DNA of 64,000 nt, from the NCBI GenBank assembly GCA_026026165.1, contig JAPEUD010000013.1:372001-436000 (forward strand), given 5' to 3'. Source of the stretch: Sarea resinae. Its lineage: Eukaryota. A program made the translations under genes and the position numbers. Of the stretch, positions 1 to 64,000 are shown piece by piece (position 1 is the stretch's first letter; the number at the start of each line of letters is the position of its first letter). Below the pieces are notes generated by a model. The model was not told where the DNA came from. It was given only the letters and a program-made list of their open reading frames with translations, and did no database searches.

Positions 1-1629
1 CTCGACGCCTCGACGCCTCCACGCCTCGACGCCTCACTACGACTCTCCTACGACGGTAAATGGTATCCGACCGTGCCTTGTGCACTCTGCAGCATCCATG
101 GATGGGGACTGCGACATCTCGGGCACCGTACTTCAGAAGGTAGTCACCTCGAATGCATCGATATGGATGCATCCTCTGACTCGACCTTTATCGATCAAGA
201 TCCATCTTCCACCTCAAGCACGGCGCCGAGAGGGTAGGGGCCTCGGGCAGGGAAGGGGGGCAATGCTCACCTACTGTAGTAAGGAAGTCATGGCGAGACA
301 TGCTGATCAGCAATGGTAGCCCTGACGATAACAGAATACGAGATATCGTAGACGGACCATTGGTGTCCCATCTGACTATGACCATGTCTCCTCACCTCCA
401 GGGCTGCTCACCTACTACTACGGAGTTGTATGTACTGCCGCAGTCCTGGCCCGCCGGCGGGAAGAAAAAAAGAAAGAAGGAAGGTGTTGATTCGATAAGA
501 CCACTTCTGCGAGAGTACAGAGAGCACCGAGGACCCCTCGTTCGTCTAACGGTCCCCTTTCCCTTTAGCTTTCCCCTACTTCCCCTGCTTCCCCTACGTC
601 CCCTACATAGTACTCGACCGACCACTACGACGCTCCTTGGTGTGCAACGAGATTGGCGCCGGTCGACGGGCTAGGATGATGGCGAACTAAGGGAAACCTA
701 ATAAATTACCTTCTGATTGTCGTACATGATCTTCGACGGATGGAGGCCTTCCCACCTTCCCAAGCTCATTGGACGGCCGCGGGCATCAGAATATCTGATA
801 AATCCGGCACACTGCGCGGCCCTGTCGCTGGCCGCCAGCAGTGGACACGTCCGAAGGTCTTTTCCGAGCTCAATCGCACTTGCACATGAGAGATGTCATT
901 TCTCTCCGTCTTCCCAGTGTTTGCTGGACGCAACATACCTTACCTACCTGACCCAGGCCATACCGATCCAGCATCGCATGTCGTATTCTCGCATTACCAA
1001 TTTACCAAGCTGACCTGCACGTAAGGAGCACTATCACCGCGCAGCACCCGCATATTCGTGCATCCCGTCCCCTGGAGCGCGGGAACAAGCAAGGCGCTCT
1101 TCACGTGATTGATGGTTGGACCGACAGGCTGTCTGTGTACTATGTACCGTCAGGGAACCCAATCCAAACCCACGCCAAGGATGACGAAGGAACTTTCATC
1201 CCGTTCTATTTATTCTTCTGTCATCTTCCCGCACTGCAGTGTATTGCAGGGGTTGACAATTTGCCTTGTGCTCCCCAATTCCATCTCGTACAGTCCCATT
1301 TCGCCCCAGACGTTATCTACAATACTGCACTCTCGAGTCTCGACCCCTTCTGTGATTGACACATTATTACTTCGTACATCCCCGTCGTACGACAGCCTTC
1401 ATCCGTACATGTGGCGGCCATGTGCTTTCCTGGCAGACCCTGAGAGCTGTGAGCAGCCAATACTCATCATTCATGGCCTGAAAGCTGCTGCTGAAGGCTT
1501 GATTTGAGTGGCTCGTTAGCATCCACAGAACAATCATTCATGAGCATAGATGACGGCGGTGCAACGTCCAGGTAAACGAAGCCAGTGCCAGCGAACATAT
1601 GTATGGTCTACAAGGAGTATCGATCGCCT

Positions 1630-2779
1630 CTAGCTGTCCTTGTCCTCCTCTCCTTCCACATCGTCTTCGCCCTCATGCTCTACCTTTCGTCCGTTGACTC
1701 CTTTCTCAACCTCCGGTATTAAGCTGTCCATGTATTCCTTGTCCCTGCCGACAAGTGTGACGGTGTTCCTTGATTTGCCCCACCGAGGATAGCTTCCGAC
1801 CTTGATCCCGCGCGGCTCAACCTTTCCTGCCAATTCCGTCAGGTATTCAGCCACTTCGCTCTCTGCCAATGGGGTCGAAATCAGCAAACGGTAGACGCCT
1901 TTGCCCTCTGGATCGACCAGCCTAGGCAATAGAATCGGCTTGAGACCAGCTAGAAGCTGAGTGAATAGCCTGGGAACACCAGGCAGGATGTGGATATTGC
2001 CGTTCACAACGCTTATTGGTACCCATAGATTCTCGTCCACGAAGAGGGCCTGGCTCTCTATATTCCTGTTTTCGTCTATGGGCAGTTCTACCATTCGTAG
2101 CTTTGCCGTCAATGCTGCAGATGGCTTGTCCCAGGAAAAGTTGGGCTGCGAAGGGTGCGGCTTCGATAATTTCTTCATCCGATCGAATGCTCCCTGATGA
2201 AGCTTGATCTTGAGATCGAAAGCCTTTGCTATGGAAGCGTAAGTGATATCATCGTGTCTGGTAGCGGTTAGCCAGAGTTCCTTGAGCGATGGAGATGGAG
2301 ATGGATCTCACGTCGGCCCAATGCCACCACTGGTCACGACAAAATCGTAGTTGGTCGACATTCTTCGGACTGCCTCAATGATCTCACTGTCATCATCTCC
2401 AATGACCTCTATCCTCTTCAAATTTATACCGAGGGAGAAGCAAAATTTCGCGAAATTGGCCGAGTTGGTATCGACCGTCTAGATTAGAGCCCAGCATTGT
2501 TAGCCGTTGATGAGCCAAATGGTATAAAGTCCCATAACGGGAATTATCACCCACCTTTCCACCCAGAACTTCATCCCCAATGATAATACACCCCGCCGTG
2601 TGAATCGTGCGCTTTGCATTCTGTTCGGCGCTCATGGGTACTACAGGCGATGATGATGTCATCATGCCGCTCGTGAGACCAACCCGTGAACTTGAGGTCG
2701 CTGCTGCGGCGGATGAATGGGCGTAGTTTGGGAGGGGGCGAGAGAGATGTCGAGCAAGTTGAGTGAGTCGTCCAAACAT
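1630..2779 (-). CDS. Molybdopterin-binding (MoCF_biosynth/CinA-like) domain protein, similar to yeast FAD diphosphatase YMR178W; probable N-terminal mitochondrial presequence; 3 exons
   Basis: Spliced translation [15 protein letters not shown]...[20 protein letters not shown]...[16 protein letters not shown]...ILPGVPRLF...[17 protein letters not shown] and SGGIGPTHDDIT are MoCF/CinA motifs; GT-AG introns. Confidence 0.85.
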
Positions 2780-3126
2780 GAGGTGCTGTGGAATTGTTTT
2801 GGTTCGGATAGATGGGGGTGAACAAGGTCTTGCAGATCGACCCGCATGCAACATCAATGATGTGTACGACCTAAGTACTACGAGTTTGGAGGTTCGCCCA
2901 GGGCTCGACCGCCCACCGCTGCGGGGCGGAGGGGTGTCTGTCAATAAGCGACCCTCCAGCGCCCGCCATGATATTATTGCGCGCTTTAGCACTGCGCCCT
3001 TGTTCATTCAGCACAGCCTCGGACGATCTTGCATGCCTCCTGAAGATCTGATGTTCTAGGAAGACGGCCTGGAATACTCGAGCATCTCGTTTTCCCCATA
3101 GCAGTCTCATAGCACCACGTCCAAAA

Positions 3127-3768
3127 ATGGTGCGATCTTCCGTCTTGTTGAAGCAATATTGCAGGCTGATACTGTATATATCTACCTAGTCTTCCGAATC
3201 GAGGCTCTACACGTTCTCGCCGGAGACCAAAGAAAAGCTTCGCAAGTTCCGACTCGGCACATCGAGGGCCAAAGACCCGCAAGCAGTCATATGTAAATCC
3301 GTGATCCCACATCGCCTGCTATTTGTAGACGTTGATCCTGCCCGTTCGGAGCTGCTTCTAACACTCAGTTGCAAAACTGGCAGATACCATCAACAAGCAG
3401 ACGCTTGAGATCGCCCAGGCAGATGATGAGGTCTACACTAGCATGCAGGAGCTTGGAGATGAGCTGCCGGATCACTCGCCCAGATATGTGCTTCTGAGCT
3501 ACCCTCTGACCTTGGTAAGCCCTCGATATGCAATGCCTCAGGTGCCCACCGCTGGGAATGCGCTGATCTCCGCCAGCCGTCCGGAAGATTATCAGTACCA
3601 TATGTCTTGCTTTACTATCTTCCTGTCACATGCAATGCGGAACTACGAATGCTATACGCTGGTGCGAAAGAGCTCATGAGGAATACTGCAGAGGTCGGAC
3701 GAGTCATCGAACTTGACAGCGCCGAAGACTTGGAAGAGATCGAGTCCAAACTCGGAGGCGAATCATAG
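3127..3768 (+). CDS. AIM7: Glia maturation factor (ADF-H family), AIM7 orthologue; 4 coding exons, the first being the ATG alone
   Basis: ATG|gtgcga intron, then SSESRLYTFSPETKEKLRKFRLGTSRAKDPQAVI, ...ELPDHSPRYVLLSYPLTL|PSGRLSVPYVLLYYLPVTCNAELRMLYAGAKELMR...KLGGES*. Confidence 0.9.
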
Positions 3769-4228
3769 CACTCCAGAAGCGCGGTGTAGTTTTCTTCTCC
3801 CTTGGTGCAGAGGGTCAACGCTCTCCACTCAGTACTGACAGTGGTGCCGTCTGTCTGATATCTGACGAAGTTCAATGAACTTTGAGCGTTGGCTTGTTGC
3901 TACGCAGTTGGATCGAGAAGTGGAAGAGGAATTTCTGCAGAGGAATGCGAATCAATTTCATCAGTAAAATGAACCCTCGAGATCCCGATGTATTCGTGTC
4001 CCCCCCCTCAAGAGTTTGAACTTGGAGATCTAAAGTTGGTCATTACTTAGATGAATGGCCCCATACTACTACTGACTACACTACTCTACAAAACAAAAGT
4101 GCTCGGAACTCGGAGAATCGTGGCATTACAGCTGTGCCACATGGCCGGTAGCTGGAATTAACACCGCGAAGCTACCGTCAGACATGCTCTCTCAGTCCGG
4201 TGAGGCAAAAAGGAGAAAACCAAAAAAA

Positions 4229-4329
4229 AGGTCGTGCCCGGGATCGAACCGGGGTCGCCGGAAACTTTAATCAATTTAATTGATTCGACGGATCAAAATC
4301 CGGAGTGATCACCACTACACTACACAACC
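4229..4329 (-). tRNA. tRNA-Gln(TTG) with an intron of about 29 nt
   Basis: Reverse complement GGTTGTGTAGTGTAGTGGTGATCACTCCGGATTTTGA[intron]TTCCGGCGACCCCGGTTCGATCCCGGGCACGACC. Anticodon stem CCGGA/TCCGG, B-box GGTTCGATCCC, oligo-T terminator downstream. Confidence 0.93.
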
Positions 4330-5298
4330 GTTCTTGTTGGACCAGTGTGCTTGATGTGTATATGCTCATGGCGCCGAGAAGCAGACAGCATCCTTCTTCA
4401 TCGAAATAATGCCTGAGCCGAATATCCGCACCATCTGGGCGGTCGGCAAAATCGATCCATATTGTACATACATGCATGTAGTAGTGTGGATACTCGCGTG
4501 ACTGTACTCATGGTATCTTCTCCGGCCCGGGGAGTACCTTCCGTCGACGATCGAAGTCCTGACCCCGGATTGTCGGCATCCATGGATGTCTACGAAGTAC
4601 TGAAGTACAGGACCAGTACGCGTACCTTACTGCGTACCCAAGGTACCTCTCAAGATCTCGGGGCCGCTGGATCAGATAAGGTGATGAAGATGCATCGCAA
4701 AGAGACAAGGATCAATTGATGGGGAGCGCCCAACACGACGGCAGCAATCTTTCGATGCTTTTCCTCTTGAATGTCATATCGAACGAGGGTGCGCCTGGAA
4801 GGAGCTGGGAGGAGTGGAATTGATCTGCTGCCTTGTTCGATGTCTCCAGTCTCCCTTACAGCGAGCAATACTTACTTTCTCATCTCTGACATGAGCTGAG
4901 TCTGTACTGCAATGGAAACGTCCTCGTCCCCCCTCCGAAAGCGGCGATATTTTTCCTGCGGCTAAGACTCGATGGCCCTAGGAGGCGATGATGTGCTCAA
5001 GGTGGGGGAGCTTCTCCGCCAATCAGCGTTCCTCGGTTGTCAGAAAAGACAGACGACGGCGAAGAAAAGGGACAGTGCAATGTCGACAGGTCACCAGCAA
5101 GTCACTAGCGACCGCTGCCGATGTTTGATGCGGTGATACTTGTGGTCATACCAATCTACTAGGTACCTTGCCTACTGGCTCTCTCTCTTGGCTCGAATGG
5201 AGGCAAATTCGTCTTCACCAGCACCATCTTCTCCTCTCTTGCAGCAGTCCTCTCCTTGCGGATTCTGCTGATCTCGAGAGTGCCCTCGATCGAGCAAG

Positions 5299-8200
5299 AT
5301 GGGATCCATCAGTACTGCTGGAGAAGCCGGTACGTTCAGTTCTTTTGCATCCATTTGCCCCGCCTTTCTGGCGGAACCCCGTTCGCCCATTGAAGACCAC
5401 TCACTGACGAGAGACTTGACCAGTTGCGCGAATCGCATACCTTTCTAGCGATGTGATCATCTCTGTCCAGCCTGCTCTGGCGGTCGATTCGGAGTTTTCG
5501 CAACATCTCCATGCATATGCCAGTCGAAAAGCCCCAGGCGTTATTGCCAAAAAGATACCCGAGGTGGGATATGTTTTCTTTCGCCCCCAGCTATTTGGGA
5601 CCTCTATTGACGGATAACAAAGATCATTTCCGTAAGACACAACGCCGATCCATTGCTCTCTGTGTTCGAGCCCATTCGAGGAGGCAACTTCGTTGCCGTC
5701 ACCACGTCTTCGTCCATTCTGCTGCCCTCAATTCCTCACCTCTATAAACTCGCGGAATACCCAGTAGTTATTCATGTCTCATTGGAGCCTACCAATTATC
5801 CCGACTACTCGGAAATAACAGCAATTCGCAACTCTGGATTCACTTTTTTGCAATCCGAGACCTTGCAGGAGGTCCAGGACATGGCTCTGTCCGCCCATGC
5901 TCTGGCGATCAAGTCTGGGAAAGGAGTCATCCACTTCTTCGATGCCGGAAAAGCGGCAGATGATACGCCTATCTCTTACGAAGACCAAAAGTTGGTCGGG
6001 GAAATTCTTGAGCCCAATTCAGCGAAGTCGTTCCAAAATTCGTCTGTTGCAGCCTCTTCTCTCTATGTGCCAGATGGCAGAGTGGCCACGGTCACAAACG
6101 GCACTTCAACTGCCATCAATGGAAACGTAAACACATCAACTCCTGCAGTCTCTGGCGAAAAGACTGGTTCGAAATCCGCTGGTACAGAGAACTCCTCTGT
6201 TGGCTCATCCCAGCGAGAGAGCAGCGCAGATAGTCGGCCAACCATCTCTTCGGCAACTTCGACGGAATCAACAGATACTCGGCCTGTAACTTCTGAAGAT
6301 ATATATAATTACATTTCTGAGACGTGGGCACAGATAGAAACGGCTACCGGTCGACAGTATCAGGCATTTGAGTATACAGGACCGGCCCATGCCGAACATG
6401 CACTCTTCATATTCGGCTCTGACACTGCCCTATTCGCCCGCGAAATCGACAGTGCGACCGCTTCAGATGCTTTCGCTAGATCTGGAGTCCTCACTGCTCG
6501 TCTTTATAGACCCTGGCTCGGCCAGAAACTTGTTGCGGTAGTTCCGAAATCCGTTAAGCGCATTGCGGTTCTAGAGCAAATAAGGAGAAAGACAACAAAG
6601 TGGGGACCTCTGTTACTAGATCTGCTCACCTCCCTCAGGACCGGGGAATCCATCGGTGGAGCCCCGCTGATTGTAGGTCATCAGCTTGGGTACATCGAGC
6701 CGGCGACGGTGCGACAAGCACTGCGAGGTATATTCCACAACCTACGGTCGGAAAGCCCTATCCAAAATCTTGAGATTGGAAGTTCGGAAAGACCAAAGCG
6801 ACTTCTGGAAAAGTACGAACTTGAGCAACCAAAGCTCGAGAATGCCTATATGAAAATTCTGGATCAGGTTTTTGCCGAGCGCCTACACGTCGCAAATCAA
6901 CTTGGTGCCAACAACGCTGGCATATCCGCTACGATTACTTCTAGTCCCGAATTTGGGTTCGGATCACTGATAGCTCGGTCAGAGCATCGAAAGCGCTTCA
7001 TACAAGAAGTCGAATCTGCCTCTAGAAGCCACGACTTTGCCACGGAAGTTCCGCGAAACTGGTTGTCACAATGGGCGTTGAATGCTGAAGACCCACAAAA
7101 ATCAAACGCATTGGCCTCGGAGGCTATCAAACGCCTATCCACGGACGGTTCTAAGCTTGCTTCGTTTCTCCTGTCCTCAAAGTCTCTCTTCTTCAAGGAA
7201 TCTCCGTGGCTGATTGGTTCCGATGCATGGGCTTACGATCTCGCCAACTCCGGCGTCCACCATGTCATCGCGTCGGGAGAGAACGTCAACATGTTGATCA
7301 TTGATTCTCAGCCTTACTCTGAACAAGCAGCCGCGGATGCCAATCGGAGGAAGAAGGATATCGGTCTTTACGCCATGAACTTCGGCAACGCATACGTGGC
7401 TTCGGTCGCGGTCTATAGCTCTTACACTCAAGTTCTACAGGCCATGATGGAGGCGGACAAATTTGACGGGCCCTCTGTCGTTTTAGCATATTTGCCTTAC
7501 AACAGAGAGGACGACTCCCCCCTGACAGTTCTGCAAGAGACTAAAAAGGCGGTCGATATCGGTTACTGGCCGCTATACCGCTGGAACCCCTTCAACGAAG
7601 AAAAGGGACTGTCTAATTTCTCCCTTGATTCTCAGCGTATCAAGCGTGACCTTGAAGAGTTTCTGAAGCGAGACAACCATCTCTCGCAACTTATGAAAAG
7701 ACACCCGCAGTTTTCTGCCAATCTTTCCGAGTCTTATGGCACTGAAGTGCGGAGCTTGCAGAAGAAGAGAGCAAAAGATGCTTATAGCTCACTTTTGGAA
7801 GGCCTCTATGGCGCACCCTTGACTATCCTCTTTGCTTCGGATAACGGGAATGCCGAGACATTGGCCAAGCGTCTGGGTAACAGAGGTAAGACTAGGGGCC
7901 TAAAGACCATGGTGATGTCCATGGACGACTATCCGATAGAGGATCTTTCATCCGAGGAAAATGTCGTCTTGATCACAAGCACTGCCGGCCAGGGTGAATT
8001 TCCCCAGAACGGACGCGCTCTGTGGGATACAGTCAAGGGCTCCACAGATATTGACCTAGCTTCGGTTCACTACTCAGTCTTTGGTCTAGGAGACAGTCAT
8101 TATTGGCCAAGGAAGGATGACAAGATCTACTATAACAAACCTGCGAAGGATTTAAACGCTCGGATTGCGGTCTTGGGCGCTAAGCCGTTGACTGACATTG

Positions 8201-10110
8201 GGCTTGGGGACGACCAGGATCCAGATGGATTCCAAACCGGATATAGCGAGTGGGAGCCCAAACTCTGGCAGGCACTTGGCGTCGACAAGATTGAAGGTCT
8301 ACCGGAAGAGCCTCCACCATTGACAAACGAGGATATTAAGATTCAGTCGAATTATCTTCGCGGGACTATTGTACAAGGCCTTGAAGACACGACCACGGGA
8401 GCAATATCTGCAAGCGATGCACAACTCACCAAGTTCCATGGTACTTATATGGAAGACGATCGTGATCTTCGAGAAGAACGCAAGGCTCAAGGTCTAGAGC
8501 CAGCATACTCTTTCATGATACGTTGTAAGCTGCCTGCTGGAGTAGCTACGCCAAGCCAGTACCTTCAGATGGATGCCATCAGTTCTAGCTACGGCAACGA
8601 AACGATGAAATTGACGACTCGGCAGACATTTCAATTTCATGGAGTTGTCAAAGGTTACCTCAAGCCAGCTATGCGCAGCATTAACAAGGCCTTGATGACG
8701 TCGCTTGGTGGGTGCGGTGATGTCAGCCGAAATGTCATGTGCAGCAGCCTGCCGGAACGGTCTCAGTTTCATCGGGATGTTTTTGAGATTTCCAAGGAGG
8801 TCAATGATCGTCTGATGCCTCAAACTACAGCGTACCACGAAATCTGGCTCAAGGATGAGAACGATAAGAAGGTGCAAGTGGCAGGAAATGCGGTTGTTGA
8901 CCACGAACCTCTGTACGGCCCAACGTATCTTCCGCGAAAGTTCAAGGTCACCATCGCCGTGCCTCCGCATAACGACACCGACGTGTACGCTCACGACATT
9001 GGCCTCATCGCCATTAAAGGCGCTGACGACCGGTTAGAGGGGTTCAACGTCCTCTGCGGCGGTGGTATGGGTGTCACTCACAATAACAAGAAGACGTATC
9101 CCCGAACGGGAAGTATGTTTGGCTATATTGCAAAGGAGCAGGCAGGCCTGATTTGCGAGAAAATCATGGTCATTCAACGCGATCATGGCGACCGCAAGAA
9201 CCGCAAGCACGCTAGACTAAAGTACACGGTTGATGATATGGGAGTCGAGACATTCAAGGCGAAGGTTGAAGAGCAGTCAGGCGTGAAGTTCGAGGAACCG
9301 AGGCCATTCCATTTTGACAGCAACATCGATACCTTTGGATGGCAAAAGGACGAAGGCGGCCTTAATCATTTCACAATGTTCATCGAAAACGGAAGGATAG
9401 AGAATACTGCCGACTTCCCCATGAAGACTGGACTCAGGGAGATAGCCAAGGTCCACAAGGGAGAATTCAGATTGACGGGCAACCAGCACCTTATACTCAG
9501 CAGCGTCCGTGATGCTGATTTGCCTCAGATGAAGGAGTTGCTTGCGAAATACAAGCTTGACAACATCCATCATTCTGGTCTGCGTCTCAGCTCTTCGGCT
9601 TGCGTTGCTTTCCCTACATGTGGGCTCGCAATGGCGGAGAGTGAGCGTTACCTACCAGAACTTATCGGCAAACTGGAAGGTGCTATCGAGGAAAATGGGC
9701 TGAGGCAGGACTCTATTGTCATGCGGATGACAGGCTGCCCGAATGGATGTGCTCGACCATGGCTGGCCGAGGTAGCTTTCGTTGGCAAGGCATACGGGGC
9801 CTACAACATGTATCTAGGGGGTGGATATCACGGCCAACGGCTTAACAAGCTCTACCGATCATCCATCAAGGAGGAAGAGATATTGGGCATCATGAAGCCT
9901 CTGCTCAAGAGATATGCTCTCGAGCGGCAGGACGGGGAGAGATTTGGTGATTTCGCCATCCGCATCGGGATGATCAAGCCCACGACGGAGGGGAAGACCT
10001 TCCATGACGATGTAAGTCGATGAATGCGAGCTCTGTGGCTCCTGATTACAAGACTTTGCTAATTACAAACCTTCTAGGTGGCGGACGAGGAATCAGAAGA
10101 GGAGTCGTGA
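5299..10110 (+). CDS. MET5: Sulfite reductase (NADPH) beta subunit (flavodoxin + siroheme/4Fe-4S hemoprotein); 4 exons
   Basis: MGSISTAGEA|VARIAYLSSDVIISVQP..|long exon with flavodoxin ILFASDNGNAE/TSTAGQGEFP, FHGTYMEDDRD, LPRKFK, CVAFPTCGLA and RMTGCPNGCAR|VADEESEEES*. Confidence 0.95.
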
Positions 10111-11436
10111 TTCGTTGACTTTGCCGTTTGATGTTCCAAAAGTGGTCGATTTCAAAAGAGGTAGTAGACAGGTCGATTCCTGATCTCGGGTATCGGGTAC
10201 CTGGCTTCGTCGGCATCTACCAGGGTGGAGATTGATCTTTTTGAGTTGCTACCTAACGCACGCTCGTTACTAAGCCACGCGAGCGTGCATACCAAATGAA
10301 GTTCCTCGTACATAGACGATGTAGATTAGCCGTAAAAGCCATCCTATCACTCTGGAACAGCGTCACCGGCACTGTTGCCGATCGTGGCGGGGTGCTGCCC
10401 CTGGTACTTGGTGCAGGCCCTGACATCAGCAATTTCTGACCCCGCTGATGCACTTGGCCGCCCCTGGTGCAAAGAGAGCTCTCGAAAAGTGGACATGACA
10501 GGCGCGGCCATGATTCATCTTCCCCTTGGCTTCACCGGTGCAGCAGGTTGGTCATCAGGTCATCAGGCATTTCTCGGTCCAATGGAAGACTGAGTAAGGA
10601 AGGAGGTAGATGAAGATTAGGAGGTCAAAAGAAGGTGCAATGATGGGTGATGGATGATGCTGCCGGCCGGTCAGTGCCGGCACGCTCAACGTTTCTTTCC
10701 TTGGGGCCGCCGAACAAGCGTCGGACAGGAGTATGTACTACATAGTAAGCCTAAGCATGATGGTCTGAGGTTCGTCGGACGCGGTACTGGACACTTGTGC
10801 TCGGCGTGCGGCGCACGCGTCCGGATAGGTAGACGGTACTTGGATCCGAGTCCACCTTTGGATTTCGTGATGATGATGGAAGGGCCTAGACCGGTGGTGA
10901 GGGTTGCGGAACCCACGTCATTCTCGATAAATTGGGTCCCGCCATGACCGTGGCCCACCGCATCGCCTGCGCATCGCTGGCTGGCCCTTGGACCTCGACC
11001 CTCGACTTTCCCTTACGTAGTCGTAGCAGCAGTGATGCTCCGTCAGGACTCCGTAGACTGAGGTGATCTTCACGGTCTCGTTGATTATTCATCGTCCAGC
11101 TGGGTGGTCTGAGAGCTCGTCCAGATAGGTACTGAAGTAGTACTGGAGTAGATCACAGTGGCATGGAAGCTTCCCGATCGACGTAGTCAAAACATGAATG
11201 CCAGAGCAGATTTAGTATTGCTGCTCATTGGACTCTGCTAGGACCCTATGTACGACGAGATATATTAGACAGGACTCCCCCTAGCCAGCTTCCCATTTGC
11301 TCCATCTCATTATTCCACCTCACTACTCTCATCCCATATCCTCAACTATCACACCGCATTGTCGACTCTTTCCATCGACCATTCTCCACCGTTATATAGC
11401 ACACCCTAGCACCAGTCTACCCTCATCATAAGCATC

Positions 11437-12714
11437 ATGGCCCCACAAACCCAAAAGCAATGGGTCATCACCGGCGAGAACGGCTTCGACAGTCTGGAGA
11501 AGAAGGAAGGTGTTCCGCTTGAGAAGATCGGCGACAAGGACGTCCTGGTCAAGATTCATGGTATGTTCTTTCGGTCGGCCTCTTTAGGATGTCTTGCTAA
11601 TACCCTGCTACAGCTGCATCTCTCAACTACCGAGACTTGGTTATCCCCAAGGTATGTAGCGCCAAACCCACTCCTTCCTAGACAGAAGAAACTCATCGCA
11701 TCAAGGGATTGTACCCGTTCCCCAAGAAGGACAATGTCGTCCCCGGCTCCGACGGCGCTGGCACAGTCGAGGCAGTCGGTGCCAATGTCACTCGATTCAA
11801 GAAGGGCGATAGAGTTGCAACACTTTTCAACCAGGCCCATCTGTTCGGTGACCTCGACCCGCACTCCGTTGCCACTGGTCTCGGTGGCGCCATCGACGGA
11901 GTGTTGCGTCAGTATGGTGTTTTTGACGAGAGTGGCCTGGTCGAGGTTCCCAAGCACCTGAACTGGCAGGAGGCTAGTACTCTGAGCTGTGCGGCTCTGA
12001 CCGCCTGGAACGGTCTGTACGGTCTGCAGAGCAGGGCTTTGAAAGCCGGAGACACCGTGCTCACCCAGGGCACCGGCGGTGTGAGCGTTTTTGCTCTTCA
12101 GGTTTGTCCCTATTGTTCTAATTCCAGTCTGGGAACTTACTAACGCGACAATCAGTTCGCGAAAGCTGCGGGAGCAACTGTCATTTCAACAACCTCCTCA
12201 GACGCCAAGGCCAAGAAGCTCAAGGAGCTCGGCGCCGATCATGTGCTGAACTACAAGACCGACCCGAATTGGGGTGAGACAGCGAAGAAGCTGAGCCCTG
12301 GTGGACTTGGAGTGACGCACGTTATCGAGGTTGGCGGCCCCGGCACTTTGAGACAGTCCATCAAGGCCGTCAAGTACGAGGGCGTCATCAGCGTCATTGG
12401 CTTCGTTGCCGGCGGCGATCAGCCTCCACTTCTGGAGGTATTGAGCAACATCTGCACTGTCAGGGGCATCTTTGTCGGTAGCAGAGCACAGATGGAGGAT
12501 ATGAACAAGGCCATCCTGGCCAATAACATCCACCCTGTCGTGGACCCCAAGGTGTTCTCCCTTGATGAGCTCAAGGAGGCCTATCAATACCAGGTACGTT
12601 CCTTTCCAGTCTCTCCTCTGATACAACTTACCAGACTCTTCTGTTTGAGCACTGCTAATTTAGCATTAGTGGGACCAAAAGCACTTCGGCAAGCTCACGA
12701 TCAAGATCGATTAA
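11437..12714 (+). CDS. Medium-chain (zinc-type ADH-like) dehydrogenase/reductase; 5 exons
   Basis: VLVKIH|AASLNYRDLVIPK|GLYPFP..VVPGSDGAG..LSCAALTAWNGL..VLTQGTGGVSVFALQ|FAKAAGA..IEVGGPGT..|WDQKHFGKLTIKID*. Confidence 0.9.
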
Positions 12715-14179
12715 ATCTGATGGCCGGATGGAGATATTTTGTTTATTTGTCGATAGCGAAGGCAAAAACCATAATGTGAATAATGTTATATGACTATCAT
12801 TCTTCTCAACACATCAAGTTGACACGTGCGTGAATTGGATGTTGTGAAATACTAGGAGATGGATAGAAGCCTAGACTGGTTGTATTATGCGGGGCTCGTT
12901 CTCGTGTTGGACGTGACAGGTGGTAGCGACGCGGCGGCGCGCCTTACATCATAAACCAACGTCCCACCATGATCCATCCCTTTTGTCGCCTTGTCGCACC
13001 CACTTTACAATCCAATGCCGAAGAGATTTATCGTCAGACGTAAGAAGTAAGGCACAATTGTGACGGTGAGGGTCGCGGACTGCCCCTTGGACAGCCGGAA
13101 TTTCATCGCGAGGGGTACATTCTTCAAAGAGCCATGCCTCGGGCTATGAAGCGCTTTGGATTCGCAATTGGAGACTCCTCGGAAAACTAGGTCCTTTGAA
13201 GACGCAGGGTCGGAGCGTTTGGTCCGATCATGGCTATAGATTCTGTAGCTTCGTGCCATCTCGTGTCGGCTGAAAACCTACCCTAGTTGCCTATCGTGTT
13301 CCGGGAGGAATGCGAGAGTCCATCACAATACAACAGGTAGCCAGACCGCATATTGCCCCTTGGGGGTGCTCCCTTTTTGGTTCTGATTTCTCTGATTTCT
13401 GACAGTCTCCCCTCTCGAGCGAGTGCGGCTCAACCGGGACTCCTCTCATCCCCCTTGCACGGACTATCCTACTGACTCCTTGATCGCTCTCCGGTACGGG
13501 CCGTGAAGACTTTGATGAGGAGATCGAGGGGTCGTGAAGCTTGGTATGTAGATACTGCTCGAAGGAGGGGGATGCCGGTGAGACGGATGGTGTTGAGAAT
13601 AAGGCATTCTCTGCTCTGGGGCTGCTCGCGCCTTGCCATCGATCCATCTTTTACATCTGTGTATTGATGTTCCGGATGCTGCGGCGCGAGTAAAGGAGGC
13701 GATCTCTTCATTCCCTACACCGGAACGCCGATGCCTCCGCTCCGGCAAGGGAAGACGATAGATGCCTTGGATCCTGTTGTATCGTCTCGTCATGGAATTT
13801 GGCTGCCTTAAGGGGAGCTCCGTTGTTGATTTTTCAATCTTTAAGAAGGCAGATCCTCCTGTGCATTTCCTTTGCACAAGTCAACAGTCGCAAGTCTTTT
13901 CATCTACTACTCGCCGGAGCTGAGCTCTGTCTTACTCTCTTTTAAACTGTCTTTCCCGCAAACTAGAACGCTTGCCCGTACCTGGTCCTTATCGTTGTCA
14001 TTTCACAAGCTGAGGAATCGAAGATTCTTCTCCTTCACACTCCTCTCGGTCGCTCAAGTCTTAGCTATCTAGGGTCTTGCAATTTCCGCACGCCATCCGA
14101 TCCTGAAAGACTTCATCCGAGCTGGAAATCGTGCTTTTTCTCTCCATAGCACTTCTACGGTCACAGCCATTCGTTCAAG

Positions 14180-15370
14180 ATGTTTCGCTCTCTCTGTATC
14201 TGCCTTATTGGCCTATGCCTTGTGGCGTCCTTGGGGTAAGCCTCCTCTATTCCTCACCTACATACTTCTCGTCCATCCAGCCAATGAAAAGGGGAAAAGG
14301 GGAAAAGTAGAAATAGATTGGTGGACTAGTCACTAACAGGAGCCATCACATAGTTCTAATGGAGCCCTCGTCTCCGCACAGTTTGTCCCTGTAGTCCGGT
14401 GAGAACCCTCTTTTTTTTCCCATTTCCTCAAGAAATATATAGGTGGAGTCTTCCAGAAACGCTTTACTGACGAACTTCTCTCTACAGCGGCTTAGCGGCT
14501 GCCTCTACGACGAGTTCTTCGTCTACGCTCCCATATTACACGCTCACAATCACGTACACGGCAGAGGATAATTCTACTACGTCTACCACGTCTACGCCCG
14601 TTTCCACGTCTAGCCTCCCATTTTACACGCTCACGATAACGTATCCAGACAGAGAAGTTCTGCCAGCCTCTACCTCTTCTTCAAATATTTCACAGCCGGT
14701 GGCATCGTCAAATACGACAAGCAACACCACGTACTACGCATCCACGGGCTCGGCCTACACCTCTACTTCTATCTCGAGCTATGGCGCCGTGAACTCGTCT
14801 ACGTATCAAGCCACCGCTCCAACAAGCTTGAACACCACCACACCCATCTCTTCCACTTCGTCTTCCAACACCTCGTCCAACTCGACCCGTTTTCCCTATT
14901 CAGCCTTCACCATCACCCTCCCAACAGCGTACCCAACCTTTACGGCCGAGACGTCGAATGCCACGAAGACAAGCTTGACGTATCTGTCCGTCATGTCCAG
15001 CAGCTCCGTCTACTTGGTCCTCGGAGGGACAGGCGGGCCGCGCCTCCTGACGTCCGGCCTCTCGGCCCCCTACGCCAACTCTTCCACCACCACGTTCGCG
15101 GGCCCGTCCGCCCCGTCCGCGCCGTCCGCGTCCGCCATGCGTCCAACAGCGCACAACGCGAGCTCACCGTATCCGACCGTCTCCCGGCCTACTTCGGCCC
15201 TTGCGCCCCCTCCCTCTCCGTCGGTATCCAACGCTTACCCCTCGTACCAAACATGCGATCTCGCGGCCCCGGAAGTATTGACATTTACCGAGGAATGGGT
15301 GACGACGACGCTGCTGACCATCCTCACGAGCACCACGGGCGTCGTCACGCTCACGCCCTCTTGCTGGTGA
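14180..15370 (+). CDS. Secreted Ser/Thr-rich (mucin-like/cell-wall) protein; may extend to 15829 through an in-frame TGA
   Basis: Signal-peptide-like MFRSLCICLIGLCLVASLG followed by a gtaagc donor, a short second exon (gtgaga donor), then a long S/T-rich frame with a repeated LP(Y/F)YTLTITY motif. Confidence 0.65.
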
Positions 15371-15451
15371 CTAACCGACCGAGCCGCCGAGCTGGACCGA
15401 GTGCCGGCCCCCACCAACAGCAGCACGCATATCCCGTCTCGTGCCCCACGA

Positions 15452-16130
15452 CCTCCTCCTCCTCCTCCTCCTCTTTCTTCTTCTTCTTCTTCTTCTTCTT
15501 CTTCGAGGAGCATGACAAGGCCGACCGAAAGCACAGCCAAGCCGAGCGTCTCCCCCTCTCCTCCTCCTCGAACGACCCCGACCCCAACAACAACGACGAC
15601 CATCACAACCACTCTCAGCCCAACCCTGTGTCCCCAGCTCTTCAACAGCGCGAGCGCTTTCCACAACAGAGCCTGCGCCGTGCCCGATTGTATCGTGCTG
15701 TCCCGCCGCACGGCCACCTGCGGCACGGCGACGGTCATGCGAACCGTCACGCCTGCTTGTACGAGCGCGTGCGGAGGCGGGTGTCAGACGGCGTATGAGA
15801 CTGTGTCTGTTTGTGCGCTTGAGGGCTGAGGTCGCGGGGGTGGGGGTTGTGCGCTGCGTGGGTAGAAGCGGGCTGGAAAAGAGAAGAGAGGGGGGGGGGG
15901 GGGTAGGAGGGGCACTGGAGAGCGACAGGCGGGAAGCGTCCTCAAGCAGTTATGAGAAGGAAAGAAGCAAATGGCAGACAAAGAAAGAAAGAAGACGTCG
16001 AGGGGCGAGAGAGAGAGAGAGAGAGAGAGAAATAGATCAAATACCCGATTCCTGGATCCGACCAGATCGAATCGAATAGAATAGAAAGACCAAAAACCGA
16101 CAGAGCAAGACAGACCAGACAGACCGGACA
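15452..16130. repeat. Microsatellite-rich tract: (CCT)n, (TTC)n, poly-G, (GA)n, (CAGA)n-like
   Basis: Simple repeats seen directly at about 15452-15503, 15890-15903 and 16007-16029. Confidence 0.85.
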
Positions 16131-16977
16131 GAGAGAAAGGTGGTGGTGATGGAGAGAAACATGGCACTCACACAGCTCGTGGGATGGAGATGTGGTTTCT
16201 GGGGGATTTAGAGCATTTGTAGGATTTATATCCGTTATAGCAGTTATATCTTAGAACATCCCATCCCATTATGTCCCATCACATAATATCCCATCCCATC
16301 CCAAACAATCTCACATCACATCACACCACATCACGCCCGAGTTTCCTATTTTCGATCTGGGGATTTTTTTTTTGGACTCCTGTCTGGTACGCCTGGTAAG
16401 GAATGTTCACGGTATTGCAGATGAGATTTTCATCTTACGGCTGAGCTGGCTGGGAAAGAATGGGAGGGGGGGAAGAGAGACCTAAGGCGGATGACGGATG
16501 ACGGATGGCACTCGGGTGGTCAATTTGCGATTTTATTGGCTTGGGTTGGCTTGGGTTGGCTTGGATAGGATTGGATGGTATTGTGTACCCTCTGCCTTCT
16601 GTATGCCACGCTGTATCAAAGCTCGAATTCTCAATGGCTACACGCTTCAGTAGAAAGAGCAAAACAAGGACAAGATCATATCAACAAGCGGAAGGAAAAG
16701 ACCGATGCATCAAACGCACTCTGAACCCCAACTAAAAGCAGACGCCGTAAAATGACCAACTCATCTATCCCATCGAGGTCAAATATACAACGGAAGAAGA
16801 GACGAGAAACAGGATGAGAGAGAAAACACCGACGCCGGATCAGGAAACGGAATAGAGAGCTCCTCCCAATGGTATCATTTCAGCTCCATCCCTGGCTACC
16901 AACCCACTTCCCAGCAAAAACACACGCCGTATCGGTGGGAAACGTATAGACATGTAAGGAGAGGGCAAAAGAAATTA

Positions 16978-19367
16978 TCAATGCTGCATAGCATCGCCGA
17001 AAAACTCCTGTTGATGGCGCGGCGCTCCCGTCTGCGGGTGCTGAGTAGCTGCCCCGGCAAAGCCATCATGGTCCATAGGGTCCAGATCCATGAATTGCTC
17101 GATGTCTGCTTCAGCAACGCCACCATTGTCGGGCATCAGATGCTGTTGCGGCTGTTGCAATAGTTGTTGTTGGTGTTGGTGCTGCTGCTGCTGCCCCCTC
17201 GATACAGCCGTAGACGCCCGCCCCGAACTCGCGACGCCACTGCGCTGCCGCCCCTGATTGGTTGGACCCCCGGGCAGGCTCTCAGAGCCATTAGCAATCT
17301 GCACATTCGGCGGCACCGCCTCACCCAAAGCCTCACGTCTCGAGGCCTTCGCGGTCCCCAGCCTCCCGCCACTCTGCGTAGCGTCGCCCCTGGCATTCAT
17401 CCACAGGCCGGCGTCGTTGATCTCGCCCCGCGCAAGATCGCTTTCGAAGTCCTCCCTGCCGCGCAGGATCGGCAGCAGCAGGCTCGACTCATACCATCGC
17501 CCCTTGATCTCCGAGAGAGTGAGACGTGCGAGGGGCGAAATGAGTTTCCAGTAGGACATGGTGCGTTTTGTAGGAATAGTGGCGGCATTACGGTAGTTGA
17601 GGTCTTGGCGGACACGGAGCGGGAGGGCGGCATTGTCATCCGGAGGCGGGTTTTTGGGGTCGTGCGCTATGGTCGAGAAACCGTAGATGTCGCCTATGAC
17701 GAAGACATTAGTCGTAGGAGAGGTGTCGCCGTAATTTTGTCGTGTGTGCTCAATAATATCGTGTAAGATCATAATGTCCGAGCCGCTGCCGATACGGAGA
17801 CGTATGGCTTCGCCGACCCAAATCTTTTCGCCGCCATAGTAGACGCCGTTGTAGTAGGTTTGTGTTCCTCCGGTTACGGTGGATTTCGACGGGGTGGTAA
17901 TCGGCTCGACAAGGGTGTAGCTTTCATCGATGGACTTGGCCGCGAAGATGCTGCCGTCTACCTCGGCGTCTCCTCGACCATATTGGCCTTGAAGGACGGC
18001 GCCCCAGTCGATCGATTTGTATGTGAGGCCGGGGTTGGTGAGTGGCTGGTGCGTGGGGCTAGGAGGGCTCCATGCGAGCCAAGGTCGGATGAGCTCTTCT
18101 TGAGAGATGACTTTCATGGGTGGGTGTGCAAAGGGGTGGGATAGAGGTTGTACGAGGTAGCGGGGTTTTTCCTGTTGGTTGGGGTCACGGAAAATGTCGC
18201 GTTCTACGATGACAGCCAAGCCCCAGGCATTCGATCGACTAAACCACACTACCTCTCCAAGTCTGTAGAGGAAGCGATTGTATTGCGCGTCGAGGTCCTG
18301 CTCGTAGCTCCGAATGGGAGCTAGAGGGGTCGGCGTTCGTGGAGGCGGCACCCGAGATGCTTGTGTAGCAGGCGAAGCGGTTGACGTCGGAGTCGAGATA
18401 TGTGAAGCGGTAGGCAGCGGAGCAGGTGAAGCTGTAGCCTTGGCAGAAGACGCAGCGGCAGGCACAGAGGCCGAAGCTGTAGCGGAAGCAGGGGCACGAG
18501 CAGGAGCGCGAGCAGGAGCGCGAGCCTTTGGCGTAGGAGCCGAAGCACGAGCAGGGGCAGTAAGAGGCGCAGTTGCAGGAGTGGGTACAGGAGCAGAACG
18601 GATAGCAGGCGAAGCCTTGGCTGATGGCTTTTGCTCGTCTCGAGACTCAGAGCGCTTTGGTACAACGACGGCAATATCCTTCGACTTGATGGACGTCTCT
18701 GCCTTCGTAGGTGCTTTCTTCGTCACAGCATCCGGCTTCGGCGACTCGGGCGCAGCCTCAACCTTTGGCTCTTCCAATTGAATATCCTCCGGCGCGCATA
18801 TCTTGCACGTGCAATTATTATGGTCTCCTTTTTCATCCGTCATGAGCCAGAGAAGATGAGGGAAGAAGTCGGCAGGACTTCGATATCGCTTCTTTCTCCC
18901 CAGTGGATGACCGTATAGGTAGGCATCCTGCCGCTCATTTGGGCCTTTGGCATGGTTACGAGACGACTTCTGCAGTTGGCCCGTGGATTCGAGCGTCGTG
19001 TACTTGAGATGCTCATACAACCGGTAGTTTTGCGGTAACGCCGCTAGAATGTAATTCTTCCCTACATGCGCCGAGAAGTTAGAATACAGTGCGCTCCAGT
19101 CCGGTGCGGCCAAGAATGTTCACCTTGCGCCTTTTGCTCTTTGGTGCCTATTTCCCGAGCCAGCATGCCGCCCAGTTTCCTCCGCCAGTCAAGTTCCTTC
19201 GCATCCCCTTCTTCGAGCTTCTTGTAGAAGTCGCTGACTCCCTTTGCGTTGGGCTTCTGATCGAGCTGGTCTGGGAGGGGCTCGTTCGGTTCCTTGCGCT
19301 TCCCCTTGGCGCCAATCTCCAGTTTCCCATCGGAACGACCGACGTAGATGGGGAAAAAGGGCGCCAT
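16978..19367 (-). CDS. clr2: Cryptic loci regulator 2 (Clr2) family transcription-silencing protein; 2 exons
   Basis: MAPFFPIYVGRSDG...DWRRKLGGML...|YILAALPQNYRLYEH...DAYLYGHPLGRKKRYRSPADFFPHLLWL..CTCKIC (Clr2 N-domain); C-domain YRLGEVVWF..YYNGVYYGGEKIWVGEAIRL..IKGRWYE. Confidence 0.85.
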
Positions 19368-20361
19368 CTCATTGGCTCGCACGACAAGGACCTCCCTCGA
19401 GTAAGATGGGCCCGATATCGGATGAAGACGACTATCGAATGGCAATGGACAGTGAAGACGAAGACCGTGTGGATGGTGTATGGCGACAAAGCAATCGAGA
19501 GTGATGATCGAAGGGAGATGCAGGTGAAGATGAAGGTCCAAGGTGAAGGTGCAGGTGTGGTGATGGAGTGGGTGGAGTACCTCAGGTAGGAACAGAAGTA
19601 CATTGGCAGGTGAGGGCGGTGTATGCTGGCAGAAAGAGAGCTGCGAGCTGGGGGCTCGGGGCTGGGGTAGTTTTGATACCTGCGAACTTCGCCTCCCGCC
19701 ACGAAAGGGCATCTAGGGCGAGACGGTACTTGCCGCCGGTACGGGGACGAGGTACCTCCTCCACTCGTACCGGTCGACACCAATTCACGCGCGTGACGCA
19801 GCACGCGAACGCGAAAAAGGAGCTCGCGGATGCTCTTCAGGTCCACGGTACTACGCAATGGAGGTATCTCGGCTTCCAGCGTTGTTGTTGTCATCGCCAT
19901 ACAGAATCACTGGCATTGTTGACGGTCATCTCTTGACACAGAGAGCAAAGGGAGGAAGAAGACTCTTGTAGAGAGGCTATGATGGCTTAGGGTTAAGAAT
20001 AAAGAATCCTAGATGTCGCTCCTCCTTTGTTGTCGTCCTCATTCATCATTATCATCGTCATCTGGATCCCATGTCTCCCTAAGGTATCTAATCTGGTTTG
20101 CCAGGGGTCTTTCTTTTTTGACATCCTGCATTCAATGCCCTACTCCTTCTTGACAATCTCGCCCTGATCAAACGCCCACGAAACTCCTCCCCACCTGACA
20201 CATGATACGGAGCGTCTCGTGCAAACAGCGCTCATCCCAATCACCAACAACACGACGACTTGGCGACGACTTGAAGCCGATTCTGGTGACATCCATCTAC
20301 ATCAACGAAAACCACTCCGCAGTCGTGTCAATGCCCAGCAGCAGCCGGTGCATCTGAAGTC

Positions 20362-23300
20362 ATGGGTGACCAAACTAGCACTCGCGGTCTTCGTCAAAAG
20401 CAACAAGTTTCCTATGCAATCTCAGACGACTCAGAGAGTGAAGCAGCCTCGACGGCGCCATCTGCATTTTCCACGCCTCGTTCCGTACGCATAGGCCGTC
20501 GTCTGGACTCTGAAGACGGCGACGATGACGACGATGATGACCTCTCGACACCCGATGTTCAGCGTACGCGCACTTCCTCAGGCGGACATTCGCTACGTCA
20601 GCGCTCTTCATTGCCACTCTCCTTGATATCTTTCGAGAAACCACGTTCTCGTGGAAAGAAGCGCAAGGCGCCGGGGAAGTCAGGTGGAAGGAAGTCAAAG
20701 GTGATCCTCGTCTCCGACACTCAGGCCACGGGCGACACCATCACCGTAGGCAAGGCAGGCCGAACACGGCCACTTACTGCTCGCGCCGAGGTCCAAAGCA
20801 ACATCGCCGCAGAGACTACCGCTCGGAGAAAGCGATTTCTGTTGGCCAAAAAGGATCTTTTCCTCCCACTTCTACCTGAAAGAAACAACTTACAGAAGCT
20901 CATCGACGGCCAGACCGGTGAAGAGGATGGCGAGGCGCTACGAGAGTACGAGGAGCTTGTGACACAGCCGAAGGGGTAAGTTCCTTCAAATGCTAGTCAA
21001 GCTAGAGCAATCTCTGATGCGTTGACGATAATAGAGTGACTGCCATCATGAAACCATACCAGCTTTCGGGACTCTCATTTCTCGTATATCTACAGCGCAA
21101 TGGAGTTTCTGGCATCCTGGGTGACGAGATGGGCTTGGGCAAGACGCTGCAAACGCTTGCCCTGTTCCAGTATCTCAAAGAGCATGAAGCACCTTCAGCC
21201 AAGGGCGAAGTCCGGCCATTCCTGGTTGTTTGCCCTCTTAGTGTTCTGAGCTCATGGATGGCCGAAGCAAAGAAGTGGACGCCTGATCTCAACGTTCTCC
21301 GCTTTCATGGTCCACCCTCGGAGCGTGATAGGCTGAAGAAGGTTGCGGAAGGGAAGATTGACGCATATGGCAATGAGACTGTCCGGTCCAGGCGAAAAGC
21401 AAATGAGCGTCGTACCGCGAAAGGAAAGACCATCATCGACCTTGATAGTGACGAGGAAGAGCGGGCAGAAGAACGGCCGGTAGATCTCGTGGTCACCACT
21501 TACGAGACATATGCAAGTGAAAAGACATGGTTTAATAGAGCATTCGTTTGGAAGTATGTGGTCCTGGACGAAGGACATAAGATCAAGAACGACATTAGTC
21601 AGATTTCGACCATGCTACAACACACAAACGCCGAATTCCGTCTCATATTGACAGGGTAAGACACGAGAAGCTATGATTTTCCAGATTTGCCGCTGACAGT
21701 CTGCAGAACACCGCTCCAGAATAATCTCAAGGAGCTATGGGCTCTTCTGCACTGGCTCTATCCCGACATCTTCACCGATCAATCCGCGGAGCTCTTCAAA
21801 AACTCCTTTGACTTGACGAAAGGGAATGTCAGCACGGAGGTCATGGACGATTCTCGCCGTCTGCTGGAACTCATCATGCTGCGCCGCATGAAGGAGAGTG
21901 CCGGTGTCAATCTGGGCCTTCCCCCGAAGACCGATGTGCTGCTCTATGTTCCTCTTACACCCATGCAGCGATTCTGGTACACTCGTCTACTTACACGTAC
22001 AGATCAGGGCTTGCTCGAGGAAATATTCAGAGACACAAAGGGCAAGGTTACAAAGACTGAGTTGGATGACATGCTCCTCAAGGTAGAGAACGTCAAAGCA
22101 GAGGCAGGGCATATGCTATCCAAGATACAAGCAAAGGACGAAAGTGTCAAAGCAGAACTTGATGTGTTCAGTGACGAATCAAAAGCCAACAAAGAAGCTC
22201 TAGATGAGGTCCTTGGGAGCGAATTTCAGGGCTGGGAAGAAAGCAAAGAAATCATGCGACAAGGACTAGAGCATGAGAAACAGGATGTCACGAAATCGTC
22301 AGGCTGGCAAAAGCTTATGAATCTGATCATGCAGTTGAGAAAGGTAAAATCCCTCCGGCAAGCGCTTTCATTGGTCTAATATCAAGTGCAGTGCTGCAAC
22401 CATCCTTATCAGTTGCCTCACGCAGAGCCAGACCCGTATTATCTTGGCGATCATATCATTCGGGCATCAGGAAAGTTCATTGTGCTAGACAAGTTAATTG
22501 AAGAGCTTGTAGTAAAGCAAGGAAAGAAGGTTCTGATTTTCTCCGGCTTCACTCGTATGCTCGACTGTTGCGAAGATTTCTTGGCGCTCAAAGGTGGAGA
22601 CGGTGAGAAGTTTAGATACTCTCGGCTTGATGGAGGAACTGCTAGAGCCAGGAGGAATCTCGCCATCCGCATGTTTAATCAGAAAGAGTCTAGTTTGTTC
22701 TCCCCCATTGGACCTCGTTGCTTCATCCTAACGATTACAGATATGAAAGTCATGCTGATCTCTACGAGAGCCGGCGGTCTTGGTATCAACCTAGCGACAG
22801 CCTCAGATCTGATCATGTTAGACCAGTGAGTTATAAAAGATTCCTCAGAATCGCTGGCCCTAATGTATGTAGGGACTGGAATCCACAAGTGATGCTTCAA
22901 GCGGAAGCGCGGTCCCACCGAATTGGCCAAAAAAATCCCGTCACTGTCTATAAGCTATGCACTCAGGGTACCGTAGAGGAACAGATGATGGGACGAATTC
23001 AGAAGAAGCTGTATCTATCCGCAAAGGTGGGCATATCAGGAAAATACGAAAATCCACGCTCACTGTCTTCTAGGTCACCGAGTCGATGCGCGACATTCAC
23101 ACTAGCCAGGCCACACGCTCCAAGAAGGCCAGGGGTCCAGCTGCAAGCACTGACGACATGCCAGCGATGAGTAGCGGCCAGCTGATGTCCCTTGTACGTC
23201 GAGGAGCGCAGACACTCTCACGACCCGAAATCGACGTCAACGAGATGCTGGGCTGGGATTGGGAAACCATGCTCGAAAAATGCAAGGACAAGCCTGCTGA

Positions 23301-24380
23301 CGTCCAATTAACCGCAGAGGCTCAGGAGGTTTCTCAGCAGGACGAGCAGAAATGGCTATCTGAGATGGAGCGCGTAGAGACGAGAGTCCTGGACGGTAAG
23401 AAATATCAAAAGGGGCAACGAACCGGCAACGTGGATATCCAACAAGAGTGGGACAAAGAAGAACGTCGCAAGGGCAAGAACACAACTGTCATGGTGGATG
23501 GGTTTGCGATCAATAAGGAGAGCATGCTTTGTGGCGCATGGGAAGCTGTGCCTACTATGGCTGGAAAGGATCCTCGATTGGCAGAGCCCAAACGCGAAAA
23601 GAAGGCTGCCATCAAGAATCAGGAGGTGAGTTCATTCTTCCTGCGCATTGATGATTATAATACTTACAAGTCCAGCACTGTCAAATCTGCTGGGATGGAG
23701 GCGAGATAACCTGCTGCTCCGGCTGTCCCAGATCTTACCACTTGGGATGTCTGGACAAAGAGACCAAGGTTCGCGCGCGAGGCAAAATGAGCTTCTACTG
23801 TCCCCAGCACCAATGTCACGACTGTTCACAGAAGACGACCTCGGCAGGCGGCTTGATCTTCCGCTGTCGATGGTGCGAGCGCGGTTACTGCGAGGATTGC
23901 CTCGACTGGGACAACACAGAGCTTATTGGCGACAATACTCCCGAGTACGAGCTGTTGGATTTCCCGGAGATGAGCCAGGCATTCTACATCGTCTGTCCTG
24001 GATGCAAGGGAGCGCAGTCTGAAGACGAATCGACGCGCGAGTTTTTCGAGAGCCGCAGCCGCGAATTCGAGGAAGCGCTGAAAGTCCAGAGGGCCGTGGA
24101 GGCGATCGACAACGACGACGACGACGACGACGACCGGACCGGGACTGGAGTGACTACGACGGCAGGGCCGAGCCGGGCTGGTTCCATGACCGACACCACC
24201 ACCATCGAGGGCTCCGAGCTGCAAACTCCCCAGTCCGGCCTCGATGACAACCACGCCTCTGCCCCTGGCGGTCGCTCTTGTTCTTCTGCCTCTTCCGCCC
24301 GGCACAACACGGCCAGCAACAAACGCCGTAAGGCCAATGCGCCTCCTACGACCATGAGGACGCCGATGGTGATCCATTAG
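20362..24380 (+). CDS. SNF2-family (ISWI-like) chromatin-remodelling ATPase with C-terminal Cys/His-rich PHD-like fingers; about 8 exons
   Basis: [91 protein letters not shown]-terminal [46 protein letters not shown]. Confidence 0.9.
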
Positions 24381-25202
24381 TCATTGTATGTACGCTCCAC
24401 CGAGACATGTTCATCGAATCCGTGTCCTTTGAAAGCGGAACGCAGGGTGGCAGCCCAGATCCCGTGTGATACCGTGGAGCGTACGGCACGTAAACAAGAG
24501 ACTCGGGGGCTTTCGCCTCTGCTATTTGGACAAGAGAGGCGTTTGTGGGTATGGTTGGGCAGGACTGGCCATAGTGTGTGTGTGTGTGCGCGCGTGTGCT
24601 CTCTGGGTGTTTGGTTTCGGTCTTTCCATGAGAGATATTCAGTCTATCCGTGATGTATTTTCGGTTTCGTCGATGGGCTGGATGGCTGGATGGCTGGATG
24701 GCTGGATAGCTGGTCGGTTGGGAGAGAATTGGGCGGGTATCCTGGGTAGCCTCTCCTTCTGAATATCTTGTCGCGCTCGCAGCATAGGGATAGGATAGTG
24801 GCACATTGTCCGCCATCATGAATGTAATAGCAGGTAGAGAAAAAGCCAACCCCGAAAGCGAGAAAGAGCGATAAGAATCTATTTCGGTATATGATTGCAT
24901 GATCTCCAATGGACTGGTAAGACCTGAGGGAAGTGCTATAGGGATCTTGGTCCCCGGAACATTTGCGACAGCTCAAGTGTCCAGCTAGAGAAAAAGGAAA
25001 TGATAGTTTCACATGCAAAGACGAATTTTGGGATACTGTGAGGAAACAATAACATCGATGTGTCTAGAGAGCTCTAAGCCATCCCTACATGTACAGAATT
25101 TATACCTCTCGATCACATCCAGGCATTTTACTCGAATCCTTTCCTTTTTTTTCCCCTCATCTCTTCAAATATCTCCTCGTCGATTTACCCCACCACCACC
25201 AC

Positions 25203-27047
25203 TTATATCTCATTCACCCGTCCCAGCAACCACTCGAGATGCCTGTACGTAACCCGCGGCTGGAACTCGGGCTGCATGTGTCCGCTGAGGTAGGTCTCGG
25301 CCCACATCAGGCCGCGCTCAAAGTGCTGAATGCCCATGATGCCCTGGGGCCCATCGAGGCCATTGAGCTGGTTTTCGGGCGCATCGAAGACGCTCTCGTA
25401 CTGCAGATCGGGGAGCTGAATGTTGATCGGTTTCACGGGCTGGGATTTGAAGCCGGTGCCGTTGTTCCAGGTCATGTTCTGGATGGACAAGAGGGTGCCG
25501 TTGGTGAGGATGATCATGTCGAGGTCGCCGTTGCCGACGAGGACGCGGTTGGTGGCTTCGATGACCTGCGGGAGGACGGCCTCAATGGGCGGGGCCGACG
25601 TGTCGCCATCTGCACCGACGAAGACGGGCCCACCACAGATGACCCAGTCGACGTCTGAGGGCGCATGGATGGCTGCTTTGACGTCCGACCGATTGAAGTA
25701 CGTGGTCGCGCCCGCGGGAGTATAGGTAAGCTCGGTGGGGAAGGAGAGGACGTCCCAGAGGAGCGGGCACATCTGCTCGATGGCGTAGATGTTGAAGCAA
25801 GGGTTATTAGAGAAGGCGACATCGTTGACGAGGTCGAAGACGTCGCAGCTCTGGTTGCCATTTGCTGCGAAATTTACCGGATCCGGTTGCACGCCGGACG
25901 CGGGGAAGGTGAAGTATTTGTTGCGGTAGTCGGCGTAGCCACAAGATTCGTCGAGGGCTTGGAGCTCGGAGATGAAGGAGTCATTGAACTTGAAGAGATT
26001 GTTGTTTTCCACCACGAAGGGGACGGTGGGAAGCGTCTCTTGCGCGTAGTCGGTGCCAATCACGGGGTCGTAGACCAAGGCGCCTAGACGTGAAGAGATG
26101 AGTTGGAAGAACCGTACGCCGATTAGGAGACAGGAATGACACACCCTTGAGGTCAAAGTATTTCGTGTTGTTCTGGTCTAGCATGGCGGCCGAGATATAC
26201 GGAACGTACATGCCCGCATAACTCTCGCCCGACACATATATCTTGAAGTTGGAGATTCCAAAGGTCTCTTGGAAATTTTTGAAGAATTTCACAAAGTCTT
26301 GGGCAATTTCCTCTTCGGTCGAGGCCGTGACTTCCCCGATGGAAAAGCCTGTGCCGACAGGTTGCTCGACCCTGATGATGATTTCAGAACAGGAGCTCGG
26401 GGATGATTGCGAGGTTCAGGGAACTATGGAAACGCACCAGAGCATATTGGTCAAATTGACCCACGAGTATGGATTTTCGACGGGTGCGAACGTCCCCGGT
26501 TGCCAGGTCCATCTGCCGTTCTCCTGGAAGAAACCCTCGAGAGAGCTGCATCCGGGTCCACCTAATATCTTCATTAGATTTTTGTCTATGCAATCGGAAT
26601 CATCTTTCAATACCATTGAGCCAGATCGTTATCTCATCAACGGGTTCCCCGATAGTTGGCTGGAAGGCGAAGAACAGAGCTCTCGAGGCATTGCTCTTGT
26701 CGATCGGGACCAGACCAGAATACAATTCGCCCAGATCAAAGTTCACATCGGGCAGGGAGTCGACAAAGTACTCTGTAGGCCAGCTATCAGTCCCATAGAT
26801 GAAAAAGTTCAATCGCGTTCGAGCAGTAGGGCTAGTATTTACTGGACGTGTTGTTGTTGTAGAATCGCAAGGTGCTATTCGACGAGCGCGGCGCAACGCG
26901 TCTGTGCTGATAGTCCCGCACCATTTCTTCGGCCTGGTGAGGTCCTCTCCGGGCGAATTTGGCGAATTTCTTATCTGCGCCGGCAGAGACGCCATCGAGG
27001 AGCAAGCTCCCGACGGCAAACAACGCGCAGGCGAATCTGAGCAACAT
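25203..27047 (-). CDS. Secreted serine carboxypeptidase, family S10 (CpdS/PepF-like)
   Basis: Signal peptide [40 protein letters not shown] (catalytic Ser); NGDLDMI (Asp); LSGHMQP (His). Confidence 0.93.
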
Positions 27048-28149
27048 GGTTACGGATCGCTGCAACCCCTCGAAAGAAGCGATGAGAACGCAATGAGAAA
27101 GAATGCAGAAGATGCTGCCGATCCTCTGAATGCAGTGAAGACAGGGAGAGAGAAAGAACAGTCGCAGCAGCTATGAGGCCATTTATGACAGCAGCCGGCA
27201 AGGCGCAGGCAAGCTGGGCTGCAAGGCGCAGGCCGGCAGACCCTGGGCTCGTTTGGTCTTCGGCCGAACGATAGGCAGATTGCGGCCCATGTGCAGCTCC
27301 CCCCGTGGATGCAATTTCGACATCCCTCGATGAGTCTAGTGCCGATCTCTTGCCCTCTTGGTCTGTTCAACGCAGTACATCCGTAGTAGTCAGTAATAAT
27401 AAGCTCCGGTAAGCTTCGTCTTCCACGCAGCGGATCCGTCCCGTACCTTGATCGACTCCGCAGAAAGAAGTAGTGAGTACGGAATAGTGAGTAGGTACGA
27501 GCACGCTGTAGGGAAGGGTGTGGGACCGATCACAACAACAACACGAAGGGGTGAGGAGAGAAGAGGATTGAGTCAAGCACTCGAGTAGTCTGGGGTCATT
27601 GACTTCAACGAGAGAAGAATCAACAATCATCTCCCATCATCCTCGTGATCCTCGTGATCCTCGTGGTCCTCGTGGTCCTCGTGATTTTCATGAGCAGGGA
27701 GGGACACTGACGGACCCTGCCATGGTCCTGCCATGGTCCTGCCATGGTCCTGCCATTGAGTGGATGGTCCTGCACTTTCGGGCCGGTCGGGTCCATGATG
27801 AGGTAGAGATGATAAGATGAAGAGCTGGAGACGTAGGTAGATACCTCAGCTACCTCCCGGGCTCCCTACCTACCTACCTGAGTAAGGTACGGCCTAGATA
27901 CGACGATCCTTCGATCCCTCGATCCCTCGATCCCTTGATCCCTTGCTTGACTTCTCCCTTAGGAAGGAGATAGGTCGAGTGCTAGAGTACCTCAGTACGG
28001 AGTAAGTACTACTACTTCAGTAGAGTATGAGTATGAGTACTCCGTGGTTTTGAGTAGCACCCCATGGTACTCTGTAGGGTGTCTCCGTCTAGATCACCTA
28101 CGGAGCGCAGGTATGGAGTACGTGAGAAGACGCAGGGAACCCGAGCCAG

Positions 28150-28231
28150 GAACGGGGACAGGGACGGGAACAGGGACAGGAACCGGGCTACGGACAGGAA
28201 CAGGAACAGAAAAAGGAACAGGAACAAGGAC
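28150..28231. repeat. Degenerate hexamer tandem repeat (GGAACA/GGGACA)n
   Basis: gaacggggacagggacgggaacagggacaggaacc...ggaacaggaacagaaaaaggaacaggaacaagga. Confidence 0.75.
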
Positions 28232-29145
28232 ATCCAGGGATCAAGAATCATGATGTCTTTCCGACGAGAAGCGCGAAAGCGGGGTACCAAACAGCAGGAC
28301 AGCAATGCAGATGGATGTCCACAGAGAACACGAGGCCGAGAACACGAAGTGCGACTACATAGTACTGCCAGCATCTGCTTCCTGCCTGCGTATCGGAACC
28401 GATCAAACCATGCTGCGGTCAGTCGGGCATGCTCGAACTGGGAGAGAGTGCATCACTCGTACACGTATTACCCTGTCCGGGGGTTGATGTACGAAGTACG
28501 AAGTACATCCTGCAGCCTGCAGCCTGCGGCCTGCAGCCAGGCCGACGTTAGCCCTTGAGCTCTTTAGCCATGATCCGTAATCCATTTGATCGATCTAGGG
28601 AGTCCGCGTATTCCTGCATTTCATCGTCCGGATCAATATTCCAGAAAGACATGCCCAAGAGAGAGGTCGAGGAGAGGAGCAAGGGTCTCGGTCTCAAGTT
28701 CCAACGCCACTGCATACGCGATCTCACTTCGAATTGCGATTGATGATGGTACGATTGCCCCTACACGAAAAGATAGCATCGCCTTGCCAAGTCCCGCACC
28801 GGACATCTCCCTAAAATTCAGGATGAAGAAAAGAAAGAAACCAGCTAGACCCGCCATTCTCATTCATCGTATCGTTTCATTATCCCAGCAAGACGGGAAA
28901 CAGAACCCGTGTACCAAACTCGTTCCAGTCCACCCACTCCTATCCGAAACATCCAGTGTAGTCCGATATAAGCCCATGGTATCATCAAAAAAGGTAACAG
29001 AAACGAAAAACGCCGCAAGGGCAGAAACAAAGATACATCCCGACTTTTATTTTTGAAAGAGTAAAAAGGAAGGAAACTAGACCCCATAGCTCTTGCCCCT
29101 TTTCGCCCCCTTGTACACAACACCACGTACTCCAGCAATGTCATA

Positions 29146-29369
29146 TTAGAAACTGTAATTATTAGGCTGCGGATGCTGATTGGGCGCCACGTAATAAGAT
29201 TGGTACGGATGATGTTGGGAGGAGAAATCGGCGGTCGCCATCAGAGGGTTCGTGATTCCGGAAGGGATGCGTTGTTGGAGGGGTGGTGGTGTTGGCGGGG
29301 GAATTCCTGAGGCTTGAGAAGGTTGCGGCTGCTGTTGCGTGGTGGATTGAGGGGTCTGTTGATGCTGAT

Positions 29370-29429
<60 letters not shown>

Positions 29430-29525
29430 GAAAAGGCTGGAGAGAAGCGCCAGAGGGATGCTGCTGCTGAAGCACGGGATTGGGGATCTGATGCGTTTGC
29501 TGTTGATGTTGATGTTGATGTTGAC

Positions 29526-29622
<97 letters not shown>

Positions 29623-31568
29623 ACGGATAGAGTCATCATCGTTCCATCCCCACTTCTCTCTCAGCTCGTCGTGAAGAAAGCCGACGCGCCATCCAGTCTC
29701 TTTGCGAATCTTGTCGAAAATCTGAAGGACTTCTTCTTGCTCGCGACGCACAACAAGACATTCCGATGCAATGGCTAGAGAGCGGATCGCGACGCTCGCG
29801 ACACCCCTGGTAGTTGATTGCCATATCAGCTTCAATTTCTTGCACCTTATTAGAAAAGCGACAGCGATGGGAATTCACCTGTCTTTAACATGCGCTACAA
29901 TGCCACATATCTGATGTGCGTGCGATAACTGCATATCATGCAATTCGTCCACGTCTGTCGACAGGACTGGATTGGTCTGTGCTAATAAGCACATTGCTGT
30001 GTGATAAAAGAGCCTTGCAACGATTGTCGCCCGTTTAATTAGCCTAGAGACGCATTAGTATCAATCCCGTCGGAGCTCAGGGGCTACAGGAGAGTTGGAC
30101 TGCTAATAGAAGATTCTAGCTTACCAAACCTCCGGAAAAGCAGACTTCGAAGTCGTCTGATAAGGATATAGATAAGCTATGGGATGCATAGTCCGCGGGA
30201 TACACTCGTTCCACGAGTCACACCAGTCTTTCAGCCTCCTCCACTCGTTATACCGATTCTGCAGCCGAATCTGCTCATCTCTCGTCGACGGCTCTTGAAA
30301 ACGAGGTATCGAAGCCCGGAAGTTAGCAATCTTTGCCACGATATAAATGATTCTATAAGTCCACATTTCCTCGCGTCCAGACTCGGTCTCTCGGGAAAAG
30401 TCCATGTCAACGCCCCAGTCGTCCGGCTCCCAAGCCACCTGCCAATTGAAATGGAGACAGCTGAGGAGCTCCATCCCAACGTTCAGCCAGAAGCATGCAG
30501 AGCCAATTCCCGTCGATCGAGCGCTCCACCCGCATTCTTTGATGAGCGCACGAGCACCAGCAATGTGATTCATTCTCTGCGACGCCCGTTCCGACATGAT
30601 CTCGTAGACGTTTAGTATTACGGCTGTCGTTGCACATATCATGGTATCTCGGTTAGGATTCTGGAGCGACTTCAAAAGGCCTCTGGTAGCCGTGTCGTAA
30701 TAATGAAGAGCCTTATCCTCGTGATAAGCCGGATTTACAAGAGTGAGATGACGCGCCCCACAAGCAAGGAAAGCATTCAAGAGCATTGGCTCCCCTAGCG
30801 AATGAAATGGGAGTAGTCGGGAGAACTGAAGCCCGAGTCAATATCCTATAGAAGTAAAAGTTTCAAGGCCTGACTCACATGTTTCATTGAATCCATGCTA
30901 TCCATCCACAAGCCAACTTCTTCCACGAAGACCTGCATGAACAGCACTTCTTCGGGCGAGTTCAGATAATCACGAGTCTCATTTGGCGGCGTCGCCGTCT
31001 GCTCGGGATTGCTATAGGAGGATGGCGGTGGCGGGGGGCCATTTTGAAGTGTGAATGACGAGTCGCCGGCAGCTTGAGAAAGGTGAGGGTGTGCATCCCG
31101 AGATGGAATAGGAAGTTCCCCGTCCGAGGTCTCAGTATATGTCACAGGTAAAAGTGGCTGTATTGGAGGCAGCGCTTGTTGGGAGATCGAATTTGCGCCT
31201 GAAAAGTCGAATGGTAAGTCACCCCTGCTTTGAGTATCGAGATCTGTAGTGAGAACAGCATAACGTCCGACGCCTCCTTTGTATTCAGACGCAATGTCGC
31301 GCGACTCATCTAGGAAATGCACACTCCAGTCATGGGTCGGTGGAATGATGGGCGGCGATTGAACTTGAGTGTCGATAAAATTCAATCGCACACCGCGTTT
31401 ACACAATCGGCTTGATTTTCGACAATTCTGACAATCGGGCAGACCCTCATCACATTTGAGATGCCGTTCCCTGCACGTCAGACATCCTGTCCGAACCCTT
31501 CTGGGGCGACTGACAGGAGCGGTGCCCTCGACAGCAGTCGCATTGCCATTTATATCCGTCGCAGCCAT
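29146..31568 (-). CDS. Zn(II)2Cys6 transcription factor with a fungal-specific TF domain and a C-terminal polyglutamine tail
   Basis: RVRTGCLTCRERHLKCDEGLPDCQNCRKSSRLC; FMQVFVEEVGLWMDSMD; MLLNAFLACGARHL; tail with Q32 and Q20 runs. Confidence 0.9.
29371..29622 (-). repeat. Coding polyQ microsatellites: pure (CAA)20 at 29371-29430 and mixed CAG/CAA x32 at 29527-29622
   Basis: Counted directly from the sequence. Confidence 0.9.
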
Positions 31569-32189
31569 GCGGTTAACCTCCTGACTACCCCGGAAGCACC
31601 ACCATGCAATCCTAGTGTTTACTTTTCCGTCTTCAGTGACTTCGATGGCGATGCACTGGCTCTGTTCCGGGACGGACACGCTTGCTGTAGGGCTGACGGC
31701 TGTTCCACGAGGCCTAAGGAGATCCGCGAGGGGTTTAGAGATCGATGGGAGACACGTCGTAGAGATATGACAAGAAAGATGACTTCGAGGTAGACCAAAT
31801 GTGCTGATTGGCGTAGCCTGAAGAGAAGCCTTTTGCGCCGTGCGCTCAATGTTCAGGCGTTGAAGCGCGCGCTCTGGCAGCTCGCGACGCCCAGGTATAC
31901 AGTGCGATGAGGTTGGCCAACGACTCGACGACTCGACGACAATGATGTCAGATTGCAGACACTGGGCTCATAAGGGTCCGAGTCGCTTGCAGTCGCAGAA
32001 GCTCCACAAGAGCTACAAGAGTTGGGCAGCTTTCTAGATTGTCATGACGGCAGCTCGTATGCAGTACTTTCGTAAGCGCACCGCGTAGCACTTTGGCGCG
32101 CGATATGATGGCAGATCTCAAGGGCGGAGGGGACGCCAGATTAAATTGCGACGGACCGAGAGAGGGGAACAATCATAATATTGTACGGA

Positions 32190-32255
32190 GTAAACGTAAA
32201 CGCAAACGTAAACGTAAACGCAAACGTAAACGTAAACGCAAACGCAGACGCAAAT
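32190..32255. repeat. Hexamer tandem repeat (GTAAAC/GCAAAC)n
   Basis: gtaaacgtaaacgcaaacgtaaacgtaaacgcaaac... Confidence 0.8.
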
Positions 32256-32858
32256 CAATTGGGAGCTGGGACGCGACCGACCGGGAACCGGAGATCTTCG
32301 CCCTCCGCTTCTCCTAGCCCTAGAGTAGAGGTCCACGGTGGTAGTAGTGTCCGAGCGGAGTCAAGTCATCAAATTGGTTCAACCACCTGGGATCAGGCTG
32401 GAGCCAGGACAGATGATCGGTATAGCAGGAAATCCTGGGAACAAGGAGAAGCACAGATCTGGAGGCTGTCGGCTGTAAGTAAACAAGTGTGCAGATAGGA
32501 ATCATATAGAGCGGCCGAGCATCGATATCGATATCGGGGATCAGAAGAAGTAGGGTCATCAGGATCGAGCATCTTCTTCGCACAAATACAGTCAACATCA
32601 ACCTACTCCTACAGACTACGGCGAGGACGACATACGAAGTAAGTACGGAGTACTCCAATCTGACCCGTTACCGCTGCGGTACGAGTAGAGATCACAATAT
32701 TCCGCGTATTTCTGCCTCCCTGACCTACCGCAGTAGGTACTGACGGGGTTCTCTGTACCTGCGCAGTACTCTGAGTCAGTGGGATACGGCCATTCAAACA
32801 TCCAACTCTCCAGCCATCAAGCCATGGATCGAGAGACCATCGGTGTCCAGTCTCTCTT

Positions 32859-34436
32859 ATGGAAAGCAACGAGGTGAAGCAGGCACTGTTGCCGCCGGCT
32901 CAACCAGATTACGTGCTGAGAGGTCACGCCTCCCAAGTACAAGCCGTGGCCTTCGTCCGAGCAAACACCCGCCTAGTGACGGGTGATGCTGATGGCTGGT
33001 GCATCGTCTGGAACGTTGCTGTCAAGCGGCCAGTCGCCGTCTGGCGGGCTCACGGCAATGCGATCTTGGGGATAGCTCCTTGGGGCCATCGCAAGCTCAT
33101 CAGGTACGTTTTCGTGACGGCGTTCGAGAAAAGGAGAATGCCGTAGACACGTCTCGGAGAGCCTCGCTGATTGCAGACACAGTCATGGACGCGACAGTCA
33201 GCTGCTCGTTTGGCAACTCGATGAAGCAGACGAGGCGTCAATGGATGCCACTCTCCCCGTGGAAACTGTGAATCTGGCCCATCATAGAAAGAGTCCTTGG
33301 CTTCTGCATTCTCTGATCGTGAACACCCTCAATTTCTGTTGCTTCGCTTTATGCAACGACGGAGCTGGAATTGAGAGCAACAAGGACTCCGATGGCATCC
33401 TCATTGCGCTTCCGCATACTGTTAATTCCGAGGGGGTATGCGACTCAGTCAGCTTCTATGTATGCAATTTCTTAGCTAAAGCGAATCAACGTGTAGGTCG
33501 ATATCCATCAACTTCCATCCGAACGGCGGATCTCGACCATTCCAGCCAATACATCCATCAAGACAGGTACGCACTCGACGTTCCACAGTATATATGTCTT
33601 CACGAAATTCTAGCCTGTCTCGTGAATTTCGATGATGTTGTGATGACCTCGCAAAAACGACATCCTCTGACTGGCACGTCCCCTTAGGTCTGGTCATGGC
33701 ACTCGGTGTTTTCTGGATAGGAGATGCTCTGACGGTTACGGCTGGCTACGAGAGCGGTCATGCTATGGCATATCGACGAGAATCACAGAGCGAAGCGTGG
33801 ACGAGGTTTTATGTGTCCAAGCCCCATTCACAACCAGGTATCACTCCCCAGCTTTTTTCCTCTTCCTTTCGAAAAGCTCCTTCCCATGGCCAAGAAACTT
33901 CCGAGACAAGGTAGCCCGAAAGCGTCCTCGCTGACGTATCTTCAGTCCTTTCACTGAGCGTCGAACCATCCCTAAAGTATTTCCTTACGTCTTCCGCCGA
34001 CGCGTTCATTGCGAAGCATTCATTGCTGGCAGTATGGAATAACGATGGTGATTCGCAACAGCCGAAGGCCATCAAGACGAAGCATTCCGGGCAGCAAAGC
34101 CTGCAAATCAGATCTGATGGGAAATTGTTTGCGACTGCTGGATGGGACTCTAGGATTCGGGTATATTCAACAAAAAGCATGAAGGAATTGTGTGTTCTTA
34201 AATGGCACAAAGAAGGCTGTTATGCCACTGCATTTGCTGTCATGAATCCGCAACACTTATTGCAAGCAGGAACTAGCTTACAAAATTCCAAAACAGGGGA
34301 GCAAGGGGCGTCGATAGTCCGAAAGGGAGCGTCCACGGAAACAGTAGCTACCACAAGGAATACGAAGTCGCAGACTACTCACTGGATAGCGGCTGGCTCA
34401 AAGGATGGCAAAGTCTCTCTGTGGGATATCTACTGA
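32859..34436 (+). CDS. ASA1: ASTRA-associated protein 1, WD40 repeat; multi-exon
   Basis: PPAQPDYVLRGHASQV..RLVTGDADGW..RPVAVWRAH; VNTLNFC; AGYESGHA; TKHSGQQSLQIRSDGKLFATAGWDSRIRVYS..LKWHKEGCYA..HWIAAGSKDGKVSLWDIY*. Confidence 0.9.
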
Positions 34437-34445
34437 AACACCTAT

Positions 34446-36767
34446 TCATCCAATGTTAAACTCGGACGCGCCAGACATATGCTCCTTCATCTTCATTCTC
34501 ATCTTCCTGGCAGCATCTTGTGCATCCGAAGATGGAAGATGATCGTTTGCGTTCGCATACCTGTGGTCGTTACCACTGTTACGTGCAGATAACTTCGCAG
34601 CAGCCCTGCGCTCCTTCTCTGTCGCTTTCAAGCTGTCCTTCCCAGGTCGGAGGCCAGGGACCTTGATGCTCCCTGGTTTATCTCGCAGGCCGAAGCTTTT
34701 GGCCAAATGGCCGAGGTGAAGTGATTTCATATTGAACATCCACCTCTCTGCTGCCACATGGGTAGCATATGCTCTGATGTGGCTTTGAAACGCTCGTCGA
34801 GCCATTTCCAGATACTTTGGGTTCTCCAGGGTCCATCGCTCTACATCCAGCTGCCAATCTGTTGTTATCTCATGCCAGTCGCGTTTAGCATCAGCGCCAT
34901 TCAACACAAATCCCTTTTTGAGCAAGTCATTGACTTCGTGGCGAACGAGATTCCTGCCACCGCTTCGGTCCGCCGACTTGAGTATATCGATATAGTTTTC
35001 TTCCTCGCCAGGCAAAAGAAAGATCAAAGCTCTGCCATCCTTACCAGCTCGCGCTGTCCTGCCGACTCTGTGAAGATGGTCGTCCTTGCTAAACGGCGGA
35101 TCGTACTCGATGACGTAATCGACGTTAGGGACGTCTAGACCTCGTGAGGCAACATCCGTACACACCAGCAAAGCAGGATCTGTGCTGTTTTTGTAAGCTG
35201 AGAGCGTCGCGGTCCGCACATGCTGCGGTAGTGAGCCATGCAGCCTATGCACCTTGACCGGATTGTCGGCACCGCCAAAGGCATAACTGGAAGTGACTGT
35301 TCGAACTCCACTTTCTTCTTGGCTCTCCTTCGACTCCTCCACTTTCCTTCCTTCGTCCACTTTCACGCCTTGCCGAGAAAATATCTCAAAATGAAAATCC
35401 ACCGAGTCTGCGCAGGAGACGAAGACGATTGCCTTCATCACAGATCCACGACGGGCAAATGCTCGTTTCAGCAGCGCTAACAATGTAACCAAGCGGAGCT
35501 TAGCAGGTACCACAGAATAAGATTGTTTCAGCTGAGCTGGAGCCGAGAATTCCTGGTTCCCTTCGTTTGCTTCTTTTGTGGACTCGTGCTCTTTCGATAC
35601 GTCTGCTTTGATATGAACGGCTTCTTTCAGACTGATTTCTCCAAGGCGTTGGACGTTCATTTTCATTGTTGCGGAACATAGTACTGTTGTTCGGTTGAGC
35701 GGCAGACCGGGCAAGCGTGATTTGATACCTGAGCTTTGTCTTTGATCAAGCTTCGCAACAATTCCCTGTATCTCCTCTTCAAATCCTAATTCCATCAATC
35801 GATCACCTTCATCTAAGACCAGCCATCGTACATTGCTCACGTCCAATGCTTCTGTATTGTTCAAGTGATCTGCCAATCTTCCTGGCGTGGCGACTAGTAT
35901 ATTTAGTCCCTTCCGTAACCTTGCTTTTTCCGATTTCTTTTTTTCTCCACCAATGACCGTTCCAGCAACGATCCAGTGCGCGCAACGTAGTAAGCTCTCT
36001 AAGACCACCGATATCTGCTTACACAATTCCCGTGTTGGGGCCAGAATTATTGCAAATAGGCCAGAGTTCCTCTGAACGGAGCGATCTGCTTGAGCCAAGG
36101 TAGAATCTGATTTATTTGAGAGTCCGATAATCCGCTGCACAAGTGGAAGAAGATACGACAGTGTCTTTCCAGATCCAGTCTCGGCCTGAATAAAAGCATC
36201 TGAGTCTTCCTTGGTCAGCTGAGGTATTGCGGCCTTTTGTATGGCGGTAGGGGCGGTGACGTTGAGCTTCGTCAGGAGATGCGCCGCAAGCAACGGAGAA
36301 AGACCGAGAGAGGTGAAAGTATCGATGCCATCCGGAAGGGGGGCGTTTGAGGGCTCAATATTGTTTCCGTCGGCTTGATCATTTGACTTTTCTATCGTAG
36401 ATGTAGGGGTCGGATTGAAGGAGAATAGCGACGAGACCACCTGGTGAGGCTTGTTGTCTCTGGGATTCTGCTCCAACGATCTGCCTGAGTGTGCAAGGCT
36501 TCGGCGCCCGGCCGGTGGATCATCGGGATCCCAAGAAACTCTCTGTCTCTTGGGGGGTCGCGGATTTGAAGTCCTCTCGTCATCCGCATGATCGATTGCT
36601 GTGGCATTGTCCTCCTCGACTGGTCGTGCACTTGCTCTTTGCTGTTTGTGACGGGCGACCTTTTTTGCCGCCACGCGGTCTTTCCAGCGGCCTCCCTTAA
36701 ACGTCGGCGTCGAACTCAAAGGACCATCACCGACCGAGAAGTTAAGCAGCATTCCATCGTCGGCCAT
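34446..36767 (-). CDS. DBP7: ATP-dependent DEAD-box RNA helicase DBP7; single exon
   Basis: MADDGMLLNF..FKGGRWKDR; AETGSGKT; PTREL; GGEKKKSEKARLRKG; DEGD variant motif II; CSAT; HRVGRTARAG; LHLGHLAKSFGLRD; ends ASEFNIG. Confidence 0.95.
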   Translation of the reverse strand: MADDGMLLNFSVGDGPLSSTPTFKGGRWKDRVAAKKVARHKQQRASARPVEEDNATAIDHADDERTSNPRPPKRQRVSWDPDDPPAGRRSLAHSGRSLEQNPRDNKPHQVVSSLFSFNPTPTSTIEKSNDQADGNNIEPSNAPLPDGIDTFTSLGLSPLLAAHLLTKLNVTAPTAIQKAAIPQLTKEDSDAFIQAETGSGKTLSYLLPLVQRIIGLSNKSDSTLAQADRSVQRNSGLFAIILAPTRELCKQISVVLESLLRCAHWIVAGTVIGGEKKKSEKARLRKGLNILVATPGRLADHLNNTEALDVSNVRWLVLDEGDRLMELGFEEEIQGIVAKLDQRQSSGIKSRLPGLPLNRTTVLCSATMKMNVQRLGEISLKEAVHIKADVSKEHESTKEANEGNQEFSAPAQLKQSYSVVPAKLRLVTLLALLKRAFARRGSVMKAIVFVSCADSVDFHFEIFSRQGVKVDEGRKVEESKESQEESGVRTVTSSYAFGGADNPVKVHRLHGSLPQHVRTATLSAYKNSTDPALLVCTDVASRGLDVPNVDYVIEYDPPFSKDDHLHRVGRTARAGKDGRALIFLLPGEEENYIDILKSADRSGGRNLVRHEVNDLLKKGFVLNGADAKRDWHEITTDWQLDVERWTLENPKYLEMARRAFQSHIRAYATHVAAERWMFNMKSLHLGHLAKSFGLRDKPGSIKVPGLRPGKDSLKATEKERRAAAKLSARNSGNDHRYANANDHLPSSDAQDAARKMRMKMKEHMSGASEFNIG

Positions 36768-38393
36768 TGTTGCTGTCAGACTCGGAGCTTACAGTGTTAG
36801 CTGGCCGTATGAGTAGGGACTGGTAGAAGAGCGGTGGCTGCCAATTTTCTTCAGGTGCTGTCGGGTAATTGACTACAGCGATTTATGTATTCCAGTTGGT
36901 GCTGAAGTCTGAAGGCGGTGGCAGAATAGTTTACTTTACTCTGAGTACCTTAGGTACTACCTACTACTAGGTAGGTACGTACTATTAGCAGGGAGCGGTT
37001 AAGAGGTACGTATCGTATCCATGGCCATCTATGCCCAAGCACAGATATCATCCATTAAGCATTCGTCTTCATCATGGCAAGACCAAGAAGGCAAGCATGT
37101 GTCGCCGTGATGTCGCAACTGTCGCAGGCAATTAGACCGCCCCTCGTTGGCTGTGTCTAGATGCCTATGAAGCTTAGAGGTATCCTAAGCTCGTCCCGCT
37201 TCAGATCTTGCGTCAGACCCTGATCCCACCGATCCGGACAAATCAGGTTATCAAGATTCAGACGTCGACATAGCCTACGCAGTAAAGCGAAATAAGCAAG
37301 TGAATATTGTTGTTACGCCGGTTTCCTCGCAAGACCCGCGGGACCGGAACGGATGGTGCTTCCGGAATACGGAAGAAGGCGTCATTGCGGCCCTGCGTCC
37401 AGGTGCTACCCATTTTTGGGCGAACACAATATTTCGTCACATCCATTGCAAACTTCGTCAATGTTGGGAAGGTTCTCTGCGTGGCGGACCAGCGTCCTCT
37501 CTTGGTTCAGGAATATGATGGCAACCCTGAATATGTGGACAATCTGCTGCGTTTAGATGTTTCCTTCACCATGCTCTGCGCTCAAACTATATTCTCTGAG
37601 ACGGAGCTGCACTCATTTCTGATTGATTCGGAGATCCCCTATTCAGTTTAGTGTAATCCTATCCGTGGATGAGGCAGCTACGGTGTTAAAGTATCCCATA
37701 ACAAGGACGAGCTAGCTCATCACGCACAAAAGCTGATCAATGTCTCTCCACGAGTCATGCCAGGGGAGTATATTTCCGGGCAAAAGGCCATCACTTTCAT
37801 GCCTCCTTCGGCTGGACACCTGCAGTACTGGGCTATACCCGTTCTTGTGCGTAGCAACCATCGGGCAGAAATTGCTCCGTATAGCGGTGTTGTTACAGTG
37901 ACCGCAAACTCCAGAGTCCTTTCTGATGAAAAAGGTCGGCAAGATCCACGGCTTGCCGAGGCTGGTCGAGAATGTGAAGTCGTGACGAGGCTTACTCAGG
38001 TCAAAGCCCCTATCAGGCTGGATATACGGCGTCATAATGATAGGCACGATTCTAAGTTTGCAATATTCGACATGAGTATGAAACCAGCAAGTGAATGTCC
38101 CCGTTGTATACGCTAGCTGTTAACAGCTTGAAGAATATGACTGGGCGCGGCCGGCCTCGCCGAGAAGATCAGTCTAGCTTCAGGCCTATCAGTGCTTGGT
38201 CTTGGCTGGGAAATTCCACTTGTAGTCTGTAAGAACTGCGAGCAGCGAAGGTAGTACACATGTAAATAGATTAGATTACTCAAGGCCAAAGTCCTCCTCG
38301 TTCATATATAATTATTAAGGGCACGCATTTGGGCTACCCAGGGGTGCGAAAAGGGTTCGATTTATTGCGATGATCTCAGAGATACTACAAGTC

Positions 38394-39273
38394 TTAATCG
38401 TCTAGAAGGAATCTTAAGAATGCTTGCGCTACGACAACACCGTCGTGGTGCTTCCGCACGCGGGACATAGCATCTTCAAAGGTAGGATCGTCGAAGATGC
38501 CCTGGTCATGACGTGCCCCCAATATTTCAGTCACAATATCAGCTGTGAACTCTGGATGACCTTGCACGGTGATGAGTCTGCCTGCAGAGTACATCCCCTG
38601 CACTCGACATCTGGGTGAAGAACCCAGATCTTCAACGCCTTCCGGATATTCGTAGACGATGTCTCTGTGCATTTGATGAAGACTCTAATTGATATGTATA
38701 AGTATCGGCGGGATTGGCAGGTATGGCAGTGCGGGGGAATCTCACCAAATTAGATTGCCTGAAGATCTCCTTGCCCTTGGAAGAAAGCTCCATAGGTGTA
38801 ACGGCCGCTTCCCAGCCCTCATCGCTTCGATCGACCTTCACTCCCATGGCCCGGCCTACTATCTGATGACCGAAACATACGCCAATGATCCGGACACGAC
38901 GCTGCTCAAGGACCTTGGCCACAAAATCCACCAGCTTGATGATCCAAGGTTTGTTATCAAAAGCGTTGTTTCCTAAACGTGGAATGAGTACTGAGGCCTT
39001 TGCTGTGCACGATAGAGAGGGCAGGTACTGACGAGAGCCTGTCATTAAAATGGCATCGATATCATCCAGATTGGGATATGTCTCGGCCTTTTCGACATCC
39101 CACGTAGTAAGATCTAGTCCTTTCTTTGAGGAAATGAGGTCCGGTTGGCCTAACGCATCGGCACCGGCCTCTAACAGAGCCTTGAAAACTCCCCCGTAGC
39201 CACCATATTTTGCACGCGTCCTGTCAAGCGGCGTGTCGCATTCTAGGATGGCGATTCGCAATGGTGGGCGCAT
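38394..39273 (-). CDS. Class I glutamine amidotransferase-like protein (yeast YLR126C type); 3 exons
   Basis: MRPPLRIAILECDTP..YGGYGGVF..AILMTGS|..IIGVCFGHQIVGRA (Cys nucleophile)..|MHRDIV..TVQGHPEF (His-x-Glu). Confidence 0.9.
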
Positions 39274-40376
39274 CTGTAGATGTTCGGGAAGGGATGTCTT
39301 CGCGGGCGATTGCTTGACGCTTCTGCGAGGTATTGTCGAGGGCCAATGCAGCTCGATCCAAAGACACCCAGAGCAAGCTCGGCTAGTGCTATATATGCAA
39401 TTGACCGATCCTTTCTTTCCTAAGGTAGGTAAACAGATAGTACGGATATGTTGATTCAAATTTGAGTTCAGGTCATGATGAGCAGCATCACCATTCATTA
39501 TCTTATCTCTGACTCGCCCCGCTACCGCCAAGTCCAAAGGTACTTCCATCGTATCTCCAGGGCCGAGGGGCTACCTACCTCTGTACCTTACATGGAGGTA
39601 GCATACGAAGTACGAAGTACTCCAAGTACGAAGTACAGACAGGCCAAGGTATCCATGGACGGTAGGAGGTATGGATGAGGTGTTTGCAAGATAGCCGACA
39701 TGACTCTACGCAGTACATAGTACTACTCCGGAGTATGTAGGTCTCCGACGTCTCTCCTGTTGCTCTTTTTGTTACCGTGCAGGTGTTACTTCGTACAATA
39801 GATGAGTAGATTCCATTTATTATTCAACACGAAGTACAGACTCTAATCGATGGGTTCTGAATGCACTCCTTATTTGGAGTATACGAGGGAACGCCCCCTT
39901 CGGCCTGAATCGGGGGGCCTTGGATGGGCATTGATCGTCTGTCTTGGCTGCATGGTCCATTTCCCACTCAACTCTAAGGATCCATCTGTCCTGGGCATTT
40001 TCACTCTGGTACGACTGCAGTCGGATCGAAAAGTTAAGCTTCTGCGTCAAGTCGGGCAGCGAGGCTCAGCGCCAGAATTCATGGCTCCACGATCCGCCGA
40101 TACTTTGTGCTATCATCAGTAAGGTAAGGTAGTTATGATGAAGTGTAAGGTAGTTAAAGAGCGAGGTACGAAAGTACCGCAACACACCTATCTATGCGTG
40201 GTGCAAACAATGTGTGAAGCAACGATTTCACCACGATCTCCAGGCTGCCAAGTGACCTAGGCAAGAAGCGTTTACCTGACAGAACCTCAATATAGAAAAT
40301 ACAGTAAACGCCAATGGATACATATTAAAATATCCCACTGACTAAAAAATTAAAACTCAGGTGAGAAAAAGAATAT

Positions 40377-40472
40377 TGCATCCATCGGGAATCGAACCCG
40401 AACCATCTGCTTACTAAGAATCCGAGCAGATACTCTGGAAGGCAGATATCCTGACCATTGGACCATGGATGC
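40377..40472 (-). tRNA. tRNA-Gly(TCC) with an intron of about 24 nt
   Basis: Reverse complement GCATCCATGGTCCAATGGTCAGGATATCTGCCTTCCA[intron]AGCAGATGGTTCGGGTTCGATTCCCGATGGATGCA. Acceptor stem GCATCCA/TGGATGC; anticodon stem TCTGC/GCAGA. Confidence 0.93.
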
Positions 40473-40714
40473 TTCATTGGGAAATAAGCTGGCTTAGAGC
40501 ATATATATACGATTGATCACTTTGCTGTGCGCTGTCGCGATTACATCCCCAGCTTTGCTCGAAACGTCTCAACCACCTTACCTTACCTTACCTTGCCGCA
40601 GTAATTGCCTTACTCTTCCCTCGATAACGATATTATCTCCCATCGGCAAGAATAATAGTATAATCCTCACGAAATCTCATCAGCCGCTTTTATACCTACT
40701 TTAATGTTTCCCAG

Positions 40715-43091
40715 ATGGGAAAGTGTAAGCGCCTCCCGAGCAACGCTCCAGTGACGTTATGTCAGTAAATCCCGCTGACACTTCTGTCTCTCTCGATCCT
40801 AGGGCGATATGGAGTTATTCTGGATGCAGGTTCCTCGGTATGCTCTCGAACCGAATGGTGAACACTCGTCCACAAAATACCATGAGCTAATCATTACTGC
40901 CTGAGCTGCAACAGGGGACTCGAGTCCATGTTTATAGATGGCTAGATAGCGCGAAAGAAAGGTCGCATATGAGCCAGCAGGAGCTGCACGGTCTACCGAT
41001 ATTGGAGACAAAGAAGAAATGGACTATGAAAACACATCCGGGTACGTATTACTTCTAGCCAGACAATGCCATCTTGGATCTTGCTATTATTGTGAAGAGC
41101 GGCTCATTATTGAAAATGAAACAGGAGTGTCAACATTTGCGGATAACCCCACTCTCATCGGCCCTGATCATCTCGAACCTTTGTTGAAACATGCTCTCAG
41201 CATTGTACCCAAGAATGCTATTGAGCATACACCGATATTTCTCTTAGCTACGGCCGGGATGCGCTTACTTCCTGAAATGCAGCAGAGGGAGCTCCTTGCG
41301 CAGATCTGCTCATACACACACTTAGCAACCAAGTTCCTCCTTCCGGATTGCGATCTGCATATTCAAGTGATATCTGGAGAGACCGAAGGTCTTTATGGCT
41401 GGATAGCAGCCAACTACCTACTTGGATCGTTCGACGCACCTGAAGCACATGTCCATGGCAAAGGTCACCATACTTATGGATTTCTGGATATGGGAGGAGC
41501 TTCGGCGCAAATTGCATTCGCGCCCAATGCTACAGAGGCTGAACGTCATGCAAATGACCTGAAGCTGTTAAGAATGCGGACAAATGACGGAGTTTCGACA
41601 GAGTATAGGGTATTTGTGACAACTTGGCTTGGTTTTGGCGTCAACCAGGCCAGAAGACGCTACGTCGATGCTCTATTGGAAGAGAGCCTTGATCCTGGTA
41701 TCCACGAGCTGCCAGATCCTTGTTTACCTGCCGGGCTTGCCGTTACGAAGCAGGGGGGGGTAATCAGATCTGATTCAAAAGAAGCCAAAGGGAGAGAATC
41801 TATTTTAGTAGGTACGGGGCGCTTTGACGAATGTCTCAGGCGAACCTATCCGCTGCTAGACAAGGACGCTCCTTGCGAAGATCAGCCTTGCCTACTCCAT
41901 GGCGTACATGTTCCAGCTATCGACTTCGACGTCAATCATTTCGTGGGTGTGTCGGAATACTGGCATACAACACACGAGATATTCGAGATGTCATACGCAG
42001 ACAAGACTTATGACTTTAACACTTATCAGACGCGAGTTCGAGACTTCTGCAGTCAGGATTGGGATGAGATTTCAAAAGGATTAAGCACAAAGAAGTGGGG
42101 TGGAAAGGTGGATGAGACAACTGCAGTAGAGGTTTGCTTCAAAGCTTCCTGGCTAATCAACATGCTACATGACGGTATTGGCATTCCTAGAGTTGGGCTT
42201 GAAGATACTAGGAGCAGTCAACATAACGGTACTAAGGAAGTCTTACAGCACGCTAAAGAGAAAGGTTATCTTGACCCTTTTCAATCCGTCGACAAAATTA
42301 AGGACACGGAAGTTAGCTGGACTCTAGGGAAAATGATTCTCTATGCTTCCAGTCAAGTTCCTCCACCTGCGGATGACGCGCTTCCCGTGGGGTTTGGGGG
42401 AAATGTGCCAGGGGTGCCTGTAGACTTTCAGTTCGCTGGTTCTGATTACGCTCCTCTTCCAGATTCTGCGTACGCTGATGATGGCGATGACGATTGGCAC
42501 GACAAGCTTTTGAATTCCAAAGCATCCCGCCGCATTCCCGGCTTCATACTCTTCATATTGATTTTGTGCATTGCCGTCTATTTCCTTTACGGCCGCGATC
42601 GAAGGAAGATGGTTTTCCAGAGAATGAAGAGAGCTTACCGTCGAGGTCGTGATAATTCAGACAGACGGAGAGCACGCCGAGGCAAAATATTTGGATTTGG
42701 CAATTCAAGGCATTACGATCGCGTCTTGGAGGACGGGGATGCTGCAAGAGATTTTGAGTTGGATCAGGTAGACTCGGATGGTCATTCGGATTCGAGTGAT
42801 GGCAGTCGCGTCGGCAGATCGTCTGGTTGGGCCACTCCTAGGGTACCCTCTAGTTTCGAGAACGCATCCAGTGGTTACTTTGATGTTGTGTCGACTCAGG
42901 GAGTTGGATCCGGGTTCGGCTCAGCGAATGCTTCCTCCAACGCCATCGATAGAAGTGGAGTAGTGGTCAGAACCGAGAGTCGTGAGAGGTTAGCAGCTGG
43001 CTCCGGCAATTCTGATAAACGAAGTCGAAATGGGAGTCCATCGCGACTTAAGAGTCCTCTACCTACACCATTTGGAAAATCTTCAGGCTAG
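40715..43091 (+). CDS. YND1: Golgi apyrase (GDA1/CD39 family) with a C-terminal transmembrane segment; 4 exons
   Basis: MGK|WRYGVILDAGSS|GTRVHVYRW...|...LATAGMRLL, GETEGLYGW, DMGGASAQI, SWTLG (apyrase conserved regions); TM GFILFILILCIAVYFLY. Confidence 0.92.
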
Positions 43092-43418
43092 CGCTTAACT
43101 CTCCCTTCCGCATTCAAACATGTGCTGCTGTTTCCAACTCATGTCGGTATCCAGCCTGTTTGTGCTCGCAAGGAAGGGATCGAAATTTTTTCACGAATGC
43201 GAGCTCGATATAGGGTGGATTACAGGCGTTTGTTTTCGGGATTCTTGAGAGAAAATACTTTCTTAGGGCAATTGAAATCTGGGTCGTAGCCCATCTATTT
43301 CGCAACTTCCAGGCCTTCAATATCAGCCTCCTAGCAAGTGAGGGCGGTTCTCAAATCCCTATTTACTATAGAAGATCTCAAGGGTGCCCCGCAGGAAGAT
43401 CCGCGGTGAGAATGTTCA

Positions 43419-44075
43419 TTAAGCTTCATCCCTTTCAAGGAAGCCAGGATCTAGTTCAATTCTTTTCTCAAATTTCGTCCACCAATCCTGGAAACTGCGC
43501 AGCGGTATGACCTCACTGCCTCCCTGCCCGGCGGCAAAACTTGCGAGAAAGTTGAATGCATTTTTAATAATCCTTTGAGCCAGAACTCTTGTTGAAGGCG
43601 GCCTTCTGACTAATTCTGTCGAATTCGAACCCGCAACCATGGTTTGTGACTGTCCATCTGCACCGCCTTTCGCAGAGGCCAATTGTGCTCCTATGTTCGC
43701 GGCGGGCTCAACAGAGATTCCTAATATGATATTCGGTCCCAGTGTTCCTGTTCCGGCGGGGCTCTCTGACGGCATCGTCTCATCTATCATGGCATCATCG
43801 CCCGACTGCTGAGCTGACGTGCCCAAGTGATTCACCTTGAAGATGGCGCTTTGTTTTGAATTATCAATTGCACCGAGAAGCTTGAAGTCAGGGCTTGGGG
43901 GTATCTGGATATAGACAGCTGCGGCCATATCTCCGGGCAGGGAATTTCCAGGTAGAAGAAAGACGACAATGTGGTTGAAAGAGGGAGAGGCTGGAATGGT
44001 GAAAGCGAATTGAGTGGGCGAGATCGTCTGTAGATTGGTCTGGACAGGCCGTCCCGCACAAATGGCGCCGAACAT
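43419..44075 (-). CDS. OPI10: Hikeshi/OPI10 (DUF775) family protein
   Basis: MFGAICAGRPVQT..HIVVFLLPG..AAAVY..LLGAIDNSKQSAIFK..LGISVEP..LAQRIIKNAFNFLASF..WWTKFEKRIELDPGFL. Confidence 0.88.
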   Translation of the reverse strand: MFGAICAGRPVQTNLQTISPTQFAFTIPASPSFNHIVVFLLPGNSLPGDMAAAVYIQIPPSPDFKLLGAIDNSKQSAIFKVNHLGTSAQQSGDDAMIDETMPSESPAGTGTLGPNIILGISVEPAANIGAQLASAKGGADGQSQTMVAGSNSTELVRRPPSTRVLAQRIIKNAFNFLASFAAGQGGSEVIPLRSFQDWWTKFEKRIELDPGFLERDEA

Positions 44076-44514
44076 GGTCCGAATAAGTGGTTCACAGTTG
44101 TGCGCAGAGAGCGGTCAGGGTATGAGTCGTCTGAATCGTCTAAAATGATAACGTGTGGGATTGTTTATAGCTACCAAGCACATAGAGCTGAGTGGTTGAG
44201 GGATGGTTTAGTAGGTATGATTGAAAGACTCACGATCTTACCAGTAAATGTACTCACTGAGGTACCTACCCTACCGTACCTACGATTCCATAGCCCTGGA
44301 GATCAACACAGCGGAGCCCTGGAGATTTAATACCGCACGGTAGAGAAAGCCCCTCAGCTGCGCAGTTCTGATCCAACGTTGCTACTACCTACCTACTAAC
44401 TAAAACCTGAGGTAACTTTATAGATGTCGGTCACAGCCTAAGCTGCTGTCAATTCTCCTTACTCTTTTTGCACATAGGTAATCAGGATACATATATATAT
44501 GCACGTCGGCAGTC

Positions 44515-45530
44515 ATGAAGTCAAACCTCGACCTCGTTGAGGAGTGCGACAGGTGCGCAAACCTGGTTGGCTGGAGAGCTTCCAAGTCACTCACTTCACC
44601 TCTCTGCACATTGACTAATCATTCTCATCGATCCCTAGCTTTCCCTATCAACACTCAAATCCAACGGCATATGCAAGCTATTATCTGTTCAAAGTTCGCG
44701 GCTGCAATTCTCCTCTTGGATACATCTTGGCGTCGACTGCCGATAATTTCCAAGGCTTTCCTGGCTGGGAGGTGGATCACAATACACATGTGCTGACACT
44801 GGTCCACGGCTCCACAGCGCAAGAGCGAAGCAAGGTTGTGGCGAGAACAGCAGAGACGCTACGGCAAATGGATAAATTCCAGATTCTCAGAGGATGGCGC
44901 AATGAGCTCTTTCCCGTCTACGGCATGATGGGAGAGCTCCTTTTCGATGTTGAGCGCGCGGCGAGTCCACTGTTGGGGATCGTCAGTTATGGAGTGCACA
45001 TGACGGCGTATGTTCGATCTGGCCAGACTTTGAAGGTGTGGGTTCCGAGGAGGGCGAAAACCAAGCAAACGTATGGTGGAATGCTTGACAATACAGTTGC
45101 TGGAGGTATGAGCACGGGCGAGCAGCCATTTGAGACATTGGTCCGGGAGGCGAGTGAGGAAGCCTCACTTTCAGAAGCTCTAGTACGGAGAGACGCAAAA
45201 CCTTGTGGTACGGTATCCTACTTTCATGTGCGAGGTGAGCGGGCTGGAGGGGAAACCGGCCTTCTGCAACCGGAATGTCAGTACGTATATGATCTCCAGG
45301 TCGAGGAGGGCATAAGGCCAAGACCAGGGGACAATGAGGTGGAGGACTTTTATCTGCTCAGTGTAGACCAAATTAAGGCTGCTCTGAAACAGGGCGAGTT
45401 CAAGCCCAACTGCGCCTTAGTATTGTTGGACTTCTTCATTCGTCACGGCATCCTCACGCCAGAGAACGAGAAGGACTACATCGAGATCGTTGCTCGAATA
45501 CATCGCCGCCTAGAGTTTCCGACTTGCTGA
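44515..45530 (+). CDS. NUDIX hydrolase, thiamine-pyrophosphokinase-related (yeast YJR142W type); 2 exons
   Basis: MKSNLDLVEECD|..FPY..GWRNELFPVYG..ERAASPLLGIVSYGVHMTAY..KQTYGGMLDNTVAGG..LVREASEEASL (Nudix box)..GEFKPNCALV. Confidence 0.9.
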
Positions 45531-45694
45531 TGCCAGAGTTTTCTACACCGAACGCCGGCGCTTTGCCAAAATACCACAAATGCAGGATTATTGTACACTT
45601 TTCAACCTCGTGCGAATGCCACCAATCGAGTAGTCTTAGAGATATGCACAGCACCTGTGTCGTGTAGGGTCGTTTCCAGCCTCCTTGCCGAGTC

Positions 45695-46199
45695 TCATTT
45701 CTTCAGGAGGAGATAGATGTAGTCGACACGAAGCGGAGTGAGCTTCTTGTATGGGCCGTCCAGGAAGAGCAACAGTCCGCCGAAGGAGGCGAACACCTTT
45801 CTAAATATGGGGTCTCTTGGTCAGCCTCATGTGTACATCCTTTAAGAGGAGTCCAAGCCAATGGGAAGCAACAAACATCGTATCATTATCTCCTTCCTCG
45901 AAACGATATATCTTCCCATGGCAGACATAGTCGAAGTCATCCGCCAAACTCGACTCTCCCCTGGCCGCTTCGCGCCAACCTTTACCATCATCCTTGGTAC
46001 CGTCCAGAGACAGCGTGGAGGCAAGCACGAGTTGCATTTGGTCATTGACAGCACAAGGATAGAGCTCCGTATTGACATCAAGAGTGAAGACGGTGTCGCC
46101 ATTAGGAGAGCTGCCAGAGAGACGCGATACTCGGTCGTACTTTTGCGCATTTATAGAGGTGACACTGAAAGTATCCTCATAGAGCTGAGAGTCGGACAT
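45695..46199 (-). CDS. RPB8: RNA polymerase I/II/III common subunit RPABC3; 2 exons
   Basis: MSDSQLYEDTF..KYDRVSR..LDVNTELYP..SLADDFDYVCHGKIYRFEEG..|KVFASFGGLLLFLDGPYKKLTPLRVDYIYLLLKK*. Confidence 0.95.
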
Positions 46200-47397
46200 G
46201 GTAGGTGGCAGCAAAAGAGCTAAGATGCACCGCAATGAGATCTAGAAAGTCTTATGGAGTACGTGTTCTTCAGATTGTTTCTTGGGCCGGCTATGGCAAG
46301 TGGTGTCAGGTGAAAGAGAAGGTCGATGTTCTAGTAAATTATTCTTCCGATGCTCTCACTATGCAACGCTGCCGTAAGGGTTGGACGTAGTGAAGGCAAA
46401 CTCAGAAGAGATCAGTAAAGCGGCATGTGCGTACCTGAGCGCAAATTGCGGTCATGGATGGATGAGATAGCCCGAGAGTCTAGAAATCTGACCTAGGGTA
46501 GGCCATAGAGATCAGGCGTGCAGGATTAATCACATACCCACGCAGTAGCCCTCCAGGGCTGGGCGGCCTGATTCGACCATGGCACGCTACATCTGGCCAG
46601 GTCTGACACGCCAGCTGAGGGGTCCGGAGGTTAGTAGCTTCATCTCATACGAACTACGAGCGAAAAACTCTGGTGTACACTGAACAACCACACGATCCTG
46701 GGATAATGCAGGTCTGTCGCCCGCGCGCCAATAATGAGGCTCCTGAATTGTGGAGAAAGTTCCCAATTCTCTGGTCCCAGAACGCCAGGATCCCATGGAG
46801 GCCTGGTGAGCTGAAAGCGCGCGCGTTGATATCGCGCGAAGTGGTGGGGGATCAGGGGGTTTACTGCGCAGTATGCGGCTTGCCATCGCCAATCTGGGGG
46901 ACGTGTTCAATCGCTTGTCGGCCCACTCCACAGCAAGCAAACTACTCCGGAGTAGTACTCGTCGTAAGAGAACTCATCGGGCGCGGGTATGTCCTTACCG
47001 TTTCGGACTCTCGAGCGCTTAAAGCTGGAGAACTACTCCGAGTATAGTGACTACTCCGGTAGTGGCTGGACTTTAAAGGCAGCGAGCGTCGTCAACTGTA
47101 AGCGCACCTAATGTTGACTCTTCACTGTGGTACTGAAAACATCACTGATACACAATCTCAAGTTCTATAGACCGTCCATGTTCTGTAAACGCAGCAAGAG
47201 TCTTACTGCAAGAATGTGCGATCTATAGTCTGGACCCGTGGCGCTTGTATGCTGGCTACGCAACCATCACTACTTCATTCATATTCTAGGTACCTAACCC
47301 TTCAGACTGGAAAACGTCAGCCTCCATAGATTGGACATACGGAGAACATCTACCCCACATCCATTGTTGCCCTGAAAGCTTTGGCAGCCAAGCCAAG

Positions 47398-50300
47398 ATG
47401 AGCATCGACTTTCCCACAACGGAGGAAGACATTCTCCGGTACTGGCAAGAGATTGACGCCTTTCATACGCAACTTCGTTTGACAGAAGGCCGTGAGCATT
47501 TTACCTTTTATGATGGCCCACCTTTTGGTATGTCGTCGTCGACCCTACTGAATGTGTCTCGCGCAGTGGTCACTAATTCGATGGACTCGCAGCAACCGGT
47601 ACGAGTCATTTTCACTTCCGTAGTCGTGTTGCTTTAACATTCTCCTAGGCTTGCCGCACTATGGGCACCTCCTTACCTCCACCGTTAAAGATATCATACC
47701 ACGATACTGGTCAATGAAAGGATACCATGTCATTCGTCGCTTTGGTTGGGATACTCATGGCTTGCCTATTGAGTATGAGATCGACAAGACACTAGGTATC
47801 TCGGGCAGAGATGCTGTCATGCAGATGGGCATAGAAAAGTATAACGCGGAGTGCAGAGCTATTGTCATGAGATATGCCAGCGAGTGGAGACGGACTATCG
47901 AGCGTTTAGGTCGATGGGTCGACTTTGATAACGATTACAAGGTATAATGCAGTTTGGCACCACTCAGCTTGAATTCGTACTCAGGTTGTTTTAGTCGCTA
48001 GATGTCACTTTCATGGAGTCTTGTTGGTGGGTTTTCAAACAGCTCTTTGACAAAGACCAAGTCTATCGTGCCTACCAAATCATGCCCTTCTCGACAGCAC
48101 TCTGTACACCACTAAGCCATATAGAATCGAAGCAGAACGAAAAAACAACCCAAGACCCTGCGATACTGATAGCATTCCCGGTGCTCGGACGCAAGAGCCA
48201 GGAAAGCACTTCGCTTGTAATCTACACGACAACACCATGGACTCTAACGTCGAACCTCTTCATTGCTGTGCACCCCCAATTCAAGTACATTGAGATACTT
48301 GACGAAAAATCGGGAAACCAGTATGTCCTGTTAGAAAGTGGGCTTTCCATGCTCTACAAGGATCTGAAAAAGGCGCAGTACAAAATCACTCAGAAAATCA
48401 CCGGGCAGGACATGATTGGCTGGAAGTACAAGCCTCTTTTTCCTTATTTCGTCGATCGGTACTCCGATTGCTTCCAGGTCATTGGAGCCGACTACGTCGA
48501 GGCTGCCGAGGGCACAGGCCTTGTGCATCAGGCTCCAGCCTTCGGTCAGGAAGATTATGATGCCGCAGTCGCGGCAGGCTTTATCTCTCCAGAGCGTTTG
48601 CCGCCGTGCCCTGTTGATGACAAGGGTCTCTTTACTTTCGAGGTACCAGAATATGTTGGTCAGCATGTGAAGTCTGCAGACAAAGCGATCCTCCGGGACT
48701 TGAGATCTACTGGTCGCCTCTTAGTTGATAGCCAAGTTTTTCATGTGGACAAGTTCTGCTGGAGGTCCGATACTCAGCTCATCAGAAAAGCCGTGTCTTC
48801 TTGGTTTATTCGAGTCACAAATTCAATCCCGGATATGATCAAGAATCTGGAATCGACAACTTGGGTCCCTAACACTGTCAGGGATAAGCGTTTCGCAAAT
48901 TGGATCTCTAATGCCCACGATTGGAACGTTTCCCGAAACAGGTACTGGGGGACTCCGATTCCCCTATGGGTTAGTGAGGACTACGAAGAAGTCGTCTGTG
49001 TTGGCAGCATCAATGAGCTCAAAGAACTTAGTGGCTACACTGGCAAGTTAGAAGACATTCATCGGGACAAAGTCGACGGAATAACAATTCCTTCCAAGCA
49101 AGGAAAGGGACTCCTGCGACGCGTGGATGAGATTTTTGACTGCTGGTACGGAATGTCTTGATCTTATTAGCGTGGAGGCTTACAAACCCAGGTTCGAGTC
49201 TGGAAGCATGCCTTACGCATCCTGCCACTATCCCTTTGAAAATGATGATCAGTTCCGCGGTGGTCGTTTTCCGGCAGACTTTATTGCCGAGGGGCTCGAT
49301 CAAACCCGTGGGTGGTTTTACACTTTGAGTGTTCTTGGAAACAAGCTGTTCCAGGACTCTCCGTTCCGAAATTGCATCGTCAATGGTATCATACTGGCCG
49401 AAGATGGCAAGAAGATGTCCAAGAGCCTCAAGAAATACCCGGACCCCAATACTGTATTAAATCTGTACGGCTCTGACGCTTTAAGGCTCTATCTGATCAA
49501 CTCCCCAGTTGTTCGAGCAGAGTCAATACGCTTCAAAGAATCCGGCGTCAAGGAGGTAGTATCTAGCGTCCTTCTTCCACTGTGGAATAGCTATCGCTTC
49601 TTTTTCGAGCAAGTGACTCTATACAAGAAGAGTACCGGCTGCGATTTCATTGCAGAGCCCGAGCTGACAGAGGGCGGTTTGACCAATGTTATGGACAAAT
49701 GGATCCTCGCGGACTGTCAGAGCTTGTTGCGGTTCATGGACCAAGAGATGCGATGTGAGTAGCATTCTTCTTCCATTGCAACAACATAACTGACTCGTAA
49801 GGCTACCGTCTCTTTGCCGTTGTACCGCGATTGCTACAGGTTATTGACAATCTAACCAATTGGTACATTCGATTCAACCGCAAGAGACTGAAAGGTGTCG
49901 CAGGCCTTGAAACCGAGGACACGAAAGCTGCACTGAATACCCTTTTCCAATTGCTTTTCACAATCGTCCGAGCCATGGCGCCATTCACGCCTTTTATTAC
50001 CGTGCATATCTATGGGCTCCTAAAACCATACCTCGGCGATGCGGCAGCTCAATTCCAAGACTCGAGAAGCGTGCACTTTCTTCCATTTCCGACAGTGCAA
50101 GAGGCGCTATTTGATGAGGTAATTGAAAGAAAGGTTTCTGCAATGCAAAAGGTTATTCAACTTGCTAGGGCGGCCAGGGAGCGTTGCAATATTTCTCTGA
50201 AGACCCCCGTTCTCTCGCTTGTGGTCATTGCAGACACACAATTCATCTCTGACGTGCAATCGCTACAGTCTTATGTGAAGGAGGAACTCAATGTCCGAGA

Positions 50301-50910
50301 TGTCATCTTGACCAGTGATGAAGAGCAATACAACATTTTGCTTGAAGCCCGAGTCGATTGGCCCACTCTTGGCAAGAAACTAAAGAAAGATGTCCAGGTG
50401 GTTCGTAGGGCTCTGCCCAATTTGAGTCAAGAACAGTTGAAGCAGTATTTACAAGACAGGGTGATCACCGTCGACGGAATTGAGCTCAACGAGCACGATC
50501 TGACCATCGTGCGAGTGCTAGGGAAGGAGACCGCCTATGACTTGAACGAGGTTGGGCCTCGGTGGGAAGCGGCTTTCTCGGAGGATGTCATTGTCTTGCT
50601 GGATACTGCCTCGCATGCGGACCTCCTCAACGAAGGACTGGCCCGCGAGATGATCAATCGCATCCAAAGAATGCGAAAGAAAGCTGGCTTAGTACCGACT
50701 GATGACATTCGCATGCAATACGCCATTGTTTCAAATCCCGAGAACGTCGACGTCAATGCAGTGGTGTCTACTAGACAATCGCTGTTCACAAATTCTCTCC
50801 ATAGAAGACTGGAGCAAACCCTAGATAGGGTATCAAGGGAGTCTATCATTGTGGAGGAAAAACAGGCTATTGGAAGCTTGATCCTGAAAGTTCGGCTTGC
50901 TAAAATTTGA
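47398..50910 (+). CDS. Isoleucyl-tRNA synthetase, eukaryotic cytosolic type, strongly diverged (probable second paralog); 6 exons including a 6-nt micro-exon
   Basis: FYDGPPF|AT|GLPHYGH (HIGH), [30 protein letters not shown] (editing), [56 protein letters not shown]. Reading frame intact after splicing. Confidence 0.93.
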
Positions 50911-50995
50911 TAAAATATTCTTTATTAGTTTGCAAGTATCTCTGTCACCTAATGAAGAGACTTTGTTTCTTAAAGGCGTGTTCTAATTGATGTGA

Positions 50996-51565
50996 GACGC
51001 GCTCCAGAATACAAAGATGCAGCACACCAGCACTGACGCCTTGATCGCACACTACCTCTCGCTGTGGATGACCGCTGATACCCGAGCCATCGTTTCTGGC
51101 TCCGAGCCTCAGTACGACCTGATTCGGGCGGTCTGCCGGATGGTGCGATGAATCGATCCTGTCCGGCCGACCGAGCAATTCCAGTCCCTCAATCAGTACT
51201 CCCGCATCCGCCGGCTCGTTGCACAGCGGAAGGGTTTGGAAACGTCGTTTCGCAGGAACGGCTACGAACAGCTCGGTTACAGCATCCTCGCCTGCGAGAT
51301 CGTCAGCGAGATTTTACGAAAAAGGACGACGCTCTTGAAGGAGCTTCAAAAGGAGTAGTATGTGGGACACCCAGTCCGCAAGATCAAGCTGCACCTCTCG
51401 AGCCCCGAAGTCGCCCAGGGCGTAAGAATGGCCGATGATATACCCCACAGCACAGGGGCGCCTTTCGAGACGATGATGACGCTCGCTATGTCCTTGGGAG
51501 GAGATTCGCCAGTGCAACGCAGTCATAAGTATCGTTGCGCATACTACCGTTTGAGGAAGTGGTAG
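50996..51565 (+). pseudogene. C-terminal fragment of a DUF3435-type tyrosine recombinase (Starship captain family), pseudogenised
   Basis: One frame reads DALQNTKMQHTSTDALIAHYLSLWMTADTRAIVSGSEPQYDLIRAVCRMVR*IDPVRP...ELQKE*YVGHPVRKIKLHLS...AYYR. It resembles the recalled DUF3435 pattern LQN..QH.S..F.KHYL...DT.AIV.G.EPQ..L.RAACRMSR.IDP.RP. Stops at 51149 (TGA) and 51356 (TAG). Confidence 0.7.
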
Positions 51566-51844
51566 CTGCCCTGAGGCCACTGGCTATCAAGCGGTTGAGA
51601 GACATCATTCTATAATCGGCGGTCGCGTAAGCCGACCAATAAGTTCTGAATACGCCCTTCGTGTCGGTAAACAGCGGAAACGGATCACTGTTTGCTTGTA
51701 CTAAGGGAAGTGGGAGTCTCGCACCAGAAGCGCGTTCAAGTATTTGCCCAGGAGACCTGATAAAGCACTCTTTGACTTTGTCAAACGCGGGAGTATTTTA
51801 AGCAGCTATTCCTCCGAGCTAGCAACCCTTCCTTACTTCTCCGC

Positions 51845-52552
51845 CTACTTCACAATCGCCATCAAAAAACCATCATAATCTTTCGCCCCGACCGTCTGCA
51901 TGACAACTGCTTCCACCCGACCGTCTTCTTCGACCCTCTCCACCAAGGAGACCGCCCTTTCGTCCCTCTTCTGCGGCCCCACGATGCCACTTGCCAACAA
52001 CTCCCTCACCACATTGTCCACATAAAGCACACTCCCCTTCCCCTTCGACAACCTCACCCCATAATCGAAATAATTCCATTGGTTGTCCCAGTCTGCATCG
52101 ATGAAGACGAAATCAAACCTTTCCCTCTCGCCTTTCTCAATCTCCGCCGCTAGTTTCGGCAGAACATCCAAACCCGCTCCAAGCACCACGTCGACCTCAT
52201 CAGGAACCTTCACGCCGGCAAATCGCAGGTTCTCAATTGCAACATCGCGCCTCCCGCTTTCGACCTCGATGCTCGTGACCTTTCCCCCGGTGCCATCCCT
52301 TCCTCTAAGGGCTTGAGCAAACCAGATGCTTGAGTACCCGCCCAAGGTGCCAATTTCCAGGACACTCCGCGCCCCGCACATTGTGGTAAGCAAGGAGATG
52401 AACTTGCCCTGGACCGGGGAGACGGCCACCATTGGCATGCCATGCTTGGTGCTGTTCTCGTAGGCGTGCGTGAGGCCCGGTTGGGCGGAGATAAGGTGGG
52501 ATTCTGTATAGGACTCTACCGCGTGGGTATGCACGACTTTCTCTAGAGACAT
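51845..52552 (-). CDS. O-methyltransferase family 3 (caffeoyl-CoA/MdmC-like); intronless
   Basis: AVSPVQGKFISLL..SVLEIGTLGGYSSIWFA (SAM motif I)..FDFVFIDADW..VDNVVR..MQTVGAKDYDGFLMAIVK*. Confidence 0.92.
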   Translation of the reverse strand: MSLEKVVHTHAVESYTESHLISAQPGLTHAYENSTKHGMPMVAVSPVQGKFISLLTTMCGARSVLEIGTLGGYSSIWFAQALRGRDGTGGKVTSIEVESGRRDVAIENLRFAGVKVPDEVDVVLGAGLDVLPKLAAEIEKGERERFDFVFIDADWDNQWNYFDYGVRLSKGKGSVLYVDNVVRELLASGIVGPQKRDERAVSLVERVEEDGRVEAVVMQTVGAKDYDGFLMAIVK

Positions 52553-53483
52553 TTTAGTGGCGAGTGAAACTGACGGAGCTGTCGGTCGATGGGATGATGG
52601 CAGGGTGATGCTGGTAAGGATGAGTGGGAAGAAAAGCTGTTGCTTTGCGGTCAGGTGGCGGAAAAGATATGGAGGACGTATCAGCATCGGATCAGTCAAA
52701 TAGGAAGAATGAGTGGAGCAACAAAAGGGAGATAGCTGTGATAGTTGATATATAGTAGCTTATCCTCCAGGGCTGTCCGGACTTGAGGTATGAAGCTCGG
52801 CTCGGAATAATAAAGCCAAGAGCTTCTTTTCACTCTACTGAATAAAGAAGTCCCAGTCCATACTGCTGCTCCACTTCACTGCACTTACACCACATTCGGC
52901 GTGCTGGATCTCTAGCAGCCCATGCGAAGCTTACCAGCCAAGCAACAGCAGCGAATCATCCAAATAAGAACCAAAGGATTGCAACATGATCTCCCATCTA
53001 CGGTACGAATACTGCGCGGTGAATAGAGTGCAGCCGTTCGGGATTAGTCCGTCGCAAATACACGGCCCCTGGCTCATGGACCGCAGCCAGGATACAAAAA
53101 CTCTCTACCCCGAGTGTATCAATCTCCACAGTAAAGATACAACTAATTCAGACTGATGAAAGCCAAGGTAGCTATGGGTCACTCGACTACCTTCCTATCA
53201 TCATTATAGAAGCTGATCAATTGGATGACTTAGTAGCCTATATGCACATGTCTTAAGAGGTGGAGCTATCTCACAAAGTAGGGCGGAGCTCGAGCATGTT
53301 GTATGTGGCTTACATGGAGCTCGGAGATGTCTCGATCACCGAGCATGATCCCCGCCATCTCCGACCTCAAGGACACAGCTCTCTGGACACGTCCCCGGTC
53401 TCCGAGCATCTCGCAATCTGATCTCTTTTCTGACAAGTCTCGGAGCTGATGCGTATTCTCATCGGAATCTGCGATATTCCGAA

Positions 53484-55972
53484 ATGTTGTCAAATTCGCG
53501 GGCTCGTATCTCCGGATCTCCCAAAGAAAGGCCACCCAATGAAACCAAGCGAAAGCGGAAAGCACTTTCTTGCTATGATTGTCGACGCCGCAAATTGAGA
53601 TGCGACCGCGAATATCCTTCATGCAGCCGATGTCGAAAAGCCGGACAGGCGAATTCTTGCTCCTATGACGAGCGACCTCTCAAGCCTAGGCACACTGAAT
53701 CAAGCGCTCCGTCATCGCCAAAGCAGAGCACAACTACGCCCCAGGCTCCATTGGATTGGTCCTCTTCAAATCCAGTAGCACATGTGAAGCAGATCAATCG
53801 AATAGAGAATAGGCTTTCTACTTTGGAGGCAAGTCAGACTTCTGGGACCTGGCAAGTTTTCGGTCAAGTGTCGTCTGCCACCAAGGCCAGCGAACAGCGG
53901 CCTCCCATCAAGGCCGACAACGAAACTTTCTTGACATGTCCACGTGATTCAACGCCGACCGAGACGGTCATATTTCGAGGCGGAAGTTTCAAGACACAGT
54001 ACTACGGCGGTAGTAATCCTACTAGTCTAATTGCTCATGTAGGGTGCCCGGGCCTCTTTCATGGTCATAAAACTAATGGCCATAGTTTCCAGAACTTCGA
54101 TCGTTCATGAAGGAGGCCATCATGCACCACACTTCTCTTCCACGCGTTCAACGAGACTTGAAGGCGTTGCAGGTAAGATGGAAAGGCGATAAGACCAGCG
54201 TGTTACCTTTGACAGACTTGGAGCTCCTTAAACTCCTCCCTGATCGGGAGATCGTAGATTATCTTGTCCACCTTTACTTCGATACCTTCGAGACTCTGTA
54301 TCGGATTCTACACCGCCCAAGCTTTTGGAATGAATATCAAATGTTTTGGGAGGATCATCAAGCGGCGAAACCTGCCTTCGTTATCCTTATGTTACTGATG
54401 ATGGCCGCAGTGAGTTGTCTTTCTACCAAAGAACAGCCAACATATCTCGGTGACAGTGCGATAGCTCGGGAGCGCGCAGTGTTGTGGATTGAGGTTTCAG
54501 AATGGTGGCTGGGACGTCATAGCCAGAAGAATATTTACCTCGCCATATGGCAGATTCGCTGTCTATTAATTTTGGCGAAACAAGTCAACATCGTGAAGAA
54601 GAAGCGAACTTGGACGGCAGCGGGCACTCTTGTAAGAGAGGCAATGTCTGCAGGTTTTCACCGCGATCCGAGCCTACTTGGAGAAAAGGTGTCTGTTTTC
54701 AATCAGGAGATGAGACGGCGATTGTGGGCAACAATAATTGAATTGGAGCTGCAGGCTTCCGTCGACAGGGGAATGCCCTCTGCGTCGGCAGGCATTCCCT
54801 CCGACAGTGCTACAGTTCTCAATGTCGATGACGAAGATCTTACTGTGGAGTGTGCCAGATTGCCGATATCAAAATCGACGGAATATACTGCAAGCTCATA
54901 CCTTCATATATCGAGACTCAGCTTCTCTTTACGAGTTTCGTTGAACTCGCGAGTGAACGATCTGAGCTCTCCCATGCTGTACGAGGAAGTGTTGAATTAT
55001 GAAGAGATGATCACAAAAGAACTTCGGAGGATCCCTCCACGGCCTGGACATGGAGAAACCCAAGGCATCCGAGGACTACCTGTGGTGGTGAGAACACTAC
55101 TTGATGTTCAGCTTCAACAATTTTTGATCTTGCTGCACGCTCCATTCGCTCGGCAGGCAGACACTAATTCACGTTACTCGCTGTCGCGGATGATATGTGT
55201 TAATGCTGCCGCTAGCATTCTGAAGCAACATTCGCAACTCACTAGCTCTGGAAATTTCCTGCTATTGCTTCTCCGACATGACTACTTCAGGGCAGCCTTG
55301 ATTATATGTCACAACATGTACATTTCTATCAGCATCCAGAGTATGTGCATCACGAGCACCAGTTATATTCCTGTTGCACCTGCTTATGTATCAAACAGAC
55401 GACCTTTTCCTCAATGCGAATAGCAATGCGTTCATTCAATACGTCGAGGACGCTCTTACTATGCTAGAGGACAGGATTACACGACTCGGCACAGGGTATC
55501 CACATTATTGGTACATCTCCGCCGCTTGTGCCCTCCTTCGGTCGGCAGTTTCACCCGAGGAGTCAACGGCGCAGAAACAGCAAGCCATCGACAGAATTGC
55601 GAGACAATATTACCGCGTGCTAGCATCGCAGGAAGATTTCCTCAGAGCCAAGGAAAAGATCATCCCTATCTGTCTCAATAAGGCAAGAGAAACGATCACC
55701 AATCCCGGAAAGGGTTTGCTAATCGTAGCCTAGAATAACGCAACAGGAGATCAGCCAGAGATTTCCATGAACATGACGAATACTCCTGGATTATCCTTTC
55801 TCGATGCAAGCGTGCCACAGGTATGCATTCCAACTATCTTCCCCTGATGATTACTACTGTTCTCACTGATAAGCAAAAGTCGCCGTTCGAGCGGGCAGAT
55901 CTGCCTCTAGAGGAGTTCTATTTTGGTGATCCAGCCGCGTGGACGTTTGATAATCTTTGGGAAATCGAGTAA
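53484..55972 (+). CDS. Zn(II)2Cys6 transcription factor with a Fungal_trans domain; 5 exons
   Basis: RKRKALSCYDCRRRKLRCDREYPSCSRCRKAGQANSCSY; FKTQYYGGSNP; LYRILHRPSFW; AMSAGFHRDP; EMRRRLWATI; ends DPAAWTFDNLWEIE*. Confidence 0.92.
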
Positions 55973-55999
55973 ACTGGATCACCAAGTTGGGTATCGTGT

Positions 56000-57260
56000 C
56001 CACAGCAACCAAGTCGCAAACGTGATTAGGAAGCCTGATCGTCTCACCATGACCTCTACTGCTCGATATACCTCTGGGAATGTATCCTTCTAGCTCTTTG
56101 TCCCGCGCTCTGTTTCGACGTTGAACTTTTTCAGCAAGTCCGTTGCCTTGAAACTTGACAGAGCTGCCTTTGCTGAAGCAGCCTTAGACGGCAAGCTTGA
56201 GGCATTGCGGAAGCTCTGACTAGGACAGCACTAGTGTAGGCCAATATTAAACATCAGAGCTCTATGATTGCGCAAGGGTAGCCACAGGGGTTGCATCTTT
56301 AGTCTAGCTTATTTGATCTACAGGCTAATAGATGTTGTCGATGCTGAAGGCATCGTAGGCGCTGTAGGCGTTATAGGCGTCATATTCTGCTTGCCGAGAA
56401 ATGCCACTGAATTATTCATTAGAGGCTATTAGCAGCTCTTCGCGCTATCGCATCTTAATAGGCCAGCAATAGACTAATAAAAGGGGCACATGTTAACGCT
56501 TACTATTGGCTAAAAGGAGCAGGAAGCACATAAGGTAGTTAAGAGAGGGGATCGGCGGAAAAGAGGCATATAATAAGAGAAGCTAAGAGAGCTTGTAATC
56601 AAGTTAAAGGTCTGAGTCTGCCTAGGTATTTGTATGATAATGACTAATTACTTTGCTTATACTATCTGATTAAAGCTCTATAAAATGCTCTAATTAGCCT
56701 ACACCTTTTTATATACTAATCTATTATCTTCTCTACACTATTTTTCGGAAATATATAAGAGGTGTCTTATTATAATAGAAGTAGGGCTTTAATTAGAATA
56801 TAGTAAAGCTTCTAATTGTGTTTGCTATAGCGTCAATGTAGAGTTCTTACCTGGTATGTCTAAATATAATTATCCCTTGATTAAAAATGCTTCTCTATAT
56901 AGAGTGACAACGTTGCAGAAATAGTTGTAGAAAGGAGGTATCGTTGAAATAGATCATTCTCTTTTACTCTTAATCTCAATCTTACTAAGAATCTATACTC
57001 TGCTCTATCAGAAGATGAACGATGAGTACTTGAACCTCTATCTTGATATAGTGCTAGTTGGGCGTAGAAAGCGACAGAGGAGCTCTCGTCTAGAGAATCG
57101 AGAATAGGTGCCGAGTAGCAATGAGCTCCTCAAGGGTTTGCTTGCTGAGATCCAACTCCGTAATTATATTTTCACTGCTGTTAGATGAGATTGGACGAGT
57201 CACATCCTTACCTCGCACCAGTCGAATCCTTTCAAGGGCCGCTGCCATATTTCAATATCC
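56000..57260 (-). pseudogene. Decayed, partly RIP-mutated sequence, possibly a gene or transposon relic; not identifiable
   Basis: Local TpA/TAG-rich AT-rich patch at about 56300-57050; stop-interrupted frames and intron-like signals on the minus strand; no recognisable domain. Confidence 0.3.
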
Positions 57261-58055
57261 TTGAGAAACGGGAAGGCTTTTTAGCCCGTGAGACCATCAG
57301 CAAAGGCTTAAAAAAAAGCTAGTTGGTCTATCGGGACATACAGGTGAAAGATATCCTATGTCATAATCCAAGAGCCGAGAGTAGGTATGAGATGACTGAT
57401 TGTTTTTGCATTTCAGGATGTCTAGGGACAATAAGGACGGCCATCGTCCCTCTGTTTCCCCAAACAGTAATTGCCCTAAGGGTCTTGACCCTGCATACTG
57501 GAATATCCAACCGGCTAGACTAAGAAAGACTACTATCGCCGTTGAATCAAGATAGGCACAGAACGTGAGCGAAGCCAATCTGTCACATGCCCGCTGACCC
57601 TCCGACATATGTGCGTGGCAAAAGATCTGATAGGGAATGAAAGAAAAACGTATCTTCGCACCAGGTAGAATGGCGAAAATCACGTAAAAGGGACAGAAAG
57701 ACGAGCGAGCCATATGGAGAAGAAGGAGCACAAGTTCGTAGAGAAGAGTTGAAAGATTTGTATATTCTAAAGTCTGACTGTGGTGTGGATAGAGCAAAGG
57801 TGGGGGGTATCTTTAATTCCCACGACTGGAGGAATTTACAGCGAAATGAAATCGTGACTTCGCCGAAGTCGAACTTGCTGATCAGGATGCGACCAATCAT
57901 CGAAATCTCAATCGGCTGCCATTGCATGTGTCACAGGCAACGCTGGCATTTTCTTAGTTCATTACATGCCATGAAGCGCAGGAACTATCTCCCTAATGCA
58001 TTTCCTCTCATGCTTATCCTTCACACGTAACGTGTTGATACTCTCCTAACAAAGC

Positions 58056-58520
58056 TCAATTGTTCTCCTGCCATCTACAGACACAATATCAGCTATCACG
58101 CTTGCAAATGTGACCTCACCATACTAGATAATTACCTGTGTCCGCACTCTGTGCAGTGATAGAAAATGGTAGTTCCTTCGTCTGCGCTTCTCAACTGCGC
58201 TTGAGACCAATTGACTTCTTTCGCATCACAGTTTGCACAGGAGACATTGATTCGTAAGTTCCCCATGTCCTGAGGTGTAACGGCTTGGATATTTGATGTG
58301 AGTTTGTTGCGTAATCGGGAGGGGAAATTTTCGGACGTCGTCATCCGTGATTGAAGCATCTTATCTAGAAAGAACTTTGCTTAGTCGCTCGAACTTAGAC
58401 AGGCAAAAGCATCGAGCCGTTCGAACTTTTGGTGGACTTTCCACACTGATCACACTGTACAAGTTCATTTGTCGATTCATCGAGTAGATTTCCACAGTCG
58501 TTGCAGAATTGAATCGCCAT
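58056..58520 (-). CDS. RNA polymerase I subunit A12 (RPA12)-like protein with a TFIIS-type C-ribbon, divergent; 3 exons
   Basis: MAIQFCNDCGNLLDES..VQCDQCGK|..FPSRLRNKL..CANC..QLRSADEGTTIFYHCTECGHR|WQENN*. Confidence 0.85.
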
Positions 58521-59569
58521 GCTGAATGCTTCAGAACCAAAGGCCTCGCAAGCCTAACTCTGATAGGTATTCGAGACAGTTGAGGTGTATTGACCAGATA
58601 GATCTCCGCTCTCAGGACTCGGGCTCGACTTGAAGTACAAAATTCGCTAATTCTCTGTAGGCTAAAGGTTCTACATCACACTTACAACGTGATATGCAGG
58701 GTCCTTAGCTGTTTTAGTATTGCACGTGATAATCTAGTTTGTTAAGAGTCTAGAGGTAAACTTAAGTCTCTACCTTTACTCTAGTAGGTAAGGATAGAAG
58801 CAACATAAGTTAAAGGTAAGTACTAAGCACACTATTTAGGCCCTACTCTAAGACTAGTTATAAAATGTATAAATTGTTTAATATTATTTAAAAGAGAATA
58901 AGTAATTAGAGCTAGAGAGTATCTAAGTACTCTAGATTACTCTTAATATATAGTAAGTAGTACTACTTATATTTAAACTTTTATCTATCTCTTAATAAAG
59001 TATATTACTACTTATACTAAGTCTAGACTTTCTAGCTATAATAAAGACCTAAAGATAGGTAGTATAAGATAGTATACTTCTATTTTAAGCTAAGCTAACT
59101 TACTGTTTAGTACCTTAGGTTCTATATAGGTAGTGGCTTGCTAAATTACACTCTAAGTAAGTAATAATAAGTACTATAATAAATTAATTACTACCTGCCT
59201 AATACTTATATAGCTAGGTATATTAGCAAAAATGTAAAATGTTTTATACACCTATAGTGTTAGAACATAAGAATTTATAGTGGCTTTATTAAGTTCTTAT
59301 TTACTATATATTAGAAGGTAGCACAAAGATATAAGTAGAGAAAGGTGCTAAAGAAGTATTATAGTATAGAATAATTATATATTATATAAACTTAGAGATT
59401 CTAGCTATAGAGGTATAAGGTAGTCATTATATAGATATAGCTAACTTACTAGAAACTTCTAGTGATAAGTAATTACATAAGTGATTTGTAATCAATAAAC
59501 TAGCAATAATATATGCTTTGTAAGAAAGTTAAGAGATAGTTACCTTAGTATCACATTAGGTAATCATAA

Positions 59570-60337
59570 AACTATGCTAAAACTGTGTTAAAACTGTGTT
59601 AAAACTGTGTTAAAACTATGTCATTACTACTATAGGTGTCAACACCTATAGAAATTGTGAGACAGTACTACAATAGTGTTGATTTTCATCACAGTTACTA
59701 ACACCTATATGTGTTGAACACCTCCTAGGTGTTGACACTGCTTGAAACCACTTGACTTTTTAACACCTATAGAAAAATCAGGCGAAAAAAAAGTAAATTG
59801 AGTACAGTAGGAATCGATCCTAGGAGCATTATATAATCAACTTATTGATGTTACACTAACTAGGCTATATGATTTGTTAGAAAATCTAACTCTCTAGTAG
59901 TATATAGCCTACTAAAACCATGATAATATTATTTTAACATAGAGATTTTCAAATTTTATCAAGATTTAGAGCCACCTAAATTCACTGAGACGTTCGATGA
60001 AAAAGGTCATGATTACATAAGCTTACATAATATTTGCAAAAATCGTTGAAAGTCTCAGTGAATATTAGCTTATTTGAAATTTTAAGAAATATCTACTACT
60101 ACTATAACACCTACTATTAGTTTTAACACTGTGTTAACACCTACAAGAGGTTTCTAACACCTATAGAAGGTGTTGACACCACCTATAGTTACAGGTACTA
60201 CTAGGTCTCAACACCTACTATTAGTTTTAACACTGTTACAACACTGTCTCAACACCTATAGAAGGTGTTCAACACCTATAAGAGGTTTCTAACACCTATA
60301 GGAGGTGTTAGATACTATTAATACTGTAACAACACAG
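59570..60337. repeat. Unclassified repeat with an 11-mer tandem (AAAACTGTGTT), many AACACCTA(T/C)A units, a tRNA-like segment and an internal inverted repeat
   Basis: aaaactatgctaaaactgtgttaaaactgtgttaaaactgtgttaaaactatg; aacacctata at 59641, 59700, 59762, 60157, 60251, 60271 and 60291. Confidence 0.7.
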
Positions 60338-60824
60338 TGTCAGGATATATAGGGTAGGCACTAAAGTATATAACTTTCATGTTATAGAAGTTCTATAGGT
60401 GTCTAAGATATTCTATAGACTTCTAGAGAATTATAGGATGCTTAGTCAGCATAGCTATAGAATCTTCTAGAATGTTCTATAAGATTCTATAGGGTTCTAC
60501 TATGTTCTATTAGCTTCTATAGCTATGTAGAAGCTTCTAGATGTATCTATACTGTTATGTGACATTCTGTAACAGTCTAGATACTTAAGAGTGACTAGAA
60601 TTAAGGTTATAATTCTAACACACCCTCTTAAGCTTAATTCTATAGGATAGGTATGCAATTTAGAACACCTATAGAACTTGGCTTTTTGTAACAGTTGCTA
60701 TAGGTACGCAGTTTTATGCACCTATAGAAATTGCATGTTCTTTAGGTGTAGGCTGTATCTAAATAGCCTTTAGGACTTCTAGCCACTTTTAAGTGCTAAG
60801 TGGCTTAGTAAAGCCGTCTGCTAG
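60338..60824 (-). mobile_element. 3' end of a Ty1/Copia LTR retrotransposon (RNase H tail, PPT, 3' LTR 60338-60620), RIP-mutated
   Basis: Minus strand LADGFTKPLST (60824-60792) is the Copia RNase H ADxxTK motif. Purine tract TAAGAGGGTG abuts an LTR with termini TGTTAGAA...TCCTGACA. Confidence 0.8.
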
Positions 60825-63800
60825 TGTGATAGGGTAAACTGGCAATAGTTTAGTCATCAGGCATTAGTGGTGGGGTTGTGTTCCTTAGGGGGTTAGAAAG
60901 GAGGCATTATTAGTTCTTTATACATGCATTCAGTTATTAGTTTTCTAGCAGTCAGTTAAGCAAGCAGTTAGCGTGTTAGTTTTCTTCTCTTCTTCTTATT
61001 ACTTAGTTACTAGGCTATAGGCTGATACCTCCTATTAATTAATACGCTTGTTCTGCCACCTATTTAAGTTCTCTAAGACATATTAGTAAGTAGTAAGACC
61101 TAAGACAGTGACACACTTAACAACTATTAAGTATAGCAGCGCTATTACAATTTAGCAACTCCTATATCTTTAAGACTATCTAGCACTTATCTAGTGCAAT
61201 CTAGTTTCTTCTCTTATATTAGTGACCTATATAGGGCTTAAACAACACAGATTTAACTAGAAAGTGCTCTATAAATAAGTATAAACACTGCTTAAAAGAT
61301 ATATAGAAGGGTTACTAGATCTATAAGGCTAGTACAAAACCTAGCCTATATAATTAGGACTCTAGAAGATTAGCATAATATAAAAGAGATAAGAAGTAGG
61401 AATTACAAAGACCTAGAAAAGAATTTAGAAACAAAGATATAAAGTTTAGAGATTACACTATAAGAAATTCTTCTAGACTAACTAGATCTTATTGTTAAAA
61501 TAGTTAGGTGTTAGCTATTTATCTAAAGAGGTAAGAGGTAATCCTTAATAGCTTATAGTTTATTTAGTAATAAGGTAGTTTATTAAGCGTTATATAAGAA
61601 GAATAAATAGAAGGAACAGCTTTATTATATGCTAAAGAGTGTGCTAAGAGATATTTAATACACTACTAGAGATAAGTAGATTAGTAAGAGTATAATAAGG
61701 TCTAAATATAAGAGAGTTAAAAACAGCATATAGAATAAGTGTCTTTATAAGTTAATAAGATTTATTTAGGCAATTATTTAAGAGATAGTAAACTCTGTTA
61801 TAACTATAATTATTACTGCTATATAAATGTGTTTCTCTCTACACTTTTAAAGAGACAGTTTACTAGAATTACTAACACTACCTATAATAGCTGCTAGCAC
61901 TATATTCTTACTTACTATATATTACCTTACTTCTATACTATTCTCTAGGACTTATAGTGTACTTTACTTTAATAAGGTAAACGCAATAGAGTTTTTTAAG
62001 AGGTATAAAAGACTATATAAAGATTACTAGCTTAACTAGACTAAGATATTTAAGCAGCTTCTATATTATTATAAGAGTATTATATCTTATAGTATTAAGA
62101 CTATACTAGAGTATCTTATAGATTAGGATAAGTTTAAGAAATTACTGCTAAAAGATTACTCTAATTAGGATATAGAGTAGTAAATTAACTCTTAAGCTTA
62201 CTTTAAAGCCTTTAAAAAGAAACTCTATTTAAATATAGAAGAGATCTATTAATATTATTATTAGTTCTAGAGTATCTCTTAAGCTCTATACTAGAAAAAC
62301 AAGCTTAATACCTATACCTATATATTATAGTTTCTCTAAAGCCTTTCTTAAGATATCTAAGTTAAAGTTATTATATATAGCTATATTAACTTAGATAATT
62401 ATAACTCTACTAATATTAACTTTAAGAAGATCTTTAATATTGCTATTAAATAATGTTAATCTATATAGGCACTATAAAAGCTAGATAAGACTAAGCTAAT
62501 AAAGATAGTAAAAACCTTAATTAAAGGATAATATCTAGCTCTAAAGGCTATAGTAGTAGGACTACTCTAACCTCTAGTTATATAAGATTATATAGAAAGA
62601 ATAATAAGTAAGAAGGTTAATAAGGTTATAGATAAATTAGTAGATAAGTTAGCTAGCTTAATAATTCTAATTAAGGTAGTTATAGCAAGTGCTATAAATA
62701 TTACTAAGCTCTTTACTTAGATACTATCTTTTATCTTAAAAGCTATAAGCGCACTAAACTACTAGATTAGCTAGCAGAATAATAGAATAGATCTAGCTTA
62801 TAATACAAACTATACTTAATTAACTAGGTGTTTTAGATATAGTGACTAACGCTATAGATTTGCTAATTGCTTATTAATATAGCAGCTCTTTATAAGTAGG
62901 AAGATTTATTTTAATAAGCATTATTAAATATATTAGGGTCTTAAAAGGCAAGGTAGAATAGAGTTATATATTTCTCCTAGCAAATATTAAGCTCTCTTTA
63001 TTAATAGAGAATAGAAAAAGATATATAATAAGAAGAAGAAGTAACTAGGCCTTAGCTTAGCAGTTAACTTAGTAAGAGTTAGTTCTATTTATACAGTAGA
63101 TTTTAAACTAGATAATATAGATATAGAAGCTAATAATTATAACTAATTAAATATCTATTTAGTAAGATAACTTAAGAGAATCCTTAGATAAGGATCTAAC
63201 TCTAATATATAGAAACCTATATAGGACCTAGATACTAGAGTCTATAAGAGGCGAATTTAAGAGAAAGAAAAGTTACCTATAGCTAAGAATATCTACCTTA
63301 GAATATACTAGAGCAGTTGTGTTCTTAAGAAGAGAGATATAGTTTATTATAAAAAACAGCCTCTATAATATTCTAGCCTAGCTAGTAGTTCTAAGAAAAG
63401 AGTAGAGTTTACTAAGCTAGAGCTAATAGATAAGGTAGAGAAGATATATTAATAAAAGATTTATTAACGCTAATTATCTAATTACTTTAAAGAAGATACT
63501 AACCTTACTTCTCTTATTAATATAATACTAGATTAGTAGCTTAACTATATTATTATTAAGGATCTTCTTTTAAATACACCTAAAGTTTAGAAGCTTTTCT
63601 TTAAGAACCTTAGAGAAGAGTTATACTCTTTAGGTAGAAGATTAGAAGGTTATCTTATAGCTAGATAGTATAATATAGACTACCTAGTAATAGTTAAAAA
63701 GATAACAAGTAATAATTACACTAAGGAGAAAATACTAAATTCTATATTATATACTACTAAGTGTATAATAGTAGAAGTAAGTATTAAAAGAAAAGAGAAT

Positions 63801-64000: not shown

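Follow-up and report, generated by a model that had tools for sequence, protein, structure and literature searches.

Within the window, the whole 64-kb stretch of Sarea resinae DNA analysed here, an IleRS gene, an O-methyltransferase (OMT) gene and a Zn2Cys6 transcription factor gene lie within 8.6 kb (Table 1). The layout given in a preliminary description of this DNA is largely borne out. The IleRS gene converges on the OMT gene, with 934 bp from stop to stop, and the OMT was rightly called an intronless family-3 enzyme, its single 235-aa open frame matching Methyltransf_3 at E 4e-27. The divergent region, put at about 930 bp, measures 931 bp from the OMT ATG to the Zn2Cys6 ATG on the opposite strand, and the recombinase relic placed inside the trio is a 51-aa DUF3435 fragment that separates the IleRS and OMT stops. 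The reported lack of a PKS, NRPS or terpene backbone also holds: the 64-kb window has 115 stop-to-stop ORFs of 110 aa or more, and no such Pfam domain was found in 104 of these. Eight of the other 11 ORFs belong to the three focal genes, which were scanned separately, and three, antisense within IleRS, were left out. The Pfam scan of ORFs found no other tailoring domain in the window.

The trio had been placed between core genes and a RIP block. An Rpb8 gene does lie upstream and a RIP-like block is present, but there is no direct border with the block, as an Rpb9/TFIIS-type gene intervenes. The block sets in about 3 kb past the regulator and continues beyond the window edge. Its GC content is 0.28, TpA/ApT is 1.71 and (CpA+TpG)/(ApC+GpT) is 0.51, compared with 0.51, 0.66 and 1.24, respectively, for positions 1-55000. 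The ORFs at 59-64 kb yielded no domain relic at E values up to 1.

Table 1. Positions, strands and supporting evidence of the features at the IleRS locus (window coordinates).
Feature	Position	Strand	Evidence
Rpb8 gene, last core gene upstream of IleRS	45804-46241	-	Pfam RNA_pol_Rpb8, E 2e-33
B-type cytosolic IleRS gene	47398-50910	+	six exons; spliced model, Pfam, structure matches, trees
DUF3435 recombinase relic	50996-51355	+	Pfam for 50996-51148; remainder read from translation
Family-3 OMT gene	51845-52552	-	one open frame, 235 aa, intronless; Pfam Methyltransf_3
OMT/Zn2Cys6 divergent intergenic region, 931 bp	52553-53483	.	coordinates of both genes
Zn2Cys6 transcription factor gene	53484-55972	+	Zn_clus and Fungal_trans; tblastn exon mapping
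Rpb9/TFIIS-type zinc-ribbon gene, between regulator and AT-rich block	58135-58553	-	Pfam matches in two adjacent ORFs: Zn_ribbon_TFIIS (E 9e-16), Zn_ribbon_RPB9 (E 4e-6)
AT-rich, RIP-like block	59001-64000	.	base composition and dinucleotide ratios

The IleRS gene consists of exons 47398-47527, 47593-47598, 47649-47941, 47995-49145, 49192-49754 and 49802-50910; each of its five introns is GT..AG. The spliced model is identical, letter for letter, to the 1083-aa NCBI protein M1819_001308 (P0001) from a Sarea resinae MAG. It carries the Pfam domains tRNA-synt_1, Anticodon_1 and DUF5915, keeps the signature motifs HYGH (HIGH) and KMSKS, and matches the yeast IleRS structures 7d5c and 8wnd at E = 0; the editing motifs are present in our own, unscored reading of the translation. 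The exact model and the motifs in place uphold the description of this gene as an intact cytosolic-type IleRS, and the encoded enzyme looks, from its sequence, to be in working order. Its GC3 is 0.53-0.55, against 0.44-0.68 among neighbouring genes, and thus gives no compositional sign of recent transfer.

We use "B-type" as a label for a divergent clade of fungal cytosolic IleRS and "A-type" for canonical ILS1. The 6-nt micro-exon at 47593-47598 codes for Ala-Thr, and exactly this pair is missing in 20 of 56 annotated B-type proteins, compared with 0 of 117 A-type proteins. These gaps fit a micro-exon that would be common to B-type genes and often overlooked by gene predictors.

In a quick LG+G4 tree of 82 of the best 120 IleRS matches (38 A-type metagenome rows were left out), the window IleRS falls inside a 56-row clade with an SH-aLRT of 100 and a stem of 0.28. 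In a 40-row LG+C20 PMSF tree, the B clade has a support of 100 and a stem of 0.35. Among the best 120 matches listed, there are 56 B-type clusters, 50 of them with a taxon name, and 47 of these 50 are from Sordariomycetes; the named holders outside that class, among the matches listed, are Sarea, Talaromyces and Myotisia. Over its full length the window IleRS is 76% identical to proteins of Hypoxylaceae, while canonical A-type enzymes of lichen and related fungi share about 60% identity with it over a 388-aa query. On these trees and identities, the window IleRS belongs to a divergent, patchy clade that is distinct from canonical fungal ILS1. Since a B copy (P0028) and an A copy (P0318) occur together in Myotisia sp. 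PD_48, the B-type can be an extra gene. The lineage may be an old paralogue with many losses; an AU test against a single Sordariomycete B clade gives a borderline p of 0.049, the group having been named after inspection of the tree. The term "divergent IleRS paralog" used previously is thus apt for the gene family but does not extend, on these data, to a second copy in this genome. Our literature search found no paper on the B-type fungal lineage.

The A-type ILS1 gene lies directly downstream of USO1 in one Lecanoromycete and one Onygenalean, and upstream of SFI1 in one Leotiomycete, as seen in merged gene models. Neither USO1 nor SFI1 is found in the 64-kb window, where the IleRS gene is flanked by Rpb8 and the DUF3435 relic; its position is not the canonical USO1-ILS1 locus. 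The scored part of the relic (E 9.3e-9) covers profile positions 216-266 of 418, and a continuation to about 51355 can be read in another frame, with no scored match. The relic is 5'-truncated and frameshifted, with no more than about one third of the gene left. In the sections of the literature cited here, DUF3435 is the family of the Starship "captain" and Crypton-type tyrosine recombinases (PMC10104507; bioRxiv 10.1101/2021.12.13.472469). The relic resembles these in its Pfam match but differs in its reduced, frameshifted state, and no terminal repeats were found that bracket the IleRS gene. The orientation of the relic would put the OMT side, rather than the IleRS side, downstream of a captain.

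The OMT matches Methyltransf_3 over its full length, as do members of the cation-dependent, catechol/CCoA-type family (PF01596; 3dul, caffeoyl-CoA and norbelladine OMTs), and its best solved relative is the putative bacterial O-methyltransferase 3dul (E 8e-40, residues 10-235). We know of no characterised member of its fungal orthologue group. Its best 120 listed relatives include Hypocenomyce (86%), other Lecanoromycetes (about 70%) and Eurotiomycetes (57-69%), with Fusarium oxysporum (60%) as the sole Sordariomycete; none of the 50 named B-type IleRS holders is among them. Neither IleRS nor this Zn2Cys6 regulator occurs in any of 17 metagenomic OMT loci, six of which extend 5 kb or more from the OMT in one direction or both.

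The exons of the Zn2Cys6 gene, mapped by tblastn of the homologues P0347, P0349 and P0352, run approximately 53484-54041, 54086-55363, 55407-55682, 55734-55818 and 55878-55972, the 3' part being provisional. The GT..AG joint from 55818 to 55878 is seen in an RNA-library contig, and an in-frame TAG at 55731-55733, inside a 51-nt stretch missing from a homologue, reads as part of a GC..AG intron at 55683-55733. RNA-library contigs (run X2) also span 52440-52795, overlapping the OMT/regulator intergenic region. The best named relatives of the regulator are from Lepidopterella (70%), the Aspergillus flavus group (57%), Penicillium citrinum/hetheringtonii (54%) and Chaenotheca (52%), and no B-type IleRS taxon is found among the 11 named clusters of the 19 regulator relatives examined. 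To judge by these matches, the OMT and the regulator have their kin in Lecanoromycetes, Eurotiomycetes and Dothideomycetes, unlike the IleRS. The two genes have consecutive accessions in P. citrinum (KAJ5216750.1 for the regulator, KAJ5216751.1 for the OMT) and in P. hetheringtonii (KAJ5600900.1 for the OMT, KAJ5600901.1 for the regulator), and neither species has a B-type IleRS among the best 120 IleRS matches listed. Adjacency is thus seen in two of four testable species, both sister Penicillium; in Xylographa soralifera and Lambiella insularis, the nearest homologues are far apart or on other contigs. Control of the OMT by the regulator is probable, as the two share a promoter region and their adjacency is conserved.

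There are 54 positions that are at least 95% invariant in A-type proteins and changed in at least 80% of B-type proteins. At the site of yeast F191, 54 of 56 B rows have M and two have I, while 110 of 117 A rows have F; at the R454 site, 52 of 56 B rows have H and 112 of 117 A rows have R. The window IleRS has I and H at these sites. In the parts of the yeast structural study cited here, F191 stacks on reveromycin A and the F191A change lowers drug binding, while R454 makes an ionic contact with the C1 carboxylate of the drug (PMC7955072). In yeast IleRS, the two residues replaced across the B clade contact both reveromycin A and the tRNA 3' end. The other reveromycin contacts in the window IleRS are identical to yeast (14 of 16), and the 54 signature positions are not enriched near the 16 contacts (p 0.89, 0.57 and 0.16 for linear windows of 3, 5 and 8 residues), so that a resistance reading rests on two residues. 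The IleRS resembles yeast ILS1 (7d5c with reveromycin A; 8wnd) in its full-length domain order, but has the B-clade changes Y197E, Y398D, P399K, P407Q and Y410R. Its long separate stem sets it apart from canonical Pezizomycotina ILS1. With its clade in the trees, its place off the canonical locus and its replaced contact residues, the IleRS was justly described as non-canonical.

The extra LysRS of the fungal cladosporin cluster is a precedent for an aminoacyl-tRNA synthetase copy as a resistant target. The cladosporin LysRS gene sits inside a PKS cluster, whereas the window IleRS has no backbone gene in the 47 kb upstream or the 13 kb downstream. For the fungal B-type, we know of no resistance phenotype, producer cluster or plasmid. 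Bacterial IleRS2 and the mupirocin self-resistance enzymes (mupM, plasmid mupA) likewise make up a second lineage, divergent and patchy, found alongside the housekeeping type in some genomes, and the sections cited give inhibitor insensitivity as the accepted role of IleRS2 (PMC10485003; PMC9437257). The bacterial lineages, however, are put at about 30% identity to each other in the cited part of that literature (PMC9437257), while both fungal lineages are of the eukaryotic cytosolic type and about 60% identical, and co-existence is seen in one fungal genome only.

The preliminary description had suggested that the three genes could act as one unit against an IleRS inhibitor, with the regulator as its sensor, the OMT inactivating it and the divergent IleRS serving as a bypass; such a unit would be inherited together. 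The closeness of the genes and the changed inhibitor-contact residues would suit such a unit, as would a CCG-N2/3-CGG site present both upstream of IleRS (at 46998) and between the OMT and the regulator (at 53034). These two regions also have one 12-mer in common, but this number is within shuffle range (maximum 3 in 200 shuffles). The separate kin of the genes, with no overlap between IleRS-holding taxa and OMT or regulator taxa among the matches listed, the Penicillium pair, the 17 OMT loci and the mobile-element relic between IleRS and OMT all speak against it, and linkage of the three genes was found neither in the taxa lists, nor in the two Penicillium, nor in the metagenomic loci. The eukaryotic IleRS inhibitors that had been named carry carboxyl or amino groups, and we know of no evident substrate among them for a catechol-type OMT. 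Such a cassette is very improbable. Biosynthetic clusters, too, typically include resistance genes, tailoring methyltransferases and Zn2Cys6 regulators, and the trio had alternatively been seen as a possible remnant of a cluster for an Ile-mimic. The backbone genes for the IleRS inhibitor would then have been destroyed in the adjacent RIP block or lie past the window end. The block is near, but the Rpb9-type core gene separates it from the regulator, its ORFs hold no domain relics, the window holds no backbone or other tailoring domain, and the OMT and regulator look vertically inherited, occurring as a bare pair in Penicillium. A cluster remnant finds no support inside the window and is scarcely credible. 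Of the earlier interpretation, the non-canonical nature of the IleRS is supported; the cassette is not, nor, within the window, is the remnant.

It is conceivable, though rather unlikely, that this fungus has no cytosolic IleRS other than the B-type, a copy of transferred or paralogous origin having taken on the housekeeping role and the canonical ILS1 having been lost; the B-type would then be no resistance spare at all. No Sarea resinae protein is among the best 120 full-length relatives (at least 1013 aa) of an A-type query, where Xylona, Sclerophora, Trichoglossum, Candelina, Vezdaea and Lichina appear at 83-87%, and, with the contig covered by the source run at a word depth of about 357, a grossly incomplete assembly is no obvious excuse for an absent A-type. 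The intact catalytic motifs, the place among core genes and the ordinary GC3 also suit a housekeeping role. The list, however, extends down to about 79% identity, and a shortened, fused or somewhat more divergent Sarea protein would escape it; in Myotisia, the one species where both are visible, B co-exists with A.

The reading we favour, with a probability of about 0.55, is that an accessory or transferred B-type IleRS has come to lie beside an unrelated OMT-regulator pair. Nothing ties that pair to the IleRS, though a link between the OMT family and B-type IleRS in some other fungi is conceivable. The OMT and its divergent Zn2Cys6 factor would make up a two-gene module of their own, whose distribution looks vertical. 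The IleRS would have arrived by insertion or transfer, rather than by descent at the canonical ILS1 locus, and the truncated DUF3435 gene abutting its 3' end may be the scar of a mobile element. The B-type would represent a distinct accessory lineage, common but patchy in Sordariomycetes and sporadic elsewhere. In Sarea, it would charge tRNA-Ile as a presumed extra copy, and its altered acceptor-end pocket may confer lower sensitivity to some tRNA-site inhibitor, or another specialisation.

The IleRS gene of the window has six exons separated by five GT..AG introns, and its largest exon is 100% identical to M1819_001308 (P0001, 1083 residues), a protein filed under a Sarea resinae MAG. Exon 2 is a micro-exon of only 6 nt, CAACCG, which encodes Ala-Thr of the PPFATGLPHYGH segment, shortly ahead of the HIGH motif. 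The class I synthetase core (PF00133) is recognized by Pfam on four of the exons, together with the anticodon-binding domain Anticodon_1 (E = 2e-21) and the C-terminal DUF5915 (E = 5e-24). P0001 has the HIGH-type motif, here HYGH (H49 and H52), and the KMSKS motif (K601-M-S-K604), as have at least 51 of the 56 members of clade B, a divergent and patchily distributed lineage of fungal cytosolic IleRS. The CP1 editing motifs, including TTTPWT, can be read by eye in the translation, and the yeast cytosolic IleRS structures align continuously over residues 4-1082 with E = 0. By its catalytic domain and by its CP1, anticodon-binding and C-terminal regions, the protein can be assigned to the class Ia IleRS of the eukaryotic cytosolic type. 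Its GC3 of 0.53-0.55 is ordinary for the region, and comparison with the neighbouring genes gives no compositional sign of transfer.

Features of the IleRS region and its surroundings (positions within the window)
Feature	Position	Strand	Remarks
GC-rich stretch	15001-16000		GC 0.64, surroundings about 0.51; both strands carry long overlapping ORFs, no Pfam match
Core genes upstream of IleRS			Sulfite reductase, Clr2, SNF2 helicase, serine carboxypeptidase, another Zn2Cys6 factor, WD40 proteins, SPB4-type helicase, GDA1/CD39, Hikeshi, Nudix protein, Rpb8
Second Zn2Cys6 factor	30124-31967	minus	Zn_clus and Fungal_trans_2; amid core genes
IleRS exons	47398-47527, 47593-47598, 47649-47941, 47995-49145, 49192-49754, 49802-50910		Model matches P0001 exactly
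DUF3435 recombinase fragment	50996-51148		51 residues, E = 9e-9; between the IleRS and OMT stops
O-methyltransferase (OMT)	51845-52552	minus	Single open frame of 235 residues; Pfam Methyltransf_3
Zn2Cys6 regulator	53484-55972	opposite to OMT	Start 931 bp from the OMT start
Rpb9/TFIIS-type zinc-ribbon gene	58135-58553	minus	RNA polymerase subunit or TFIIS-like; moderately AT-rich DNA just ahead of the RIP block
AT-rich (RIP) block	59001-64000		RIP-type dinucleotide bias: TpA/ApT 1.71, (CpA+TpG)/(ApC+GpT) 0.51
Short arrays in RIP-like block	59585-60310		AACACCTATAGAAGGTGTT-like palindromic unit at spacings of 20 and 95 nt; 34-nt inverted pair

Relatives of the enzyme were searched with a 388-residue IleRS exon, and the best 120 matches were taken. 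After the self match, the top matches come from the Hypoxylaceae (81-83% identity), followed by many other Sordariomycetes (68-79%). Talaromyces verruculosus and Myotisia sp. are 77% identical, while canonical IleRS from the lichen-forming fungi and classes related to them, where the kin of Sarea would be expected, reach just 59-63%. In a quick tree, which took in 82 of the 120 matches and excluded 38 unnamed rows of the canonical type (A-type, fungal ILS1), the window protein lies within a 56-row clade B (SH-aLRT 100, stem 0.28). Clade B comes out again in a site-heterogeneous (PMSF) tree of 40 rows, with a support of 100 and a stem of 0.35. In this tree Sarea is the sister of Talaromyces (support 84), and the two are nested in a group (support 96) with Plectosphaerellaceae, Diaporthales, Phialemonium and Hypoxylaceae. 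The clade, supported at 100, sets the window IleRS apart from the A-types of Pycnora, Trichoglossum, Candelina, Lobaria, Penicillium and Trichophyton. Both trees thus bear out the preliminary description, which had regarded this IleRS as divergent and non-canonical and had called for a phylogeny.

The neighbours of canonical ILS1 can be inferred from three merged gene models (P0245, P0315 and P0295). The gene is directly downstream of USO1 in the models of a Teloschistalean lichen fungus (Squamulea) and of Ophidiomyces, and upstream of SFI1 in that of Pseudogymnoascus. Such ILS1-USO1 and ILS1-SFI1 fusions in public models are probably merged neighbours, and they appear to reveal a USO1-ILS1-SFI1 gene order conserved across three classes. 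Neither USO1 nor SFI1 is found in the window by tblastn with the parts of the merged models. Judged by its grouping in the trees and by its neighbours, the window IleRS is not the orthologue of canonical ILS1.

The 56 clusters of clade B consist of 47 named Sordariomycetes, three other named fungi and six unnamed members, and the holders include fungi associated with plants, insects and humans (such as Verticillium, Metarhizium, Sporothrix and Madurella). Subclades of the quick tree mix orders, placing Fusarium with Eutypa and Epichloe with Sporothrix schenckii and Pyricularia, and Sporothrix carries two different B types; this mixing would fit either transfers or many losses. Constraining all Sordariomycete B sequences to one clade costs 29.9 log-likelihood units, with a borderline p-AU of 0.049 for a group that was named after the tree had been seen. 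Dichotomopilus funicola also has two distinct B-type IleRS (P0024 and P0045), which belong to different Chaetomiaceae subclades. A grade of five sequences below clade B (Rasamsonia emersonii, Piccolia, Sarcosagium, Chaenotheca and Phylliscum) may represent fast-evolving A-type genes, since A-like residues are kept at the positions that distinguish the two types. Dozens of metagenome 'IleRS' of about 935 residues (930-939; for example P0065, P0072, P0085 and P0114) cluster with the lichen-fungal A-type, and look like fungal genes from prokaryotic gene finders that were ended at an intron. No paper describing a fungal B-type lineage was found among PMC open-access papers and bioRxiv, and the accessible part of one review (PMC9437257) names no fungal IleRS duplicate. 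A paper on xylomyrocins (PMC9371744) was set aside as a lead, as it merely cites a bacterial IleRS paper.

Two features are characteristic of the B sequences. Exactly the two residues of the micro-exon, Ala-Thr, are missing from 20 of the 56 annotated B proteins, and two further B proteins run into the intron at this point; neither defect occurs in any of 117 A proteins. The micro-exon seems to be common to B genes, which argues for their common descent at the DNA level, and the pattern points to a family that is systematically mis-annotated at this exon in public databases. The second feature is a set of 54 positions that are at least 95% invariant in the 117 A proteins and kept by no more than 20% of the 56 B proteins. 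At many of these signature positions B is fixed for a new residue, which speaks for a shift in function with purifying selection thereafter, rather than for decay.

The 16 contact residues of reveromycin A in the yeast enzyme, taken from the co-crystal paper (PMC7955072), were mapped onto the A and B proteins. Fourteen are the same in B, and two are replaced throughout the clade (F191M/I and R454H). Yeast F191 corresponds to Met in 54 of the 56 B rows and to Ile in the other two, the window protein among them, and R454 to His in 52; in the A rows Phe is found at 191 in 110 of 117 and Arg at 454 in 112 of 117. According to that paper, F191 belongs to a hydrophobic sandwich above reveromycin A and its replacement by Ala weakens binding; R454 pairs with the C1 carboxylate of the inhibitor and mimics a contact to A73 of the tRNA (PMC7955072). 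Further B-specific changes occur nearby (Y197E, D199M/T/L, Y398D, P399K, P407Q and Y410R). Since the signature sites show no enrichment around the reveromycin contacts along the linear sequence (p 0.16 to 0.89), the suggestion that the B-type is an inhibitor-tolerant target rests on two residues.

Whether the B-type enzyme serves Sarea beside a canonical one or in its place bears on how it should be viewed. The first 578 residues of the Pycnora A-type were used to search proteins of at least 1013 residues, and the best 120 matches (79-88% identity) include the Sarea relatives Xylona, Sclerophora, Trichoglossum, Candelina, Vezdaea and Lichina. Sarea resinae itself is not represented in these 120 matches, from which truncated or fused models would escape. 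This lends some slight weight to the main rival explanation, replacement, in which the B-type is the one cytosolic IleRS of Sarea and canonical ILS1 has been lost. Myotisia sp. PD_48 speaks against it, as both types are present there (P0028 and P0318). That Sarea holds a canonical IleRS copy as well is favoured at odds of about two to one.

The OMT matches PF01596 over residues 29-219 with 95.2 bits, above the curated cut-off of 22, and is predicted to be a family-3 SAM-dependent O-methyltransferase. Its closest solved relative is 3dul, a putative bacterial OMT, and a FIDAD motif is visible in the alignment of the two. The best 120 relatives comprise Hypocenomyce scalaris (86%), metagenome proteins (70-82%), other Lecanoromycetes (about 70%) and Eurotiomycetes (57-69%), and the sole Sordariomycete among them is Fusarium oxysporum (60%). 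The 86% relative, P0122 (MMC08_005217), is on a 30-kb contig filed under this lichen fungus; either the OMT genes of the two fungi are closer than would be expected, or the contig is from a Sarea-like fungus in the sample.

The regulator has Pfam matches to Zn_clus (E = 2e-8) and Fungal_trans (E = 1e-15), as expected for a fungal Zn2Cys6 transcription factor with an N-terminal cluster and a middle homology domain. In a contig from an RNA library, position 55818 is joined to 55878 by a GT..AG splice. An in-frame TAG occurs at 55731, within a 51-nt stretch (55683-55733) that is missing from the closest homologue, and this stretch is a probable GC..AG intron with a CTAAT branch site. Because the TAG-bearing stretch reads as an intron, the regulator gene is probably intact; if unspliced, the TAG would shorten the protein by about 55 residues. 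The best representatives among its relatives are 70% to 50% identical. Of 19 relatives looked up, 11 have organism names (Lepidopterella, Aspergillus flavus group, Penicillium citrinum/hetheringtonii, Chaenotheca, Cirrosporium, Bathelium, Xylographa, Neofusicoccum, Lambiella, Aulographum and Xylona), and none of the 11 is a Sordariomycete. The second Zn2Cys6 factor of the window has weak similarity to the N-terminus of the regulator's homologues.

The preliminary description took IleRS, OMT and regulator as a candidate cassette that could sense, inactivate and bypass an IleRS inhibitor. The layout on which it drew, an intact IleRS, an OMT, a divergent Zn2Cys6 gene and a recombinase relic with no backbone gene, holds with one correction: core genes do lie upstream of the trio, but the Rpb9/TFIIS-type gene separates the regulator from the RIP block. 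The three-gene unit itself finds no support in the distribution of its members. None of the 50 named holders of a B-type IleRS is among the best 120 relatives of the OMT or the 11 named relatives of the regulator. Seventeen metagenomic loci that encode a relative of the OMT (33-73% identity) contain neither an IleRS nor the window's regulator; in six of them at least one flank extends for 5 kb or more. The best of these loci is 73% identical, the OMT proteins with 80-82% identity (P0123-P0127) not being among them, and Rpb8, Nudix, Hikeshi and GDA1 have no match in the 17. Promoter words that the OMT-regulator spacer has in common with the region upstream of the IleRS are within the shuffle range.

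The OMT and the regulator do occur together elsewhere. Their accessions are consecutive in P. citrinum (KAJ5216750.1 and KAJ5216751.1; also XP_056495029.1 and XP_056495030.1) and in P. hetheringtonii (KAJ5600900.1 and KAJ5600901.1), which we read as adjacency of the genes. No B-type IleRS of either species is among the best 120 IleRS matches, where every B-type outranks the A-type. The nearest regulator homologues of Xylographa soralifera (46%) and Lambiella insularis (43%) do not adjoin the OMT, so that adjacency is found in two of four testable species. The favoured reading splits the trio in two: an accessory B-type IleRS, which sits among core genes and has the scar of a mobile element, and an adjoining, independent OMT-regulator pair. 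The OMT and the regulator should not be taken as detoxifier and sensor for the IleRS.

The scar is the fragment of a DUF3435 tyrosine recombinase, of which profile positions 216-266 of 418 score and which by eye runs on, frameshifted, to about 51355. There are no convincing terminal repeats around the IleRS, the one 27-nt pair (81% match) being likely due to chance. The locus does not qualify as a Starship or Crypton mobile element with an intact recombinase at one end and defined element ends. The window has no tRNA genes. A wood-decay metatranscriptome run (X2) contains near-identical sequence from the IleRS and the Nudix gene, from the 5' region of the OMT and the 3' end of the regulator, and from the Rpb9-type gene; for the last of these, contigs of 90-95% likeness show joints. 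Stretches of the window that X2 leaves uncovered carry no information. Because one X2 contig spans the IleRS intron 47942-47994 unspliced, the run shows the presence of the organism and splicing of the regulator, not expression of the IleRS. Two further sequencing runs (X3 and X4) contain next to none of the window's words.

When an aminoacyl-tRNA synthetase is present in an extra copy, this is a recognized pointer to inhibitor resistance and to natural products not yet known. A self-resistance copy of the mupM or cladosporin-LysRS type would be expected inside or beside the biosynthetic cluster of the inhibitor; no PKS, NRPS or terpene-synthase domain accompanies the IleRS in the 104 of 115 window ORFs of at least 110 residues that were scanned. 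The remaining 11 comprise eight in the trio genes, scanned against Pfam apart, and three antisense inside the IleRS, which were excluded. The proposal that the locus is the remnant of a biosynthetic cluster finds no support within the window. A conceivable but unlikely alternative, to which we give a probability of about 0.2, is that the B-type is a naturally tolerant IleRS lineage that moves horizontally among the Pezizomycotina, perhaps on DUF3435/Starship-type elements, and by itself confers resistance to reveromycin-like inhibitors acting at the tRNA site. If true, it would make the B-type a eukaryotic counterpart of bacterial IleRS2/mupA, and tolerance of the enzyme would predict intrinsic tolerance to IleRS-directed antifungals in many carrier fungi.

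The sequences mark the B lineage as a second kind of cytosolic IleRS in fungi, one that is coherent and conserved, has a patchy distribution and is altered in the acceptor-end pocket. Should the B-type be less sensitive to IleRS inhibitors, the outlook for antifungals directed at IleRS would be affected, and target-directed genome mining would gain a starting point. The lineage would then also be a clear example of an essential gene of translation passing from one fungal class to another.

Follow-up and report, generated by a model that had tools for sequence, protein, structure and literature searches.

Gene structure and annotation

The window analyzed here is a stretch of 64,000 nucleotides of contig JAPEUD010000013.1 from a metagenome-assembled genome (MAG) of Sarea resinae. 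It contains a complete gene for a cytoplasmic-type class Ia isoleucyl-tRNA synthetase (IleRS), located on the plus strand at 47398..50910 and consisting of six exons that encode 1083 amino acids (Table 1). The product is 100% identical to the protein annotated in the S. resinae MAG. The spliced translation reproduces this annotated protein (P0001) including the residues supplied by a micro-exon, and a gene model without the micro-exon misses two residues that are present in P0001. Exon 4, which holds all three of the variant segments described below, was matched by Pfam tRNA-synt_1 with E=3e-47, and the full-length protein carries the domains PF00133 (tRNA-synt_1), PF08264 (Anticodon_1) and PF19302 (DUF5915). 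Residues 4-1082 align end to end with residues 9-1071 of the yeast IleRS chain 8wnd_A (E=0).

The HYGH motif occupies residues 49-52 and the KMSKS motif residues 601-605 of the spliced protein. The motif GQED with the editing Asp and the motif LPLWNS are also present, in agreement with the initial annotation, which had described the catalytic motifs as intact. The CP1 editing domain has both its threonine-rich motif and its editing Asp. Because the catalytic and editing motifs are all intact, and because the gene is under purifying selection (see below), the enzyme probably retains isoleucine activation and the charging of tRNA-Ile.

Table 1. Positions of exons and variant features of the IleRS gene in the window
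Feature	Position	Strand	Content
Exon 1	47398..47527	+	M1 to F43 plus 1 nt; ATG start, GT donor; spliced translation equals P0001
Micro-exon (6 nt, CAACCG)	47593..47598	+	Supplies Ala44-Thr45 of PPFATG; flanked by AG and GT
Exon 3	47649..47941	+	HYGH (47657..47668), GWDTHGLP
Exon 4 (largest)	47995..49145	+	S144 to W527; CP core plus the editing domain with both linkers
Segment 1	48064..48144	+	Residues 167-193; class A: G174A, V177I, F191M, Y197E
Segment 2, threonine-rich editing motif	48217..48255	+	Residues 218-230; W222Y class-wide, P228T private
Segment 3, return linker from editing domain	48742..48807	+	Residues 393-414; Y398D, P399K, P407Q, Y410R
His451 (yeast Arg454 position)	48916..48918	+	H in 52/56 class A, R in 172/177 class B
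Exon 5	49192..49754	+	KMSKS (49412..49426), LPLWNS; Pfam tRNA-synt_1
Exon 6	49802..50910	+	Anticodon-binding and C-terminal domains, stop codon; Pfam Anticodon_1, DUF5915

Class-specific replacements

Substitutions are given in yeast numbering, while residues of the segments are counted in the spliced protein of 1083 aa. Three variant peptides had been singled out in the initial annotation as departures from a canonical consensus. All three were located on the plus strand in exon 4, in the frame of the open reading frame 47995..49161. The consensus proved accurate, since 59 canonical alignment rows, sea urchin included, read approximately YRG[YF][KR]VMPYSTALNTPLSNFEAQQNYK and LAWTTTPWTLPS[NH]. 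The changed sites are otherwise invariant and lie beside and inside the editing domain, as had been proposed, and the motifs of the Ile/ATP site are kept. The IleRS of the related taxa Trichoglossum, Pycnora, Pleopsidium and Candelina have the canonical residues at these sites, so that the objection foreseen in the initial annotation, a sharing of the variant residues by related taxa, does not apply. The pattern does not amount to an adaptation of the window gene alone; it is the signature of a whole paralog lineage, here termed class A, which is set apart from the canonical IleRS (class B) by 38 lineage-diagnostic positions. Class A accounts for 56 of the 120 proteins among the matches listed, mostly from Sordariomycetes.

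The window protein has every class A diagnostic residue (A174, E197, Y222, D398, K399, Q407, R410 and H454), with I in place of M at position 191 (codon 48121..48123), where 54 of the 56 class A proteins have M. D398, K399, Q407 and R410 are 100% conserved in the 56 class A sequences, and in segment 3 these replacements surround the retained W402. In the editing domain the replacements are W222Y in the threonine-rich motif, T315E, S318E and E331Q, which lies two residues before the editing Asp. P228T was found in one of 55 class A sequences, that of the window protein alone.

Positions were regarded as deeply conserved when conserved to at least 90% in both 177 canonical fungal and 13 outgroup IleRS, a definition that gave 178 positions. 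Ten of them are replaced in class A, namely G174A, F191M, Y197E, W222Y, K383R, Y398D, P399K, P407Q, Y410R and T578N; R454H is an eleventh notable change outside the ten. Eight of the ten fall inside the three segments, a comparison that is circular because the segments had been picked for their substitutions. Nine lie in residues 162-451, a region that was picked post hoc and accounts for 50 of the 178 (P=5e-5). When no region was chosen beforehand, the mean nearest-neighbor distance gave P=0.063 and the shortest span holding eight of the ten gave P=0.032. The clustering claimed in the initial annotation is therefore visible in residues 162-451 but modest (P=0.03-0.06) once the pre-chosen region is set aside. 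No conserved site is replaced in residues 1-100 (the HYGH region, 21 conserved sites) or in residues 601-700, which begin with the KMSKS motif, and among the 41 conserved sites of residues 501-600 a single one is replaced, T578N on helix alpha21. The replacements concentrate in helix alpha8 of the CP core, in helix alpha19 and in the pair of linker strands on which the editing domain hinges.

Phylogeny, distribution and selection

The window gene belongs to a distinct IleRS paralog lineage of the Pezizomycotina. FastTree (109 rows) and IQ-TREE (69 rows) both supported the class A clade, window protein included, at 100%, its stem measuring 0.24-0.27 substitutions per site, and class A together with a basal 'class C' grade received 99% support from both programs. 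Class C comprises the IleRS of Piccolia, Chaenotheca, Sarcosagium, Phylliscum and Rasamsonia emersonii. Like class A it has Y410R (LIRKAVS), several further states in common and altered residues at Y398 and P399; unlike class A it keeps F191, Y197 and W222, has R or K at position 454 and is without the long stem. No description of a fungal IleRS paralog was found in the literature searched, subscription journals lying outside its coverage.

Classes A and B occur together in at least six species among the matches listed. Within Hypoxylaceae (at least 15 species) and Metarhizium (many species) class A is stable; its overall distribution is patchy, and the tree within the class disagrees with the species tree. 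A bacterial origin was considered for matches of 935 aa at 60% identity and rejected; they begin at the first residues of the query, and therefore represent class B genes of fungi that prokaryotic gene calling had cut short.

Of 11 class A sources, 9 have a single CNACNG candidate at the position of the micro-exon, as against none of the 52 loci of class B. In about 20 of the 56 protein models of class A, two residues of the active-site loop are absent because the 6-nt micro-exon was missed.

The window protein is 77% identical over its full length to Sordariomycete class A proteins and ~60-62% identical to fungal class B over exon 4. The median pairwise dN/dS of 11 class A pairs was 0.066, that of 34 class B pairs 0.063; purifying selection on class A is as strong as that on class B. 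At 356 sites that are otherwise invariant in the class, the window protein shows 6 private changes, which places it at rank 40 of 56. After the split from class B, the class A stem fixed non-conservative replacements at sites that are invariant in the sampled canonical fungal and outgroup IleRS, and strong purifying selection has followed.

Both trees place the window protein among Sordariomycete sequences. A transfer from within the Sordariomycetes into Sarea was considered on account of this nesting and set aside, as an AU test did not reject (p=0.169) the alternative in which all Sordariomycete class A sequences form a group of their own that excludes Sarea, Talaromyces and Myotisia.

Source of the contig and copy number

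Since the record is a MAG and its protein stands among Sordariomycete sequences, the contig might be mis-binned from a Sordariomycete in the sample, in which case the odd taxon would be an artifact. We consider this very improbable. The gene lies on a contig of 509,593 bp whose neighboring SPB4 and GDA1 proteins are singletons at 90% clustering, the closest sequenced Sordariomycete protein reaches only 77% identity, and the AU test is compatible with a position of the protein outside the Sordariomycetes. In the likely source run the contigs of the gene have a word depth of ~340-376, which is high as an absolute value but, being known for these contigs only, does not indicate the dominant organism.

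Neither a canonical (class B) nor a class C IleRS of Sarea was found among the 120 matches listed or in a further search, although relatives ranked 2-5; the MAG may be incomplete. Class A appears to be the only cytoplasmic IleRS of S. resinae. If so, it is the housekeeping enzyme there and not an extra resistance copy. Near-identical contigs covering parts of the window gene occur in a wood-decay metatranscriptome. One of them is unspliced through the intron 47942..47994, so the signal may stem from DNA or pre-mRNA.

Genomic surroundings

According to Pfam, the neighbors of the IleRS gene in the window include the housekeeping genes Rpb8, Hikeshi, NUDIX, GDA1 and SPB4. No tRNA genes were found in the window. 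Eight neighboring proteins of the window had no match in any of 76 IleRS loci.

These surroundings bear on the proposal that the gene confers self-resistance within a biosynthetic gene cluster producing an IleRS inhibitor. Duplicated targets are known from fungal clusters, for example the Lys-tRNA synthetase for cladosporin, as listed in the FunARTS paper (PMC10320164), and class A likewise duplicates an essential enzyme in diverged form and is kept beside the canonical copy in several species. An O-methyltransferase gene and a Zn2Cys6 regulator gene lie just downstream of the IleRS gene. A dihydroxy-acid dehydratase gene is arranged head to head with the class A gene in 3 of 12 class A loci from metagenomes; the three are Chaetomiaceae-like contigs and belong to two related species. 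The dihydroxy-acid dehydratase family is the duplicated target of aspterric acid. We nevertheless judge cluster self-resistance improbable, as class A differs from such copies in having no adjoining biosynthetic genes in the window or the available loci. Polyketide synthases (PKS), nonribosomal peptide synthetases (NRPS) and terpene synthases were absent, by Pfam, from 46 of the 81 window ORFs of at least 130 aa and from 46 of the 165 flank ORFs of seven class A metagenome loci with flanks of 0.2-10 kb. Among those window ORFs no core biosynthetic enzyme lies within 47 kb upstream or 13 kb downstream. The window and the 76 loci have no neighboring genes in common, and the second IleRS expected beside a resistance copy was not found for Sarea among the matches listed.

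The tRNA-end gate and the reveromycin pocket

Structural work on yeast IleRS, as given in PMC7955072 and PMC11685878, assigns to helix alpha8, the linkers and helix alpha19 the opening and closing of the cleft that leads the CCA end of the tRNA to the active site, and the same elements form the pocket of reveromycin A. F191, located on the CP-core helix alpha8, W402 and R454 are described as contacts of reveromycin A; R454 pairs with the C1 carboxylate of the compound, and its counterpart in LeuRS binds the ribose of A73 (PMC7955072). F191 and R454 are absent from the list, in that paper, of residues whose mutation cut affinity more than 10-fold (PMC7955072).

Class A keeps 14 of the 16 reveromycin-contact residues, the exceptions being F191 and R454. 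The overlap of the 38 diagnostic positions with the 16 contacts (two positions) is not significant (P=0.11), nor are diagnostic positions enriched within five residues of a contact (P=0.27). The contact W402 is itself P or Y in 128 of 272 canonical IleRS, in Sordariomycetes and Leotiomycetes, and the pocket is therefore not fixed in fungi. The Asn at the yeast N660D site, which we take to be the site of a reveromycin-resistance mutation, is kept in the window protein. N660 is not mentioned in PMC7955072. The initial annotation had read the changes as evasion of an inhibitor of the tRNA site or as a possible shift in acceptor substrate. The replacement of two contacts and the flanking of W402 agree with evasion. 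The contact statistics and the variation of W402 in class B weaken it, as do surroundings that point to no inhibitor or biosynthetic cluster among the ORFs covered and the lack of a canonical Sarea copy among the matches listed. Inhibitor evasion by the class A substitutions is plausible but unproven.

Another account would be ordinary divergence, that is, compensatory or neutral changes after an old duplication with function unchanged, the window gene being just the IleRS of Sarea. The apparent lack of a canonical Sarea enzyme among the matches listed, the housekeeping neighbors and the drift of the linker motif at W402 in canonical enzymes are consistent with it. So is the degree of identity, as class B of Trichoglossum and of Sordariomycetes are 76-77% identical, the same as the window protein and Sordariomycete class A. 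It seems unlikely all the same, given that ten sites kept to at least 90% in the sampled canonical fungal and outgroup IleRS, sea urchin among them, changed on one branch and then froze, with four of them now invariant in class A, that several of the changes are radical (P to K, and Y to D, E or R), and that both copies are retained in at least six species.

Specialization in kinetics or fidelity, with no inhibitor involved, would place the effect of the changes in the hinge and gate between the synthetic and editing sites, speed being traded against proofreading or matched to growth state; the isoforms would then be complementary, with Sarea having kept class A only. The replacements affect the editing domain as well as its linkers and the CP core, which suits this explanation, as translocation of the CCA end requires rotation of just these elements, according to PMC11685878. 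The strong purifying selection, the lack of a biosynthetic cluster context among the ORFs covered in the window and at seven class A loci, and the change of the same sites in class C (Y398 to V, P399 to G) point the same way. The patchy distribution and the conflict with the species tree would fit an accessory, selectable trait better, and we regard specialization of this kind as a minority possibility.

The reading we tentatively prefer, while holding it to be somewhat short of probable, is that class A, the distinct paralog lineage described above, is functional with a reshaped acceptor-end gate and has a lower sensitivity to compounds of the tRNA-end pocket. The enzyme would still charge tRNA-Ile, through a gate reshaped by the replacements that the class A stem fixed after the split. 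The most likely outcome would be reduced sensitivity to natural compounds that bind the tRNA-end pocket. In many Sordariomycetes class A would be an additional isoform, refractory to such compounds, that accompanies class B, and in S. resinae it would act as the apparent sole cytoplasmic IleRS.

Comparison with known IleRS systems

Relative to canonical IleRS (yeast Ils1; PDB 7d5c, 8wnd), class A has the same domain order, a full-length alignment, and HYGH, KMSKS, GWDTHG, the editing Asp and 14 of the 16 reveromycin contacts in common. It differs in the 38 diagnostic positions, ten of them at deeply conserved sites, in R454H and in an exon structure with a 6-nt micro-exon.

Bacteria may possess pairs of IleRS1 and IleRS2, of which IleRS2 is mupirocin-resistant, as reported in PMC10485003. 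The two systems are alike in that two types occur in one genome, one of them diverged and patchy, and IleRS2 would be the closest functional analogy if class A is inhibitor-refractory. Resistance of bacterial IleRS2 resides in the synthetic site and its signature motif, whereas in class A the motifs are unchanged and the tRNA-end gate is altered. A fuller version of the analogy would make class A the inhibitor-refractory eukaryotic counterpart of IleRS2, with a remodelled gate, gene transfer from Sordariomycetes to Sareomycetes and Eurotiomycetes, and displacement of the canonical enzyme in S. resinae; as a whole we think this rather unlikely.

Implications

Drugs against fungi and parasites target the cytoplasmic IleRS, whose newest site of inhibition is the tRNA-end pocket. 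Class A is a widespread, conserved isoform in which the rim of this pocket is rewritten (F191M/I, R454H and the residues around W402), and target-based tolerance could have a natural source in it. The missed micro-exon affects the annotation of class A genes. Class A could mark genomes for mining, provided that some organism makes an inhibitor that matches it. The presence of classes A and B in one species offers a pair for comparing how the CP core and the hinge of the editing domain control CCA translocation, and altered tRNA handling or altered sensitivity to natural inhibitors may follow from the changes in the class A gate.

Gene model and protein identity

The IleRS (cytoplasmic-type isoleucyl-tRNA synthetase) gene of Sarea resinae, a member of the Sareomycetes in the NCBI taxonomy, encodes a protein of 1083 aa that is 100% identical to the database protein P0001 (NCBI name 'MAG: hypothetical protein M1819_001308 [Sarea resinae]'). 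The Pfam domains tRNA-synt_1, Anticodon_1 and DUF5915 and the LPLWNS motif were found, and residues 4 to 1082 align with yeast IleRS chain 8wnd_A (E=0). Two PPFATG-loop residues are present in P0001 and missing from a five-exon model without the micro-exon. The coordinates are shown in the table.

Coordinates of the features discussed. Entries without a prefix are positions in the window; L006, L007 and L015 are metagenome contig loci.
Feature	Location	Strand	Remarks
IleRS gene	join(47398..47527, 47593..47598, 47649..47941, 47995..49145, 49192..49754, 49802..50910)	+	Six exons, splice sites read from the sequence
6-nt micro-exon CAACCG	47593..47598	+	AG and GT on either side; supplies two PPFATG residues
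1470-aa uninterrupted ORF	5611..10023	+	POR_N, flavodoxin and nitrite/sulfite reductase domains
Dihydroxy-acid dehydratase gene	L006:1200-3489	-	Flank ORF scan; in head-to-head orientation with the class A gene
Dihydroxy-acid dehydratase gene	L007:1597-3605	-	Flank ORF scan; in head-to-head orientation with the class A gene
Dihydroxy-acid dehydratase gene	L015:1169-3177	-	tblastn; in head-to-head orientation with the class A gene; L015 99.5% identical to L007

Classification of fungal IleRS

The initial annotation had noticed unusual peptides in three segments flanking the editing domain. The observation is real, and the peptides correspond to residues 167-193, 218-230 and 393-414 of the spliced protein. 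Of 8000 candidates scored, 5636 proteins reached E<=1e-20; the 120 best full-length exon-4 relatives were taken from these, aligned, and split by the three segments into class A (56), class B (59) and class C (5). Class A, with segment 1 YRAYQIMP[FY]STALCTPLS[HQ]ME[SA]KQNEK and a third segment ending in [KR]AVSSWF, contains the window protein, many Sordariomycetes, Talaromyces verruculosus and Myotisia (Onygenales). Class B is canonical, with segment 1 YRGY[KR]VMPYSTALNTPLSNFEAQQNYK and segment 2 LAWTTTPWTLPS[NH]; its alignment rows match the housekeeping consensus given in the initial annotation, and the sea urchin IleRS belongs to it by segment motifs. Class C is intermediate, retaining F191 and Y197 (yeast numbering) and having a third segment of its own type. 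Its members (P0053, P0054, P0056, P0057 and P0109), from several lichen-associated lineages and Rasamsonia emersonii, are those of Piccolia, Chaenotheca, Sarcosagium, R. emersonii and, more loosely, Phylliscum. Their relatives Sclerophora and Rasamsonia byssochlamydoides are class B, which suggests that the gene was duplicated long ago and then lost differentially. The structural intuition behind the original proposal is reasonable. The substitutions are the signature of a paralog lineage and not a special adaptation of the window gene.

Gene structure backs the split between classes A and B. A scan of metagenome contigs by class A alignment and the peptide patterns FGQEDYD and NWYIRFN yielded 76 IleRS loci, which their motifs assign to class A (12) and class B (64). 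A single CNACNG micro-exon between two short introns, with the synonymous variants CAACCG, CGACAG, CCACAG, CAACAG and CTACCG, was present in nine of 11 class A sources, the other two falling outside the simple pattern used. The same codons are contiguous in 52 of the 64 class B loci; the remaining 12 are without the N-terminus or unmatched. Micro-exon sites, encoding Ala-Thr of PPFATG, occur in the window and in loci L003-L009 and L015. Among the protein models of class A, 26 of 56 have a gap at Thr, and six of these also lack the preceding Phe and are N-terminally truncated. About 20 of the 56 public models are without Ala-Thr of this active-site loop, probably because gene callers miss the micro-exon.

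Phylogeny and descent

Trees were calculated with FastTree (109 rows, 1075 columns) and with IQ-TREE under LG+G4 (69 rows). Both gave a class A clade with 100% support and a stem of 0.24-0.27 substitutions per site, and 99% support for class A plus the class C grade. Branching within class B matches the species tree; branching within class A departs from it, with Eutypa beside Fusarium and Neonectria, and Stachybotrys beside Sordariales. A Sordariomycete class B query recovered class B across Sordariomycetes and Leotiomycetes, and at least six species appear in both the class A and the class B listings (Thyridium curvatum, Stachybotrys elegans, Lecanicillium saksenae, Metarhizium anisopliae, Tolypocladium capitatum and Diaporthe sp. 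PMI_573), their two proteins sharing a locus-tag prefix wherever tags are given. At 90% identity, class A proteins from at least 15 Hypoxylon, Annulohypoxylon and Daldinia species fall into one cluster and those from many Metarhizium species into another; the Talaromyces cluster includes T. pinophilus. Class A is a widespread and so far undescribed lineage of IleRS paralogs in fungi; no paper on it was found in the literature searched.

The window protein pairs with Talaromyces (85% support) within a 12-row group (97%) that also includes Phialemonium, Hypoxylaceae, Diaporthales and Plectosphaerellaceae. A tree in which all 34 class A rows from Sordariomycetes form one group that excludes Sarea, Talaromyces and Myotisia was not rejected (AU test, p=0.169), and the 77% identity of the window protein to its nearest class A relatives equals that of Trichoglossum to Sordariomycete class B (76-77%). 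Either gene transfer into Sarea or old vertical descent with many losses may therefore account for this placement.

S. resinae probably has no cytoplasmic IleRS other than class A, since no Sarea class B or C protein is among the 120 best exon-4 relatives of the window protein, and no Sarea protein is among the 120 matches listed for a Trichoglossum class B query, while Pycnora (83%), Pleopsidium (82%), Sclerophora (80%) and Candelina (79%) occupy ranks 2-5, mostly as MAG records. We take these four genera to be relatives of Sarea, partly from NCBI classes and partly from the reported result of a phylogenomic study. The MAG may be incomplete. Word depth in the likely source run is about 340-376 over the IleRS gene, high in absolute terms and a value for this gene alone.

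Genomic surroundings

Upstream neighbours of the IleRS gene encode Rpb8, a NUDIX protein, Hikeshi, GDA1 and SPB4, and those downstream an O-methyltransferase and a Zn2Cys6 regulator. The 46 window ORFs scanned, of the 81 with >=130 aa, included no PKS, NRPS or terpene synthase. By its domains the 1470-aa ORF resembles the beta subunit of an assimilatory sulfite reductase, which supports the view of the window as ordinary housekeeping territory. GC content drops stepwise from about 48% to 25% over 56000..64000, staying at 25-34% from about 58 kb onward; this AT-rich block, which starts about 5 kb past the downstream neighbours, could reflect repeat-induced point mutation of repeats.

The flanks of class A genes were scanned in seven metagenome loci (46 of 165 ORFs, >=168 aa; L015, L003 and L004 excluded) and contained glycoside hydrolases, a nucleoside transporter, an SDR, a flavoprotein and an NLR-like gene. 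By tblastn, dihydroxy-acid dehydratase, an enzyme of isoleucine/valine biosynthesis, was detected neither in the window nor in any of the 64 class B loci. As L015 nearly duplicates L007, and L006 and L007 are about 86% identical, the linkage of this gene to class A IleRS was observed in only two related Chaetomiaceae-like species. The window neighbour genes recur in none of the 76 IleRS loci.

Conserved sites and constraint

The comparison set comprised 56 class A, 5 class C, 177 class B and 13 outgroup sequences. Diagnostic positions, with one residue in at least 90% of class B and another in at least 80% of class A, number 38 of 1083. Ten of the 178 deeply conserved positions (>=90% in class B and in outgroups) are replaced in class A: G174A, F191M, Y197E, W222Y, K383R, Y398D, P399K, P407Q, Y410R and T578N. 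Eight lie within the three segments, a circular test because the segments were chosen for their changes. Nine of the ten lie within residues 162-451 (P=5e-5, region picked post hoc). With no pre-chosen region the clustering is modest (nearest-neighbour P=0.063; span with 8 of 10, P=0.032). Residues 1-100 (21 conserved sites, including HYGH) contain none of the replacements, residues 501-600 (41 conserved sites) one, and residues 601-700, with KMSKS, none.

Median pairwise dN/dS (NG86, exon-4 region, pairs with dS<1.5) is 0.066 for the 11 class A pairs, which come from 10 sources, and 0.063 for the 34 class B pairs, which come from 50 loci. At 356 sites at least 97% conserved in other class A proteins the window protein has six private changes (M145L, M186I, V202I, P228T, N608K and L851V), ranking 40th of 56 and thus no outlier. 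P228T (codon 48247..48249) alters the near-universal editing-domain motif WTLPSN; of the 55 class A sequences only the window protein has Thr228, which is found in just one of the 177 class B sequences.

The tRNA-end pocket

Reveromycin A occupies the tRNA CCA-end site, and the contacts considered are those named in the text of PMC7955072: F48, T50, H54, V89, P90, F191, W402, W449, R454, W456, R460, R462, D527, W529, Y571 and T572. Yeast numbering was carried over by pairwise alignment with 8wnd_A. F191 lies in CP-core helix alpha8 as part of a hydrophobic sandwich, and F191A weakens reveromycin A binding; R454 pairs with the C1 carboxylate and is the counterpart of the LeuRS residue binding the A73 ribose (PMC7955072). 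In place of F191, 54 of the 56 class A proteins have M and two, including the window protein, have I; F191 is retained in 175/177 class B, 5/5 class C and 12/13 outgroup sequences. Position 454 has H in 52/56 class A proteins and R in 172/177 class B proteins. All of the 16 contacts but F191 and R454 are retained in class A, as is the Asn of LPLWNS. Y398D, P399K and P407Q are at most five residues from contact W402 along the sequence, and T578N lies in helix alpha21, downstream of Y571/T572. Most of the changes fall in the CP core, the editing domain and its linkers, whose rotation is required for translocation of the CCA end (PMC11685878).

Evasion of a tRNA-site inhibitor, as first suggested, is favoured by the replacement of F191 and R454, but the 38 diagnostic positions overlap the 16 contacts only twice (P=0.11), and class B itself varies at W402, with 128 of 272 sequences without W. 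Five diagnostic positions are within five residues of a contact (P=0.27). Neither F191 nor R454 is in the list of residues lowering affinity more than 10-fold in PMC7955072. Canonical Sordariomycete and Leotiomycete IleRS have HSYPMC[PY]RS instead of HSYPFCWRS, so the housekeeping enzyme of these classes has lost Trp402, a reveromycin-contact residue (P0093, P0271-P0389 and others); some Lecanoromycetes likewise carry P or Y at this position.

Class A most likely represents a functional IleRS in which the gate for the tRNA CCA end would have been rebuilt. As to the consequence, ordinary divergence ranks third among the readings and is considered unlikely, and kinetic or fidelity specialisation, held with some doubt, ranks second. 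The leading reading, proposed tentatively, is that sensitivity to ligands of the tRNA-end pocket may be altered.
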